Origin: a virus
Lineage: Duplodnaviria; Caudoviricetes
Direction: 5' to 3' (one strand)
Virus record (IMG/VR): IMGVR_UViG_3300027859_000025
Span: 1 to 52,503 of that record
DNA: 52,503 nt
In this document: one piece after another, positions 1 through 52,503 of the stretch
Position numbering within the stretch: the stretch's first letter is position 1
How the letters are laid out: each line of letters starts with the position of its first letter
The notes under the pieces: generated by a model
What the model was told of the DNA's origin: nothing
Database searches by the model: none
The model's input: only the letters and a program-made list of their open reading frames with translations
Made by a program: the position numbers and the translations under genes

Positions 1-94
1 CTTCTTGATCTAACCCAGGTGTTTGCTGAGCGTACATGCGTAGTACATAGTGTACAAAAATGCAGTCGTTTTCTGTTAGTTTAAGTGTTTTCAT
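1..94 (-). CDS. Hypothetical early-region protein, 5' part only (runs off the window)
   Basis: ATG at 94, just after the stop of the upstream ORF; reads MKTLKLTENDCIFVHYVLRMYAQQTPGLDQE and stays open to the edge. Confidence 0.6.
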   Translation of the reverse strand, partial: MKTLKLTENDCIFVHYVLRMYAQQTPGLDQE

Positions 95-95
95 A

Positions 96-533
96 TTATT
101 TTGCATAGTTTTTAAGGTAATACTTTAGCATAAAGTTTAATCTTGTTATTGGTGAATATATAAGAGCTCTAGCTCTAATCATACCTTTTGATGTATACAA
201 CTCACCATTGTCTCTCTGCCATACGCATCTATAATTCTGCTCGTATGTAGGATTTAGCTGATATGCTCTGTCTCCACCGTTTTGCTTACGTACATAACCT
301 GATTTGAAACAAGCTAGCCTTAGTCTTGGTAAGTCTTTCCACCAAGTACTACCTTTTTTTTCTTCAAACCACTTAAGTCTTTGTTTAGTATATGCAGGTA
401 CAGGAAACTCAAATTCACGAGTACCATTTTTAGCCTGTTTCTGTGTTGTTACTTCTCTGATTCCGTAGTCGATAAGCAGACGCTTTACGAACTGTTCTTC
501 GAGCATAAACTGCTCTTTTTGCCAATTTGTCAT
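96..533 (-). CDS. Hypothetical phage protein (145 aa)
   Basis: ORF track; ATGA overlap with the upstream ORF in a tightly packed minus-strand cluster. Confidence 0.75.
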   Translation of the reverse strand: MTNWQKEQFMLEEQFVKRLLIDYGIREVTTQKQAKNGTREFEFPVPAYTKQRLKWFEEKKGSTWWKDLPRLRLACFKSGYVRKQNGGDRAYQLNPTYEQNYRCVWQRDNGELYTSKGMIRARALIYSPITRLNFMLKYYLKNYAK

Positions 534-766
534 AGGGTTTTTATTAATTTTAGTTGTTCTACTGTAAATTTCTTTGTATCATCTCGCCACATACGGTTGT
601 GAGTGAACTTTCTAGCCTTCGGAAAGGTAGATTTCTGTCTAACTCGTACTCGATTGTACTCGACATTTGTAAGTCCACTGCATAACCCGTCATGTGAGTG
701 CCTGCGCCTATGCTCGCTTGCACGTAATTTTTTCTGTTGTATAGAGTAATTGCATAGCTCTTTCAT
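530..766 (-). CDS. Hypothetical basic protein (about 78 aa)
   Basis: ORF track 530..781; start moved to the ACTATG at 766, the context shared by neighbouring genes. Confidence 0.7.
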   Translation of the reverse strand: MKELCNYSIQQKKLRASEHRRRHSHDGLCSGLTNVEYNRVRVRQKSTFPKARKFTHNRMWRDDTKKFTVEQLKLIKTL

Positions 767-771
767 AGTCA

Positions 772-975
772 TTACGCCCATGGATTGTCTGATTTAGGTA
801 CGTAAGTTAAACCTTTATAGTTGAACCACTCTGTGATACCTTCTTTATCTTCATCTTCATTGTAGATGAAAGCAAATTTAGCGGGTAAGTTGCCGACAGT
901 GTAGCCTTTGTAGTCTTGACCGCCAAATCTTATAAATGAATGGCCGTCTTTTTTATAGAATTTTATTTGTTGCAT
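772..975 (-). CDS. Hypothetical protein (67 aa, MQQIKFYKK...)
   Basis: ORF track 772..999 starts at a TTG inside the repeat motif; AAACTATG at 975 is the likelier start. Confidence 0.75.
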   Translation of the reverse strand: MQQIKFYKKDGHSFIRFGGQDYKGYTVGNLPAKFAFIYNEDEDKEGITEWFNYKGLTYVPKSDNPWA

Positions 976-989
976 AGTTTTGTTTATTA

Positions 990-1022
990 TATTATCCAAT
1001 AGTTATTGTATTTTGTTTGTAA
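990..1022 (-). promoter_or_regulatory. Repeated bipartite motif, copy 1 (putative phage early promoter)
   Basis: Minus strand TTACAAACAAAATACA-N7-TTGGATAATA, intergenic, about 15 nt upstream of an ATG. Confidence 0.7.
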
Positions 1023-1262
1023 CTAGAGACCTTCTTCATCATCATAATAACCTTCTAAGATCTCTTCCACGTCTTGTGATGTGAAATAACCTTCGCCATA
1101 CTGATTAATGTCTTCAGCTCTTTGCTTGATCTCATTGTATTTAGCCATTTTCCCTGCTTCGAATGATGATGCAGCGATCTCTTGCGCTATATTATTACTT
1201 ATTGTGTAGGAAGTAGCGCATGCACCTACTATTATTATGGTTTTAATTATATTTTTCTTCAT
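1023..1262 (-). CDS. Hypothetical protein with N-terminal signal/TM segment (79 aa)
   Basis: MKKNIIKTIIIVGACATSY: basic then hydrophobic N-terminus, acidic tail. Confidence 0.7.
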   Translation of the reverse strand: MKKNIIKTIIIVGACATSYTISNNIAQEIAASSFEAGKMAKYNEIKQRAEDINQYGEGYFTSQDVEEILEGYYDDEEGL

Positions 1263-1405
1263 ATTCTTTGAAAACTAATGTTATTACACTTAAAAGCGAT
1301 CCTGTATTCTTTTACAAGATTTAGAGCTTCCACTCTATTTTCTGCTTCATCTATTATTTCTGGTTCATAGGAGCCATTACTCCAATATATTATATTATAT
1401 CTCAT
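1259..1405 (-). CDS. Small hypothetical protein (48 aa), not in ORF track
   Basis: Manual translation MRYNIIYWSNGSYEPEIIDEAENRVEALNLVKEYRIAFKCNNISFQRI; its TGA overlaps the next ATG (ATGA). Confidence 0.6.
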   Translation of the reverse strand: MRYNIIYWSNGSYEPEIIDEAENRVEALNLVKEYRIAFKCNNISFQRI

Positions 1406-1535
1406 CTGAATTTTTTACTATATTATCATTGATTACCTGCAAGACTTCATCTCTAGTGATTTCACCTTGTAGTTGTTTTAGTATAAGAGAAGTCATATCT
1501 ATCTCTTTATTGTTAGTTATTTGTATAAATTGCAT
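1395..1535 (-). CDS. Small hypothetical protein (46 aa), not in ORF track
   Basis: Manual translation MQFIQITNNKEIDMTSLILKQLQGEITRDEVLQVINDNIVKNSDEI; ACTATG start; fills the gap between genes. Confidence 0.6.
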   Translation of the reverse strand: MQFIQITNNKEIDMTSLILKQLQGEITRDEVLQVINDNIVKNSDEI

Positions 1536-1551
1536 AGTATTATATTTTTAA

Positions 1552-1776
1552 TTAGTCACCTGTATAGTTATTAAATGTTGATTTAGATTTGTAGTATTGT
1601 CTACACCCTTCATCATGAAGTTGTTGTAACTCTTTGTAGTAATCAGAGTTATTTAGCCTGTCATCTCTAAATTCAGTGACATTTTGTAAGTCACCATATT
1701 GGGTGATATTGTCTATAGTACACTTGTAGATATCTTTGTCTGGAAAGTGTGGATTGAAGTGTTTAATTATTCGCAT
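1552..1776 (-). CDS. Hypothetical protein (74 aa)
   Basis: ORF track; AACTATG start. Confidence 0.7.
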   Translation of the reverse strand: MRIIKHFNPHFPDKDIYKCTIDNITQYGDLQNVTEFRDDRLNNSDYYKELQQLHDEGCRQYYKSKSTFNNYTGD

Positions 1777-1792
1777 AGTTATTTAGTATTAG

Positions 1793-1907
1793 TGGAGTGT
1801 AGAAGAATCGAACTTCTCTCACACACGTGCGCGATTTACCTACTAACGCTATAGAGTTTTTCATCTATATTAAGTACGCCACGATTTACTGCCGAGCCAT
1901 TCACTCC
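1793..1907 (-). ncRNA. tRNA-like RNA (acceptor stem and T-arm, non-canonical interior)
   Basis: 5' GGAGTG pairs with 3' CACTCC-A; AGAAG-TTCGATT-CTTCT T-arm at canonical spacing; no clear D-stem or 7-nt anticodon loop. Confidence 0.6.
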
Positions 1908-1931
1908 GAATGTTATTTATTTAGTTTATTA

Positions 1932-1964
1932 TATTATCCAACTATAGTTGTATTTTGTTTGTAA
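1932..1964 (-). promoter_or_regulatory. Repeated bipartite motif, copy 2
   Basis: Identical 16-nt and 10-nt boxes with a 7-nt spacer; about 25 nt upstream of the tRNA-like element. Confidence 0.7.
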
Positions 1965-2051
1965 CTACCATCTTGTTACATCAGTGGACCCACCAATTTC
2001 TATTGGTAATGACTTGATTTTAAGTATAATAGTGTGTATGAATTTTCTCAT
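1965..2051 (-). CDS. Possible 28-aa peptide
   Basis: MRKFIHTIILKIKSLPIEIGGSTDVTRW; stop directly abuts motif copy 2, as the upstream gene does at copy 1. Confidence 0.35.
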   Translation of the reverse strand: MRKFIHTIILKIKSLPIEIGGSTDVTRW

Positions 2052-2145
2052 ATAAGTATTATTTATAAGTGTATAATTGTTTATTAGTTTAATTTATAGT
2101 TATAGTGCTGCACTGATTATCTCAGTGAGTAATAAAGAAGTAGTA

Positions 2146-2373
2146 TTAAACTACCTCTTTATCTCTTAGTATAACTGGTACACTAGTTGAAGAAGTGTAT
2201 GACTTATACTTTTCAAAACAATTCATAGAAGTTAATTTATCTTTCATGATTTCATATACTTTATCATGATTGTAAGTGAATGACTTACCATTTTTGAAAG
2301 TTACTTCAATGATTTGATTTTTACCTATTAAAGATTTTCTGATAACAAATCTTTTTGATTTTAAATTTTGCAT
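2146..2373 (-). CDS. Hypothetical protein (75 aa, MQNLKSKRFVIRKSLIG...)
   Basis: ORF track; TACTATG start downstream of motif copy 3. Confidence 0.75.
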   Translation of the reverse strand: MQNLKSKRFVIRKSLIGKNQIIEVTFKNGKSFTYNHDKVYEIMKDKLTSMNCFEKYKSYTSSTSVPVILRDKEVV

Positions 2374-2422
2374 AGTATTATTTATTTATTAAGTTATTAT
2401 TATTATTATTTAGTTACATTAT

Positions 2423-2455
2423 TATTATCCAATTTGTAATGTATTTTGTTTGTAA
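2423..2455 (-). promoter_or_regulatory. Repeated bipartite motif, copy 3
   Basis: Same boxes and spacer length, intergenic. Confidence 0.7.
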
Positions 2456-2460
2456 TTTAA

Positions 2461-2628
2461 TTATATTATTTTATAAGTTATATTATTTTTTGTAAGTAAT
2501 TTATTTATATTAATGTTTGAAGGATTATGTAATATAAATAATTTGTTATTTATAAATTGTAAAGAAATATAATTGTTTGTTAGTATTTTAGTAGTTAATT
2601 GTATTTGATATTTATTTATAAGTAACAT
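2461..2628 (-). CDS. Possible very AT-rich 55-aa protein
   Basis: AAACTATG at 2628, about 15 nt downstream of motif copy 4; strongly I/N/K/L-biased. Confidence 0.4.
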   Translation of the reverse strand: MLLINKYQIQLTTKILTNNYISLQFINNKLFILHNPSNININKLLTKNNITYKII

Positions 2629-2642
2629 AGTTTGTTTTATAT

Positions 2643-2675
2643 TATTATCCAAAACATTCTGTATTTTGTTTGTAA
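2643..2675 (-). promoter_or_regulatory. Repeated bipartite motif, copy 4
   Basis: Same boxes and spacer; first element of the minus-strand block. Confidence 0.7.
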
Positions 2676-2929
2676 AAAAAGTCAAAATAATTTCAATGAA
2701 AAATTCAAATATATAACAAAAAAAACTGTAAAAAACAGCCGGGGCTGGTAAATTTCAATCAATTTTACAATTCTGTAGGAAAAAAATCAGGAAAATACAA
2801 CACTAACTCTCGATATACGCTATGGGGCCTAGTTTTATATAGTGACATTAGCCTTATAAGGTATATAAGTAAGGGGCTTATGTCCTACTTTGTAAGTTTT
2901 CGCCTTTATCTGTAAGTATATATAGATAT
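2676..2929. other. Divergent non-coding region with A-tracts and an imperfect inverted repeat (candidate terminus, pac or ori)
   Basis: No ORF; strand switch; clustered A-tracts 2674-2800; GACAT-T-AGCC...GGCT-T-ATGTC at 2844-2884. Confidence 0.4.
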
Positions 2930-3175
2930 ATGAGCACACTACAGTTTATGGGTCGTGGCGAGCTTGTTCCAAGATTGATTGCTCAGGTTGGAGACGAAGC
3001 ATTTGCAATGAACCTACTTAAGAAACGCGGACATATGAATCCAGACGGTACATTAACAGCAGAAGGTGAGAAAAGAAACCAAATGACAGCTGAAGAACGT
3101 GCATTTGATAGAGCTGGTGAAAGCGTACACACTCATGACTACAACCCAGAAACAAATAGATTAGAAAAAATTTAA
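2930..3175 (+). CDS. Hypothetical protein (81 aa)
   Basis: ORF track; first gene of the plus-strand block. Confidence 0.75.
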   Translation: MSTLQFMGRGELVPRLIAQVGDEAFAMNLLKKRGHMNPDGTLTAEGEKRNQMTAEERAFDRAGESVHTHDYNPETNRLEKI

Positions 3176-3181
3176 ACAAAC

Positions 3182-3991
3182 ATGGCAACAATAAACAGTT
3201 ATCCAACAACGACACCTACAGGTAGTGATCTTATTATAGGTACAGATGTATCTACCACGCCTAATTCCACCAAGACGTTTACAATAGATAGTATCAATGC
3301 ATTGTCAACTGGAACACCAGCGGCTGGAACAGCAAACACTGTAGCACTATTTACTGGCGCTGTAGCAGTAGGTGATTCAACAATAGTAAGATCAGGCGCT
3401 GGCGCTACGTCTCTTTACACTTTTGGAGGAGGTACAGCTATAAACAATACATCTATAACAACAGATGATTTGACTACAACTGGTAATACAATACTAGGTA
3501 ATGCTGGCACAGATACCTTAACGGTTAACGCGGCAACAACTTTTGCAGATAACGTAACTATAAACGGAAGTTCTAAAAGCTTATCAATGGGGCAAGTTAG
3601 CCCTCTGGTGTTTCTTGATGGTGCAGGTGTCGCCAGATTAACAATTGGAGGAAATATAACAACTAATTCCATTATAAATGAATCAGGAGCTGGAGATCTT
3701 ATTTTAGTCTCTAATACTGAATTAGAAATTAAATCCGGTGAACTTGGAGAAAACTTCGCTAAATTCACAAAAGACGGACCTATTGAACTTTATTATGACA
3801 ACGCTAAAAAGTTTGAAACAACAACCACAGGTACTCTTGTAACAGGTCAGATGGATATTGCCGCACTAAACACAGCTCCAGTATCTGCTGTAGCAGCGGG
3901 AACTTTAGGAGAAATAAGATTTACAGCGGATCACATTTATGTGTGTACAGCAACAAATACATGGAAGAGAGTTGCTATATCAACGTTCTAG
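3182..3991 (+). CDS. Fibre-like virion protein
   Basis: T/G/A-rich; C-terminal GTLGEIRFTADHIYVCTATNTWKRVA resembles phage fibre ends. Confidence 0.6.
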   Translation: MATINSYPTTTPTGSDLIIGTDVSTTPNSTKTFTIDSINALSTGTPAAGTANTVALFTGAVAVGDSTIVRSGAGATSLYTFGGGTAINNTSITTDDLTTTGNTILGNAGTDTLTVNAATTFADNVTINGSSKSLSMGQVSPLVFLDGAGVARLTIGGNITTNSIINESGAGDLILVSNTELEIKSGELGENFAKFTKDGPIELYYDNAKKFETTTTGTLVTGQMDIAALNTAPVSAVAAGTLGEIRFTADHIYVCTATNTWKRVAISTF

Positions 3992-4047
3992 TAAAATTCG
4001 CCAAAACCAAGTGAGTATATAAATATAAAGAATTTAAAAATAAAAAT

Positions 4048-5232
4048 ATGAATTTCGGCTACGTAAAAGACACAGCTGGTATAACCAAGCCAATAAATCT
4101 AGATGACATAAAAATTATAAATGTCACCGCAGATAGTATAATAATAAGATATAATTTAACTGGAACATCAAATATTTTTGATGAATTAGCTTTCTTTATA
4201 TCTTTTAATAACACAGGCTCAATATCAACAACTCAAATAGAATCTCAATTCTATAGTTGGTTACAAAATGCATTAATTTCCACTTCTCCATTAAAAACTA
4301 GTTTAAACTCAGCGATGCCTCAACTAGAGATTGTTACAGCAGGTTTAATTAATGCGGCTGGTTATAGAGATGGTACTTTTGGTGCTGCTGTAGATGAAGC
4401 TGCGGCTTGCGCATCCACTCCAGCAACAAACTGTATAGTTGAATCCAAAGTTGGAACTCCAGCGGTTGGTACTTTAGTTTTGTCTAAACCTTCAGCCACG
4501 GATTTAGATCCTATTGCAGATGGCACATATGCATTGAGCGTAGGTGGTTCTAAATATTTTATTAGTCTTAAAGGATCTAGATTAACAAGCATCGTTGTTT
4601 GTCCTTTAGTACTAGATTTTGTGTTTGATCCTAATCAAAACGCTTCTGGTAGTGCTTCTGCTGCAAATTATGTCACTTTATCTACCACCAACAATGCCAC
4701 TTTCACTAATAGTTATTATGGAGCATTTGCTATGTCGCCTGCTTTTGGTAGTGGTAGCTTTGGAAGTTGCTCTTTTTTACAAGGATCTAATGATAGAACT
4801 TGGCCATGTGGATATATAATAAATGGCTTTTTAGACGCAGCTAAAGGATTAGGTCAATTACCTGCTTTCGGTGTTAAACTAGCAGATCCTGCTGTATCTA
4901 GTTACAATAATGCCGAGTTATATGTATCTGATGACTATTATGTCACTGGCAATAAAGATTTAGCTACATGGGTGGCTTTTAATGAAGATTATTGGCTTCA
5001 AGGGTTTAGTTATTTTGGAACTGGAGCTAATCCTCCAGCGCCTCCAGCTCTAAATACGGTTTATAGCATGCTAATCAACAACTCAATTGCAACCGACCCA
5101 AGTACATTAGCAGCAAGAGGTAGAATATTTTTACCACCCGCAACTTCATTTAGTGGTGGCGCAACTTTTGCAACTACTACTTACTTGAATTTAAGCACAA
5201 CTGGAATACTAGATCAAGCTTCAAGCTGTTAA
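4048..5232 (+). CDS. Putative virion or receptor-binding protein (394 aa)
   Basis: A/G/S/T-rich, low-charge composition; adjacent to the fibre-like gene. Confidence 0.5.
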   Translation: MNFGYVKDTAGITKPINLDDIKIINVTADSIIIRYNLTGTSNIFDELAFFISFNNTGSISTTQIESQFYSWLQNALISTSPLKTSLNSAMPQLEIVTAGLINAAGYRDGTFGAAVDEAAACASTPATNCIVESKVGTPAVGTLVLSKPSATDLDPIADGTYALSVGGSKYFISLKGSRLTSIVVCPLVLDFVFDPNQNASGSASAANYVTLSTTNNATFTNSYYGAFAMSPAFGSGSFGSCSFLQGSNDRTWPCGYIINGFLDAAKGLGQLPAFGVKLADPAVSSYNNAELYVSDDYYVTGNKDLATWVAFNEDYWLQGFSYFGTGANPPAPPALNTVYSMLINNSIATDPSTLAARGRIFLPPATSFSGGATFATTTYLNLSTTGILDQASSC

Positions 5233-5263
5233 ACGCGTCACTAATTATACTTAAAATAAAAAA

Positions 5264-5602
5264 ATGGATAAATATATATTAATAAACAAAGAAGCCAAAG
5301 GCGTACTCAGTAAAGATGAGATAGTTGGATTAGTAGGAACTCATACTTTAATAGATTATGATGTAGAGCTTGTAGGCGCTATACCTGGTTTTAGAACTTA
5401 TCTACTTGATGATTACGCGGGAACAGGTGCTTTAAATGCAAACCTTATTCTATCTGCAGGACTCGCGGCAGATCAACCTAAAGCTAAAAAACTTTTTTTA
5501 GATTACTTTGTAAAAGCATTTGAAGAATTATCTATTACTTCAAATTCCACGGTGGTATTTTATCCACCAACGGGAATAAGTATAGGTACTGTATCAGGAT
5601 AA
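5264..5602 (+). CDS. Hypothetical protein (112 aa)
   Basis: ORF track; A-rich leader. Confidence 0.7.
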   Translation: MDKYILINKEAKGVLSKDEIVGLVGTHTLIDYDVELVGAIPGFRTYLLDDYAGTGALNANLILSAGLAADQPKAKKLFLDYFVKAFEELSITSNSTVVFYPPTGISIGTVSG

Positions 5603-5655
5603 CATACCCGGCACGGGAAAGTGCAAACCAAATAATAACATAAAAACCAAAACCA

Positions 5656-5946
5656 ATGACGTTTTTTTACGAGACTAATTCGTGGACTAGTCAACCACAA
5701 CCAACTAAAGACCGAATCAAACTATGGAACCATATAGCTGATAAAGCAAACTGGCGCATAGTTCAATTACCAAACGGTTATTACCAAACAGAATATCAAG
5801 ATCTTCAAGATGAAGAAAAATGGATTGACGTCACAAGACGTGAAACTATGGAAGCGGCAGAAACTGCAATTAATAAGACTGTTGAACACTACGCAAAGAA
5901 AGTTGAATTTTTAAACGGACCGAAAGTAGTTAAAACCTTTAAATGA
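5656..5946 (+). CDS. Hypothetical phage protein (96 aa)
   Basis: ORF track; globular composition (NWRIVQLPNGYYQTE). Confidence 0.8.
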   Translation: MTFFYETNSWTSQPQPTKDRIKLWNHIADKANWRIVQLPNGYYQTEYQDLQDEEKWIDVTRRETMEAAETAINKTVEHYAKKVEFLNGPKVVKTFK

Positions 5947-6053
5947 AAAAGTTAAAAACACCAGCAATAGTTTTAATAGCAGTTGCTGGAACTTTTCTAA
6001 CCATTATGGCTTATTTTCTTGCAATAGTAGGAATTATAAGTCTTTTTAAATAA
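5943..6053 (+). CDS. Small membrane peptide (36 aa), not in ORF track
   Basis: MKKLKTPAIVLIAVAGTFLTIMAYFLAIVGIISLFK; ATGA overlap with the previous stop. Confidence 0.6.
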   Translation: MKKLKTPAIVLIAVAGTFLTIMAYFLAIVGIISLFK

Positions 6054-6071
6054 AATCTAATTTAATCTAAT

Positions 6072-7628
6072 ATGTCAGACGCAATAGTCAAAAACCTAAA
6101 CTTTGGTGATGATGCCAGGGTTAATGTATTTAAAGGAATTGAAAAACTAACGCAAGCTGTTAGTTCCACGCTTGGAGCTAGCGGCAAATGCGTTATGTTA
6201 GAGGATCACACTGGAAGACCAATCATAACTAAAGATGGTGTAACAGTTGCAGATTCTATAATACTGCGAGACCCAGTGGAAAACATGGGTGCTACGCTTT
6301 TAAAAGAAGCAGCTCGTAAAACAGTGCAAGAAGCCGGCGACGGAACCACTACGGCTACAGTACTTGCTCATGCGATACTTGAAGAAGCTTACAAAGTAGC
6401 TAACAAAACAAACTCAAGAGAGTTAAAAGACGGTATTAATTCAGCTATTGAAAAAGTGGTTAAGTATTTAAAACTACTTACAGTAGATGTTAAAGGTAGT
6501 ATGATAGATCAAATAGCTACTATATCTACAAACAATGATCCTGCGCTTGGAAAAATTATTGCAGATGCTTTTAGATCTGTAGATAACACAGGTGTAGTTA
6601 TGATGGAAACGGCTTCAGATGGTAAAACACATGTAGAAGTTGTTGATGGTGTTCAATACGACAAAGGTCTTAAGAACTCACACTTTGTAACTAACCAAGC
6701 AACAAAGACTGCTGAACTAGAAAATCCACTAGTGCTTTTACTAGAATCACCAGTTGATACAATACGACAGATTCAATCTGTGCTAGAGTACGTAATAAAA
6801 AACAACAAACCTTTGCTTATTATAGGCGATTTAGAACAAGGTGTTTTATCCGCTCTAGCTATGAATAAAATGAAAGGCAACATTAAAGTGAATGTTATTG
6901 ATGCTCCAACGTTTGGAATAAACAAGCAACAAATGCTTCAGGACCTTTCATTACTTACTGGTGCTACTATTATAAATGAAGACTTAGGTGATGACATGGA
7001 AATGATACAGCCTGAGCATTTAGGTAGTTGTGTTAAGAGTGTTACATCACACGAAGATACAATACTACAAGTAGAAGAATCACCAAAAGAAGTTATAGAC
7101 GTTATAAATGAAATTAAGTCTAAGCTTTTGAAAGAAAAAAATCCTAATAAGCTTATAAAGCTTGAAAAAAGATTAGCCATGCTGTCTGCTAAAATAGCAA
7201 TAGTTAAAGTAGGTGCTAATTCAGAAATAGAATTAAAAGAAAAAACAGATAGGGTAGAAGATGCTATCTGTGCTACTAAAGCTGCTATCAAAGAAGGGAT
7301 TGTTCCTGGTGGTGGTATTGCTCTATTAAACGCTGCAACAAATATAACAGCTAAGTCACTAGGTGAAGCGGTTTTATTAGAAGCTATTAAAGCGCCTTTT
7401 GAAACTATACTTGAAAACGCAGGTGTTCAGGATGTTGAAACACCTACTAGAAAAGGACAAGGCTACAATGTGGTTACAGGAAAAATGGTAAATATGATTA
7501 AGTCGGGTATTATAGATCCACTACTAGTCACCAAGAGCGCTCTTCAAAATGCAGCTTCTGTAGCAACAACAATATTATCTACTGATTGTGTAATTAATAA
7601 TTTAAGAATTGATGAAAGCAATAGGTAG
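6072..7628 (+). CDS. groEL: Phage-encoded group I chaperonin GroEL
   Basis: [47 protein letters not shown] and GIIDP motifs; no C-terminal GGM tail. Confidence 0.97.
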
Positions 7629-7872
7629 AAACTTAATAATAAACAAAGCAAAAGAAGGGACTACTAAAACAACTGGTGGTCTTTTACTTGCTGAGAGCCA
7701 AAGAGACGATATACGTTATGTTCAGGCTACAGTAGTTTCTGCAGGAGACGAAGTAGCAGGTGTCAAACCAAATGATATAATATACTTTGATCGTCACGCT
7801 GGCCACAAAATAGAAGTTGATAAAGAATCTTATCACGTTATAAAATCAGGTGACATAGTCGTTGTATTATGA
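7612..7872 (+). CDS. groES: Co-chaperonin GroES
   Basis: TTGGLLL mobile loop, ATVVSAG, VKPNDIIYF, DIVVVL; overlaps the 3' end of groEL. Confidence 0.92.
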   Translation: MKAIGRNLIINKAKEGTTKTTGGLLLAESQRDDIRYVQATVVSAGDEVAGVKPNDIIYFDRHAGHKIEVDKESYHVIKSGDIVVVL

Positions 7873-8309
7873 GATTAGACGCTAGTGACATTAGAGAGCT
7901 AAACCTCTTGAAACACTACCGCATTATAAGAAAATGGGCTTGTCGTAACAATGATTTAAACGATGCAGATCTAGAACTTCTTATATACCTTGATTGTATG
8001 GAGTTTTTTACTAAGAAAGACTTTGAGATGGGTGTTTATTCTTATAGCTGGGATAATCGCAGATGGAATAGACTATTGAAGCAAGACTGGATTAAAGTCT
8101 GGAGACATAGAAACAGAACCACTCAAAAATACCATATATATAAAGTATCATTTAAGGGCAAGCAACTTATAAGTAGAATATACAGAATAATGCTTGGTGA
8201 AGAAGATATAAACACAGGTAGACGAAACAAGATAATTAATGGCAAGACATATACTGACAAGGTTATGACTAAAGCTATTTATAACGTAAATAAAGATAAA
8301 AATAGATGA
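7869..8309 (+). CDS. Putative winged-helix DNA-binding protein
   Basis: LNDADLELLIYL...RLLKQDWIKV...YKVSFKGKQL resembles MarR-type wHTH. Confidence 0.55.
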   Translation: MRLDASDIRELNLLKHYRIIRKWACRNNDLNDADLELLIYLDCMEFFTKKDFEMGVYSYSWDNRRWNRLLKQDWIKVWRHRNRTTQKYHIYKVSFKGKQLISRIYRIMLGEEDINTGRRNKIINGKTYTDKVMTKAIYNVNKDKNR

Positions 8310-8872
8310 GTAATAGTCCGGTAAATTTTGGAGGTGCTATAGCAAGAGCGTCGGGTGTTTTAGGTTCTAGAACAAGTGGAGGTAGGCTAAATGCACTGCA
8401 GGGTCTAATTGGTAGTAGTAGAAATGCTAACAATATAGACGAATACATGAGCTCGTTTAGTCAAAAAAACCCAATGCCAAAAAGCAGTATTGAGACTTCA
8501 AGTGTTACTGAACAATTAAACCCTGGCACTATACAAGCACCAAGACCCATTATAAACACGGGCTATAGACAAGACTTTGAGAAACTACAAAATAAATTAA
8601 CAAATACTGTTCCATCTAACTCTTTAGTTCAACCTGAAGCTAAGGTGCCAGCGGTGGCAAGTTTAGAAACAAAACAACCCGCTATAAACACAGGTTATAG
8701 ACAAGATTTTGATAATTTACAAAATGAATTAACAAATGTGCCACCGCAACCTAGTTCCTTAGTTCAACCTTTTACTCAACCAGTACAACAAAGTGCTAAT
8801 CAAATATTCGGTGATTTATTTGCAAGACAAAATGCAGTAGGAGCACCAATGATGTTTAAAATAAATAAATAA
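8306..8872 (+). CDS. Low-complexity protein with an internal duplication (SP-motif family)
   Basis: ORF track; starts MSNSPVNF; two copies of PxINTGYRQDF..LQN.LTN...SLVQP. Confidence 0.7.
   Translation: MSNSPVNFGGAIARASGVLGSRTSGGRLNALQGLIGSSRNANNIDEYMSSFSQKNPMPKSSIETSSVTEQLNPGTIQAPRPIINTGYRQDFEKLQNKLTNTVPSNSLVQPEAKVPAVASLETKQPAINTGYRQDFDNLQNELTNVPPQPSSLVQPFTQPVQQSANQIFGDLFARQNAVGAPMMFKINK
8546..8770 (+). repeat. Imperfect intragenic direct repeat (about 90 bp x2)
   Basis: 8546-8635 and 8678-8770 encode the same 30-aa unit. Confidence 0.85.
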
Positions 8873-8883
8873 ATAAATAAATT

Positions 8884-9099
8884 ATGCATAAAACAGATCC
8901 AAATTACGATAAAACAATGGCATCTAAAAACACCCACGGTGTTGTTGGAGAAAATGCTATTTGGGACGGACCATTAGATCAGACTGGAAGACCTCACGGA
9001 GTTGGTTCTAGTTCTGGCATAAAAGGCATGCAAGTGCTTAAAGCTAAAAGCTACTACAAAGGAATGCCAATTACTGAATGCGCTAAAGGATATAAATAA
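8884..9099 (+). CDS. Small hypothetical protein (71 aa)
   Basis: ORF track; TAATG coupling to the next gene. Confidence 0.75.
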   Translation: MHKTDPNYDKTMASKNTHGVVGENAIWDGPLDQTGRPHGVGSSSGIKGMQVLKAKSYYKGMPITECAKGYK

Positions 9100-9305
9100 T
9101 GTATACATCACCATTTTTAAAAAAAGACGATTTTCCTGAAATAAAGGAAAAAAATAAAGGAAAATTTACAGCTTGGGCTAAAAAGAACGGTTTTAAAGAC
9201 GCTTGTTCTGCTGCTGATGCCGTAATGTCAAAAAAAGACAAATACAGCGAAGAAGTTGTTAAAATGGCTAACTATGCCAAAAACTTTGGTTGTTCAAGAA
9301 AATAA
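9099..9305 (+). CDS. Small basic protein (68 aa, SP-motif family)
   Basis: MYTSPFLKK...KNKGKFTAWAKKNG...KMANYAKN. Confidence 0.8.
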   Translation: MYTSPFLKKDDFPEIKEKNKGKFTAWAKKNGFKDACSAADAVMSKKDKYSEEVVKMANYAKNFGCSRK

Positions 9306-9308
9306 GTT

Positions 9309-10067
9309 ATGACACGGTTTAGAGACGGATTTATGAAAGCTTCACCTGTAAAACAAATAGCAGGAGACAGAGCTGAAAGATTAAGAAAAAGAGCTCAACG
9401 CAAATCAGAAAGATCAGGTGAAACAGGCGGTTATAATTATTCAGATCCTAAAGTAGTAAAGTTACTAGATAAAGCTAAAAAAATAGAAAATAAAAACTTT
9501 ATTAAATCAACAGGGGCAAAAAAAGGTTCAAAAAGAAAAGGATCTAGATACGGCGAAGATGCTAGAGTGTCTGCTTCATACGATAGACCCGACACAGATA
9601 CCAGTCCCTTGAATGCTGTAACAGCTACTCAAGATATATCATCTGATATGTATTATCAACCTAGAAAGGAAATGGATTATTCAACAATGGTTGAAGCAGC
9701 CGGAAAACTTGGTGCAAAGAAAAAAGCTTCTAGCACCACATCGTCATCAGACCCAGCACAAGATCATTCAAAAAAAATAATAAATGAAATGAATCAAATA
9801 AGTGCTACAAATGATAAAAACGAAAAGTGGTTCAAGGATAATACTAAAAAAGTGTGGGATAGAGAACACGGCTACGTAAGGGTTGATGCAAATGGAAATA
9901 TTTATAATCCATTTGGTCAAGGAGAAGCGTTTAGCGTAAGAACATACCCTATTATTGGAAATACAAATAAAGATCTTAAGGATTTTGATCCAACAAAAAC
10001 ACTTTCAATAATGGATATTAAAGATTTAAAAGATAATAAAGAAAAACCAACATTTAAAGGAAGTTAA
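9309..10067 (+). CDS. Basic hydrophilic protein (252 aa, SP-motif family)
   Basis: ORF track; KASPVKQ and DTSPLNA. Confidence 0.75.
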   Translation: MTRFRDGFMKASPVKQIAGDRAERLRKRAQRKSERSGETGGYNYSDPKVVKLLDKAKKIENKNFIKSTGAKKGSKRKGSRYGEDARVSASYDRPDTDTSPLNAVTATQDISSDMYYQPRKEMDYSTMVEAAGKLGAKKKASSTTSSSDPAQDHSKKIINEMNQISATNDKNEKWFKDNTKKVWDREHGYVRVDANGNIYNPFGQGEAFSVRTYPIIGNTNKDLKDFDPTKTLSIMDIKDLKDNKEKPTFKGS

Positions 10068-10068
10068 A

Positions 10069-10533
10069 ATGGGATATCAAAAAGGACATTGGGGTGAATA
10101 TAGCGGAAACGCAAAATGGTCAAGAGACCACGCCCACACAAGAGTTACAAGCAAAAATTATGATGATGCGGTAAAAGATGATGCTGCACATATTGACTAT
10201 TTAAAGCGAGACGTGCTTTATGATGATCACCACGGTCATAGTGACGAAAAAATGACTGCAGATGAAAAACATATTTCTAAATTGGCAGGTGATATGAAAT
10301 ATGATAAAAAGCATCACGGTTCACCAATGCATACACATCACCCTGATCCACCAAGAAAAAAAGTAATATCTTTAGCTGAAAAAGAATACGAACAAGAACT
10401 AAGAAGAGAAAAAAGAATGCCAGGTTTTGCTGAAAAACCAGAAGGAGGCATAAAAACTGTAGCAGCGGAAAATAGAAGAAAAGCTATAGACAAAATATCT
10501 AAACCAAAAGCAAAAGTTAAAATTAAAAAATAA
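10069..10533 (+). CDS. His/Asp/Lys-rich protein (154 aa, SP-motif family)
   Basis: ORF track; DDHHGHSD, KKHHGSPMHTHH. Confidence 0.75.
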   Translation: MGYQKGHWGEYSGNAKWSRDHAHTRVTSKNYDDAVKDDAAHIDYLKRDVLYDDHHGHSDEKMTADEKHISKLAGDMKYDKKHHGSPMHTHHPDPPRKKVISLAEKEYEQELRREKRMPGFAEKPEGGIKTVAAENRRKAIDKISKPKAKVKIKK

Positions 10534-10566
10534 AAAACACCACAGTTAAACTTAAAAAATAATATT

Positions 10567-11190
10567 ATGCCAGGTAAAAGAAAAAAAGTAACTTTCGTAA
10601 AATCAGAACCGGCTGGACCTGATGGATTCAGAAAAGTGACAAAAGTAAAAAAAATGAGTGAAAAAAGAGCTAAAAAGAAAGAAGCTAAAGGTCAAGGAAA
10701 AATGTTTAAAAACTATTCAACTGATGTTGTAAGAGCAATTGTTTCAGCAAGCGATAGTAGTCTTAACATGGGATATGGAAAAGGTCCTCACATGGAATCT
10801 GCAAAACAAGAAAAATACAACTTAATGCATGACAACCCAGTGGCTAAACACGCTAGTGGAGGATCATGGATGTCAAAGCATTCAAAGTCTGCTTTACATA
10901 TGGGACATAGTCCTTTAGAAAAACATAAAGAAGGACATACAGAACCAACAACACTGCAAAAAATTAGAAACTTTGTAGAACCAGGTTTATCTAAAAACCA
11001 GAGCGGCAACAGCAGACAACAAATGTTTGATTATGACGGAGATGGTGACACTGTGTTTAACGACAGTAATAGAGATGGTACAATGCTTAGTAGAGGTCTT
11101 AAAAAAGTAGGCAAGGCAATTTATAATGATATATTTGCAGGAGGATCTGAAGAAAAAAGAAAAACTCGCGCAGACAGAGGCGGGGAATAA
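10567..11190 (+). CDS. Basic protein (207 aa, SP-motif family)
   Basis: ORF track; HMGHSPLEKH; DYDGDGD loop. Confidence 0.75.
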   Translation: MPGKRKKVTFVKSEPAGPDGFRKVTKVKKMSEKRAKKKEAKGQGKMFKNYSTDVVRAIVSASDSSLNMGYGKGPHMESAKQEKYNLMHDNPVAKHASGGSWMSKHSKSALHMGHSPLEKHKEGHTEPTTLQKIRNFVEPGLSKNQSGNSRQQMFDYDGDGDTVFNDSNRDGTMLSRGLKKVGKAIYNDIFAGGSEEKRKTRADRGGE

Positions 11191-11243
11191 CTAGAAGTAA
11201 CCTTAGGATAAAACAAACAGTAGGGATCTGTAAAACCCAGCCA

Positions 11244-11273
11244 AACACTAACACTAACACTAACACTAACACT
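11244..11273 (+). repeat. (AACACT)5 tandem repeat in a 5' leader
   Basis: Five perfect hexamers followed by AACAAAAA and the ATG at 11282. Confidence 0.95.
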
Positions 11274-11281
11274 AACAAAAA

Positions 11282-11686
11282 ATGGCAAATTTTTTAAAAG
11301 TAAATGCAGGACCTGTAGCGTCTGATGGCATTGAAACATTAATACCGATCAATAAAATAGCAGCTCTTGAGTCTGTGACTAATGCAGTAAACGTTACGAC
11401 TGCAGTTATAAAGACGGATTCTTCCGCTACTTCATTGTATACAATCAAAGTACCTGGAGTAACAGGTGGAGCAGGAGGCGGAGCTACGTCAGCATCAAGA
11501 GAAAAAGATTTTAGAGACGTGTTTAATGCAGCTTTAACAGCAAATCCAGGAGGCGTAGTATCTACATTAGGTGCTGTACCCGCTTTATTGCAAGTACCAG
11601 CTGCTCAATCAGGAGAGCAAGGAAAAATCCTTATTACTCAACCTGCAACTTGGGCTGAATACACAACTTGTATTTACACTCCGTAA
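11282..11686 (+). CDS. Putative minor virion protein (134 aa)
   Basis: A/G/T/V-rich composition; ALTANPGGV. Confidence 0.6.
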   Translation: MANFLKVNAGPVASDGIETLIPINKIAALESVTNAVNVTTAVIKTDSSATSLYTIKVPGVTGGAGGGATSASREKDFRDVFNAALTANPGGVVSTLGAVPALLQVPAAQSGEQGKILITQPATWAEYTTCIYTP

Positions 11687-11689
11687 ATT

Positions 11690-11845
11690 ATGAAATCAAC
11701 AGGTTTAGGAGACAGCGTAGAGAAGTTTACTAAAGCTACTGGTATCAAAAAAGTAGTAGACACAATGAGCAAGGGACTAAACATCCCTTGCGGTTGTGCT
11801 GCTAGAAAAGGAGCATTAAATAAAATGTTTCCATATAAAAAATAA
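11690..11845 (+). CDS. Small GLGD...CGC protein (51 aa), not in ORF track
   Basis: MKSTGLGDSVEKFTKATGIKKVVDTMSKGLNIPCGCAARKGALNKMFPYKK; fills the gap between genes. Confidence 0.8.
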   Translation: MKSTGLGDSVEKFTKATGIKKVVDTMSKGLNIPCGCAARKGALNKMFPYKK

Positions 11846-11847
11846 CT

Positions 11848-12156
11848 ATGGCTTTTAAACTCAATAATCCTCCGTATAAAATAAATAATACTCCAATATA
11901 TAGTGTAGATATGGAAGACGGGGTTATGGGCAAAGCTAATAATAATGGTACCATTATTATAAATAAAGATGTAGATCCTTCAAAAACTCAAGACGTTATA
12001 GACCATGAAATGGTTCATATAGATCAAATGAAACGTGGTGATCTTGATTATGATAATGAAAACGTTTACTGGAAAGGCAAAAAATACCCTAGAAGTAAAA
12101 TGAAAGAAGGAGCAAAAAACCTACCTTGGGAAGCCGAGGCTTATAGAAATGCCTAA
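11848..12156 (+). CDS. Small zincin-like metallopeptidase
   Basis: VIDHEMVH (HExxH) with downstream LPWEAEAY. Confidence 0.75.
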   Translation: MAFKLNNPPYKINNTPIYSVDMEDGVMGKANNNGTIIINKDVDPSKTQDVIDHEMVHIDQMKRGDLDYDNENVYWKGKKYPRSKMKEGAKNLPWEAEAYRNA

Positions 12157-12604
12157 AAAGAAATTTAAAGATACAACTGTTGGAAAGCTTTTATTCGGAG
12201 CTGCATCAGTTATAAATCCTACACTGGGGAATGTACTCCAAGGTGTGATGTCACCACAAGAAGCAATTGCTGAAATAACTAAAGCAGATGTTTCTAATGA
12301 TGACAAAATAAAATTACAACAATTAATATACGAACAGCAGAATAAAGAAATAGAAGCCATAACAACTCGTTGGCAAGCAGATTCAATGTCTGACTCTTGG
12401 CTTTCAAAAAATGTACGACCACTAGTTTTAGTGTGGTGTATTACTATTTTCTCGCTAGCTGGTATATTAGACAGTGTTGAAACTATACCATTTGAAATAA
12501 ATTCACTATGGAACGACACTTTTGAAAAAGTAATGATGGCTGTGGTCTTAGCTTATTTCGGCGGACGCACAACAGAAAAAGCAACAAATATATTTAAAAA
12601 ATAA
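12149..12604 (+). CDS. Holin (3TM/GTA-holin-like)
   Basis: RWQADSMSDSWLSKNVRPL, then hydrophobic helices and AYFGGR. Confidence 0.75.
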   Translation: MPKKKFKDTTVGKLLFGAASVINPTLGNVLQGVMSPQEAIAEITKADVSNDDKIKLQQLIYEQQNKEIEAITTRWQADSMSDSWLSKNVRPLVLVWCITIFSLAGILDSVETIPFEINSLWNDTFEKVMMAVVLAYFGGRTTEKATNIFKK

Positions 12605-12615
12605 AAAATAAAAAA

Positions 12616-13278
12616 ATGGGAAGTTATATATCAAGTTTAAATAATTTTGCTACTCAAGGAATAGCATTCGTTACGAGCGTAATACAAGACGGGGTGGGTT
12701 TAACTAAAACTACTGATACATCTGCTGGTCTTACTCCAGGTTTAGCAGCAAATGATACTACAGTTTTTCCAAGCGGTGGAAGTTTACTTACTGCAATGCA
12801 AGGTGCTGGTATAGCAACTTATGATACTCCAACAGCAACTTGGCATCAAGATGTATATGCTTTTCATATGTCAACTACAGGTGGCGGGGCTGTAAATAAG
12901 GTTTCTGCAATAGTTTTAGATTCTTCTAAGGCCGCAAAAATTAATCAAGATATAACAGGGCTTACCATTCAATTTGACACTGATGCCTTGGTAGCAGGTA
13001 TAGGTGAACCCGGAGGAGCTGGCACCGCAAGCGGAGCGGTGACGCTGACGCTGCAAGCAGCCCCCCAAGTTGTATATCCTGATTCTACTAAATTCTGGAA
13101 CAATGAATGTGTTTCTGTTTACGCAGGAGGCGCTGCTGGAAACCTAGTAGGAGTATTAGCTAATGATGTTGGACCTATAACAATATCTACTAGTGGCGGA
13201 GCAGGTTTTTTAGAATTTGCTTTTAAATCTATAGATTCAACCTCAACAACATCAGCAAACTTAATACTAATTCAATAG
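12616..13278 (+). CDS. Putative virion protein (220 aa, G/A/T-rich)
   Basis: ORF track; composition only. Confidence 0.55.
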   Translation: MGSYISSLNNFATQGIAFVTSVIQDGVGLTKTTDTSAGLTPGLAANDTTVFPSGGSLLTAMQGAGIATYDTPTATWHQDVYAFHMSTTGGGAVNKVSAIVLDSSKAAKINQDITGLTIQFDTDALVAGIGEPGGAGTASGAVTLTLQAAPQVVYPDSTKFWNNECVSVYAGGAAGNLVGVLANDVGPITISTSGGAGFLEFAFKSIDSTSTTSANLILIQ

Positions 13279-13343
13279 CAAGTAGATTTCAAAAAACAAG
13301 TGTAACTATATAACTATAAAACAATTAAATTAAATTAAATCAA

Positions 13344-13577
13344 ATGGCAAAAATTACAGAAGAACAACTTGAAAAAGTTGTAGAACAAAATAAAGAACTA
13401 GAAGACACTGTTCTTGAAATAGGTATTTTAGAAAGCAAAAAACACGCGCTACTTCACAAAGTGGCTGACGTTAATAAAGTTTTAGAAGAATCTAAAAAAG
13501 AACTTGAAGAACAATACGGTAAAATATCTATAGATCTTAAAACCGGTGAATATACTGAAATAACTGAAGAGGCGTAA
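13344..13577 (+). CDS. Small coiled-coil protein (77 aa)
   Basis: E/K/L heptad pattern ending YGKISIDLKTGEY. Confidence 0.8.
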   Translation: MAKITEEQLEKVVEQNKELEDTVLEIGILESKKHALLHKVADVNKVLEESKKELEEQYGKISIDLKTGEYTEITEEA

Positions 13578-13804
13578 TGGATTCAGTTATAAGAAAAATC
13601 AGTATAGGTTCTGATTACAAAAACGACGCTATGCACTACTCTGTAGGGCAGCAAGTTTATGGAGGTCACGAAATAGCTTATATTTTATTTGATGAAACTG
13701 ATGGATCTTATAATATTCATATAAAGAAAAACAACGAGGTATTGCCGTGGAAGAAGTTTAATTCTAATATGGCTGTATCTGTTGAGTATGATTTAGAATA
13801 TTAA
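13577..13804 (+). CDS. Hypothetical protein (75 aa)
   Basis: ORF track; TAATG coupling on both sides. Confidence 0.8.
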   Translation: MDSVIRKISIGSDYKNDAMHYSVGQQVYGGHEIAYILFDETDGSYNIHIKKNNEVLPWKKFNSNMAVSVEYDLEY

Positions 13805-14409
13805 TGAAAAGCTTATATGATTTTATTGTCAAACCTGTTGGTGATAAATATAAAAACACAATTAAAATAGCGGGTAAAGACGTTGTTATCAATACTAAAA
13901 TTGAAAACTGGAAGTTTGTAAACCGCTTAGCTGAAGTCATTGAAACGCCATTAGCCTTTAAATCAGGCATTAAAAAAGGTGATACAGTAGTTATACACCA
14001 GAACGTATTTAGAACCTTTTATGACATGAAAGGTAAAAAAAAGAAAAGCAGATCTTATTTTGAAAATGATTTGTATTTTTGTAGCCTTGACCAGGTTTAT
14101 TTATATAAAAATAAAAACGGTTGGAACACTGTTGGTGACAGATGTTTTATAACACCTATAAAAAGTAATGATTCTCTAACGCTTGATAAAGAGCGTAAGC
14201 TTGTTGGTATATTAAAATATGGCAATAAGTCCTTAGAAGCACTAGAAATAAACCCAGGAGACCTAGTTGGCTATACGCCTAATGGTGAATGGGAATTTTT
14301 AGTTGAAGGAAAAAGACTTTACTGTATGAAATCTAATGATATTGTAATTAAGTATGAACACCAAGGAAACGAAGAAGAATATAATCCAAGCTGGGCAGCG
14401 AGCAGTTGA
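13804..14409 (+). CDS. Tandem GroES-like protein (two Cpn10-like domains)
   Basis: Domain 1 SLYDFIVKP...AEVIETP...IKKGDTVV; domain 2 VGDRCFITP...GILKYG...INPGDLVGY...GKRLYCMKSNDIV. Confidence 0.65.
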   Translation: MKSLYDFIVKPVGDKYKNTIKIAGKDVVINTKIENWKFVNRLAEVIETPLAFKSGIKKGDTVVIHQNVFRTFYDMKGKKKKSRSYFENDLYFCSLDQVYLYKNKNGWNTVGDRCFITPIKSNDSLTLDKERKLVGILKYGNKSLEALEINPGDLVGYTPNGEWEFLVEGKRLYCMKSNDIVIKYEHQGNEEEYNPSWAASS

Positions 14410-14632
14410 GGAGTTAATCAAAGTAGCTAAAGAAGCTATTGTTGATTCAGATGATGATATATCGGCTGACAGACTCAAGAACGCAGCGGCCACAAAAAAG
14501 CTAGCCATATTCGATGCCTTTGAAATACTTAATCGCATTGAAGAAGAAGAAAACTTATTAAACGAAAAACCTAAAGAAGTTAAAGAAGAGAGAACTTTTA
14601 AAGGTTTTGCTGAAGGTAGATCTAAGAAATAA
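14354..14632 (+). CDS. Putative terminase small subunit
   Basis: 92-aa helical protein coupled (TAATG) to terL; called from position. Confidence 0.55.
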   Translation: MNTKETKKNIIQAGQRAVEELIKVAKEAIVDSDDDISADRLKNAAATKKLAIFDAFEILNRIEEEENLLNEKPKEVKEERTFKGFAEGRSKK

Positions 14633-16842
14633 TGTACAAACAAACGTTATACAAAATATTAAAAGATCATATAAAGCCTAAAGTTTTAAAACGTATGAAC
14701 CGCTACAAAAAATGGGAGTACGGTTATAAAAAAGAGCATGATATTGTAGTGATAAGTAAAGACGGTACAATAGGTGATATATACGAAATACAAAACTTAA
14801 AAATAGCTTTACCTAAAGTTAAAGAAGTACATAAGTTCGAAACGGATAAATGGGAATATACAGAATATCCTAAAGTGTTAAAAAAAATAAAGTCTGTATT
14901 TGATTGGGAAGAATATCCTTTAGACTTTAAAGAAAAATGGTATGATTACATCGATAATGAATTTACTAGAAGAGAAAAAGGCTTTTGGTTTTATAACAAA
15001 GGCATTTCTACTTATATCACTGGCACTCATTATATGTACTTGCAGTGGAGTAAAATTGATGTCGGTCAACCAGACTTTCGCGAAGCAAACAGGTTATTTT
15101 ACATCTTTTGGGAGGCTTGTAAGGCCGATGCCCGTTGTTATGGATTGTGCTACCTTAAGAATAGACGATCTGGATTTTCATTTATGGCATCAGGCGAGGT
15201 GGTTAACCTGGCAACCATATCCTCTGACTCTAGATATGGAATACTATCGAAGAGTGGACCAGATGCGAAGAAGATGTTCACGGATAAGGTTGTACCGATA
15301 TCAGTTAATTACCCCTTCTTTTTCAAGCCGATTCAGGACGGAATGGATCGTCCCAAGACCGAGCTCGCGTATAGAGTACCCGCGACCAAGTACACCCGTA
15401 AGAAGCTCGAGACCAACGAGACACTCAGAGAACTCGATGGACTTGACACCACGATCGACTGGAAGAATACCGGTGACAACTCGTACGACGGTGAAAAACT
15501 CAAACTACTCGTCCACGACGAGAGCGGCAAGTGGGAACGCCCGACGAACATCCTCAACAACTGGAGGGTTACGAAAACTTGTCTACGATTAGGTAGTAGA
15601 ATTATCGGAAAGTGTATGATGGGTTCAACTAGTAACTCATTAGATAAAGGTGGAGACAATTTTAAAAAACTATACAATGACTCAGACGTCACTCAACGAA
15701 ATGCGAATGGACAAACTCGCTCTGGACTATATAGCTTGTTTATACCTATGGAGTGGAATTACGAAGGATACATTGATTCTCATGGATTACCTGTCTTCGA
15801 CACACCGAAAAAAGCAAAGCAAGGACCTCAGGGTGAAATAATAGATTTAGGTGTAATAGAGTATTGGGACAACGAAGTTGAAGGTCTTAAGCAAGATCAA
15901 GATGCTTTAAATGAATTCTATAGACAATTTCCTCGAACTACTAAGCACGCTTTTAGAGATGAGTCAAAAGAATCTTTATTTAATCTAACTAAAATTTATG
16001 AACAGATAGATTTTAATGAAGATCTTAAAAATTCTATAAATATTACAAAAGGTAATTTTATGTGGAAGGATGGTGTGCAAGACAGTCAGGTTTTATTTAT
16101 GCCAAATACTAATGGCAGATTTTTAATAACCTGGGTTCCACCTGTTAATATGCAAAATGCAGTAATAACAAAAGGAGGTATTAAATATCCTTTAAATGAA
16201 AATTTAGGAGCTTTTGGTTGTGACCCTTATGATATATCAGGCACAGTAGATAAAAGAGGATCAAAAGGATCTTTACATGGTCTTACTAAATTTTCAATGA
16301 CAGACACGCCTCCAAACCATTTCTTCTTGGAATACATAGCTAGACCTCAAACAGCTGAAATATTTTTTGAAGACGTGCTCATGGCTTGTGTTTTTTATGG
16401 TATGCCAATACTTGCAGAAAATAATAAACCTAGATTATTGTATCATTTTAAAAGAAGAGGTTATAGAGGTTTTTCAATGAATAGACCTGACAGAAAAAGA
16501 AATAAACTTTCCATTACGGAAAGAGAGTTGGGTGGCATACCTAATTCAAGTGAAGATATTAAGCAAGCTCACGCCGCGGCTATTGAGTCTTATATAGAAG
16601 ATTTTGTTGGTTTAAAAGAAACTGGATACGGTGATATTTATTTTCAAAGAACATTAGAAGATTGGGCAAAGTTTAATATAAACAATAGAACAAAACATGA
16701 TGCTTCTATAAGTTCTGGATTAGCGTTAATGGCATGTAACAAGCATCGATATGCTCCAAGTGCACCTCGTAAGTTACAGTCTGTTGATTTAGGTATAAAA
16801 AAATACGATAACAAAGGAGTTACATCAAAAATAATAAATTAA
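14632..16842 (+). CDS. terL: Terminase large subunit
   Basis: Walker A-like KNRRSGFS, Walker B LLVHDESGK, motif III MGST, nuclease FGCDP and HDASISSG; precedes the portal. Confidence 0.92.
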   Translation: MYKQTLYKILKDHIKPKVLKRMNRYKKWEYGYKKEHDIVVISKDGTIGDIYEIQNLKIALPKVKEVHKFETDKWEYTEYPKVLKKIKSVFDWEEYPLDFKEKWYDYIDNEFTRREKGFWFYNKGISTYITGTHYMYLQWSKIDVGQPDFREANRLFYIFWEACKADARCYGLCYLKNRRSGFSFMASGEVVNLATISSDSRYGILSKSGPDAKKMFTDKVVPISVNYPFFFKPIQDGMDRPKTELAYRVPATKYTRKKLETNETLRELDGLDTTIDWKNTGDNSYDGEKLKLLVHDESGKWERPTNILNNWRVTKTCLRLGSRIIGKCMMGSTSNSLDKGGDNFKKLYNDSDVTQRNANGQTRSGLYSLFIPMEWNYEGYIDSHGLPVFDTPKKAKQGPQGEIIDLGVIEYWDNEVEGLKQDQDALNEFYRQFPRTTKHAFRDESKESLFNLTKIYEQIDFNEDLKNSINITKGNFMWKDGVQDSQVLFMPNTNGRFLITWVPPVNMQNAVITKGGIKYPLNENLGAFGCDPYDISGTVDKRGSKGSLHGLTKFSMTDTPPNHFFLEYIARPQTAEIFFEDVLMACVFYGMPILAENNKPRLLYHFKRRGYRGFSMNRPDRKRNKLSITERELGGIPNSSEDIKQAHAAAIESYIEDFVGLKETGYGDIYFQRTLEDWAKFNINNRTKHDASISSGLALMACNKHRYAPSAPRKLQSVDLGIKKYDNKGVTSKIIN
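14942..15592 (+). CDS. Candidate overprinted gene (+1 frame inside terL), 216 aa, N-terminal hydrophobic helix with Cys
   Basis: Longest alternative-frame ORF in the window; coincides with a local switch to C/G-ending terL codons. Confidence 0.4.
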   Translation: MITSIMNLLEEKKAFGFITKAFLLISLALIICTCSGVKLMSVNQTFAKQTGYFTSFGRLVRPMPVVMDCATLRIDDLDFHLWHQARWLTWQPYPLTLDMEYYRRVDQMRRRCSRIRLYRYQLITPSFSSRFRTEWIVPRPSSRIEYPRPSTPVRSSRPTRHSENSMDLTPRSTGRIPVTTRTTVKNSNYSSTTRAASGNARRTSSTTGGLRKLVYD

Positions 16843-19230
16843 ATGGGTATATACACCAATACTAGAAGTGCATTTCCTAGCCAAGTAGTTAGTGATCAAG
16901 AAAAAGCTAGCATTGAATATGGTAAGCAAGTAGCACAAGCTATAGAAGGAGAGTGGTTCTCGCAAGGTAGAACTACAGGAAATAGGTATATAACTAATTG
17001 GAATAATTTTAATCAATTAAGACTTTACGCGAGAGGCGAACAAAGTGTTCAAAAATATAAAGATGAATTATCTATTAATGGTGATTTGTCTTATCTTAAT
17101 TTAGATTGGACCCCTGTTCCTATCTTATCTAAGTTTGTAGATATAGTTGTAAATGGTATATCTCAAAAATCTTATGATGTAAAAGCTTATGCTCAAGATC
17201 CTGAATCTGTTAGAAAAAGAACTAACTATGCGACTAAGTTATATGAAGATATGATATCTAAAGAGTATCTTTTAAACTTAGAGCAAACGTTGGGTATTGA
17301 TGCATATCAATCTCCAAGTAAAGACGTAATACCTGAAACTCCAGAAGATTTAGAATTGCACATGCAATTAAGCTATAAGCAGTCTATAGAAATAGCTCAA
17401 GAAGAAGCTATATCCTCTGTGATGGCTCAAAATAAATATGATCTTACTAGAAGAAGGTTAAATATGGATTTAGCGGTTTGTGGTATAGCGGCTGTTAAAA
17501 CTGATTTTAATACTGCTAATGGAGTTACTATTGATTATGTTGATCCAGCTTATATGGTTTATTCGTATACAGAAGATCCAAATTTTGAAGATATTTACTA
17601 CGTTGGAGAAGTTAAATCTTTAACAATACCAGAGTTAAAAAAAGAGTTTCCGGGAATACCTGAAGATGAATTAAAAATTATTCAAAATACACCGGGTAAT
17701 AAATCTTATATAACTGGTTACGGTAATTATGATAACAATACTGTTCAAGTTCTTTATTTTGATTATAAAACATATCACAACCAAGTTTTTAAAATAAAAC
17801 AAACGGATCAAGGATTAATGAAAGCTATTGAAAAGCCTGATACATTTAATCCGCCAGAAAATGATAATTTTGAAAGAGTATCAAGATCAATAGAAGTTTT
17901 ATACAGTGGGGCCAAGGTTTTAGGAACTAATATAATGCTTAATTGGGAACTGTGTGAAAACATGACCAGACCTTATGCTGACACTACTAAGGTTAAAATG
18001 AATTATGCTATTTGTGCGCCTAGAATATACAAAGGTAGAATAGAATCTTTAGTAAGTAGATGCACTGGTTTTGCTGACATGATACAGTTAACTCATTTAA
18101 AACTGCAACAAGTAATATCTCGCATGGTTCCAGATGGTGTATATTTAGATATGGACGGTCTTGCTGAGGTTGATTTAGGAAATGGAACAAATTATAATCC
18201 AGCTGAAGCGCTAAATATGTATTTTCAGACTGGTTCTGTTGTAGGTAGATCACTTACTCAAGACGGCGAGATGAATGCTGGTAAAGTTCCAGTTCAAGAA
18301 CTACAAAGCGGAAGCGGTAATGCTAAAATAGCTAGTTTAATTCAAACGTATCAATATTACTTGCAAATGATACGCGATGTAACAGGGCTTAACGAGGCTA
18401 GAGATGGTAGTTTACCTGATAGAAACACATTGGTTGGATTACAAAAACTAGCGGCTAATGCATCTAATACGGCTACTAAACATATATTACAATCTAGTCT
18501 TTATTTAACTCTTAGAATATCAGAAAATGTAGCACTTAGAGTTGCCGATGCTTTAGAGTTTCCTCTTACTAAAAGCTCATTGCAAAATTCTATATCAACT
18601 TATAATATAAAAACATTAGAAGAGATAGTTAATTTAAATCTTCATGATTTTGGTATATTTTTAGAATTAGAACCTGATGAAGAAGAACAGGCTCAGTTGG
18701 AGCAGAACATACAAGCCGCTATCCAACAAGGCGGTATTAACCTTGAAGATGCTATAGATCTTAGACAGATTAAAAATCTTAAACTTGCTAATCAAATGCT
18801 TAAAGTTAAACGTAAAGCTAAGCAGAAGCAAGACATGGAGATACAGCAGTCTAATATACAAGCTCAAGCAGATGCTCAGGCTTCTACTGCTGAAAAAACC
18901 GCGATGGCAGAGGTGCAGAAACAAGAGGCTGTCACTAATACTAAAGTACAATTTGAACAATCAAAAAATCAAATGGAAATAGAAAGAATGCAAATTCAAA
19001 ATGAATTAGAAATTCAAAAAATGCAAAGAAGATTTGAGTTTGATCTTCAACTAAAGCAAATGGATATGCAAGCTGTTGGAGAAAAAGAAAAAATGATTGA
19101 AGATAGAAAAGACAAGCGTATAAAAATGGAAGGTACGCAACAAAGTGAAATGATTACGCAAAGAAACGTAGATGGACCTCCAATTAATTTTGAACAAGAC
19201 GTAGAGGTTGACATGAACGCCTTTATGTAG
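16843..19230 (+). CDS. Portal protein
   Basis: 795 aa immediately after terL; RDVTGLNEARDG; long Q/E/K coiled-coil C-terminus typical of podovirus portals. Confidence 0.85.
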   Translation: MGIYTNTRSAFPSQVVSDQEKASIEYGKQVAQAIEGEWFSQGRTTGNRYITNWNNFNQLRLYARGEQSVQKYKDELSINGDLSYLNLDWTPVPILSKFVDIVVNGISQKSYDVKAYAQDPESVRKRTNYATKLYEDMISKEYLLNLEQTLGIDAYQSPSKDVIPETPEDLELHMQLSYKQSIEIAQEEAISSVMAQNKYDLTRRRLNMDLAVCGIAAVKTDFNTANGVTIDYVDPAYMVYSYTEDPNFEDIYYVGEVKSLTIPELKKEFPGIPEDELKIIQNTPGNKSYITGYGNYDNNTVQVLYFDYKTYHNQVFKIKQTDQGLMKAIEKPDTFNPPENDNFERVSRSIEVLYSGAKVLGTNIMLNWELCENMTRPYADTTKVKMNYAICAPRIYKGRIESLVSRCTGFADMIQLTHLKLQQVISRMVPDGVYLDMDGLAEVDLGNGTNYNPAEALNMYFQTGSVVGRSLTQDGEMNAGKVPVQELQSGSGNAKIASLIQTYQYYLQMIRDVTGLNEARDGSLPDRNTLVGLQKLAANASNTATKHILQSSLYLTLRISENVALRVADALEFPLTKSSLQNSISTYNIKTLEEIVNLNLHDFGIFLELEPDEEEQAQLEQNIQAAIQQGGINLEDAIDLRQIKNLKLANQMLKVKRKAKQKQDMEIQQSNIQAQADAQASTAEKTAMAEVQKQEAVTNTKVQFEQSKNQMEIERMQIQNELEIQKMQRRFEFDLQLKQMDMQAVGEKEKMIEDRKDKRIKMEGTQQSEMITQRNVDGPPINFEQDVEVDMNAFM

Positions 19231-19256
19231 TTTTAATTATTTAATTATATTATATT

Positions 19257-20465
19257 ATGTCAGAAGTAAAAACAAATGAACCTGTTAAACAGGAAGGTGA
19301 GTTTAAATTAAAAACAAAAAAGAAAACACCTAAAAAATTAACCGAAACAAAGAATAACATTACAAAAGTAAATGTTAATCCAAAAGAACCTTTGGTTGAA
19401 TTAGAACCAGATGTTAAAAAAGTAACAATTCCAAAACAAAAAGAAGATGCCATTCAAATCGGAGAAACAAAGGAGGTATCTGTGGAAAAACCATCCGGAG
19501 ATAGCGCAACGGTGGGAGAACCTATACAAGAGTCCAACAAGACTACTGAAGGGTTTTCTCCAATCCAAGAAGTAACAGAAGCTGAAGTTAAACAAGTTGA
19601 AGCAGAAGTTAAAGAAGCTATAAGAGATGAAAAAATATTAGGTAAATCATTACCGGAAAATATTGAAAAGCTAGTTTCGTTTATGGAAGAAACGGGTGGG
19701 ACAATAGAAGATTATACTCGTTTAAATGCTGATTACAGCAGTGTAGACGATAAAACTCTCATTAAAGAGTATTACAAAAAAAATAAACCTTATTTGGATT
19801 CTGAAGATCTTGATCTTTTGTTAGAAGATTTTGACTATGATGAAGACTTAGATGAAGAAAGGGATATACGCAAAAAGAAACTTGCGTTTAAAGAAGAAGT
19901 TGCAAAAGCCAAGAACTTTTTAGAGGAAACTAAGAGTAAATATTACGACGAAATCAAGTTGAGACCCGGCGTTACTCAAGACCAACAAAAAGCTATGGAT
20001 TTTTTCAATAGATATAACAAGGAGCAAGAACAAGCTGAGCAACAGCATCAATTGTTTAAAGATAATACAAAAAAGCTTTTTAGCAATGATTTCAAAGGTT
20101 TTGATATCAGTGTTGGTGAAAAGAAATATAAGTATAATATTCAAAACAAAGATAAAGTTGCAGAAAGCCAGTCTAATATAACAAACCTCGTTGGGAAGTT
20201 CCTAGACGAATCTGGTAATGTTAAAGACGTTAATGGTTATCACAAGGCTATTTATGCTGCTGAAAATGTAGATAAGATTGCCGCTCATTTTTATGAGCAA
20301 GGAAAAGCAGACGCTGTAAAAGACGTTGTAAACAAATCAAAAAACTTGAGTGACACTAAAGCTAGGACTTCTCAAGGTGACGTGTATATTGATGGATTTA
20401 AAGTTAGAGCAATTTCAGGCGCTGATTCTACAAAACTAAAAATAAAAACAAGAAAATTTAACTAA
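19257..20465 (+). CDS. Capsid scaffolding protein
   Basis: Acidic, helical protein between portal and capsid genes. Confidence 0.7.
   Translation: MSEVKTNEPVKQEGEFKLKTKKKTPKKLTETKNNITKVNVNPKEPLVELEPDVKKVTIPKQKEDAIQIGETKEVSVEKPSGDSATVGEPIQESNKTTEGFSPIQEVTEAEVKQVEAEVKEAIRDEKILGKSLPENIEKLVSFMEETGGTIEDYTRLNADYSSVDDKTLIKEYYKKNKPYLDSEDLDLLLEDFDYDEDLDEERDIRKKKLAFKEEVAKAKNFLEETKSKYYDEIKLRPGVTQDQQKAMDFFNRYNKEQEQAEQQHQLFKDNTKKLFSNDFKGFDISVGEKKYKYNIQNKDKVAESQSNITNLVGKFLDESGNVKDVNGYHKAIYAAENVDKIAAHFYEQGKADAVKDVVNKSKNLSDTKARTSQGDVYIDGFKVRAISGADSTKLKIKTRKFN
19447..19575 (+). CDS. Overprinted 42-aa basic protein (+1 frame inside the scaffold gene)
   Basis: MPFKSEKQRRYLWKNHPEIAQRWENLYKSPTRLLKGFLQSKK; recalled resemblance to standalone phage MPFKS..QRR...HPE.A.RW proteins. 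Confidence 0.7.
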   Translation: MPFKSEKQRRYLWKNHPEIAQRWENLYKSPTRLLKGFLQSKK

Positions 20466-20478
20466 AAAATTTAAAATT

Positions 20479-21948
20479 ATGAGTTTAACTCCTCAATTTG
20501 GGTCTTTAATCCCATCTCAAACCCAGGAGCTATTGAATAGTAACTACCTACAGTTTAATGGTGGTACTTTAACCGGTGATTCTAATTCATTCGCCCAACA
20601 ATATCTTCCTGAAATTTATGAACAAGAAGTAGAGCGTTATGGAAACAGAACGTTATCTGGATTCTTGCGAATGGTTGGCGCTGAAATGCCAATGACATCT
20701 GATCAAGTAATTTGGTCTGAACAAAATAGATTACACATATCTTATGATAACTGTACTTTTGCCGCTGGTGTAATTACAGTTGCTCCTTTAGCTGGATTTC
20801 CAGGCACACAAAACGTTATATCAGTAAATGATACTGTTGTTCTTTTAGACACCGCTACAGGTGCTGAAGAAAAAGGTATTGTTACTGCTAGCGTATTAGG
20901 TGATGCTGCTACGGATGGAACAATTACTGTCGCTGGATTTGGTGGAGCTGCCGTAGTAGGTGGAGCTGCTTTAACAAGTGGTAGCATTAAGGTGTTTGTA
21001 TATGGTTCTTCTTACGCAAAAGGAACTAGCATGTTAGCTGGTGGTACTGTTGCTGCTGGAACTCAGCCTAGAAACTCTGTGCAACCTCAACTTACTCAAT
21101 TTTCTAACTCACCAATTATCCTAAGAAACCAATACATAGTATCTGGTTCTGATATGGCTCAAATCGGTTGGGTAGAAGTTGCTACTGAAGATGGCGCTTC
21201 TGGATACCTATGGTATTTAAAAGCTGAATCTGAAACTCGTTTACGTTTTGAAGATTACTTAGAAATGAGTATGATTGAAAGTGAGTATAACCAAGCCGCT
21301 GTAGGACCTGGTGTAGGATTTGGTGTTGTACCAGGATCTGAAGGTTTATTTGCTGCTATTCAAGCTCGTGGTAATGTAAACGTTGGATTTACTGCTGCTG
21401 CAGGAATTGGTGACTTTGATGACATTTTGAAAAACTTAGATACTCAAGGTGCTATTGAAGAAAACATGTTATTCTTGCAAAGACAAACTGCTTTAGATTT
21501 TGATGATATGCTAGCTGGTATTTCTGCTGGATCTGCCGGTGGTACTGCATTCGGTTTATTTGAAAATTCTGAGGAAATGGCATTAAATCTTGGATTTAGT
21601 GGTTTCCGTAGAGGATCTTATGATTTCTACAAAACTGATTGGAAATACTTAAATGATGCTTCTACTCGTGGAGGTGTTACAGGTGTTAATTCCATTGAAG
21701 GTGTATTAATACCTGCTGGAACATCAACTGTTTATGACCAAGTTTTAGGAACTAACATCCGTAGACCTTTCTTGCACGTACGATACAGAGCTTCACAAGC
21801 TGATGATCGTCGCATGAAGTCTTGGTTGACTGGTTCTGCTGGTGGTGCATTTACATCTACTTTAGATGCTATGGAAGTAAACTTCCTATCTGAGAGATGT
21901 TTAGTAACACAAGCTGCTAACAACTTTGTATTATTCAAAGGAGTGTAA
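20479..21948 (+). CDS. Major capsid protein
   Basis: 489 aa after the scaffold gene; strong T-ending codon bias; followed by a terminator. Confidence 0.85.
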   Translation: MSLTPQFGSLIPSQTQELLNSNYLQFNGGTLTGDSNSFAQQYLPEIYEQEVERYGNRTLSGFLRMVGAEMPMTSDQVIWSEQNRLHISYDNCTFAAGVITVAPLAGFPGTQNVISVNDTVVLLDTATGAEEKGIVTASVLGDAATDGTITVAGFGGAAVVGGAALTSGSIKVFVYGSSYAKGTSMLAGGTVAAGTQPRNSVQPQLTQFSNSPIILRNQYIVSGSDMAQIGWVEVATEDGASGYLWYLKAESETRLRFEDYLEMSMIESEYNQAAVGPGVGFGVVPGSEGLFAAIQARGNVNVGFTAAAGIGDFDDILKNLDTQGAIEENMLFLQRQTALDFDDMLAGISAGSAGGTAFGLFENSEEMALNLGFSGFRRGSYDFYKTDWKYLNDASTRGGVTGVNSIEGVLIPAGTSTVYDQVLGTNIRRPFLHVRYRASQADDRRMKSWLTGSAGGAFTSTLDAMEVNFLSERCLVTQAANNFVLFKGV

Positions 21949-21963
21949 TTACTTCTTAAAACT

Positions 21964-22010
21964 AAACCCCATGGGGCTACATAGTGAGCGTAGCCCTGGG
22001 GTTTTTTATT
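21964..22010 (+). terminator. Rho-independent terminator after the capsid gene
   Basis: AAACCCCA-TG-GGGCTAC...GTAGCCC-TGGGGTTT stem running into a T-tract. Confidence 0.85.
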
Positions 22011-22032
22011 AACTATTTAATCTTATTATATT

Positions 22033-22851
22033 ATGGCTAAAAAAGCTACAGCAGTAGAAACTGTTGAGGTTGCACCTCAAGAAGTGGTTACAAAAACCCC
22101 ACTTAAACCCACAAAACCAGCGTGGGAAATTAAAGATAGAGTTTATTATTTAAAAGGAAATAAATCTCCTTTAACTCTTACTATACCAGGAAAGCATACT
22201 AAAAAACATGCTTTATTATATTTTGATGAAAAAACTGGTAAACAAAGAGAAATTAGATATGCTACAAATCAAGATTCTCCTCTTGTTGATGAACAAAAAG
22301 GTGAGTGTACAATGGGTCATATTAGATTTCATGACGGTTCTTTAACTGTAAAAAAAGAAAAACAAAACTTACAGAAACTACTTTCATTATATCACCCTTT
22401 AAAAGGTAAATTATATGAAGAGTTTAATGCTAAGGCAGAAGCTACAGATGAGTTAGGTCTTTTAGATCTTCAAATAGACGCGATGAATGCTGCTAGAGCT
22501 ATAGATATAGATCAAGCTGAAGCAATTCTTAGAGTAGAGTTAGGATCTAAAGTTAATTCTATGAGCTCTAAAGAGTTAAAAAGAGATTTGCTTTTATTCG
22601 CAAGATCTAATCCACAGTTGTTTATTAGCTTAGCTAATGACGAGAATGTTCAATTAAGAAATCTAGCTATTAGAGCTCGTGAAGCTGGTATTATTAATTT
22701 ATCACCAGATCAAAGAACATTTACGTGGGGATCAAACGGTAGAAAATTAATGAACGTACCTTTTGATGAAAACCCTTACTCAGCATTTGCTGCTTTCTTG
22801 AAAACAGACGAAGGTGTTGAGATCTATAAGTCTATAGATAAAAAACTATAA
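22033..22851 (+). CDS. Hypothetical morphogenesis-region protein (272 aa)
   Basis: ORF track; between capsid and tail genes. Confidence 0.8.
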   Translation: MAKKATAVETVEVAPQEVVTKTPLKPTKPAWEIKDRVYYLKGNKSPLTLTIPGKHTKKHALLYFDEKTGKQREIRYATNQDSPLVDEQKGECTMGHIRFHDGSLTVKKEKQNLQKLLSLYHPLKGKLYEEFNAKAEATDELGLLDLQIDAMNAARAIDIDQAEAILRVELGSKVNSMSSKELKRDLLLFARSNPQLFISLANDENVQLRNLAIRAREAGIINLSPDQRTFTWGSNGRKLMNVPFDENPYSAFAAFLKTDEGVEIYKSIDKKL

Positions 22852-22860
22852 AAACAAGTG

Positions 22861-22899
22861 ATACTATAACATGGGCGGTTTCGGCCGCCTTTATAGTAT
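22861..22899 (+). terminator. Hairpin or possible terminator
   Basis: GGCGGT-TTCG-GCCGCC-TTT, with an outer ATACTATAA/TTATAGTAT arm. Confidence 0.6.
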
Positions 22900-22913
22900 A
22901 TAAAAAATATAAA

Positions 22914-23909
22914 ATGGCAGTAAACGTAAATACAGTATATCAAACAGTCTTGTATATATTAAACAAAGAACAAAGAGGTTACGTAACTCCTTCGGAGTTT
23001 AACAGTATTGCTGATTTAGTACAAAAAGAAATATTTCAATCTTACTTTCCAGACGGTAATCAAGTAAATCGTCAAAACCAAAATAACACTCAAAACGATA
23101 CAGAGTTTTTTAACATGTATAAAGATATAGCTTATAAGTTGTATCCTTTTGAAAAAGAAATTGCTTTCACGTATAATTCAAATAATAATTGCTTTTATAA
23201 TAATACTAACTCTATAGTATATAAAATAGGTGAAGTTATAACTACCTATAATGGTCAACCTCAATATGACTCTATAACGCAGTTAGTTAGTAAGAAAGAT
23301 TTTGATAAAATAACAAGATCTAAACTAACCGCTCCCACAAAACAATATCCTTTATTTTACACAACAAACGCTTCTATTAACACTGGAACCAACTCCTTGC
23401 TAAGTGCTGGCACAGGTTATGATGCAATGCCTGCAACAGGAGCCACCACAGGTAGCGCCACGGGAACTGGACTTACTGTTAATGTTACACAATCAGCTGG
23501 TGCAATACAAACTATTTTTATAACAAACTTTGGTAGTGGTTATAATTCTGGTGATATTCTAACTATAGTTGGAGGTAATAATAATGCTACTTTTACTATA
23601 CAACCTTCAAATCAATTAGCTTTAAAAATATTTCCATCACCTACAATTAATGACGCAGTTAAAGTTAATTGTGTAACAAATCCTAGTAGTCCTTTTTGGG
23701 ATTTTACTATAGGTACTGTAGGTCAATATGTTTTCTTACCAGTAGGATTTACATCATCATCTTCTTTAGATTTTCAATTAGATATTTCAGAACAAGCAAA
23801 TATAATTATAAATATATTAAAGTATTTTGGTGTAGTCATAAATGATCCCAATATTATAGATGTGGCGGCTCAAGAGGCTCAAGCAACTGAAATAAATTTA
23901 AAATCTTAA
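22914..23909 (+). CDS. Putative head-tail adaptor or tail ring protein with an inserted Gly-rich module
   Basis: Position; helical N- and C-termini; GTGY...GSGY module at about 23403-23600. Confidence 0.6.
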   Translation: MAVNVNTVYQTVLYILNKEQRGYVTPSEFNSIADLVQKEIFQSYFPDGNQVNRQNQNNTQNDTEFFNMYKDIAYKLYPFEKEIAFTYNSNNNCFYNNTNSIVYKIGEVITTYNGQPQYDSITQLVSKKDFDKITRSKLTAPTKQYPLFYTTNASINTGTNSLLSAGTGYDAMPATGATTGSATGTGLTVNVTQSAGAIQTIFITNFGSGYNSGDILTIVGGNNNATFTIQPSNQLALKIFPSPTINDAVKVNCVTNPSSPFWDFTIGTVGQYVFLPVGFTSSSSLDFQLDISEQANIIINILKYFGVVINDPNIIDVAAQEAQATEINLKS

Positions 23910-23913
23910 ATAA

Positions 23914-25143
23914 ATGAGTCAAGAAACAAACCAACAGTATTATCAAGGCGCTCAACCTTTTTTAATACCATCTACTGGAATTAATCAGGAGTTTACTACA
24001 ACTTTTGATACAGATTTAGTTTTTGGTCATTTTGATCCAAACAACGTAGACTATGCTTTAAACAACTTTAAAGTTTATACAAGTTCCTCTGGTTCACCAG
24101 GTAGTTTTACAGAATATACTAGTTCTTATACAGTAACAAATAATGTTATAAAAATAGTTGGTTCTTTAACAATAAATCATTATTTAGTTGTTCAGCTAAA
24201 AACATTAGATGGTGGAAAATATGGGGATTCTGTTGCTGGAACCGGTTTTGATGCTTTTGGTGACACTGTAGAAGAAAACTATGGAGGATATGAATATATA
24301 ACTTTAAATGATGCTATAGATAACTTTATGGTTGGCTACGTAGGAGACGGAAAAATACTACAAAGAGCAGATAAATCTGATGTATTGTTTTTTGCTAAAC
24401 GATCTTTACAAGAGTTTAGTTATGATACATTAAAAAGTATACATTCACAAGAACTCACAGTACCGGCATCGTTAAGCTTGGCATTACCCCAAGACTATGT
24501 TAATTATGTTCGAGTGTCTAGAATAGACTCTTTAGGTATAAAAAGAATTATATATCCTGTAAATAATCTTACAATAAATCCATATAATAATCCAGTTCAA
24601 GACGCATCTGGGGTTCCTACTCAAGACAACTTTGGCGAAAACATAGAAGGTACTTCTATTACAGAAAAAAGATGGGATAAAGCAAACTTAAATTTACTTA
24701 ATTTTAACTTATTAAACAATTTTGATGATTTCGCTTACTGGTGGAATTTATACGGTTTTGATGGTAATTTTAATACAGGTAGATTATACGGCTTGGATCC
24801 ACAGACTTCTCAAATAAATGGTTGGTTTAGTATTAATCACAGAGAAGGTAAAATATCTTTTTCAAATGGATTAGCAAATAAGCTAATTGTATTAGAGTAC
24901 ATATCTGATGGTTTAGGAACTGATTTAGATACTAAAGTTCCTAAGCTTGCAGAGGATGCTTTATACGCGTCTATACTGTACAATATAGTATCTGTTAGAG
25001 CAAATCAAGATCCTAACAATGTAATGCGACTTAAAAGAGACAGGAGCGCTAAATTAAGAAATGCTAAAATAAGATTATCTAATATTAAACTTGATGAAAT
25101 AGTACAAGTTATGCGAGGTAAATCTAAATGGATAAAACACTAA
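23914..25143 (+). CDS. Putative tail ring/tubular protein
   Basis: Position; LPQDYVNYVRV and IVLEYISDG segments. Confidence 0.6.
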   Translation: MSQETNQQYYQGAQPFLIPSTGINQEFTTTFDTDLVFGHFDPNNVDYALNNFKVYTSSSGSPGSFTEYTSSYTVTNNVIKIVGSLTINHYLVVQLKTLDGGKYGDSVAGTGFDAFGDTVEENYGGYEYITLNDAIDNFMVGYVGDGKILQRADKSDVLFFAKRSLQEFSYDTLKSIHSQELTVPASLSLALPQDYVNYVRVSRIDSLGIKRIIYPVNNLTINPYNNPVQDASGVPTQDNFGENIEGTSITEKRWDKANLNLLNFNLLNNFDDFAYWWNLYGFDGNFNTGRLYGLDPQTSQINGWFSINHREGKISFSNGLANKLIVLEYISDGLGTDLDTKVPKLAEDALYASILYNIVSVRANQDPNNVMRLKRDRSAKLRNAKIRLSNIKLDEIVQVMRGKSKWIKH

Positions 25144-25149
25144 AATTTA

Positions 25150-28100
25150 ATGGCAGAAGTTAAAAACAGCTTTTTGAGATCTAAAATGAATAAAGATCTC
25201 GATGATAGGTTAATGCCTGAGGGTGAATATAGAGATGCAAAAAATATTTCTATAAATAAATCACAAGGAGATGGTAGTTCTGAAGGCAATGTTGGAACTG
25301 CACAAACTGTTCTAGGTAACACATTACTTATAGATTTTAATTCATCTATATCTAGTAGTCCAGTTAATCTAGAAGTTATAGGTTTATTGCCTAGTGACGC
25401 TCAAGATAAAGTTTTTGCTTTTTTGACAAACAACACGATACAACCTTATGTCCCTGAAGGAGCAGTGGGTTTAAGTTATTTATATCCTGAAAACCAAAGC
25501 ACTACTTCTAGCGCTTTAACTTTAGTTGACGGGGGTGAAGGATACTCGGTATCTACAGCTACATCTTCTGGAGGATCTGGTACTGGTATGACTTTTAACG
25601 TGACTAGTGTGGTTGCTGGAAAAATAGTTTCTATTTCTATCAATAATGACGGAACTGGTTATAGAGTTGGAGATGTAGTTAACGTAATTCAAGCAGGTGG
25701 ATCTAATGCTTACGTAGAATTAACAAGTGTTGTGGGGCCTTTAGTGCTGGCGACTGGTGGAACTGGTTATACCGCGGGTACTAAAACTACAACTGGAGGT
25801 TCAGGCTCTGGGCTTACTGTATCTATAACGGTAGATGGTCTTGGTGCAGTTACAGCTGCTGATATAGTTTCATTTGGCGGTGGTTATCAATTTGGGGATG
25901 TTATTACAATAGTAGACGCTGGTAGTACATCACCAGCTACATTAAAAGTTTTATCTTTACTACAATCTTATTCAGCTATAGTCTCTTATAACCCTGTTTT
26001 AAATACTGATTTTAAAATAATAGTTGAAGGATCTTGGCTTAATTTTTCTACTTTAGCACCTTTTTATGCTTTAAATCTTATAGAAGAATTATTGTTTTTT
26101 ACAGACAATAGAAATCAACCTAGAAAAGTAAACATAAACAACCCCAGTGGTTATTATTCTAATGAAGACCAAATATCTGTAGCTAAATATTATCCTTACG
26201 AAGCTATGGAAGTTTACCAGCCATGTCCAATACCTGGAACAATCGGTACTAGCGTAAACCCGGTGCACGAAGCAGATTCATTTTTAACTACAAATAGCAC
26301 AACGTTAAATTTTGATCCAGCCACTTTTACTAACCCAGCAGATCCTACTAACTTGGGAGTAGTTGGAAGTTTAGCTTCAAGTATAGTTGGAGGAACAGGT
26401 TATACCGCAGGCTCTGGAATATTAACGTCTGGAAGTTTAGGTAGAGGATTAACAGTTACAATAGTTGTAGCTGCAGGAGTTGTTACAGGGGTTACTATTG
26501 ACAATTTAGGAAACGGCTATACCAATGGTGAAACTATAACTATATTAAGTGGAAATAACGATGCTACTTTTGTTTTAAACTTTATTTTACCTCAAACCTT
26601 CGTTGTTAATGGGTCTAATTTTGCGGCTGGAGACGTTGTAGTTAATCAAAACCAAACTGTTCCAGCTAATATGGCTCTTGATTTTGTAGAAGCTGAAACA
26701 ACACTGCAGGATGCTGTAGCTGAGTACTTATCTCCAACAGCGACTTCATTAGTAGGAGCAACTGCTGCACCTACTACAACCTCTTTTGATTTAACAGTGG
26801 CTGATTATCAAGGTTATTTTGATGACGGTGGCGCTAATTCTTCGATGTTTGGTTACACGGTGTTTTTGGAAATCAGCCCAGGTGTTTTTGAGTCTAAAAA
26901 TTCACAAGTAACAGCATTAGCCAAAACTGCACCTGGAACAATTAGTGTTACGTGCTCTCCCGCTTTAGCCGCGCCCTTTGTGGTGGGTGATAAGGTTTTA
27001 TTAGCCATACCAAACCCTTATTTTGATTCTAATTTTAAAAGCAATGCTAATATAGAATATCTGTCAGATAAATTTGTTAGATTTTCTTATAGATATAGAT
27101 TCGACGATGGTGAGTATTCTTTAATTGCTCCTTTTACTCAACCTTGTTTTATACCTGAGCAAGATGGTTATTTTACTTCAAATATAGAAGGAAGCTTTAG
27201 TGGTGGTACTGAAAATATAGTATCAGATGAAGAACAAGCTTATAGAAGTACGGAAGTTGCTTTTATGGAAAATAAAGTTAATAAAATACTTTTAAATATT
27301 CCTCTTCCTTCTACAGCAGGAAACTTGTTTACAAATTTTAAAGTTTCTGAAATAGATATATTATATAAAGAATCTGATCAAACAACCATAAAAGTAGTTG
27401 AAACCATACCGACCACCAACAATGTAAGTGGTAGTTCTAATTTTTATAAATATGAATATGGTTCAAAACAACCTTTTAAAGTTTTACCACAAGTCGAAAC
27501 AACAAGAGTTTATGATAAAGTACCTGTTAAAGCTTTAAGTCAAGAAGTAGCTAGCAATAGAATTATATATGGAAATTATCAAGACAAGCATACTCCACCG
27601 TCTTTTCTAGACTATACACTAAATGTAGATATAAAAGGTGGTACTAACCAGCAATTTAGTGTATCTAAAAACAAGGTTGACTCTAAAACAAGTGTTGTTG
27701 AATACCCTAATGCAACATTAAAACAAAATAGAAACTATGAAGTAGGTGTAGTGTTGGCTGATAGGTTTGGAAGACAGTCTACTGTTATATTCTCAAAACA
27801 GTCTAAATTTGCTTCATTAGGAGAATTTTTAGCATCGTCTATTTATTCACCTTATAGAGGTCCAAATGAAGCTTCTCCTACAGCTGGTATACAAGATTTT
27901 GATGGCAATGCTTTAAACATACAGTTTAATGATTTAATAAGAAGTCAAAAAGATCCAAACAATCCGGGTATTCCAGGGCTTTATAACTCAGATCAAACTT
28001 CACCCGATTATAATCCACTAGGATGGTATAGCTTTAAAATAGTTGTTAAACAAACAGAGCAAGATTACTACAACGTGTATATTCCAGCTGCAATGGCTTC

Positions 28101-30195
28101 GTATCCACTAAATAGAGAACTAGAATTAGGATCTACATCTCATATTATATTGACAAACGACAACGTAAATAAAATACCTAGAGATCTTTCTGAAGTTGGA
28201 CCGACGCAAAGAGAGTTTCCTAGTAGCGTAAGATTGTTTGGTAGAGTTAACACGGGTGGTACTAATTCTATCACAGTAAACTTAAATGAAGCTTATTTCC
28301 CAAGTAGAGTCGCCGATTTAAGTACAAGCGTAGGTACAATACAAGACTTGTTTAACTATAAGGAGTTTCCAATTTTAGCAGCAGGCAATTTTGTTTTTTA
28401 TAACTATGAATATGTTTCAGATCCAGCTGGAGCGTCTTCTGGTGATACCACTTCTTTCCCTGATTCAAGCTCATTAGTAGCTAGAATAAACACACAGTCA
28501 CAGTTTGGAATACAAGTTCCCACCCCTAATGGAAAATTCACACAACTTCCAGCATTAAATGTATTTGAAACAGCCCCAACAGTTTCTTTATTAGATATAT
28601 ATTATGAAACAACAACAGCTGGAAGAATAGATCTACTAAACACAGCTATAGACGAAGGACCAGCGCCTAGTCAATTCGGGCGAATAAGTGATTTTGAATT
28701 CTTCGCTACTGAAGGAACTCTTGCCGGTTCAGATGTTTCAGGACCTTTTAAACCTTTAAGGTTAGACGGTACTGACTTTCCTAATCCAGCAGCTAATCAA
28801 ATGATACTTTTAAGTGTTGTTGACGGACTGGGATCTTCAGCAAACCCAGCAGATCTAGGAACTCCACCATCAATACCAATACCTTATTTTGATTCTGACA
28901 ACCCAGCAAATGGTATATTCAATATAGTAGCTGGTGGTATAGCGGGAACTTTTAAATTAGTATTATCTAGACCGGCTGGCAATGAATCTCCGGGATTAGT
29001 TTTTAGAGCTCCACTAGCTTCACAAACAGGTGAAAGTGTTACAGCTCAAAATGAATTTACATTTACATTTGAATGCTCTAATCCAGGAGCAGGTGCCGAC
29101 GCTGAACCAACAATTATAAGTGTTACTAAAACTTTAGAAAATGTGATACCACCGAAACCAGGAGTAACGTCTTTTCGAACCTTAACAAATTTATGTTATC
29201 CAAATGAACAATTCCCTAATGTAGGTCAAACCGTTCCTGCTGCCTATCAATTGGATCCAGCTACTATAACCTCCATAACCCCAAATATAGCTAGAGTTAC
29301 ATTTGAAAATGGATCTGAAACTAGTGATTTACATTATATAGATTCTTTCCCAGAAATACAAGAAATATACATAAAAGTAGGACCTAATTTTACGCCAGGA
29401 ACAACAAACGGCTGGATGGCTCTTGCTGATGCTGCTGATTATTTAGGTGTAAGCCCATTCGCGGATGACCACGTGCGTTTATCTTCGGAAGTAAGTAACC
29501 CTCCAGACGGGGTTGGAACTTATTATCTTGTAGCGGGCTTTAATGTTTATGAGCCAATGAGCAATTCTTATGGATATCCTTATATGGTTAATATTGTAAC
29601 AAGAGATGCCGGCGCTTTTCCAAGCCCCGCTTGTTACACTTTATTTCAAATAACTGAAACCCAAAATATATCTTTTACACCAGGTGGTGGCGGTCGTGGT
29701 TTACCTGATTGCGCGGTAGGTTCAGAAAGTCTTACTTTTGCACTAAATAATAATAATGGATTATTTATAAATAGAAACACCACTGAGCGCATGGGCATTC
29801 AATTTCCAGCATATTTTAGTATAGAGGGATCAGGACCAGTTACAGTTGAAGCTTCATTAACAATTTTCAATATTGACGGTTCAAATCCAGGTCCATTTTC
29901 AGCTACAGCAAATATCGATACCCCAATTTATGGAAATTCAATTAACTTGGCGGCAGGTGGTGAAACACTACCTAGTGGTGCTCCAGGAGCAACAAACTCA
30001 ATAGTACCATTTACAATACAAAGCACGGGCGGTTTAGGGTGGTCTGGTACAGTTACATTATCTCTTTTCTCAAATGCAGGATCAGATGCTTTTGTAAGTG
30101 CTCCATTGCCTGCCTCTGTTGGGTGCTTGCTTACGATATCATTTTGTGCTTGTGATGGCTCTGATCTAAACAATCCGACTTGTATATCGACCTAG
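25150..30195 (+). CDS. Large tail nozzle/stabilisation-type protein (1681 aa)
   Basis: N-terminal MNKDLDDRLMPEGEYRDAKNI, LFFTDNRNQPRKVNI, FSYRYRFDDGEYS, RIIYGNY; variable G/S/T/P-rich insertions and C-terminus. Confidence 0.7.
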   Translation: MAEVKNSFLRSKMNKDLDDRLMPEGEYRDAKNISINKSQGDGSSEGNVGTAQTVLGNTLLIDFNSSISSSPVNLEVIGLLPSDAQDKVFAFLTNNTIQPYVPEGAVGLSYLYPENQSTTSSALTLVDGGEGYSVSTATSSGGSGTGMTFNVTSVVAGKIVSISINNDGTGYRVGDVVNVIQAGGSNAYVELTSVVGPLVLATGGTGYTAGTKTTTGGSGSGLTVSITVDGLGAVTAADIVSFGGGYQFGDVITIVDAGSTSPATLKVLSLLQSYSAIVSYNPVLNTDFKIIVEGSWLNFSTLAPFYALNLIEELLFFTDNRNQPRKVNINNPSGYYSNEDQISVAKYYPYEAMEVYQPCPIPGTIGTSVNPVHEADSFLTTNSTTLNFDPATFTNPADPTNLGVVGSLASSIVGGTGYTAGSGILTSGSLGRGLTVTIVVAAGVVTGVTIDNLGNGYTNGETITILSGNNDATFVLNFILPQTFVVNGSNFAAGDVVVNQNQTVPANMALDFVEAETTLQDAVAEYLSPTATSLVGATAAPTTTSFDLTVADYQGYFDDGGANSSMFGYTVFLEISPGVFESKNSQVTALAKTAPGTISVTCSPALAAPFVVGDKVLLAIPNPYFDSNFKSNANIEYLSDKFVRFSYRYRFDDGEYSLIAPFTQPCFIPEQDGYFTSNIEGSFSGGTENIVSDEEQAYRSTEVAFMENKVNKILLNIPLPSTAGNLFTNFKVSEIDILYKESDQTTIKVVETIPTTNNVSGSSNFYKYEYGSKQPFKVLPQVETTRVYDKVPVKALSQEVASNRIIYGNYQDKHTPPSFLDYTLNVDIKGGTNQQFSVSKNKVDSKTSVVEYPNATLKQNRNYEVGVVLADRFGRQSTVIFSKQSKFASLGEFLASSIYSPYRGPNEASPTAGIQDFDGNALNIQFNDLIRSQKDPNNPGIPGLYNSDQTSPDYNPLGWYSFKIVVKQTEQDYYNVYIPAAMASYPLNRELELGSTSHIILTNDNVNKIPRDLSEVGPTQREFPSSVRLFGRVNTGGTNSITVNLNEAYFPSRVADLSTSVGTIQDLFNYKEFPILAAGNFVFYNYEYVSDPAGASSGDTTSFPDSSSLVARINTQSQFGIQVPTPNGKFTQLPALNVFETAPTVSLLDIYYETTTAGRIDLLNTAIDEGPAPSQFGRISDFEFFATEGTLAGSDVSGPFKPLRLDGTDFPNPAANQMILLSVVDGLGSSANPADLGTPPSIPIPYFDSDNPANGIFNIVAGGIAGTFKLVLSRPAGNESPGLVFRAPLASQTGESVTAQNEFTFTFECSNPGAGADAEPTIISVTKTLENVIPPKPGVTSFRTLTNLCYPNEQFPNVGQTVPAAYQLDPATITSITPNIARVTFENGSETSDLHYIDSFPEIQEIYIKVGPNFTPGTTNGWMALADAADYLGVSPFADDHVRLSSEVSNPPDGVGTYYLVAGFNVYEPMSNSYGYPYMVNIVTRDAGAFPSPACYTLFQITETQNISFTPGGGGRGLPDCAVGSESLTFALNNNNGLFINRNTTERMGIQFPAYFSIEGSGPVTVEASLTIFNIDGSNPGPFSATANIDTPIYGNSINLAAGGETLPSGAPGATNSIVPFTIQSTGGLGWSGTVTLSLFSNAGSDAFVSAPLPASVGCLLTISFCACDGSDLNNPTCIST

Positions 30196-30236
30196 CTTAA
30201 TAGAGTAAAACTAAATTAAAAAAAGTAATAATATAA

Positions 30237-31661
30237 ATGGCAACTACACTAGAAATAAAATACTTTAATAGTTTTGTGTTAAAAAAATCACTTAACACTA
30301 ATACTGATACACCACTTTGGAATGGGTCTTTTGGTATACCTAAGGCTATTGGAGGCTTTAATAGAGGTGTATTAATTGACAATAATAAAAGTTGGATTAT
30401 AGAAGAATCTAGAATAAGAGGTGGTTATAACAATACTTCCACAGACTATGGTGCTAGAGCTTATTTAGTTGAAGAAGAGCCGAACGCTAGTATTAGATTT
30501 AACTCTATGATATACTCTGGTATATACAACTCTAGAACAGGTATAAATCAAACTAATGTGTTTAGTGTAGCTGAAGATATAACTAAAAGTTTAGATCCTA
30601 TAAATGGTTCTATACAAAAATTATACGCTGAAGACACTAATTTAATTATATTTCAAGAAAGCAAAGTAAGTAAAGCTCTTATAGATAAAGATGCTATATA
30701 CAGCGCTGAAGGCGGTGGCTTACCTGTAAGTTCTTTTACTACTGTTGTGGGTCAAATAGTTCCTTTTCCAGGAAACTATGGAATAGGTAATCACCCAGAA
30801 AGCTTCGCTGTTTATGGCTATAGCAAATATTTTGTTGATTCTTATCAAAATGCTGTAATGAGACTAGATAATAATGGACTTGTAGAAATATCAGCTACAG
30901 GTATGCGTAGTTATTTTAGAAATAAAATAATAAACGTAGACGTTTTAAGTCAAAGAGGTAAATTACTAGGTGCTTATGATATATATAATAAAGATTACGT
31001 AATATCTATACAACCTTCTTTAGGTAGTTCTGAAACCCTTTCTTATGACGAGAAAGCCGAGGGTTGGATTAGTTTTTATGATTATATACCCAGTCAATCT
31101 TTTAGTTTAAAAAACCAACACTATACAACCACGGGATCTCAACTTTGGATACACAATGCAGTAAGTGCGGATTATAATAATTTTTATGGAGTAGCATATC
31201 CTTCGCAAGTTACTTTTATATTTAATCCTAAAGTTAGCTCAGCAAAAGTGTTTAAAACAATAAACTATGAAGGCACTAGTGGATGGCAAGTTGATAGTTT
31301 TGTTTCAGATGAAACGGGGCCAAATATAAATGGAGAGCTTTTTAGTTTTGATACTACTAACAGAGTTTTAAGCTACGTCGAAGGAGCTTATGACTCAGCA
31401 AATCCACCTAACACTGGAGCTGCAGTTGTAACTCCACCCATATTTAGAGCAGGTTTTGATAGAAAAGAAAACAAATATTACGCTAATTTAATAAATAGTT
31501 CTTTAGTTTCACCAGGAGAAATTCATTTTGGAAATGAAGTTTCAGGAATAAAAGGTTTTTTCACTAAAGTTGTTATGTCTACAGACAGGGTAACAGACAC
31601 CGGTCAGTACAAAGAATTATTTGCAGTATCTGCAATTTATAATTTTGCCAGTGGATATTAA
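30237..31661 (+). CDS. Tail protein, probable C-terminal beta-propeller part of the nozzle/stabilisation protein
   Basis: GSIQKL, YGIGNHPESFA, YFVD, GWISFYDY and KVFKTINYEG beta-rich repeats. Confidence 0.65.
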   Translation: MATTLEIKYFNSFVLKKSLNTNTDTPLWNGSFGIPKAIGGFNRGVLIDNNKSWIIEESRIRGGYNNTSTDYGARAYLVEEEPNASIRFNSMIYSGIYNSRTGINQTNVFSVAEDITKSLDPINGSIQKLYAEDTNLIIFQESKVSKALIDKDAIYSAEGGGLPVSSFTTVVGQIVPFPGNYGIGNHPESFAVYGYSKYFVDSYQNAVMRLDNNGLVEISATGMRSYFRNKIINVDVLSQRGKLLGAYDIYNKDYVISIQPSLGSSETLSYDEKAEGWISFYDYIPSQSFSLKNQHYTTTGSQLWIHNAVSADYNNFYGVAYPSQVTFIFNPKVSSAKVFKTINYEGTSGWQVDSFVSDETGPNINGELFSFDTTNRVLSYVEGAYDSANPPNTGAAVVTPPIFRAGFDRKENKYYANLINSSLVSPGEIHFGNEVSGIKGFFTKVVMSTDRVTDTGQYKELFAVSAIYNFASGY

Positions 31662-31715
31662 AAAAAACAAATTAGCTAAAAAAACACAAGATATTAATAA
31701 TAAAAATAAAAAATT

Positions 31716-32438
31716 ATGTCAATAACAGCAATGGCAATTGGTGGCGGCCTTAAGATAGCAGGTGGAATATTTGGGTCTACTTCAGCTAAAAAAAGAGCCA
31801 GAGAATTAGCTAGACAAATAAAAGCTGAAACAAGAAAATTAAACTCTTTAGAAGGCTCTAGACAACAAATTACAAACCCATATAGTGGAGTTAGGGACAT
31901 GTCTTCTTTAGCTAAAGATCTTTCTAGTAAAGTAACAAATCCATTTGCAAACTTAAGTGTAGCCACCGGTGCGGCAGAAATACAAATGGAACAATCTGAT
32001 ATTGCTTTAGCAAATACACTAGATACTTTGAGAGCAACCGGTGCTAGCGCTGGTGGCGCAACAGCATTGGCTCAAGCGGCTCTGCAAAGCAAAAAAGGTG
32101 TTGCAGCAAGTATTGAAACTCAAGAAGCTCAAAATGAAAAAATGAGAGCTCAAGGACAGCAAGCTATGGAACAAGCTCAATTAGCTGATGCTCAAAGAAT
32201 ACAAGGGCTTCAAATATCTGAAGCCGGTAGAACCCAGCAGCTTATAGGGATGGGTGAAAACATTAAACTACAAATGAGAGAAAACAGAGAGTCTGACAAG
32301 ATAAACTATCAAAGAAATAAAATTTCAGCTTTGATGGGTGCTAGACAAGCTGCTAAAGCATCAGCTTCTAATATGATGATGGGCGCAATTAGTGGTCTTG
32401 GTGATGCGGCGGTTTCATACGGAGTAGCAAACGCTTAA
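31716..32438 (+). CDS. Putative small ejection (internal virion) protein
   Basis: G/A-rich hydrophobic ends with a Q/A helical core; position after tail genes. Confidence 0.6.
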   Translation: MSITAMAIGGGLKIAGGIFGSTSAKKRARELARQIKAETRKLNSLEGSRQQITNPYSGVRDMSSLAKDLSSKVTNPFANLSVATGAAEIQMEQSDIALANTLDTLRATGASAGGATALAQAALQSKKGVAASIETQEAQNEKMRAQGQQAMEQAQLADAQRIQGLQISEAGRTQQLIGMGENIKLQMRENRESDKINYQRNKISALMGARQAAKASASNMMMGAISGLGDAAVSYGVANA

Positions 32439-32448
32439 GATATAACAC

Positions 32449-33549
32449 ATGGAAAATAAAAACATACAAACAAACTTATATCTAAAACAATTCAACGAAA
32501 GTAACGCATTAGGTTTTGATAAAAGATTTATAGCAGCTAATTATAATGTAAATTTTGATCTACTAGGAAATGCTTTTAGACCTACAGCTAAAACATACGC
32601 TAAGTTGATGTCTAATATAGAGAACAACAAATGTGTTGAAAGCAACTGTGAATACGAGTATAAGCAATTGAAAATATTAAATCAAGCTCCTGAGGATGCT
32701 ATTGATTTTTTAAGTGAACTAGTTTCTCAACTAAGCATTACAGATGAATCTAATTTTGATCCTAATAATAATTTTAAATACACTGTAGCTAATTCTATAA
32801 TGAATACTAGGCCTGGTTTTTCTAAAGATCATGGGTATGATATGAAGTTATATATACTTGAAAATGGTTCATTAGAAATTATATTTATGGGTCCTATGTT
32901 TGAAGAGCCTCTTGTTATAAACAGTTCTTCATTAGATTTATTAGCTAAAGCTGGAACTAGTATTGTAACATCAACTCCCAATATTCAAAAACTAATGATG
33001 GCTTTGATGCCTCAAACTGGACTATTTGAAGGTAACTCAATACAATCAAATGGTGAGTTATCTCCAGTGGCTGTTATATCAGATGAGTTTGTATTAAAAA
33101 ACCCAGATGGTTCTTATGACTATGAAATCATAGATATTGGCGGAGGTAAAGGTAGAAACATATTAAAATTTGATACTGATAAGATTTTAAAAAAATCAAT
33201 GCCTTTTATAAATGCGGAGATTGCTGGTATATTATCTCAAGAGCAGGAAGTTATAGCTTTATGGAATGTTTATTTAGCCATGCAAACAAGTGTTGAAGAA
33301 GATGATCAAATGGTGCAAGATGCAAATGCAGCTAGTAAAAGCTGGAGTTATGAAGAAGATCTACCGCTATCACAAGATAAAAAAGTTTTATTTGAACAAA
33401 AATTTATAGAATATTTTATGAATAATTATTTAAAGCAATTTATAACAGATAGACTACCAACTGTAGAAGAAGACGCTGCTGTTTTTGATTTATCAGAAGC
33501 AAGATCGGCTAAGGCTCAAAAATTTTTACAAGATAATAAATTAAGTTAA
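32449..33549 (+). CDS. Putative ejection protein (366 aa)
   Basis: ORF track; position between the small and giant internal proteins. Confidence 0.5.
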   Translation: MENKNIQTNLYLKQFNESNALGFDKRFIAANYNVNFDLLGNAFRPTAKTYAKLMSNIENNKCVESNCEYEYKQLKILNQAPEDAIDFLSELVSQLSITDESNFDPNNNFKYTVANSIMNTRPGFSKDHGYDMKLYILENGSLEIIFMGPMFEEPLVINSSSLDLLAKAGTSIVTSTPNIQKLMMALMPQTGLFEGNSIQSNGELSPVAVISDEFVLKNPDGSYDYEIIDIGGGKGRNILKFDTDKILKKSMPFINAEIAGILSQEQEVIALWNVYLAMQTSVEEDDQMVQDANAASKSWSYEEDLPLSQDKKVLFEQKFIEYFMNNYLKQFITDRLPTVEEDAAVFDLSEARSAKAQKFLQDNKLS

Positions 33550-33554
33550 ATTAA

Positions 33555-36500
33555 ATGACAATAGAAGAAAAAACTATAGAACTTCAATCGGTTAGTCCAC
33601 CATTGACAACGCCTGAGATTATTGCTGAGCTTGGAAAATGGCAAGCCGCTCAATCTATTCAAGCTCTTCAAGAAGATAACTCCCCTACTAACCCGGGTAG
33701 GTCTGCTACTTTTAAGGAAGAAAAAGAAGAAGTAATTGAAACTCCAGAAGTTGATGATGAAGAGATTATTAATGAAGAAGAAGAGGGAAATCAAGAAGTT
33801 GTTGCGGAGGAACAGGATGCGACTGTAACAACTACACCGGACAATGCATCCGAGGAAGAAGATACGGAATCTCCATCGGAAGATGGTTCATTGGAATCAC
33901 AAGAACCTGAAGAAGAAGAGAGTTACGAAGTAATTCGTAAAAGATTTTTTGATACAGTTCAGAAACAAAAAAACGAAACTGGCAGAAGAAACGCTATAGA
34001 TACTGCTGTAAAAGACGCATACAAAGATGTAAACTCTGATGTTGAAATAGTAAATTCAGGTGAAGAAGTTGTAGATGGTGATTTTACTTACAAATATGTG
34101 TCAGATGTAGACAAAGAAGGTAATTTAGATTTACAAGTTTTTTACAAAGGCAAAGATGATGAAGAGTTTATCAACGCTTCAGAACGCGCTAAAAACAATC
34201 CTAAAAATGTAGCTTTACAGAATCAAGAAGCAGCTATACAATCTCAACTAGGGTTTTTGCCAGCTGAAGTAAAAGAGCAAGCTAATGCTATTTTAAACTA
34301 TACTCCTCCACCTAAGCCACAAGATTTTGATCCAAATAGAGAAGGTACGCAATCTTTCGATGATATGCTTATTTATAATTATCAAGAACAAGATATTGTA
34401 AATCAAATGTCAGAGGCTGATAGGTTAGTTTATGATTCTCAAAAAAAATTAGAGGCTGCTAAAAATAATTTTAATGAAATATTAGAATCCGATCCAAAAA
34501 TAAAAGCTTGGTACGAAGATTTAAAGAAAAAAATGGGTGATTATGATACCCAAAAAGCTGAAATACAAAAAAAAATAGATGCTCTTCCCGTGGGAGAAAC
34601 TGGCAAATTAGCTGAGCTTGAGCAAGAGCTAGAAAATTTAGATGAAAAATTTAAAGATATAAATATATTAAAAGGAGAATCTATGCGAGTTGCTCTAGAC
34701 GAAGAGCTTAATGCTATGATGCCTGATATTAAAGCTAAAGCATATGAATCAACTATAATAAAACCTACCGAAGAACCATCTATGTTTAATATAGTTGGTA
34801 AAGTTTTTAGAGGAGCTGGGCAAAGAAAATTAAGTAAAGGTCAAGCTGCTATTTCAACTGTAATGGGAGATATTTTAGACCCTGTAGATACAGATCTTTT
34901 ACAACAACAAGAATTTTACGAGCAAGCTAAGAAAGAATATGCTAAGAAAAACAAAGTAGACTTAAACACTGTCACAGACGCAGATGTTAGAAGTATTGTA
35001 GAGGATAAATACGTACAATTTTATACAGAACAAGAAACTAATAGATTATATAGAAACTACTCTGAAAGCCTAATAGAGGATATAGAAAAAGATTTTTTTG
35101 CAAAATATGTTGTTAGTAATATACCTGGAGTTGGTAAAACTTTAGCTAGCTTTACACCTACTTTTGCTAAAATGTTTGGTTTTAAAAATATAGAAGATAT
35201 TTTTGGAGACACAACTCAAGAAAAAAAAGAACAATTAATTAAAGCCGCTGACAATCTAGATCTAAACCAAAAAATAGTAATAGATAAATTAGCTCAACAA
35301 ACAGTTGCAGCAGAAACGTTTAAAAATCTAGGTCGATATAATACTACTTATTTAACTGAAGAAGATGCCGCAAAAGCAAGAGAAGAAATAAGATTGTCAA
35401 ATTTAACAATAAGATCTAACATAGATATTATTGAAAAAGGATTTGATGAAATGGTAGAAAGAGTTGATAGTGTACAAAAATCAGAATTGTTTGACCAGTA
35501 TTATGCTAAGAATTATGGTTTTGTAACTGAACTTGGTGGTAGAGCCGCGGCGATGGGTCTAGATTTGTTTGTAAATGGTTTAGCAGAATACTCTGAAAGA
35601 ATGGGTATTAACGTAGCAAGTCTTGGAGCCACTGGTATAGCTCTAGAAGGACTATACAATAAATTAACTGGAGAAGATTTAAGTAAAAAACTAACAGATA
35701 AATTTACCGGCGGTGTTGATTCTTTAATAGAGTATTTAAATAATGAAATGGCGCCACCTACTACTCTTAGTGACATTGAATCTGGAATGGACGTAGCTAG
35801 ATGGGCTGCGGGTAGCTTAGGTCAACAACTACCTATTTACGGCGCGATATACTTATCAGGCGGTACATATGCTCCTATACTTATTGGTGCCGCGGTGGCA
35901 GGTAATAAGTTTAGAGAAATGCAAAAAGAAATAGATCTTGGAACTGCTGATTATAATTGGTGGCAAATGTATGGAACTGCTAATTTAACAGGAATTTCCG
36001 CTGCAGCTACAGAATACGTTACTCAAGGTATGCTAAATAGGTTAAAATTTTCTTATCAAAATATACCTGGTTTTAAAGTAAGTTTTAACGAAACAATGAA
36101 AGGCTTTTTATCTTCTACAGGTAGATGGGCACGAGACATGGGTGAAGAAATACCTAGTGAAATGTTAGATGAACTAATAGGTAACATTGGTGATAAATAC
36201 ATACTTGGTAAAAAAGATGTAAATCTTTTTGATAATCTAGGCGAGACAGCTTTGAGTACGCTTTGGACTGCTGGTGTTGCGATAAGAGCTCCATTAATTG
36301 GTCATCAAATTTTAGCTCCTTTTAGAAGCAAACAGTCATATCAGACAATAGGGGAAGGAGTTGCTAGAATAAGCGAGCTTAACGAGCAATTAGCTACCAA
36401 TAAAGATCTGAGTGTTGAGGCTGTTCAAAAAATAAAAGATGAGATTAGCGCTATAACCGTTAATAACATGAAAGCTTTAAAAATAGATATTAATAGACTA

Positions 36501-39500
36501 GATGATCTTACTGCTGATGAGAAAAAGATTTTATTAAACAACAAGGCTAAAGAGTATGAGATAATAAGATCAATACAAGAAATTAATAACGATAATACTA
36601 TTGATCAAAAAACTAAACAAACTTTAATAAGTTTGAAAAATCAAGAGTTACAAAGCATATCTACTAATTCTACTCAAATACTAGCTCCATATATAATAGC
36701 AGAAAATAAAGCCAAAAACGAGCCTATTATAGATGAAGCAATTAAAAACGTAGAGCAAGTAACTAAAAAAGTTTTAGGTGAAGGTATTAATGTTATAGAT
36801 GACATGAATAACCTGCCAGAAGGTATACCTAAATTTGTTGATGCTTATGTAGATCCTAAAACAAATCAAATATACATAAACAAAGAGTGGGCGGCTTCAG
36901 TCGGGGCGGTCACGGCGGCCGAGCACGAGTTGTTGCACAAGATACAAAAATCAATGTTTGACTCTACTGATCCAAAAGTTAGAGCAAAAGCTCTTGAACT
37001 TGTAGAAGATTTTAAAAAGACTTTAAGTAAAAAAGAAAGAAATTTAGTACAACAAAGAATTGATGCAAACTATCGTTATGAAATGAACGATGATGGTAGT
37101 TTTGTGTTAGACGATCAAGGTAATAAAATAGAAAAAGACCCGGCTGCATATGCAGAAGAATATTTTAATGTTTTCTCTGATCTTGTGGGTAAAAATCAAA
37201 TAGGTTTTACTGATAACTTAGGTGAAAACCTGCTTAGATTTTTAAACAAATTAAAAGAATCTGTTTTTGGACCAGCTGGTTTTACAAACTTAGAATATCA
37301 AAATGGTAGAGACGCGTACAACTTTATAAAAGATTACAACAAAAGTATAAAAGAAGGTAAAGTATCTGAAAGAGCAGAGGCTTTAATTAGAAAAGGTGCT
37401 TTAACAACTAGTGATAGAACATCGTCGTCTATAACTGTAAATCCAGCAGAACAAGCAGCCGGTTATCAAGTAACAAAACAAGCATCAGATCTTGCCGCTG
37501 ATGTAAAATCTGGTGAAAAAACTAATGAACAACTAATTGTAGACGCTGCTCCAAAGAACGAGGCAGACCCACAGGTTAGAATAGCATCACAGGATGCATT
37601 AGTAGAAGCTAATTGGCCCGTTATAAGAAAAGCATTAAATATTGATCCTACTGGCAAGATTCCACAACCTTTTATAAAACTAGCTGTTCAAGAAATGTTT
37701 AGAGATACATTTCCGGGCAGAGGTGTTGAAGCTAAGTTTTTTGATAAGTTTAATCCTAAGTTAAAAAACAAGGTTACTACGTTTCTTGAAGGTCAGTTAA
37801 ACATGAGAACTGGAGATATATTAGAAAGAGCTAAGGCTTTAGAATCAGAAAAACAAGATTTAGGAATTGAAAAAGCAGGTGGGGTAGTAGACACTAGTAC
37901 AACTAAGACTGTAACAACTAAACGTTCTAGAACGCCTAAAACACCAACTGAAACAGTTAAATATTCTGATACAATTATAGAAAAAGCAGGTGTTAAAGAC
38001 AAAGTAGAGCTTGAAGCTAAAATAACAGAAGAAACTAGAAAAGGATTTGAAGACGTAGAAGTAGAAAGGTTTGGTCAAACAAAAGACGTTCCGCGAGGCG
38101 TAGCCGATATATATGGTGATATGCTTGGTTTGAATCCAGAAACAATTACTGATAAAACTAGAACATATCAAAACTACGATGAAGCTGGTTTAAACGCTGC
38201 TCAAAGATTTTTATTAGCTAACGCGGCTAGTGATTATGCAAGGCTACCTAAAACTAAAGACGAGACTACTACACGTGGCAGAGGTACTTTCATACCTAAA
38301 AATATGAAAGATGCTCTGTATACTGATGGTAAACTTACAGGTACACTAAAAGACTATATGGATCTTCTTAGAAGCAAGCCTACAGGTAAGTTATATAGAG
38401 ATAGTAAATATGCTCAACTAATACGAGGTTTATTAAACACTCATATTAGAAATCGTATGTTTGAAACTTTAGTGCCTACAACACCTCAGCGATTACGTGG
38501 TGGTGCTAAGTTTAGTATTACCCAAGCGCAAAGACCTGGTTTATATAAGGTAGGTAGCGAAGATGGTCTTGTAGTAATGAGAGACTCTGCTATAAAGTTC
38601 GCTAAAGATAATAATATAAAAGTTGAGTTTGAAAATCCTGATGGTACATTCACAGAATTAAATGTAAATAACTTTAATGCATCAAATCCTAAAGCTGTAG
38701 AATATTTAAAAAGAAATATAGAAAACGAACTTTGGAAGCACGTTCCACTAGAATCTTTAACTAGAGGAACTATGGTAGATTATAGTTCTAAAGGCAATGC
38801 TATATTTTTTGACTCAAAACAATTTGATAAAATATTAGATAACGCTTATAGTAATAGAAAAAAATGGTTAGCTGAAGGTAATACTCTTTCATACGATCAA
38901 GCAGAGTTAAAACAAAGTATTAAAGTAGCGTTTGGAACTAAATCTCCGTCTTTAGTAACTGGAAATTACGCTAAAGAAAGTGCTAAAAGAAAAGTAGACG
39001 CAAATGCTAAAGGTGTTAAAATTATATTGCAAGGCGGAGCAAATGCTATAAAAGCAGACCCAGCTAATTATTTATCTTTACTAGCTATTTACGGAACACA
39101 ATCATCTTCTTCTTCTCATTTAGTTAGAAACATGGCGGTTGACATGGGTCTTAGTGAAGAATATCTGAAAGCTAAACGATCAAAAGATGGCAATACGGTA
39201 AAAGAGCATGTTTATCCAGCTAATGAAATGGCTTCTTTTATGTATCTAGCTCAGCTTTATGATGATGTAGATGCCATAATGCCTATTGTTAAAAAAGCTT
39301 ATTTTCAACTAGGTATAACAGAAATACAAGATAATAAGTTAATAGACACAGATGGCACGTATGGTGAAAAATATAATTACAAATCAACACAAACACAGCT
39401 TTTTTATGATGGTTTAAAAGAATATTTTAAAACTGGTGATGAAAGTAAAATAAAAAATGCATTAATTAGATATTTTAATCCTCAAGTAAATGAAAATTCT

Positions 39501-42500
39501 AGTGGAGACAATATACAAGGTATTAATAGTAATACTTTAGAGATAATGGGTAAAACCGTAGCTGAAACCTATACGCGTCAATTGCCTAAATCAGATCAAA
39601 ACTCTAATAATATATATGTTCAAAACGAACTTACATACCAAGTGATGACTGGTGAAATAACTCAAGCAGAAGCAGTTAAAAGACTTGATGCACAGATCAG
39701 CTCTGGTAATGCTAAAGTTAAACCTAGTATTACAAATAACAATATGCAACCCAATAGCTTGAAGTTTAGTGATAAAGCCGCTGGTAATAGCGTACTTGTT
39801 ACTGATGAGCTAAACACTCTTGACAAAGCTTTAGCTGAAGGTAGAAAAATAGATAAACCTGTTAAGAAAATAAGAGTATTTGACTTTGATGATACATTAG
39901 CTAGATCAAACAGTAAGGTTATTGTTATAAATCCTTTATCTAGCATTGATAGCGATATGCTTGATATTGTAGCTAGAAGAAAATTTAAAAAAGAATTTGA
40001 AAATCTACCAAGCTTTAAACAAAACTTCAACAGCTTAAACGAGCAACAAAAACTAGAAGTTTTAAAAGAAGTACCAGGTGGGACTAAAGAAATAAACGCA
40101 ACTCAATTTGCTGAACAAGCTGCCACACTTGAAGAGCAAGGCGCTACGTTTGATTTTAGTCAATTTGAGCAAGTTATTGATGGCAAGAAAGGACCGTTAT
40201 TTGATGTTGCTAAAAAAATAGCAGACGCTAGAGGAACAGAAGATTTATTTATATTAACAGCTAGACCACAAAGTGCAGCTGGTCCTATAAAAGCTTTTAT
40301 GAAAGCTTTAGGTATTAATATACCTTTAGGTAACATAACAGGCTTAGCCGATGGTACCGCTGCTGCAAAAGGTAGATGGATCGCTGGTAAAGCAGCTGAA
40401 GGTTATAATGACTTTTATTTTGCAGATGATGCTAGTAAAAATGTTAAAGCAGTTAAAGACGTATTAGATCAAATAGATGTTAAGTCTAGAGTGCAGCAAG
40501 CCAAGTTTAGTAAGTCAGCTACATTTAATACTATAGTAAATCAAATGATTGAAGACTCTTCAGGTATTGAATCATTCAAAACTTTTTCTGCTGCTAAAGC
40601 TAAAACAATAGGTAAAGATAAAGGGAGATTTGATTGGTTAACAATGGCTTCATCAGCTGAAGATTTTAAAGGTTTATTATATAGCTTATTAGGTGATGGT
40701 AAAAAAGGTGAAGCTCAATATGAGTTTTTGAAAACAAACCTTATGGATCCGTATAACAGAGCGGAAGATTCTATAACTCAAGCTAAAATAGCAGCTGCTA
40801 ACGACTTTATGGCATTGAAAGAGCAGTTTCCAGGTTTACCTACAACATTAGAAACAGAAACAGGTGTTGGGAAGTTTACATATCAGCACGCGCTTCGTAC
40901 TTATATGTGGACTCAACAAGGTATGTCAATACCTGGGCTTTCAAAAGCTGATGCAAGAAAACTTAATAAGTTTATAACTGATGACGCTAAGTTACAAAGT
41001 TTTGCAGATCAATTAATGTCAATACAAAAAGGTAAACCATATCCTAAACCTGGTAAAGATTGGTTAGGTGGTAATCTAACTACAGATATTATTGGTGGTA
41101 TAAACAAAGTAAACAGAGCAGAGTACCAGCAAGAGTGGAGAGAAAATGTAGATATTATATTTTCACCTGAGAACTTAAACAAAATGGAAGCGGCTTATGG
41201 TACCCGCTGGCGAAAAGCTTTAGAAAATAGTTTAGCTCGTATGAAAGCTGGCACAAATAGGCTTGGTTACAACGATCAGACAAGTGCTGTACTTGACTGG
41301 GTTAACAACTCCGTTGGTGCAGTAATGTTCTTAAATACTAAATCTGCGCTACTTCAAACTATATCTGCTGTAAACTTTATAAATTGGGGTGATAATAATA
41401 TTATAGCCGCAGGTAAAGCGTTTGCAAATCAAAAGCAATTCTGGGGAGATTTTATGACTCTTATGAACTCTGATTACTTAGTACAGCGTCGTAATGGTCT
41501 TAAAATAAATGTAAGTGAATCTGAAATAGCAGACGCTGTAAAAGATTCTAAAAACAAAGTTAATGCAGCTATATCGTATTTACTGAGTAAAGGTTTTGTA
41601 CTTACTCGTTATGCAGATAGTTTTGCTATTGCTTCAGGTGGCGCTACGTTCTATAGAAATAGAATGAATAAGTATATTAAAGAAGGTATGAGCAAGGAAT
41701 TAGCTGCAGAAAAAGCTTTTCAAGACTTTAGACGTATCGCGGAAGAAAGCCAACAGTCTAGTTCACCTGATAAAATCAGTATGCAGCAAGCATCAGCCGC
41801 TGGTCGTGTTATACTTAACTGGGCTAATACACCGATGCAATATATTAGAATACAAAAGCGTGACATACAGGACTTAATAGCAGGTCGCGGTGATCCAAAA
41901 GTTAAAATGGCTAGAATAGCTTATTACGGTGTTATTCAAAACTTAATATTTAACGCTATGCAACAAGCTTTATTTGCTATAGGTTTTGGTGACGACGAAG
42001 ATGATGAGGAGAAAAGTGCGGCAAAGAAAAAGCAAGATGAAAAGAGAATAGCTAGAGTTGCAAACGGTATGATTGACTCTCAGTTAAAAGGTTTAGGTAT
42101 TGCAGGTATGGCTATGGTTGCTGTTAAAAATACTTTAATGAAAATATACGAAGAGTCTGGTAAGAAAAGACCTGAGTATGAAGCCGCGGCAATAGAGGCA
42201 TTAAGCTTCTCGCCAGCTATTAGTTCTAAATATAGAAAAATAGTAGGCGGTTTAAAAAGCTTTAGTTGGAACATGAAAGAAATGAAACAAAAAGGTTTTA
42301 GTCTTGATAATCCAGCTTATCTAGCAGGAGCTCAAATTATAACAGCAACTACAAACATACCTATTGATCGTGTTATTAAGAAAGCAAATAATATAAGAGG
42401 CATATTGAGTGAGCAATCACAAAAGTGGCAGAAAGTTCTTTTGTTTGGTGGTTGGAGCACTTGGGACGTTGGCTTGCCTTACTATGGCGGTTGGGATAAA

Positions 42501-42692
42501 CCAGTTGAGCCTACAGAGGCAGAGCGTAAGAAACAAGAGATTGATATAATGAAGCGTGATACTAGCACGGTTGAGCAAACACAGATGTTATTAGATCTAG
42601 GTCTTACTAAAAAACAAATTAAAGCATTGCGCTATGAAGACGCTAGGGTTAAAAAAATAATTGAATTACAAAAAAAGAAAAAAGATGAGTAG
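33555..42692 (+). CDS. Giant multidomain putative ejection protein (3045 aa): membrane-like segment, HExxH zincin, sigma-2-like segment, HAD domain
   Basis: AAEHELLH at about 36915-36938; DALVEAN...DKFNP...KVTTF at about 37590-37830; VFDFDDTL / ILTAR / FADDASKN at about 39865-40450. Confidence 0.8.
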   Translation: MTIEEKTIELQSVSPPLTTPEIIAELGKWQAAQSIQALQEDNSPTNPGRSATFKEEKEEVIETPEVDDEEIINEEEEGNQEVVAEEQDATVTTTPDNASEEEDTESPSEDGSLESQEPEEEESYEVIRKRFFDTVQKQKNETGRRNAIDTAVKDAYKDVNSDVEIVNSGEEVVDGDFTYKYVSDVDKEGNLDLQVFYKGKDDEEFINASERAKNNPKNVALQNQEAAIQSQLGFLPAEVKEQANAILNYTPPPKPQDFDPNREGTQSFDDMLIYNYQEQDIVNQMSEADRLVYDSQKKLEAAKNNFNEILESDPKIKAWYEDLKKKMGDYDTQKAEIQKKIDALPVGETGKLAELEQELENLDEKFKDINILKGESMRVALDEELNAMMPDIKAKAYESTIIKPTEEPSMFNIVGKVFRGAGQRKLSKGQAAISTVMGDILDPVDTDLLQQQEFYEQAKKEYAKKNKVDLNTVTDADVRSIVEDKYVQFYTEQETNRLYRNYSESLIEDIEKDFFAKYVVSNIPGVGKTLASFTPTFAKMFGFKNIEDIFGDTTQEKKEQLIKAADNLDLNQKIVIDKLAQQTVAAETFKNLGRYNTTYLTEEDAAKAREEIRLSNLTIRSNIDIIEKGFDEMVERVDSVQKSELFDQYYAKNYGFVTELGGRAAAMGLDLFVNGLAEYSERMGINVASLGATGIALEGLYNKLTGEDLSKKLTDKFTGGVDSLIEYLNNEMAPPTTLSDIESGMDVARWAAGSLGQQLPIYGAIYLSGGTYAPILIGAAVAGNKFREMQKEIDLGTADYNWWQMYGTANLTGISAAATEYVTQGMLNRLKFSYQNIPGFKVSFNETMKGFLSSTGRWARDMGEEIPSEMLDELIGNIGDKYILGKKDVNLFDNLGETALSTLWTAGVAIRAPLIGHQILAPFRSKQSYQTIGEGVARISELNEQLATNKDLSVEAVQKIKDEISAITVNNMKALKIDINRLDDLTADEKKILLNNKAKEYEIIRSIQEINNDNTIDQKTKQTLISLKNQELQSISTNSTQILAPYIIAENKAKNEPIIDEAIKNVEQVTKKVLGEGINVIDDMNNLPEGIPKFVDAYVDPKTNQIYINKEWAASVGAVTAAEHELLHKIQKSMFDSTDPKVRAKALELVEDFKKTLSKKERNLVQQRIDANYRYEMNDDGSFVLDDQGNKIEKDPAAYAEEYFNVFSDLVGKNQIGFTDNLGENLLRFLNKLKESVFGPAGFTNLEYQNGRDAYNFIKDYNKSIKEGKVSERAEALIRKGALTTSDRTSSSITVNPAEQAAGYQVTKQASDLAADVKSGEKTNEQLIVDAAPKNEADPQVRIASQDALVEANWPVIRKALNIDPTGKIPQPFIKLAVQEMFRDTFPGRGVEAKFFDKFNPKLKNKVTTFLEGQLNMRTGDILERAKALESEKQDLGIEKAGGVVDTSTTKTVTTKRSRTPKTPTETVKYSDTIIEKAGVKDKVELEAKITEETRKGFEDVEVERFGQTKDVPRGVADIYGDMLGLNPETITDKTRTYQNYDEAGLNAAQRFLLANAASDYARLPKTKDETTTRGRGTFIPKNMKDALYTDGKLTGTLKDYMDLLRSKPTGKLYRDSKYAQLIRGLLNTHIRNRMFETLVPTTPQRLRGGAKFSITQAQRPGLYKVGSEDGLVVMRDSAIKFAKDNNIKVEFENPDGTFTELNVNNFNASNPKAVEYLKRNIENELWKHVPLESLTRGTMVDYSSKGNAIFFDSKQFDKILDNAYSNRKKWLAEGNTLSYDQAELKQSIKVAFGTKSPSLVTGNYAKESAKRKVDANAKGVKIILQGGANAIKADPANYLSLLAIYGTQSSSSSHLVRNMAVDMGLSEEYLKAKRSKDGNTVKEHVYPANEMASFMYLAQLYDDVDAIMPIVKKAYFQLGITEIQDNKLIDTDGTYGEKYNYKSTQTQLFYDGLKEYFKTGDESKIKNALIRYFNPQVNENSSGDNIQGINSNTLEIMGKTVAETYTRQLPKSDQNSNNIYVQNELTYQVMTGEITQAEAVKRLDAQISSGNAKVKPSITNNNMQPNSLKFSDKAAGNSVLVTDELNTLDKALAEGRKIDKPVKKIRVFDFDDTLARSNSKVIVINPLSSIDSDMLDIVARRKFKKEFENLPSFKQNFNSLNEQQKLEVLKEVPGGTKEINATQFAEQAATLEEQGATFDFSQFEQVIDGKKGPLFDVAKKIADARGTEDLFILTARPQSAAGPIKAFMKALGINIPLGNITGLADGTAAAKGRWIAGKAAEGYNDFYFADDASKNVKAVKDVLDQIDVKSRVQQAKFSKSATFNTIVNQMIEDSSGIESFKTFSAAKAKTIGKDKGRFDWLTMASSAEDFKGLLYSLLGDGKKGEAQYEFLKTNLMDPYNRAEDSITQAKIAAANDFMALKEQFPGLPTTLETETGVGKFTYQHALRTYMWTQQGMSIPGLSKADARKLNKFITDDAKLQSFADQLMSIQKGKPYPKPGKDWLGGNLTTDIIGGINKVNRAEYQQEWRENVDIIFSPENLNKMEAAYGTRWRKALENSLARMKAGTNRLGYNDQTSAVLDWVNNSVGAVMFLNTKSALLQTISAVNFINWGDNNIIAAGKAFANQKQFWGDFMTLMNSDYLVQRRNGLKINVSESEIADAVKDSKNKVNAAISYLLSKGFVLTRYADSFAIASGGATFYRNRMNKYIKEGMSKELAAEKAFQDFRRIAEESQQSSSPDKISMQQASAAGRVILNWANTPMQYIRIQKRDIQDLIAGRGDPKVKMARIAYYGVIQNLIFNAMQQALFAIGFGDDEDDEEKSAAKKKQDEKRIARVANGMIDSQLKGLGIAGMAMVAVKNTLMKIYEESGKKRPEYEAAAIEALSFSPAISSKYRKIVGGLKSFSWNMKEMKQKGFSLDNPAYLAGAQIITATTNIPIDRVIKKANNIRGILSEQSQKWQKVLLFGGWSTWDVGLPYYGGWDKPVEPTEAERKKQEIDIMKRDTSTVEQTQMLLDLGLTKKQIKALRYEDARVKKIIELQKKKKDE

Positions 42693-42840
42693 TCCTTTAT
42701 ACGGTAAAATAAGTGGCGCTTGTAAAGCCGCAGCAAAAAAGAAATTTAAGGTTTGGCCTAGTGCTTATGCTTCAGGTTGGGGCGTAAGATGTACTAAAGC
42801 TGGTGGACCTAGTAACTTTGGAGGTAAAAAGAAAAAGTAA
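42685..42840 (+). CDS. Small basic protein (51 aa, SP-motif family), not in ORF track
   Basis: MSSPLYGKISGACKAAAKKKFKVWPSAYASGWGVRCTKAGGPSNFGGKKKK; overlaps both neighbours. Confidence 0.8.
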   Translation: MSSPLYGKISGACKAAAKKKFKVWPSAYASGWGVRCTKAGGPSNFGGKKKK

Positions 42841-43244
42841 TGGATTATAAACAAGGAACACCGTTTAAGCACTGTTGGGCTACAGTCATGCACTCTAAGC
42901 CGTGGAACAAGATGCGTAATAGAACTGCTGCTGTATCAGGCAGAGGTAAAGGTAATGATCCTAGTTTAGCAGCTGCCGAAGAAAAAAGATCTCCACTTAA
43001 CAAACAAAAAGGCGGTGGTACAACTAAAACTTGTTTACCCGCTTCTAAAATAAGAAGCATGAGTAAAGAAGAAAGACAGAAGCTAGTTAACTCTAAAAAA
43101 TCAGCTGGCGCTAAAGGTAAATATAAAAGATCATCTAAGACTAATGTCAAAGGTGCTCGTAAAAAAGGAGCTACACTTAGAGACTGGTTTGAAAAAGAAG
43201 ACTGGAGAAGAGTAGATGATCCATCTAAAAAATGCGGAGAATAA
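42840..43244 (+). CDS. Basic protein (134 aa, SP-motif family)
   Basis: KRSPLNKQ; KTCLPASK; LRDWFEKEDW. Confidence 0.75.
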   Translation: MDYKQGTPFKHCWATVMHSKPWNKMRNRTAAVSGRGKGNDPSLAAAEEKRSPLNKQKGGGTTKTCLPASKIRSMSKEERQKLVNSKKSAGAKGKYKRSSKTNVKGARKKGATLRDWFEKEDWRRVDDPSKKCGE

Positions 43245-43245
43245 T

Positions 43246-44427
43246 ATGAAAAAAATACTATGCCTATTGTTGTTATTAATTACATTTAATAGTAACGCTC
43301 AGTTTTTTAAAAAAATATATGATAATGTATTTAAGTATTCTAGTTTATATGCCGCTGGTAATACTTCTAATTCATTTGAAACGCCTCGTAAAAATTACTT
43401 TGTAAGACCTCCAGCTGATGGTAACTTATATGATATACCACAGGTTATAGATAATACAGAGTATTTTCCAAACGATTATAGATTAGGTGTTGGTATACGT
43501 AAACTGGCTAGATTTGGTTATGAAAACAAACCCAACTTTTATAACGGTACAGAAAACAATATAGCTTTATCAGCTCCAACAGCGGCGGTACAAGGCTTAG
43601 AGTATTTGTTTCATTATGAAAAAGAACGTCAGCGTGGTGATGAGTTTGAAAACTCTAGATATTTTATACGTCACACCGGCAAGTATCATATTATAAAAGC
43701 TGAACAAAGACAAGCTGGTAACGTAGGATTTAAATATCAGTCTGCTGAAGTTAGGCTTAGAGCACCTATAGGTAATAAGTTTAGTGTATCAGCTGGCGCA
43801 ATATATAGAACACATGAGCAAGCTTTTGGATATAATCCTATAGAGATATGGCTTAATGAAACTGAAATAATAAATGGCGAAGAGTTCCCTGCAAACTACT
43901 GGTATGAATTAGGATTTTTATATGGCTACGACGATATATTTTATTCAGCAGAAGACGAGTTAGGAAACGAAGTATATGACTGGTATTGGATTGATCCAGA
44001 AGGTAATCAAGTTGCAAATACAGATTTGGATTTTAGAAATACAGTTTTTGGTGATTTAATGATGCGCTACAATAACGAGCAGTGGGATTTATTAGATGAC
44101 TTTGGCGAGATAGCACCGATTGTTGGATTTGATTTTTACCACTATCAAAATAATTTTTGGATGCACATGTATGGTAATTTAATATTAGGTCACCACAAAT
44201 ATATAAAAGGCGATGTTGACTTTAGTTACTTAAATAGAAACAACTGGGGTAAAGGTGGTCTTCGTGAAGATGCAGAACTTGAACAGTGGCAAGATATGCA
44301 AGGCGGTATTATGTTTGGATGGAAAATATGGAAAACAGTAGGATTATTTGCTGAAGCTGAATACGTGAAGTTTTGGGATCGTGAAATATTTAATACTAAC
44401 TTTGGAATAAACGTAACACTAAGATAA
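43246..44427 (+). CDS. Secreted, probable outer-membrane beta-barrel-like protein
   Basis: Signal peptide MKKILCLLLLLITFNSNA-Q; aromatic-rich alternating strands; ends NTNFGINVTLR; start moved from 43216. Confidence 0.65.
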   Translation: MKKILCLLLLLITFNSNAQFFKKIYDNVFKYSSLYAAGNTSNSFETPRKNYFVRPPADGNLYDIPQVIDNTEYFPNDYRLGVGIRKLARFGYENKPNFYNGTENNIALSAPTAAVQGLEYLFHYEKERQRGDEFENSRYFIRHTGKYHIIKAEQRQAGNVGFKYQSAEVRLRAPIGNKFSVSAGAIYRTHEQAFGYNPIEIWLNETEIINGEEFPANYWYELGFLYGYDDIFYSAEDELGNEVYDWYWIDPEGNQVANTDLDFRNTVFGDLMMRYNNEQWDLLDDFGEIAPIVGFDFYHYQNNFWMHMYGNLILGHHKYIKGDVDFSYLNRNNWGKGGLREDAELEQWQDMQGGIMFGWKIWKTVGLFAEAEYVKFWDREIFNTNFGINVTLR

Positions 44428-44720
44428 TGGCCAAAACACCACCACAAATAGGGGAAGACACTAAAATAACATTAGATTTTAAAACAATAGGCATGATAGT
44501 AGGTTTTGTTGTAACTTTATCAGGCATGTGGTATACATTGCAGGCTGATATAGCAGAAGCCATGAAACAGCCTGAACCTGTTATAGATCGTGTTGAGTAT
44601 GATTTAAAAGATGAACTTATACGTCAAACTATTATGGACACTCAAGATGATGTAGAAGAAATTAAAGAAACTATTGGAAAAATTGATCAACGTTTATACG
44701 AAATACAAAGAGGAAGATGA
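44427..44720 (+). CDS. Single-TM protein with a C-terminal coiled coil
   Basis: TIGMIVGFVVTLSGMWY followed by heptad repeats. Confidence 0.7.
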   Translation: MAKTPPQIGEDTKITLDFKTIGMIVGFVVTLSGMWYTLQADIAEAMKQPEPVIDRVEYDLKDELIRQTIMDTQDDVEEIKETIGKIDQRLYEIQRGR

Positions 44721-45127
44721 AGAATTTAATTTTACTTTTATTTAGCACAATAGCTTTTGGTCAAGTAAGTGTACCTGAAGATAAATGGATAGACGACGCT
44801 AGCTTTGAAAACGTTATAGCTCAAGTGTCATCTTTTGGTGAAAATAATTTTGAAACAATAGTTGTAGAATTCTGGGCAGATTTTAATAAAGAAAACTGTT
44901 TTAGTGAGTGGGAGAAAATAAAAGATGCTACATACTATAGAATAGATATAGCTAAAGCTCCTAAAGCAAAAAAGAAACATAGAGTACGTATGGCTCCAAC
45001 TTTACTTATATTTAAAAACGGTATCAAAGAAGCTACATTTAAAGCTGGATTAGATTTATTACTACCTACAGATCTTGAAGAGGTTCAAGCAACTATAGAT
45101 GAAATAAATCAAGCTGATAAATTCTAA
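44717..45127 (+). CDS. Exported thioredoxin-fold protein lacking CxxC
   Basis: Signal peptide; IVVEFWADFN in place of WCxxC; YRIDI, VRMAPTLLIFKNG. Confidence 0.75.
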   Translation: MKNLILLLFSTIAFGQVSVPEDKWIDDASFENVIAQVSSFGENNFETIVVEFWADFNKENCFSEWEKIKDATYYRIDIAKAPKAKKKHRVRMAPTLLIFKNGIKEATFKAGLDLLLPTDLEEVQATIDEINQADKF

Positions 45128-45130
45128 TTT

Positions 45131-45592
45131 ATGGAAAAAATAAGTGATCATATAACATATGCAGAAGCTATACACTCAAGTACAGCTAAACGTAAAAATA
45201 TAGACAATACACCTAATCCTACTCAAGTAGAAACAATGGGTTTAACCGCTAGAAAAATATTTGAACCACTACGCAAATGGGTCGGTGGAGCAATTAAAGT
45301 TACATCATTTTTTAGATCAGCTGCTTTAAACGAAGCCATAGGAGGATCAGCAAGTTCTCAGCATTGTAAAGGCCAAGCAATTGATTTAGATGATGTATAT
45401 GGACATAAGAGCAATGCAGAGATGTACCAATGGATAAAAGAAAACCTAAACTTTGATCAACTTATATGGGAGTTTGGTACAGATATGAATCCTAACTGGA
45501 TACATGTGTCTTATGTTAACGATGAAGATAATAGAAATAAATGCTTGAAAGCATATAAAGAAAACGGTAAAACAAAATATAAAGTAATATGA
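45131..45592 (+). CDS. Peptidase M15A-family endolysin
   Basis: SFFRS..LN.AIGG, SQHCKGQAID (SxHxxGxAxD) and WIHVS. Confidence 0.88.
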   Translation: MEKISDHITYAEAIHSSTAKRKNIDNTPNPTQVETMGLTARKIFEPLRKWVGGAIKVTSFFRSAALNEAIGGSASSQHCKGQAIDLDDVYGHKSNAEMYQWIKENLNFDQLIWEFGTDMNPNWIHVSYVNDEDNRNKCLKAYKENGKTKYKVI

Positions 45593-45924
45593 ATTCGCCA
45601 TTTAAAATTTCACCGTTTTTTACTGATCATATAGATCCTGAAAAAATTAGATCTGCTAGACAAAATAAAACTATTTACGTTACAGGTGATCAAGGTAAAT
45701 ATAACTTTCACGATTCTCCTCAATATGAGGGTCATGAGCCATCTAGTCATTTAATGGCTGATGATGGTAGAAGAGAAGCTTGGCCTTCTATATATAGAGA
45801 TAGTATTACAGGTTCTTGGTCTAATCAAAGTAGAGATCAAGCTATTAAAAGAAACGAATTATATAGTTTTAAAGATCAAGATCAAATGATAGATTTTGCT
45901 AGAAAAGGTAATTGGAAAAAATAA
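45589..45924 (+). CDS. Hypothetical protein (111 aa, SP-motif family)
   Basis: Starts MNSPFKISPFF. Confidence 0.75.
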   Translation: MNSPFKISPFFTDHIDPEKIRSARQNKTIYVTGDQGKYNFHDSPQYEGHEPSSHLMADDGRREAWPSIYRDSITGSWSNQSRDQAIKRNELYSFKDQDQMIDFARKGNWKK

Positions 45925-45929
45925 ATAAT

Positions 45930-46211
45930 ATGAAATCACCTGTAAAAATAAAAGAAAAAGCTTACGAAAAACAGAATAGAAAAATGCGGTCAGAGTATAC
46001 ATCTGAAACCGGTAAGAAGTTGGGTAAAAGACTTACAAAAGGAAGCAACAAGCGAAGAGTGTCATTTGCTTGTAGGTTTGCTGGTATGGCTGGAGCAATG
46101 AAAGATGCTAAAGGCGAACCAACTAAGAAAGCAATGGCACTAAAAAAGTGGGGTTTCGGTAGCGTAGAAGCGGCTAGAAACTTTTGTAACAAACATAAAT
46201 CTAAAAAATAA
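45930..46211 (+). CDS. Basic protein (93 aa, SP-motif family)
   Basis: MKSPVKIK...RRVSFACRFAGM...ALKKWG; start moved from 45912 to the ATG. Confidence 0.75.
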   Translation: MKSPVKIKEKAYEKQNRKMRSEYTSETGKKLGKRLTKGSNKRRVSFACRFAGMAGAMKDAKGEPTKKAMALKKWGFGSVEAARNFCNKHKSKK

Positions 46212-46444
46212 TGAAAAGTAATTCACCGTTCTATCAAGATAAATGTGCAGAAGCAAGAGCGAAAAAGAAAGCTGAGTACATGAAAAGGAAATCAAAAACA
46301 TCAATGAAGAGAGTTGATGGTAAAATGCAAAAATACGAAAAGCCTATTAGTCAAGAGCAAAACTTAAAAGAGTTTAACGCAGAGATACAAGAGTATGAAT
46401 GTGTTAATGGGCAACTTAAATTAAGACAAATAGAAAACGATTAA
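46211..46444 (+). CDS. Basic protein (77 aa, SP-motif family)
   Basis: Starts MKSNSPFYQ. Confidence 0.75.
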   Translation: MKSNSPFYQDKCAEARAKKKAEYMKRKSKTSMKRVDGKMQKYEKPISQEQNLKEFNAEIQEYECVNGQLKLRQIEND

Positions 46445-46447
46445 ATT

Positions 46448-46588
46448 ATGGGAAAATTATTAGTAAAATTAGGATTATGGATGCAAGCTTGCTGGTGTAA
46501 GCTAATGTGTAAATGGAACTGGTTAGTATCTAAATTGATTGTAGATGTTAAAGATTGTCCAGTAGCACAGTGTGTATGTAAAAAATAA
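46448..46588 (+). CDS. Small Cys/Trp-rich protein (46 aa), not in ORF track
   Basis: MGKLLVKLGLWMQACWCKLMCKWNWLVSKLIVDVKDCPVAQCVCKK. Confidence 0.65.
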   Translation: MGKLLVKLGLWMQACWCKLMCKWNWLVSKLIVDVKDCPVAQCVCKK

Positions 46589-46634
46589 GGAACAAAGATA
46601 ACTGGGCGTACCATACCCAAAAGTTCCTGTAACC

Positions 46635-46670
46635 GAAGGGGATCTCAATCGAGGTCCCCTTCATTGTTTT
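46635..46670 (+). terminator. Terminator between convergent modules
   Basis: GAAGGGGATCTC-AATC-GAGGTCCCCTTC stem followed by ATTGTTTTT. Confidence 0.85.
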
Positions 46671-48391
46671 TATCCGTCACAGGCAATACAATCTTCACTC
46701 ATAGCTTGTTGTGCTATATCACCACGTAGCACTGATTCAGTTCTAGTATAGTACAGGGTTTTAATACCTTTTTTCCATGCTGACATATGAACCTGATTAA
46801 TCCATTTAGGTGTAGCCACGCTAGGAAATGCTAGGTTTAAACTAACAGACTGATCTATATATTGCTGTCGTATACCAGCTTGATTTACTAGTTCGAGTTG
46901 ATTGATCTCTTTAAACGTTTTAAAAACGTCTTTAGCCGGTACATCGTGTGGTCCAACCACAACCCCGTCAAGCTCAGATAGACCTTGAACACTACCACCA
47001 TCTGCCAGTATTTTATCCCAAGTTTCATTTGTATTTATTTTAAGTTTTCTTAATAATTTTAAAAGTGTAGGGTTTTTTCTTATAAACGTACCTTTAGCTG
47101 ATTGCTCTGTAAATACATTTGCAGCCCAAGGTTCTATTCCCGGCGAAATGTTTCCGCTAAGCTTTGAATTACTAACAGTGGGAGCAATAGCGCGCAAGTG
47201 AGTATTACGCATGCCAGTGCCAACGCACCACAAAGGTTCACCATAAACCTCAGCAAGATCTCTACTAGCGCGTTCAGACTCGATTTTAATTTGCGAAAAT
47301 ATTTTCCTAGTTTCAAACTGAGCAAGCAGACCCTCAAAAGGTATAGCCTTTTCTTGGAGATATGTGTGCCATCCCAGTACACCCAACCCAAGTGCTCGTC
47401 CTTTCGTAGCAGAACGAATGGCATTTTCAAAACCTCTAAGTCCTTTTGCTCTTTGAATAAATTCCTCCATAACGCCATCAAGAAACCACGTGGCGTGATA
47501 TATAAGGTTGCTTCCTTTCCATTCATCATATTTAGCTAAGTTTAAAGACGACAAGCAACATACAAAGCTATGGTTCTCGTCTGTGTGTAATGTAATCTCT
47601 GAACATATGTTTGTCATATGTACCTTTAAGCCGTTGTCTTTGTAGGCTCGTGGGTTATTCTTATTTGTATTCCCCTTAAAAAGGATGTAAGGTTCGCCAG
47701 TAGCTTTACGCTTTTGAAGTAATTTTCCCCAACGTTTTCTAGCGTCTCTATCTCCTTGTTCAATTCGTCGCATGAACTTATCGCCAACCACAGCGCACTG
47801 GTGCATGTTAAGTGATTGTCTGTTGACATCACCTTTAGGTTCACGTATTTCGAGCCACTCATCGAAATCGGGGTGATCAATATTAATATTAACTGATGCA
47901 GCTCCTCGTCTGACAGATCCTTGATTAGTGGCAAGTATTGTCGAGTCGTATATTTTACAAAACGGCACAACGCCATCACTTGTTCCATTACCTGTTATTT
48001 TAGCGCCAGCGGGTCTTATTTGATTTATACCGATACCAACTCCACCGCCGTGCTTAGCGAGTAGCATCATCTCTAGGTTTTTACTTCCTATGTCTTGAAT
48101 CGAGTCTGCAACATCAATGCCAAAGCAAGATATAGGTAGACCGCGATCAGTCCCTGTGTTTGATAGCACAGGACTAGCCAGACACAACCAACCATTCCAA
48201 ATATAATCAAAAAACGTGTTGGCCAGTTCAGGTTTGTAAAGTCTACGCGCAACTGTTTTAGCAACACGCATGTATGCTTCACGAGGTGTTTCATCTTGAA
48301 GCAGGTAACCACCTGCGATAGTTTTTTTGTATACGTCTGTATCACCCCACTTAGGGTAATCTTCTCCTTTTTTCCATTCATTGTTCCACAT
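46670..48391 (-). CDS. nrdA: Ribonucleotide reductase class I alpha subunit, no ATP cone
   Basis: PISCF, TNICSE (NxCxE), VCCLSSLNL, AIAPT, KTLYY, C-terminal CIAC. Confidence 0.95.
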   Translation of the reverse strand: MWNNEWKKGEDYPKWGDTDVYKKTIAGGYLLQDETPREAYMRVAKTVARRLYKPELANTFFDYIWNGWLCLASPVLSNTGTDRGLPISCFGIDVADSIQDIGSKNLEMMLLAKHGGGVGIGINQIRPAGAKITGNGTSDGVVPFCKIYDSTILATNQGSVRRGAASVNINIDHPDFDEWLEIREPKGDVNRQSLNMHQCAVVGDKFMRRIEQGDRDARKRWGKLLQKRKATGEPYILFKGNTNKNNPRAYKDNGLKVHMTNICSEITLHTDENHSFVCCLSSLNLAKYDEWKGSNLIYHATWFLDGVMEEFIQRAKGLRGFENAIRSATKGRALGLGVLGWHTYLQEKAIPFEGLLAQFETRKIFSQIKIESERASRDLAEVYGEPLWCVGTGMRNTHLRAIAPTVSNSKLSGNISPGIEPWAANVFTEQSAKGTFIRKNPTLLKLLRKLKINTNETWDKILADGGSVQGLSELDGVVVGPHDVPAKDVFKTFKEINQLELVNQAGIRQQYIDQSVSLNLAFPSVATPKWINQVHMSAWKKGIKTLYYTRTESVLRGDIAQQAMSEDCIACDG

Positions 48392-48392
48392 T

Positions 48393-48662
48393 TTATACTC
48401 CGTTTATTAAGTGTATTATCCATGCTATTAAACCGTTAATGTTTAAAGCAACTAAGTTCCATTGTTTACGTGATGACGTCTGGACAATGATACATACAAA
48501 ACCTATAATAAACAATATAGGATTAATAGTCCATTGCCCAGCTATCACAAAGCCTGCGCCCATGTATCCAACACGCGACGCAAACTTCTGCCAAGATGTG
48601 AGTTTATTAGTATAGCGTAAGGCTTTAATCAGCCTGTACTTCCATCTTCTTTTTCTCTGCAT
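48393..48662 (-). CDS. Small multi-TM membrane protein
   Basis: Three hydrophobic stretches after a basic N-terminus. Confidence 0.65.
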   Translation of the reverse strand: MQRKRRWKYRLIKALRYTNKLTSWQKFASRVGYMGAGFVIAGQWTINPILFIIGFVCIIVQTSSRKQWNLVALNINGLIAWIIHLINGV

Positions 48663-48852
48663 TTTCTTTTAATTTAGTTTTCAACTGCTCTATTGCTTCG
48701 TCATAACCTGGCATTAGCTTTACAGTTTCCAGCGTACCTACAGACAAGTCTTTTAAATAAGCGTTTTCATCTAACAACTGTTGTACAACTTTAATTAAAG
48801 CTTGTATCTTTTTTTCTAGCAGATCTGTTCTGCTTTGTTTACTTCCCTTCAT
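48625..48852 (-). CDS. Small coiled-coil protein (75 aa)
   Basis: ORF track. Confidence 0.7.
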   Translation of the reverse strand: MKGSKQSRTDLLEKKIQALIKVVQQLLDENAYLKDLSVGTLETVKLMPGYDEAIEQLKTKLKENAEKKKMEVQAD

Positions 48853-49021
48853 ATAAATCTTTGTATATATCTTTTTCTGTTATGTTACCAAATGTCCTCG
48901 AAGTCTTCCCCTTCATTAGCTTTGCTATAATCCGTCGGCCGTATTGCGAAAAAATCAGTATGAGTGACCCCGCCGGTAAGATGATAGAACCAATCAAGAT
49001 TAGACGCTGCGCCCTTGTCAT
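48839..49021 (-). CDS. Candidate overprinted single-TM protein (about 60 aa) overlapping the 3' end of nrdB
   Basis: MTRAQRLILIGSIILPAGSLILIFSQYGRRIIAKLMK...; bridges the gap and overlaps the next gene's start. Confidence 0.45.
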   Translation of the reverse strand: MTRAQRLILIGSIILPAGSLILIFSQYGRRIIAKLMKGKTSRTFGNITEKDIYKDLYEGK

Positions 49022-49853
49022 ACGCGAAATAGTTCCCAAGGTCAACGTAACCCAGTTCAACAAGTTTTTCATTTGCTCTCTTTTTTATAAAATGTGTAAG
49101 ATCATTAGCTGATATACCTTCTATATCCCCCATCTCAAACATCTTGTTAATATATTTAGTTTCTAGATCAACCATGGTTTCTGCAGCTTTTACTATATCT
49201 TCTCGACATAAATTCAGTAATTGATTGTTTTCGCTGCACATATCGCGGAAAAGCTTACAGCCCATTTTACTATGTAAGCTCTCATCTCGCACTGACCACT
49301 TCATTTGCTGCCCAATACCTTTAAGTAAATTTCTTAGCTGAAAAGAATAAAGTACAGCAAAAGCAGAATAGAGGCTAACGCCTTCCGCAAAAGCACTAAA
49401 CACAGCAAGAGACTTACCAATACCAACGGCATTGGATCCATCATACGCAACCAAGTTATCAAACCTTTCAGCCGTTGCAGGCTCGTGTAAAAATGCTTCA
49501 TAATCTTCTAATCCTAATGTTTCATTTAAATAACTATATGCTACTGCGTGTATCGTCTCTTGCGATCCAAACATCATAGCCATTTGCTGTATCTCGTACT
49601 TTGGAAACCAGCTTACTACTTTTTGGGTCCAGTAATCAGAAACCGCGCACTCCGTCTGTGCGAAGCCCAGTAATATATTACCGACCAGGTTCTTTTCTTT
49701 ATCATTTAATTTTTCGTTCCAGTCTTTAACATCACCACTCATTGGTATTTCAGTATGTAACCAAAATGCCTGAGCCTGCTTTAGCCAACCTTCTGTGTAA
49801 TACTCTGGGTACTCAAAAGGTTTATACGGTATTCTTTTATCAAATAATCCCAT
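48885..49853 (-). CDS. nrdB: Ribonucleotide reductase class I beta subunit
   Basis: AQTE, ETIHAVAY, FAEGVSLYSAF, RDESLH, C-terminal HTDFFAIRPTDY. Confidence 0.95.
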   Translation of the reverse strand: MGLFDKRIPYKPFEYPEYYTEGWLKQAQAFWLHTEIPMSGDVKDWNEKLNDKEKNLVGNILLGFAQTECAVSDYWTQKVVSWFPKYEIQQMAMMFGSQETIHAVAYSYLNETLGLEDYEAFLHEPATAERFDNLVAYDGSNAVGIGKSLAVFSAFAEGVSLYSAFAVLYSFQLRNLLKGIGQQMKWSVRDESLHSKMGCKLFRDMCSENNQLLNLCREDIVKAAETMVDLETKYINKMFEMGDIEGISANDLTHFIKKRANEKLVELGYVDLGNYFAYDKGAASNLDWFYHLTGGVTHTDFFAIRPTDYSKANEGEDFEDIW

Positions 49854-49999
49854 TAGTTATATACTTCTAATGCTATATCAATTAGCGGTAAATAAAAAAC
49901 GTGCGTTGTTTGCCCTTGTTCTTCGTATGATCTCATGCCAAATAATATACCGGGATAAGTACCTATTGACAAGCTCCATTGCTTCTTTTCTTTACTCAT
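49853..49999 (-). CDS. Small hypothetical protein (48 aa), not in ORF track
   Basis: MSKEKKQWSLSIGTYPGILFGMRSYEEQGQTTHVFYLPLIDIALEVYN; TAATG coupling to nrdB. Confidence 0.7.
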   Translation of the reverse strand: MSKEKKQWSLSIGTYPGILFGMRSYEEQGQTTHVFYLPLIDIALEVYN

Positions 50000-50142
50000 A
50001 TATTTTTACTTAATATTAAAGGTGATTCGTCTTTGTTTGTTGACACAAAATAACATGCATCATTTTCTTCTACTAATATTTCTTTATTTTTAAACGTCTT
50101 AGGATATTTTTCTAAAACATAATCAATAACATTTGATTCCAT
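49996..50142 (-). CDS. Small hypothetical protein (48 aa), not in ORF track
   Basis: MESNVIDYVLEKYPKTFKNKEILVEENDACYFVSTNKDESPLILSKNI; ATGA coupling. Confidence 0.65.
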   Translation of the reverse strand: MESNVIDYVLEKYPKTFKNKEILVEENDACYFVSTNKDESPLILSKNI

Positions 50143-50293
50143 ATCTATCTTGTATTTCTACTAGTTCTTTATATTTTATTTTACCTCGCGCTTCCCAACT
50201 CCATTGCCACCACTTATCGATCTGACGCTCAGCATACTTTTGTCTTGCTATCCTTTTCGCCTCGAAAGGATTAGCTTTATTGTCTCGTCGCAT
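50123..50293 (-). CDS. Small hypothetical protein (56 aa), not in ORF track
   Basis: MRRDNKANPFEAKRIARQKYAERQIDKWWQWSWEARGKIKYKELVEIQDRYGIKCY; fills the gap. Confidence 0.55.
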   Translation of the reverse strand: MRRDNKANPFEAKRIARQKYAERQIDKWWQWSWEARGKIKYKELVEIQDRYGIKCY

Positions 50294-50706
50294 TCTTTTT
50301 GATTTTGTGGTTTGTATAGTGTTACGTTTGGAAACTGCGTCATAACAAGTCTTTTAAATAACTTCCAACGCATTGGAAATGATTCGTTAGCTCTACCTTT
50401 TGTTTCAATTATAAAGTCATCACCAATAAAATCAGGTGTATACTTAATAGGTAGTATACGTTTGCAGCCTCTGTTTTTGTAATCACCTTTGCCGTTAGCA
50501 CATCTCTCGTATACTTCATTATCAAAATGAAAGCCAGCGAGTAAAACAAAAGTCTCTCCTTCGTATTTAGCTTTGATTTTTTCTTTTTTCAAAGCCATAT
50601 ACATATAACGCTCAAGGCCAGATGCAAAGTTAATACCATCATATGATACTTTCTTCGACTGTACTGGCCCGCGTTTTTTCTTGCGTTTATAAGGTCTCCT
50701 CTTCAT
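50248..50706 (-). CDS. PD-(D/E)xK nuclease, T7 endonuclease I / Holliday junction resolvase-like
   Basis: FASGLE, KYE, YTPDF, IIETKG. Confidence 0.8.
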   Translation of the reverse strand: MKRRPYKRKKKRGPVQSKKVSYDGINFASGLERYMYMALKKEKIKAKYEGETFVLLAGFHFDNEVYERCANGKGDYKNRGCKRILPIKYTPDFIGDDFIIETKGRANESFPMRWKLFKRLVMTQFPNVTLYKPQNQKECDETIKLILSRRKG

Positions 50707-51001
50707 TGATTTCAATGTCATGATAGTGTAAACCATCGTTACCGTTTTGACCTATAACATTAATACGATTGATCATTGCCTCTTCGATTTCATCAGTCAA
50801 ACAACGTTTAGCAGCTTCAATATAAAGCAAAGCATCCATTAATTCTTCTTGTACATCAACTAAGAAACGATTAAGATCTTTTTCTTGACCTTCTATTTCT
50901 TGCATCATTGTAGCTCCGTATTTCTTTTGACCTACTAAACTGCGTTCGTCCATTTTTCTAAGTACAGCTTGTACTATTGCGTCTTTAGTTCTTATCTTCA
51001 T
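50687..51001 (-). CDS. Small all-alpha NTP-pyrophosphatase-like protein
   Basis: GQKKYG...QEELMDALLY (EExxD). Confidence 0.55.
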   Translation of the reverse strand: MKIRTKDAIVQAVLRKMDERSLVGQKKYGATMMQEIEGQEKDLNRFLVDVQEELMDALLYIEAAKRCLTDEIEEAMINRINVIGQNGNDGLHYHDIEINEEETL

Positions 51002-51786
51002 ACTGTTTCTTTTACAAATGTTCCATTAAGCATTTTACCTTTACGCATAGCTATTTCAGTGTAAGCTGAATCAATACAATCTTCAATTGTAAAGCCCTCT
51101 AAGTGTGCTAAGTTTGTAAGTACTACAACCATATCACCAATAGCATCTTGTATTTCAGGCTTATCTTGCTTTAGTATTGCTTGAGCTAGTTCACCAGCTT
51201 CTTCTTGTAGTTTAACGTATTGAGTATGTGAATTACCTTTATCGTACAAGCCCCTGTCTTTTGCCCAAAATCTTATAAGCTCAAAGCGACCTGGTATTTC
51301 ATCTACGCTAGTATCGTATTTAAGCTCAGTCTGAGGTTGATCGTGAGGATTAAAAAATGCTTCATAAAAAGCTTTATTGTATATATAACACCTTTTAGTA
51401 TTATACATTGACTCTTTAACGTTAGCCATTATCCACAGAATATTTCGTTTAGTTATTTCAAACTGGCCAAATTCTGTCTGCCAAGTAAGACCTATGTTAT
51501 CGTGCAATTGTCCTTTTAATTTATTAACTGGACAAGGGAAAGTTGAGGTTTGTTGTGTTGCGTTTATCTTCATATTATTAAATAAGTGTTTATATAGTTT
51601 TCTATCGACTTTATAGCCGTAAGACTTTTGAAGTTCTATTTCACGGTCTGATATATAATCTATATCGTCTGACTGTTCAAGAACTTCATACTCATTCTCC
51701 TTATAACCTTGCATAAGGGTAACTCTGGTATTAAGATCACGTGTAACACCGATCTTTTTACCAGGTATGTGGTATAAATAATACAT
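50998..51786 (-). CDS. Fusion protein with a C-terminal MazG-like NTP pyrophosphatase
   Basis: KLQEEAGELA...DAIGDMVVVL...RKGKM; N-terminal YLY...KIGVT segment. Confidence 0.8.
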   Translation of the reverse strand: MYYLYHIPGKKIGVTRDLNTRVTLMQGYKENEYEVLEQSDDIDYISDREIELQKSYGYKVDRKLYKHLFNNMKINATQQTSTFPCPVNKLKGQLHDNIGLTWQTEFGQFEITKRNILWIMANVKESMYNTKRCYIYNKAFYEAFFNPHDQPQTELKYDTSVDEIPGRFELIRFWAKDRGLYDKGNSHTQYVKLQEEAGELAQAILKQDKPEIQDAIGDMVVVLTNLAHLEGFTIEDCIDSAYTEIAMRKGKMLNGTFVKETV

Positions 51787-51788
51787 AA

Positions 51789-52430
51789 TTATAATTTATC
51801 GTTATATAAGTGCATGTTGTGCGCGTGGTGGTAATACCAACCAATTTCTAAATTCAGTCTGTCTGCAATCATTTTTTGCAATGATGAGAATTGATACTGA
51901 TCATTACAGAAACCGTACCAGATGTCATTAGAACGCATATAGACAGACATACACAACTGTTTATCTATAATTGTAAACTGAATTGCATAAGTACAAGGCG
52001 TGTCTTTCTTGTATTTATCGTATTCTTTACCGTCATATATACTAATTGCGGCGTGGCGTGTATTAGGATTTGTTTTAAGCTTTGCACAGACGTAATCTAT
52101 TTGAGCTTTACGCTTCCATTGGTAGCCATAGTTACTGTTTACCTCGCGATCACTGTTTGCCATACGTTCCCATATCGGTGGTATCTTACCATATAGCTCA
52201 CCAAGCTTGTCAATGCTAGGATCACCAGACAAATACCATTGCCATTCAGCTTCAGCATATTCTAAACTCCAGTTACGCTGTTTATTTTTAATGTGATTAT
52301 CTTGTGGGTTTACTATATAAAAGCCGCAGTTAAATATAGCCTGCGTACCATCAAACTCTATACCGTTTATAATAACCTCATCAAGCAAAGCTTCATATGC
52401 TTCATCTGCGTTGTGAAATGTGTTTTTCAT
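51789..52430 (-). CDS. ThyA-fold enzyme, dCMP hydroxymethylase/methylase-like
   Basis: EVNSNYG, DTPCT (catalytic Cys), MRSNDIWYGFCND with Asp where dUMP-specific ThyA has Asn, HLY. Confidence 0.85.
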   Translation of the reverse strand: MKNTFHNADEAYEALLDEVIINGIEFDGTQAIFNCGFYIVNPQDNHIKNKQRNWSLEYAEAEWQWYLSGDPSIDKLGELYGKIPPIWERMANSDREVNSNYGYQWKRKAQIDYVCAKLKTNPNTRHAAISIYDGKEYDKYKKDTPCTYAIQFTIIDKQLCMSVYMRSNDIWYGFCNDQYQFSSLQKMIADRLNLEIGWYYHHAHNMHLYNDKL

Positions 52431-52503
52431 AATAGTATTTATAATATTCGTAAATCTTTTCCCATATTAAGCCTTTAATATAATGACTAGGATCTTCATG
52501 TGT
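52402..52503 (-). CDS. 3' end of an upstream gene (partial)
   Basis: Open from the window edge: THEDPSHYIKGLIWEKIYEYYKYYYEKHISQRR-stop, overlapping the next start. Confidence 0.55.
   Translation of the reverse strand, partial: THEDPSHYIKGLIWEKIYEYYKYYYEKHISQRR

Follow-up and report, generated by a model that had tools for sequence, protein, structure and literature searches.

Primary-sigma promoters of the Bacteroidota follow a consensus of TTG at -33 and TAnnTTTG at -7. Phage sigma factors such as SPO1 gp28 and gp33/34, T4 gp55 and phiEco32 gp36 serve middle or late genes and are themselves made from host-type early promoters, and the FliA/sigma-28 and ECF-type consensus combines a -10 element of GCCGATAA with a -35 element ending in AAC. 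In T4-type phages, promoter-early stem-loop cassettes mediate modular shuffling. Little is known about how Bacteroidota phages organize their transcription, and phi14:2 is the one studied relative in architecture. According to passages of the preprint on this phage, its giant protein gp66 is a virion RNA polymerase that is injected, its early transcripts lack a common upstream motif, and host-type promoters are used later (Drobysheva et al., bioRxiv 10.1101/2020.03.07.982082).

The DNA analysed here, referred to as the window, is a phage fragment of 52,503 nt that is 82% complete and whose portal resembles those of Flavobacteriaceae phages. Megablast of positions 1-6000 against GenBank phages gave no match, and neither did tblastn of the early ORF at 2146-2373. 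A search of sequencing runs returned 24 runs, 14 of them on record as RNA; the RNA rows hold 7-13% of the sampled words each, shares that have no bearing on habitat. The literature searched yielded no description of the motif reported below, although the supplementary motifs of Drobysheva et al. could include related ones, and no description of a sigma factor in flavobacterial phages.

Four identical copies of a bipartite motif head the leftward early block

A previous sequence-only reading of the window had reported the motif TTACAAACAAAATACA-N7-TTGGATAATA in four copies with invariant boxes and a fixed spacer length, all in one orientation, each ahead of an ORF or a tRNA-like RNA, and none elsewhere. 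When both strands of the window were scanned with up to three mismatches allowed, the same four copies were recovered, all on the minus strand and with 0 mismatches. The specified bases are identical in all four (26/26), and the spacers (ATAACTA, ACTATAG, TTACAAA and GAATGTT) differ in sequence while their length is always 7 nt. A second scan gave 0 forward and 4 reverse matches, with 0 and 0 for the pattern read backwards, and the 33-base motif was matched in 0 of 100 dinucleotide-preserving shuffles. Among the direct-repeat families of the window it ranks first (D1). The reported anatomy, orientation and placement were thus reproduced; the statement that the motif occurs nowhere else holds within the window and fails beyond it, the motif being family-wide. 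The features of this region are as follows.

2676..2929: divergent control region, separating the early block (leftward) from the virion-gene block (rightward)
2643..2675, minus strand: copy 1, exact match; upstream box 2675-2660, spacer 2659-2653, downstream box 2652-2643
2461..2628, minus strand: cassette 1 ORF, putatively coding, 55 aa, low-complexity, starting MLLINKYQIQL
2423..2455, minus strand: copy 2, exact match, 49 nt before ORF 2146-2373
2146..2373, minus strand: ORF behind copy 2, 75 aa, starting MQNLKSKRF
1932..1964, minus strand: copy 3, exact match, 24 nt before the tRNA-like element
1793..1907, minus strand: tRNA-like element with a GGAGUG/CACUCC acceptor-like stem beside a T-arm-like GAAGUUCGAUUCUUC
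990..1022, minus strand: copy 4, exact match, 14 nt before ORF 772-975
772..975, minus strand: ORF behind copy 4, 67 aa, starting MQQIKF

Copy 1 is the first in the direction of transcription and heads the entire leftward block, 14 nt before the ATG of ORF 2461-2628. Upstream of it there is no minus-strand coding sequence, only the divergent region, which holds a conserved inverted repeat (2842-2885) and, immediately ahead of the ATG that opens the rightward genes (2930), TGTAAGTATATATAG. Beyond the tRNA-like element, copy 3 is followed by ORFs 1552-1776, 1395-1535, 1259-1405 and 1023-1262. Copy 4 adjoins the TAG stop of the last of these, and ORFs 530-781 and 96-533 come after ORF 772-975. 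The fold of the tRNA-like element was not significant (z-score -0.62); ARAGORN made no call for it, and Rfam returned only one sub-threshold chance match. The sub-box GGATAATA is found without the upstream box at three extra window sites (9836, plus strand; 26195 and 48421, minus strand), the expectation from base composition being about 2.6 and 1.3 per strand.

The motif is a family-wide element with lineage variants

The exact motif is present in 14 other IMG/VR contigs. Ten relatives contain 42 copies at no more than three mismatches, confined to a single strand in each genome (42/42), with GGATAATA in all and GATAAT unaltered in every match; the reversed-pattern control gave 0. Likewise, 80 sigma-bearing loci carry 148 window-type copies on the strand of the sigma gene and 0 on the opposite strand. 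At 53 sigma-bearing loci there are at least three mutually similar sites each, in the same layout as the window class. All lineage variants keep nGATAATA, and the upstream box is lineage-specific, ranging from TTACAAAC to CACGGACTT. In bacterial genomes, the strict motif was found on only three contigs, each under 1 kb, in two MAG bins, from which no host is inferred.

Genes behind the motif recur as well. The gene of ORF 2146-2373 also lies behind a motif copy in many relatives (cluster D2, n=30), and an ORF like 2461-2628 does so in locus L020 and genome G004. Among flank clusters, which are possibly split by divergence rather than by non-homology, 13 of the 14 downstream clusters with at least three members are joined to two or more upstream clusters, and 10 of the 13 upstream clusters to two or more downstream clusters. 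The arrangement resembles the early cassettes of T4-type phages in that a repeated early promoter would bound small, freely recombined gene cassettes; it differs in that no stem-loop partner was seen and the promoter is not host-type. The earlier remark that the copies could act as recombination points agrees with these mosaic flanks, but such flanks are expected for any cassette that carries its own promoter.

Anatomy and predicted transcription start

Counted from the predicted start, the upstream box spans roughly -38 to -23 and has its ACAAAC core in the place of a -35 element, and the -10-like hexamer GATAAT lies at -12 to -7 inside the downstream box TTGGATAATA. From the end of the ACAAAC core to GATAAT there are 18 nt, and the distance of the upstream box is fixed, with a spacer of 7 nt in the window class and about 8 in some lineages. 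GATAAT retains the A-11 and T-7 of a sigma-70-family -10 hexamer, as the sequence-only reading had noted, and it does so in all window copies and in all 42 matches of the relatives; the 18 nt to the upstream core fall within the fixed 16-19 nt expected of such promoters. The information profile of the family motif is close to zero up to and including position 0, amounts to 1.0-2.5 bits over positions 1-15, drops in the spacer and is high again from 25 to 33; we counted these sharp edges in favour of a promoter.

Between GATAAT and a purine there is an A/T-only stretch, and this purine, 7 nt after the hexamer, is the predicted start of transcription.

2637 (A), 2417 (G), 1926 (A) and 984 (A), minus strand: predicted +1 of copies 1 to 4, at 7 nt past the T of GATAAT

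Among 310 family sites, the lineage variants of which were selected by GATAATA, the base at this position is a purine in 307, and G makes up 49% there compared with 0-10% at neighbouring positions. In window-type sites the purine is found in 181 of 188. The first ATG of a long ORF falls exactly on the predicted +1 at 24 sites, as against 2 and 4 at the adjacent offsets, a peak expected if leaderless mRNAs begin at that base. Only 9 of the 61 ORFs have an SD-like 4-mer, and leaders are A/T-rich and without a Shine-Dalgarno sequence.

In some respects the motif approaches the FliA/sigma-28 and ECF type: it has a GATAA core, which is clearest in sister lineages with CGATAATA, and some 18 nt separate the hexamer from an upstream core that closes with AAC or GAC. 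It differs by an extra conserved AATAC(G/A) block in the would-be spacer.

Host-type promoters and rightward genes

With Bacteroidota primary-sigma promoters the motif shares the likely host phylum, the position before phage genes, A-11 plus T-7, and A/T-rich leaders devoid of a Shine-Dalgarno sequence. Unlike them, it has no TTTG in the -10 element, its 16-nt upstream box is not TTG, and its copies are identical. The mismatch to this promoter type had been pointed out before, and indeed TAnnTTTG is absent from the motif on either strand. TTG-N17-21-TAnnTTTG had 10 matches in the window against 6.4 in shuffles, and 19 against 7.9 in the relative G002, none of them both intergenic and on the strand of the genes; a regex scan of G000 and G002 likewise found no TTG/TAnnTTTG site before genes. 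In the positive control phi14:2, whose middle and late promoters show the Bacteroidota-type consensus, 6 of 10 host-type matches stand directly before genes. The cultured, sigma-less relative elemoF, a Flavobacterium phage, has no repeated GATAATA motif, and two canonical TTG-N19-TAnnTTTG sites head its leftward block, in the same place as the motif cluster. A lone host-type -7 box is present in the window at 2713-2706. An E. coli-type scan of positions 1-3300 (TTGACA-N16-18-TATAAT, at least 4/6 per hexamer) gave 14 matches in total compared with 17.4 in shuffles, and listed no copy with GATAAT as second hexamer.

The rightward virion genes are also without host-type promoters and have their own conserved upstream blocks, unlike the motif. 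As a late promoter, CAAGTG..ACTATA, seen before three rightward window genes, was rejected, being missing from the intergenic regions of G002; the scan for TATATA was too noisy, and we claim no late consensus.

A sigma-70-family gene lies downstream of the motif cluster in relatives

In 7 of the 10 relatives, a sigma-70-family protein is encoded downstream of the motif cluster. The other three, without a sigma match, are cut off just downstream of the cluster, and so is the window, in whose 52,503 nt no sigma gene was found. Since relatives encode the sigma within the unit that these sites would drive, a few kb further along, one is expected in this phage, and it would lie in the missing part of the 82%-complete record. 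The protein of G002 (L024:12868-13620; 250 aa) matches phrog_351 (3.4e-22), Pfam Sigma70_r2 (30.8 bits; cut-off 24) and TIGR02937 (54.1 bits; cut-off 42.9). Its Pfam region-4 match of 19.2 bits is below the curated cut-off of 24.1, yet the protein aligns to region 4 of SigA. On SigA, the alignment takes in region 2 as well as the RIPxH helix, and we counted both the region 2 and the region 4 domains as present. The best matches in PDB and NCBIfam include FliA; every subfamily match scores far below its curated cut-off.

At loci L261 and L280, one motif copy directly precedes the sigma ATG. Sigma proteins of motif-sharing genomes are only 68-78% identical, and no clear covariation was seen between the region-4 helix and the upstream box: in class E, with box CACGGACTTAT, the helix equals that of the window class (VSELKKQAV), and at L289 a B-type motif is paired with an A-type helix. 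Common ancestry might by itself explain why sigma and motif occur together.

The giant virion protein

Genes for GroEL, terminase, portal, capsid, a muzzle-like protein (PF25729) and a giant protein follow one another in an order that parallels phi14:2.

33555-42692: giant protein, 3045 aa, candidate carrier for a virion-delivered reader

The motif shares with crAss-like and N4 virion-polymerase promoters a multi-copy signal heading the early region and a crAss-like virion gene order; it differs in the missing hairpin and in a giant protein without polymerase signature. By eye, no N4-type hairpin (5-7 bp stem, 3-nt loop) was found, and the spacers are unrelated, with no conserved inverted repeat. 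The giant proteins of G000 and G002 lack DxDxD, the catalytic motif of a two-barrel virion RNA polymerase like crAss gp66, which phi14:2 gp66 has as DFDID at 1361; blastp of the two against gp66 gave no E-value below 0.1. A polymerase of this kind is improbable as the reader. The giant protein has no Pfam, PHROG or PDB sequence match, tblastn of its residues 1001-3045 gave no match, and an Atlas search returned unnamed viral clusters only. Its conserved C-terminal 975 aa carry a DFDDT signature, HAD-like in our reading; for the remainder, a poor AlphaFold model (pLDDT 53.6) predicts helices only.

Discussion

The sequence-only reading had proposed early promoters that need a phage-supplied specificity factor. 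Its first half, a directional, promoter-like element heading early cassettes, stands on 4 of 4 copies in the window and on 42 of 42 in relatives lying on one strand. The second half is plausible, with a sigma gene in 7 of 10 relatives and host-type sites in the sigma-less elemoF. From the DNA itself we infer transcription from these sites and the identity of the protein reading them, and we tentatively favour, at just short of an even chance, family-specific promoters recognized by the core RNA polymerase of the host together with a sigma-70-family factor supplied by the phage. Each copy would start one early cassette on the minus strand and, with the sigma gene in the same promoter set, the circuit would be self-amplifying. 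As the promoters that the sigma supposedly reads are upstream of its own gene, something else must start the circuit; the first transcripts might come from weak host recognition, from a virion-carried protein or from the single host-type -7 box at 2713-2706. Like the promoters of SPO1, T4 and phiEco32 phage sigmas, the motif has a non-host, phage-specific consensus and comes with a phage sigma-70-family gene. It differs in standing ahead of the earliest genes and of the gene for the sigma itself, and no early promoter of host type was seen. That phage sigmas normally act on middle or late genes, and that the rightward virion genes too are devoid of host-type promoters, speaks against the favoured reading.

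The copies might instead be classical early promoters read by host holoenzyme, with its primary or an alternative sigma, the phage sigma then switching transcription to the rightward virion genes. This is unlikely, though far from implausible: the copies head the first genes, the sigma gene is inside the unit that they drive, the rightward genes have different conserved upstream blocks, and known cascades run in this way (SPO1 gp28, phiEco32 gp36). Yet the motif is unlike the TTG/TAnnTTTG type of phi14:2 and elemoF and is not picked by a simple E. coli-type scan, and lineage-specific upstream boxes are hard to square with one conserved host sigma. Identity at 26 of 26 bases, also across genomes whose sigmas have diverged, would be unusual for host-type promoters.

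Delivery of a polymerase or specificity protein with the virion, as in crAss-like phages and N4, would solve the first-transcript problem, and identical copies recall promoters of phage-encoded polymerases. The 3045-aa protein would then be the carrier, in line with the parallel to phi14:2, whose giant gp66 is the virion RNA polymerase in the accessible preprint text. We regard this as improbable, given that the giant proteins of G000 and G002 have neither DxDxD nor blastp similarity to gp66, database matches are lacking, and the C-terminal signature looks HAD-like. Moreover, the phi14:2 early transcripts have no common upstream motif, as far as that text goes, and a 38-bp two-box layout with a -10-like hexamer would suit sigma-type recognition better. 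More improbable still is that the motif is not primarily a promoter and serves as an operator for a phage regulator, a signal acting at the RNA level within a long early transcript, or a cassette-shuffling recombination site. A pair of invariant boxes spaced by about two helical turns would fit a DNA-binding protein as well, and the mosaic flanks fit shuffling; but any promoter-bringing cassette would give such flanks, and the clusters may reflect divergence. Copy 1 heads the block with no upstream transcript to process, a conserved hairpin is lacking and the spacer is free, and the +1 purine and the ATG peak at +1 are promoter features.

Returning to the phage-sigma promoters, a bolder form of that reading is conceivable if doubtful: this group of marine Bacteroidota phages may have abandoned host-type promoters, with a self-amplifying sigma circuit on 33-38-bp promoters running the first genes, including the sigma gene. 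The first round would then need a virion-carried sigma or leaky host recognition, and the upstream-box variants of sister lineages could act as natural orthogonal sigma/promoter pairs.

The group, uncultured and marine, is very large, with at least 8000 sigma candidates (E <= 1e-5), at least 5058 giant-protein relatives and 265 IMG/VR stretches encoding a sigma relative. It shows a sharply defined predicted early promoter with a predicted start, frequent predicted leaderless starts and a sigma factor of its own. The motif is a practical marker for the early region and its cassette boundaries in metagenomic contigs of the group. Should the sigma read these sites, the variants found across lineages would offer a natural series on the evolution of promoter specificity, and Flavobacteriia, which are now without such tools, would gain compact, host-independent expression parts in the sigma/promoter pairs.

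The motif heads the early cassettes of the window

The window is an entire IMG/VR virus record, linear and 82% complete (CheckV), with the following layout:

1-2628, minus strand, small ORFs of the early block
2629-2929, divergent gap
2930 to about 46444, plus strand, long rightward block
46441-52430, minus strand, nucleotide-metabolism genes (ribonucleotide reductase, MazG, thymidylate synthase)

The bipartite motif TTACAAACAAAATACA-N7-TTGGATAATA matched this sequence exactly four times with up to three mismatches allowed, and all four matches were perfect and on the minus strand. No match occurred in any of 100 shuffled windows or with the reversed-pattern control on the window, where a repeat scan agreed with the first. 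The window has no larger direct-repeat family than this motif, whose four spacers are unlike in sequence and constant in length. The sequence-only reading, which had described four exact, co-oriented copies with a variable spacer of fixed length, was thus borne out in every point, positions included. Numbered in the direction of leftward transcription, the copies and their start sites, as predicted from the sequence, are:

Copy 1, 2643-2675, minus strand, 14 nt upstream of ORF 2461-2628; predicted start 2637 (A)
Copy 2, 2423-2455, minus strand, 49 nt upstream of ORF 2146-2373; predicted start 2417 (G)
Copy 3, 1932-1964, minus strand, 24 nt upstream of the tRNA-like element 1907-1793; predicted start 1926 (A)
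Copy 4, 990-1022, minus strand, adjoining the stop codon of ORF 1023-1262 and 14 nt upstream of ORF 772-975; predicted start 984 (A)

The predicted product of ORF 2461-2628 (minus strand), the first cassette, has 55 residues and very low complexity, with many N, K, I and L; an equivalent is kept behind a motif copy in L020 and G004, and instead of a gene this may be a non-coding leader. Early-gene starts (for instance 975, 2373 and 1535) recur with the context ACTATGCAA (Met-Gln). The tRNA-like element (1793-1907, minus strand), directly 3′ of copy 3, combines an acceptor-like stem (GGAGUG/CACUCC) with a T-arm-like hairpin, the two enclosing about 100 nt of other sequence; it was called by neither ARAGORN nor Rfam, and its fold z-score was only -0.62. 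Similar 3′ ends adjoin motif copies in the relatives G002 and G004, and true tRNA genes (Gln, Met) of relatives end 2-3 nt ahead of a copy.

The motif is shared by a family of phages

Besides the window, 14 IMG/VR contigs carry the exact motif, in 18 stretches. Ten relatives scanned whole, again with up to three mismatches, hold 6, 4, 4, 9, 7, 4, 3, 3, 1 and 1 copies; these 42 copies lie on a single strand per record throughout, GGATAATA is unbroken in every one, and the reversed-pattern control gave none. The scan of the genome and of related phages that the sequence-only reading had proposed therefore showed the motif to be family-wide. A relaxed pattern matched at least 174 stretches, and among the 80 matches listed, the 21 contigs matched more than once each have all their matches on one strand. 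Copies in complete records cluster within about 5 kb. In the relative G002, the leftward block opens with two additional copies whose upstream box is more degenerate, and therefore the motif heads the block from the first gene onward.

Three contigs below 1 kb that bear the exact motif (L211-L213) are binned into an Aliivibrio and a Chloroflexota MAG and are most likely wrongly binned phage fragments. Many contigs of this phage group end inside or just past the early motif cluster (among them the window at position 1, G007, G008, G010, L006, L007, L014, L017 and L020), which could reflect assembly breakage at repeated mosaic cassettes or real genome ends.

Anatomy of a putative promoter

The motif has sharply defined limits in the information profile, which is at about 0 bits before position 1 and at 1.0-2.5 bits over positions 1-15, positions 26-33 being fixed by the site selection itself. 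Flanks upstream of position 1 are unrelated among copies, the spacer is free, and an A/T-only stretch follows downstream. With GATAAT taken as the -10 hexamer (-12 to -7), the upstream box spans -38 to -23, the variable spacer -22 to -16 and TTGGATAATA -15 to -6. The position 7 nt past the T of GATAAT is a purine in 181 of 188 unique window-type sites; G stands there 76 times and at most 11 times at any of ten neighbouring positions. Among 310 unique sites of all lineages, from 53 sigma-bearing loci, it is a purine in 307, with G at 49% against 0-10% nearby. The first ATG opening an ORF of at least 30 aa falls exactly at this predicted +1 in 24 sites (adjacent offsets, 2 and 4), as leaderless mRNAs starting there would give. 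The smaller offsets 1, 3, 5 and 6 were also seen (20 sites together), and many of these sites reflect the ATG within a conserved TAWATG stretch whose G is the predicted +1.

Since the boxes lie about two helical turns apart around a free spacer, the hexamer keeps A-11 and T-7, and a purine start follows at the usual distance, the geometry would be that of a sigma-70-family holoenzyme promoter, a reading that rests on known promoter architecture. The copies were not listed by a simple E. coli-type scan and are therefore not canonical TTGACA/TATAAT promoters.

Relatives of the window encode a sigma factor

G002 is a complete 66-kb genome with direct terminal repeats. Its leftward block codes for a 250-aa protein, about 2.4 kb past the last motif copy. 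This protein matched phrog_351 'RNA polymerase sigma factor' (3.4e-22), TIGR02937 (54.1 bits; cut-off 42.9) and Pfam Sigma70_r2 (30.8 bits; cut-off 24), scored 19.2 bits with Sigma70_r4, under the cut-off of 24.1, and can be aligned to SigA in region 2, the RIPxH helix and region 4. Homologues 68-78% identical occur in G001, G003, G004, G005, G006 and G009, so that seven of the ten relatives have one. The G001 gene (G001:C1:35215-35965) is interrupted, with two TAG codons inside the match and its N-terminal 58 residues in a separate frame segment. Among metagenomic candidates, all 8000 scored pass E <= 1e-5; GenBank phages of Flavobacteriia have no detectable homologue.

No sigma match was found in the window. 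In the three relatives likewise without a match (G007, G008 and G010), the motif copies lie 1-5 kb from a contig end, where the early block runs off. The early block of the window is cut off at position 1; the block is taken up again at 52430 by thymidylate synthase, a gene that in G002 is located beyond the sigma gene. Because the window is cut like these three, we infer that its phage has its own sigma gene in the missing part.

Sigma peptide patterns matched 467 IMG/VR stretches, 265 of which encode a relative; the best 80 of these were retained together with as much as 10 kb of flanking DNA per side. Of these 80 loci, 32 have window-type copies, 148 altogether, all on the strand coding for sigma and none on the other. 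Most remaining loci with enough upstream DNA have a variant of unchanged layout, in 3-10 copies. The variants always keep nGATAATA, the preceding base being G, C, A or T by lineage, and the upstream box, also depending on the lineage, is TTACAAAC..AATACGA, TTTGCAAAC, TTCGAAAC or CACGGACTTAT. In L261 and L280, one copy stands directly ahead of the sigma start codon. Region 2 and the RIPEH helix hardly vary, which parallels the constancy of GATAATA. In region 4 two helix types occur, VSELKKQAV and VSQIK(R/K)EAI, and they do not cleanly track the upstream box: the CACGGACTT class has the same helix as the window class, and L289 mixes types.

Host-type promoters are not found before the genes

The rightward block encodes GroEL/GroES, terminase, portal, capsid-type proteins, a 3045-aa protein, a peptidase M15 and a protein that bears the C-terminal domain of the crAss muzzle (PF25729). 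GroEL, terminase, portal, capsid and giant protein follow one another as in phi14:2, a crAss-like Cellulophaga phage. The GroEL (PF00118, 8e-61) and GroES (PF00166) pair lies at the start of the virion block (6072-7872, plus strand); phi14:2 has a GroEL gene, and elemoF, a cultured relative infecting Flavobacterium, has both. The window portal shares 40-51% identity with those of Flavobacterium, Cellulophaga, Tenacibaculum and Maribacter phages. A Shine-Dalgarno-like 4-mer is present in only 9 of 61 ORFs, and the leaders are rich in A and poor in G, which is the Bacteroidota pattern. Given this portal kinship and these leaders, the host is probably a member of the Flavobacteriaceae.

Read from the phi14:2 genome, its middle and late promoters follow TTG-N19-21-TAnnTTTG. 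Passages of the phi14:2 preprint describe these promoters as host-type and the early transcripts, made by the giant virion RNA polymerase gp66, as sharing no motif (Drobysheva et al., bioRxiv 10.1101/2020.03.07.982082).

Matches of the host-type pattern
phi14:2, second half: 10 matches; shuffle mean 6.0; 6 before genes on the gene strand
Window: 10 matches; shuffle mean 6.4; none in an intergenic gap on the gene strand
G002: 19 matches; shuffle mean 7.9; none in an intergenic gap on the gene strand

The six phi14:2 matches before genes lie directly ahead of g070, g075, g092, g093, g108 and g110. One window match ends at 44404, inside the preceding ORF and 23 nt ahead of the ATG at 44427. A lone TATATTTG at 2713-2706 (minus strand), 31 nt upstream of copy 1, has no TTG at the right distance; it is common to one relative (L013/L014) and missing in the others. 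The earlier view that the motif is unlike the Bacteroidota housekeeping type holds, and in the window and G002 the pattern finds no host-type intergenic site before genes. The sigma-less elemoF has neither a motif-core match nor a repeated GATAAT family; just upstream of its first leftward gene stand two canonical TTG-N19-TAnnTTTG sites (18327 and 18099, minus strand), over which two tiny plus-strand ORFs are annotated. Structural kin with sigma thus combine GATAATA-type sites with a lack of host-type promoters ahead of genes, whereas the one sigma-less phage examined has host-type promoters there, which is one contrast and not a statistic.

The divergent gap of the window contains an inverted repeat, GTGACAtTAGCC-N19-GGCTAtTGTCAC around TTATAAGGTATATAAGTAA (2842-2885, plus strand), with an imperfect right arm; TGTAAGTATATATAG follows, just ahead of the first rightward ATG (2930). 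The arrangement is kept across sigma lineages, and the repeat could be an operator or late promoter.

Which polymerase may read the motif

The best-supported reading, which we hold tentatively, is that host core polymerase carrying the phage sigma would recognize these sites. Its main difficulty is that the sigma gene lies downstream of these promoters, and in some lineages directly behind one; such a circuit would amplify itself and would require something to set it off. Recognition by the host holoenzyme would fit the temporal logic, yet the sequence of the motif, the lineage-specific upstream boxes and the elemoF contrast all speak against it, and we consider it doubtful. An injected polymerase would solve the start problem and suit the crAss-like gene order; the giant protein, however, lacks DxDxD, has no detectable similarity to gp66 and no family or PDB sequence match, and its conserved C-terminal 975 residues carry an invariant FDFDDT signature, interpreted as HAD-like, ahead of a region that a poor model (pLDDT 53.6) predicts to be all-helical; we regard this source as improbable. 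A primary function other than that of a promoter is unlikelier still, given that copy 1 heads the block and that the sites have a +1 signal.

The giant protein (33555-42692, plus strand; 3045 aa) lies in the virion block at the position of the crAss virion polymerase. Its conserved parts include an HExxH motif, FDFDDT and a highly conserved helical C-terminus. Some of its more than 5000 metagenomic relatives have LysM or Zeta-toxin/AAA domains within the N-terminal part, which is variable.

Cassette shuffling and significance

Among downstream-flank clusters of at least three members, 13 of 14 are joined to two or more upstream-flank clusters, as are 10 of 13 such upstream clusters to two or more downstream ones, some 'different' clusters possibly being diverged homologues. 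The MQ(N/I)L.SKRF gene (n=30) stands behind 18 upstream clusters and the Cys-rich MYC(K/R)CG gene (n=19) behind 9. Such mosaic flanks fit the earlier suggestion that the copies could serve as recombination points, but they are equally expected if each cassette carries its own promoter. The small Cys-rich protein that begins MYCKCG...C..C, encoded by a recurrent early cassette in relatives (for instance L033 from about 9583 onward, L016 and L018), looks like a zinc-finger protein; its cassette is missing from as much of the early region as the window covers.

A limited literature search found no description of the motif, nor of a sigma factor in flavobacterial phages. Phage-specific sigma-dependent promoters are already a known kind. 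What is new is that the putative promoters here already stand before the first genes of all and that their set includes the sigma gene; also new are a Bacteroidota phage without host-type promoters, apparently frequent leaderless starts, a series of lineage-specific upstream boxes, and the presence of such promoters in a very abundant phage group.

Follow-up and report, generated by a model that had tools for sequence, protein, structure and literature searches.

The window analysed here is a 52,503-nucleotide stretch of phage DNA (IMG/VR record IMGVR_UViG_3300027859_000025, positions 1 to 52,503). It contains a gene for the terminase large subunit (terL) and, wholly nested within it on the same strand (14942–15592 inside 14632–16842), a second open reading frame in the +1 register, as follows from (14942 − 14632) mod 3 = 1 (Table 1). 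The first-pass annotation had placed a 216-codon ORF at these positions, and it is indeed there, with the N-terminal sequence then quoted. Measured from stop to stop, the open run covers 14924–15589 (222 codons) and exceeds every other nested run of the window; the next two, one antisense and one in the +1 frame of nrdA, reach 162 and 133 codons. Synonymous permutation of the whole terL gene (n = 1000) produces longest +1 runs with a mean of 60 codons and a maximum of 126, and the longest +1 runs are 21–74 codons in 32/34 window genes.

The older, host gene matches PHROG 6681 (terminase large subunit) with an E-value of 1.2e-164 over residues 24–734, and is annotated as terL in GenBank records of relatives. 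It is flanked by a GroES-like gene on one side and by a portal gene, beginning at 16843, on the other, while the lysis-type genes of the window (a holin-family match at 12149–12601 and an endolysin at 45131–45589) lie elsewhere. Pfam (E <= 10) returned no match for its ATPase domain, and sequence and profile searches of the PDB none for terL; hhalign against lambda gpA gave a probability of 0.1, and the AF2 model has a mean pLDDT of 47, with residues 169–379 below 50. K176, R178, D296 and E297 are invariant in the alignment, outgroups included. We take K176/R178 to be Walker A-like and D296/E297 to be Walker B, which would put the overlap in the ATPase domain.

Table 1. Positions of terL, of the +1-frame ORF and of the features associated with them in the window.
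Feature	Position	Strand	Basis or remark
terL (terminase large subunit, older host gene)	14632..16842	+	736-aa ORF; PHROG 6681 match
Candidate overprinted ORF in the +1 frame, 216 aa plus TAG stop	14942..15592	+	Listed ORF; relatives keep the frame open
Final +1 stop (TAG) upstream of the ORF	14921..14923	+	Open run begins at 14924
Putative start ATG	14942..14944	+	TAT of terL Tyr104 plus G of Asp105
Hydrophobic (putative transmembrane) segment, residues ~14–35	14981..15049	+	Hydropathy, AF2; ends C-T-C-S-G (15035–15049)
Basic S/T/P/R/G-rich tail, predicted disordered	15050..15589	+	Charge, composition, AF2
C/G-ending codon stretch of terL (codons 227–317), strong part of the shift	15310..15582	+	GC3 0.72 versus 0.21 downstream (window)
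Stop codon TAG of the +1 ORF	15590..15592	+	End point at terL codon 318/320 in 30/81 rows
Antisense ORF, 119 aa	15333..15692	-	By-product of the GC-rich stretch, outside the feature

The +1 frame appears to be held open by selection

More than 600 stretches in IMG/VR match this region. Our alignment consists of 80 IMG/VR relatives and the window (81 rows, all metagenome-assembled; terL identity 76–93%). Of the 81 rows, 62 have a +1 frame free of stops over 150 codons or more, and the remaining 19 lack the ORF. Around terL codon 150 the open run reaches at least 215 codons in 35 rows, 150–214 in 27 and fewer than 115 in 19, and it ends at terL codon 318/320 (30 rows), 290 (17), 245–275 (13) or 308–313 (2).

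The first-pass annotation had proposed looking for +1 stop avoidance among aligned terL relatives, and such avoidance was found to be specific to both frame and context. Synonymous permutation of codons 98–227 (300 per row, with the terL protein and local codon usage preserved) leads one to expect 2.3–5.7 stops; 58 ORF-bearing rows contain none and the other four contain 1–2, with P <= 0.027 in each of the 62. In codons 227–319 the permutation expects just 0.5–3.7 stops, and composition alone therefore accounts for most of the openness there.

The context of individual codons is more telling. Across codons 98–226 of the 62 ORF-bearing rows, NTA stands before A or G, where it makes a +1 stop, in 5/1032 cases as against 342/1025 before C or T, and NTG stands before A in 0/588 as against 420/1469 in other contexts. 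For control codons 325–735 of the same rows the NTA counts are 1762/4095 and 994/2307 (43% and 43%). Among 32 long-form rows, NTA in dangerous positions amounts to 0/534 and, for codons 227–306, 0/310, compared with 188/546 and 66/212 in harmless ones. Cell counts of this kind overstate independent events because the rows are related to one another; counted by column, NTA is found in 0/22 dangerous columns, where it would make a stop, versus 10/20 harmless ones (Fisher P 1.3e-4), and the ORF-less rows have NTA in 15 of the 22 dangerous columns.

No other frame behaves in this way. The +1 frame is stop-free in 32/32 long-form rows over codons 104–226 and in 30/32 over codons 227–317, stretches in which the +2 frame has 14.8 and 5.5 stops, respectively. 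The antisense frames of the same rows have means of 1.1, 1.5 and 5.4 stops in codons 227–317 (stop-free in 10, 8 and 0 rows), such that none is consistently open and only +1 is spared. As judged from these aligned genes, the data show a +1 frame that is held open by selection in most relatives, by way of sites synonymous in terL and over precisely the stretch of altered composition, and whose openness is not just a side effect of composition.

The window's nrdA gene contains similar conserved +1 ORFs. An earlier caution that +1 ORFs also occur within nrdA is thus correct as to their existence, but they cannot provide a null control, since they are conserved in relatives too. We dropped nrdA as a negative control for this reason and used downstream terL and the other 32 window genes instead.

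A codon shift in terL coincides with the ORF

An abrupt shift to C/G-ending codons had been described from about 15310 to about 15570–15592, and both limits are correct for its strong part; a weaker rise in GC3 starts earlier, near 14960–15025. In 30-codon windows, terL GC3 is 0.17–0.27 in codons 31–110, 0.37–0.47 in codons 111–210, 0.63–0.77 in codons 231–300 and 0.27 from codon 311. The 300 nt at 15301–15600 have the highest GC content (0.507) of 175 such windows, the second being 0.453. Assembly-graph contigs from several runs break at 15547–15583.

The extent of the shift differs between relatives. In the class with a +1 stop at 318/320 (n = 30), GC3 is mostly well above background, is 0.57–1.0 at most positions of codons 301–317 and falls to ~0 from codon 318. 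Relatives whose +1 frame stops at 290 (n = 17) return to background GC3 at ~289, those with a stop at 259–275 do so at ~250, and ORF-less rows are flat at ~0.1–0.25. The GC3 edge and the +1 stop lie within a few codons of each other in the two largest length classes, for which we put the chance, roughly, at 0.055. The best explanation of the codon shift is that it is a footprint of the +1 ORF. Third positions of terL are second positions of +1 codons, so selection on the +1 product would push terL towards C/G-ending codons: it would exclude stops, disfavour hydrophobic residues (T at position 2) and favour Ser, Thr, Pro, Ala, Arg and Gly (C or G at position 2).

Local constraint and the putative start

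A drop in synonymous variation, which the first-pass annotation had predicted, is not seen over the ORF as a whole, the sole exception being a cluster in codons 127–142. Indeed, terL synonymous variability in the ORF-bearing rows is 0.5–0.6 in codons 161–310 as against ~0.4 gene-wide, and the share of fixed synonymous sites in codons 98–226 (8/98) equals that downstream (26/273). As synonymous variation is mostly unreduced, the +1 product would evolve fast, with little or no constraint at the amino-acid level on most residues. The exceptional cluster consists of six terL-synonymous sites, each invariant in 95% or more of ORF rows, which encode +1 residues L24, L27, L29, T33, C34 and L39; at three of the six, ORF-less rows carry a different base. 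Most of the invariant residues of the product (C32, G36, G57, C112 and W135) are imposed by terL Met and Trp codons. A reduction in synonymous change, as expected of purifying selection on the +1 protein sequence, is seen only locally, at the six fixed sites and at the TAT that forms the start.

This TAT is the codon for terL Tyr104, which is read as TAT in 53 and TAC in 7 of the 62 ORF-bearing rows, compared with 142 : 161 pooled over five other regional Tyr columns; the alignment thus points to preferential retention of the start-forming codon. An ATG is present 18–45 aa upstream of the Cys motif in 58/62 ORF-bearing rows, and 4/62 have none in the expected place. The sequence upstream of the start is A-rich and without an SD sequence, as is the case for 29/35 window genes, in which SD is absent upstream. 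The window shares with its nearest relatives a preceding +1 stop at terL codon 97; other rows have it at codon 86, 83 or 58. Contigs from RNA-seq libraries (two studies) match 14931–15576 at 95–100%; with DNA carry-over possible and strand and starts unreadable, transcription is not inferable from them.

Predicted properties of the +1 product

The first-pass annotation described a hydrophobic N-terminal segment and an S/T/R/P-rich, probably disordered tail, and hydropathy, composition and AF2 bear this out. The Kyte-Doolittle 19-residue maximum is 1.65–2.7 in all 58 products scored. Mean maxima are 2.20 ± 0.25 in ORF-bearing and 1.79 ± 0.59 in ORF-less rows, and T-rich third positions account in part for the segment, a weaker version of which occurs in ORF-less rows. 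AF2, run with a 45-sequence alignment, gave a mean pLDDT of 41, a helix at the hydrophobic segment only (pLDDT 61–70) and values below 50 for residues 36–216. The tail has a net charge of +19 and is 49% S/T/P/R/G in the window (long forms, +9 to +28 and 40–54%), and its identity to the window is 39–76% in 44 relatives, versus 80–99% for terL in the same codons. The product is thus predicted to have one membrane helix followed by a basic, disordered S/T/P/R tail.

The same annotation had read the product as a lipoprotein or spanin-like protein, for which we find no support: a lipobox, a family match and a lysis-cassette context are all absent. In a lipobox a small residue (G, A or S) precedes the lipidated Cys. 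The 45-sequence alignment has I or T before C32 and T before C34, never G, A or S. Searches of Pfam, PHROGs, NCBIfam and PADLOC (E <= 0.01), holin, lysis and defence families included, matched the product to no family, and the ESM Atlas gave no usable match, with a recognition of 1368 that is within the range of shuffled sequences. A profile search of 1.84 billion representatives yielded 154 matches at E <= 1e-3, and none of the 38 cluster members of profile matches is a named protein. Of the nine matches examined, the ORF itself accounts for one (P0001); another six mix terL-frame and +1-frame sequence, chimeras put down to indel or assembly errors, and a 3322-aa protein is a weak low-complexity match. 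The ninth, P0061, is joined to an unrelated gene. Its N-terminus was considered as an insertion in terL and rejected, its contig being chimeric; it belongs to a separate 164-aa gene in another genomic context and has no Pfam match.

Distribution and recombination among relatives

Five outgroup phages (terL identity 31–62%) all lack both the ORF and the GC3 patch; their GC3 is flat, and they have 7–11 +1 stops in codons 98–227 and 5–7 in codons 227–319. The +1 ORF is thus more narrowly distributed than terL (0/5 outgroups) and appears to be the younger of the two. The clade of 81 rows is unrooted, which leaves gains and losses within it unordered. ORF-less alleles would encode only 22–48-aa peptides in the matching region, and no terL residue consistently separates ORF-bearing from ORF-less rows (0/235 columns).

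The ORF segment has a history of its own. The ORF-less label requires 12 changes on a tree of the flanks versus 3 on a tree of the segment, and the window and one relative (L030) are 89.7% identical in codons 98–320, with flanks at 73.2% and 72.4%. On the strength of these comparisons we conclude that the segment recombines among terL backbones.

Discussion

We favour the view that terL carries, in the +1 ORF, a young accessory gene that is overprinted and dispensable, with translation putative, and on the sequence evidence we put the probability of this at about three in four. The gene would be dispensable because 19/81 rows do without it. Late in infection, terL mRNA would also be read from the internal AUG at 14942, with initiation independent of SD, a mode shared by most of the phage's genes and known from Bacteroidota hosts. 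The resulting protein of 216 aa would comprise a short N-terminus, one membrane-spanning helix with the conserved Cys-Thr-Cys-Ser-Gly at its end and a strongly basic, disordered tail of ~180 aa. The alignments depict the gene as fast-evolving, present in at least three length classes and spreading among terL backbones via homologous recombination.

Conceivably, though this is unlikely, translation of the +1 frame takes place and requires it to stay open, yet yields a functionless product. Internal initiation might be unavoidable on an SD-less, A-rich mRNA, with the hydrophilic tail serving to detoxify a hydrophobic peptide, or +1 translation might tune terL mRNA stability or terL expression. 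Fast evolution with almost no site-specific constraint outside residues 24–39, predicted disorder and dispensability in 19/81 rows all suit such a product, as does the expectation that ORF-less alleles would yield just 22–48-aa peptides there. However, the three length classes each have a matching GC3 footprint over ~150–216 codons, a sign of lasting selection on composition from one end of the product to the other, and synonymous sites keep the leucines and the Cys-Thr-Cys motif fixed. The persistence of ORF-less, short-peptide alleles moreover indicates that detoxification is not required. Least probable of the readings considered here is programmed ribosomal frameshifting from terL, which would fuse an N-terminal terL fragment to the membrane segment. 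Upstream of the ATG the open stretch of the +1 frame measures 6 to 46 codons, depending on the relative, and the four ORF-bearing rows in which the ATG is missing from its expected place would fit. Yet the upstream limit of the open run varies (codons 97, 86, 83 and 58), the ATG-forming codon is preferentially conserved, and the window leaves only codons 98–103 for a shift site, where no slippery motif is seen by eye; fused predicted proteins in public data change frame at many different places, as expected of indel or assembly errors.

Two further readings dispense with a +1 protein. The GC-rich tract could be a non-coding by-product, brought in by recombination from a higher-GC relative or built up by biased gene conversion at a hot spot, with C/G third positions erasing +1 stops by chance. 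We consider this improbable. The separate phylogeny of the segment and its high identity between the window and L030 are what such a process would leave, and in codons 227–319, where antisense frames lose stops too, composition does explain most of the openness. Codons 98–226, on the other hand, have a GC3 of only 0.3–0.45 and yet 0 stops where 2.3–5.7 are expected, and the avoidance is context-specific and confined to the +1 frame. High GC3 persists despite synonymous codon identities of 0.4–0.7, and the footprint edge coincides with the +1 stop in two classes, as described above. Nor is a donor seen: a second IMG/VR scan, with the segment protein, gave 73 loci with flank GC3 <= 0.39 in all, the same ceiling as outside the segment in the 80 relatives, so a patch from a higher-GC phage, as once suggested, is unsupported, with 0/153 loci having high GC3 outside the segment. 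Slimmer still is the chance that the tract is a nucleic-acid signal (a pac site for packaging, an RNA element with or without structure, or a stretch bound by protein) to which the ORF is incidental. It does include the most GC-rich 300 nt of the window, inside a packaging gene, and the assembly-graph breaks fall there in several runs. Against this, its synonymous sites are unconserved and more variable than the gene average, the traits that are conserved are third-position composition and one stop-free frame, and the patch is absent from 19/81 relatives and 5/5 outgroups with the terL protein unchanged.

For a young overprinted gene, our best guess is that the role is not a core packaging function. 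More speculatively, and with much doubt, the product could be an inner-membrane-anchored accessory protein with a cytoplasmic tail, engaged in phage–host or phage–phage conflict or in late timing (exclusion, lysis control); it may be an exclusion factor, one of the roles first suggested. A broader idea, which we regard as tentative, is that tailed phages of SD-blind (Bacteroidota-type) hosts are a nursery for long overprinted genes, in which proteins of 120–216 aa are born within the most conserved genes. Ribosomes would use internal AUGs of A-rich late mRNAs at a rate sufficient to give rise to new proteins. The single terL ORF and the two or more in nrdA would each be selected to stay open and each be presence-polymorphic; that in terL would spread as a recombining cassette, rewriting synonymous sites only, and its product would be a membrane-anchored effector, produced in concert with the packaging motor, that serves exclusion or lysis timing. 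The nrdA parallels suggest that the phenomenon is no one-off in this lineage.

If the ORF is translated, an abundant marine phage group carries an unannotated 216-aa protein inside its packaging-motor gene, and standard annotation, terL-based phylogenies and dN/dS on the terL marker are all affected. Presence, absence and three length classes coexist with an unchanged terL, and the footprint ends at the +1 stop; the relatives thus offer a natural series for de novo protein birth, lengthening and loss, and for the synonymous-site burden placed on an essential gene. Splitting NTA/NTG use by the next base also provides a simple test, applicable elsewhere, for telling open frames under selection from artefacts of composition.

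Comparison with known systems

Our literature search turned up no description of a gene overlapping terL in these phages, nor of a large tailed phage whose core gene harbours a 216-codon same-strand overlap that is polymorphic in presence and length. The lysis protein E of phiX174 (91 aa, from a 5.4-kb ssDNA phage without other lysis genes) is +1-nested in an essential gene and has a conserved N-terminal transmembrane helix and a basic, change-tolerant C-terminal part. The terL ORF would share this architecture (+1 nesting in an essential gene, an N-terminal helix and a basic C-terminus), the likeness being architectural only. In contrast to E, it is 216 aa long and comes from a dsDNA phage larger than 52 kb with holin-family and endolysin matches of its own, which make lysis of the E type, through a block in cell-wall precursor synthesis, less needed. 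The lambda o-spanin Rz1 is a lipoprotein with a lipobox, encoded inside its functional partner Rz in the lysis cassette. The terL ORF resembles it as a +1 gene nested in a phage gene and encoding a small, Pro/Ser/Thr-rich envelope protein, as predicted, but differs in that it lacks a canonical lipobox, is hosted by terL, lies away from the lysis genes and has no adjoining i-spanin gene or lysis cassette.

T7-like phages provide two further points of reference in PMC4925675. The genome table names gp18.7, in 18.5, 'Endopeptidase Rz1', and ORFs 19.2 (56 aa, pI 10.0) and 19.3 (42 aa, pI 11.9) are annotated inside gene 19 (terL). By the printed coordinates (gene 19, 36501; ORFs, 37213 and 37687) both are in the +1 frame and, like the ORF described here, they are small, basic +1 ORFs within a large terminase gene. 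They are, however, four to five times shorter and lie in an unrelated terL family; a membrane segment is not claimed for them in the passages of PMC4925675 that concern them, which likewise report no function or selection test.

Proven overprinted viral genes, as described by Pavesi et al. 2018 (PMC6195259) and Willis & Masel (10.1101/229690), are enriched in high-degeneracy residues and have highly disordered products, and they are often accessory, with a phylogenetic spread narrower than that of the host gene; the terL ORF, a candidate accessory gene with a narrower distribution than terL, would be like them in both respects. The proven genes of eukaryotic viruses are mostly in small RNA or ssDNA genomes, unlike the terL ORF, which is in a large tailed phage. 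What the terL ORF has in common with them is enrichment in Ser, Arg, Thr, Pro and Gly together with predicted disorder.

A long +1 frame within the terminase gene

The virus record (52.5 kb, estimated completeness 82%) carries a large terminase subunit gene, terL, between a GroES-like gene upstream and the portal gene directly downstream. Its GenBank relatives come from Flavobacterium, Cellulophaga, Tenacibaculum and Maribacter phages (31–45% identity) and from one uncultured phage (62%). Nested in terL is a +1-frame ORF whose sequence agrees with that quoted in the first-pass annotation. From stop to stop the frame is open for 222 codons, and no other nested open run in the window is as long; 1000 synonymous permutations of the whole gene gave a longest +1 run of 60 codons on average and 126 at most. 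Across 34 window genes, the longest +1 run is 21–74 codons in 32, the exceptions being terL (222) and nrdA (133). Third-position GC (GC3) is about 0.2 over most of terL, reaching 0.37–0.47 in codons 111–210 and 0.63–0.77 in codons 231–300 before returning to 0.27 from codon 311, and the GC-richest of the 175 windows of 300 nt (0.507) falls here. Both the ORF and the codon shift described in the first-pass annotation are therefore confirmed.

Features in and around the overlapping frames
Feature	Coordinates	Strand	Remarks
Very AT-rich region	2401–2700		GC 0.137
GroEL-like	6072–7625	+	phrog_5725, E 2.8e-134
Holin-family match	12149–12601		
ORF with GC-rich spot	12616–13278	+	220 aa
GC-rich spot	13000–13149		0.527 over 150 nt
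GroES-like co-chaperonin	13804–14409	+	phrog_13932, E 4e-24
Small ORF	14354–14632		92 aa
terL	14632–16842	+	PHROG 6681, E 1.2e-164, residues 24–734
+1-frame ORF in terL	14942–15592	+	216 aa
GC-richest 300 nt	15301–15600		0.507
Antisense ORF	15333–15692	-	119 aa; not kept in relatives
Contig breaks	15547–15583		
Endolysin	45131–45589		
nrdA, ribonucleotide reductase alpha	46670–48391	-	NF006577, 644.9 bits, above cutoff
+1-frame ORF in nrdA	47137–47535	-	conserved in relatives
+1-frame ORF in nrdA	47629–47994	-	conserved in relatives

The open frame is maintained in most relatives

IMG/VR was scanned with the TerL protein, which matched more than 600 stretches; the 80 best of these (76–93% identity) were kept, their terL genes extracted and codon-aligned, and the +1 frame read. 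Of the 81 rows (window included), 35 have a +1 interval around terL codon 150 that runs without a stop for at least 215 codons, 27 have one of 150–214 codons and 19 have one of fewer than 115. Its end recurs at terL codon 318/320 (30 rows), 308–313 (2), 290 (17) or 245–275 (13).

A +1 stop can form in two ways: from NTA in terL when the next codon opens with A or G, and from NTG when the next base is A. When synonymous codons were shuffled within codons 98–227, preserving the TerL protein and regional codon usage, 2.3–5.7 stops were expected; the 62 ORF-bearing rows have none (58 rows) or 1–2 (4 rows), each row at P ≤ 0.027. Over this same set of rows and codons, NTA makes up 342/1025 of NTN codons before C/T but only 5/1032 before A/G, and NTG 420/1469 where the next base is not A as opposed to 0/588 before A, whereas in the control region of the same rows (codons 325–735) NTA accounts for 43% before A/G and 43% before C/T. 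The 32 long-form rows have no stop-making NTA (0/534, and 0/310 in codons 227–306) compared with 188/546 and 66/212 in harmless contexts. Counted by alignment column, which is less inflated by kinship of the rows than counting by cell, stop-making NTA is ever present in 0/22 dangerous columns versus 10/20 harmless ones (P = 1.3e-4); in the 19 ORF-less rows, NTA is present in 15/22 of the dangerous columns. No frame other than +1 is spared: the two halves of the ORF contain 14.8 and 5.5 stops in the +2 frame, and any antisense frame is open in at most 10/32 long-form rows, so that the antisense ORF over the GC-rich stretch is rejected as a gene and regarded as a by-product of GC richness. Permutation, codon context and frame specificity support the earlier suggestion of an overprinted frame, and together provide strong comparative evidence for selection on an open +1 frame within terL.

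Origin of the GC3 footprint

The first-pass annotation had offered a patch recombined from a higher-GC phage as an alternative. In the relatives from a second IMG/VR scan with the segment protein, as in the first relative set, GC3 outside the segment never exceeds 0.39, so no such donor is in sight in either set. The footprint also tracks the ORF. Rows that stop at 318/320 reach background GC3 at codon 318, those that stop at 290 do so at about 289, and those that stop at 259–275 near codon 250; in ORF-less rows GC3 is about 0.1–0.25 all along. Were the patch neutral, the frame should on average continue for about a dozen codons beyond it, and two sharp coincidences of GC3 edge and +1 stop have a rough chance of 0.055, which is suggestive but not decisive evidence against neutrality. 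Stop avoidance alone is insufficient as a cause, because the rise includes codons with a second base other than T, which can never make a +1 stop. The third positions of terL are the second positions of +1 codons, where C or G gives Ser, Pro, Thr, Ala, Arg or Gly, T gives hydrophobic residues, and A gives Lys, Asn, Glu, Asp, Tyr or stops; the rise is consistent with selection acting on the amino acids of that product.

In five outgroup terL genes (MW202828, an elemovirus, phi19:3, phi38:1 and Gundel_1) GC3 is flat, with 7–11 +1 stops in codons 98–227 and 5–7 in codons 227–319, which argues that the ORF and patch are derived features of one marine clade. Absence of the ORF requires 12 changes on the tree of the terL flanks (at least 11 forced by well-supported branches) versus 3 on that of codons 98–320, where 17 of the 19 ORF-less rows group in a single clade, and the window is 89.7% identical to one relative, L030, in the segment as opposed to 73.2% and 72.4% in the flanks. 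These discordances argue that the segment, whether or not it carries the ORF, is swapped among terL backbones, bearing in mind that the trees are from FastTree, that the segment tree can be affected by compositional attraction and that metagenomic chimeras are possible. Near the end of both the +1 ORF and the recombining segment, three RNA-seq-library runs of a single study have assembly-graph contigs that stop or fork, leaving alternative sequences as loose ends; the pattern is compatible with alleles that co-occur in natural populations, but is no proof of them.

Start site and local constraint

The ATG of the ORF is formed by the TAT of terL Tyr104 and the G of Asp105. In ORF-bearing rows the Tyr104 codon is TAT in 53 and TAC in 7, compared with 142:161 for five other nearby Tyr columns pooled, and an ATG lies 18–45 residues before the Cys motif of the product in 58/62 rows. 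No SD-like motif was found upstream of this ATG; such words (positions -20 to -4) precede only 6 of 35 window genes, and upstream regions are A-rich. Two studies describe Bacteroidota ribosomes as disregarding SD sequences (PMC6847099; PMC7797042), and the scarcity here is consistent with such a host; the host itself is predicted from the relatives only.

The predicted drop in synonymous variation is absent overall: terL variability is 0.5–0.6 in codons 161–310 versus about 0.4 gene-wide, and 8/98 synonymous sites are fixed in the overlap versus 26/273 downstream. Six of these eight sit in codons 127–142 and set +1 residues L24, L27, L29, T33, C34 and L39; at three of the six, ORF-less rows have a different base. 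Met and Trp codons of terL dictate most of the remaining invariant +1 residues. ORF-bearing and ORF-less rows are not consistently told apart by any terL residue (0/235 columns), and the putative new gene is written wholly in terL synonymous sites.

Predicted product

The +1 product has a short N-terminus and a hydrophobic stretch at residues ~14–35 that closes with C-T-C-S-G, followed by a basic tail which in long forms has a net charge of +9 to +28 and is 40–54% S/T/P/R/G. The 19-residue Kyte-Doolittle maximum is 1.65–2.7 in 58/58 products scored (mean 2.20 ± 0.25 in ORF-bearing versus 1.79 ± 0.59 in ORF-less rows). Far more positive charge follows the helix than precedes it, so the product may be anchored N-out, C-in, with its tail in the cytoplasm. 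Identity to the window is 39–76% across 44 relatives, and AF2 on their alignment gave a mean pLDDT of 41, with only the N-terminal helix at 61–70. Pfam, PHROGs, NCBIfam and PADLOC gave no match, and ESM Atlas no usable match, with a recognition value within the range of shuffled sequences.

A lipoprotein or spanin, as first proposed, is not supported. A lipobox has a small residue (G/A/S) before the lipidated Cys; here I or T precedes either Cys, and a canonical lipobox is therefore absent. Many relatives have Pro right after S-G, a position at which it speaks against signal-peptidase cleavage. Since the holin-family match and the endolysin lie away from the terL ORF, a spanin or sole lysis role is not indicated.

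A profile search of public predicted proteins returned 154 representatives at E ≤ 1e-3, the +1 ORF having already been called many times by automatic gene callers; none of the 38 cluster members read carries a name. Six public predicted proteins (P0014, P0016, P0028, P0033, P0067 and P0084) change between the terL and +1 frames at differing points. These are most likely indel or assembly errors, long only because the +1 frame is open, and could mislead terL homology searches.

Other features of the window

Ribonucleotide reductase gene nrdA was compared across 80 IMG/VR relatives (84–98% identity). Its +1 frame is stop-free over codons 133–254 in 76/81 rows and 286–418 in 57/81, flanked by stops that almost all rows share, at codons 106/108 and 255/259. 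Stop-making NTA accounts for 18/1366 versus 340/792 in harmless contexts (codons 133–253), and 25/789 versus 304/785 (codons 341–418). GC3 is not raised over these ORFs and family searches with their products found no match; they look like further overprinted genes.

The phage codes for a chaperonin pair, GroEL-like and GroES-like, and a small ORF lies between the latter and terL. In the very AT-rich region AT skew reverses and the genes appear to change orientation, so that an origin-like or intergenic control function is possible there. The second GC-richest spot of the window is a Gly/Ala/Pro-rich stretch within an ORF whose product has no match in a PHROG search. This gene has a GC3 of 0.19 and the expected number of +1 stops, and the spot reflects amino-acid composition, not a codon shift.

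Comparison with known overlapping genes

The putative gene appears dispensable, fast-evolving, polymorphic and predicted to be membrane-anchored, and by position would be expressed late. Such a profile would fit accessory proteins of phage–host or phage–phage conflict, or of lysis timing. In architecture its closest likeness may be the E gene of phiX174. By location, the closest may be ORFs 19.2 and 19.3 of T7-like phages, small +1 ORFs annotated inside terL (PMC4925675).
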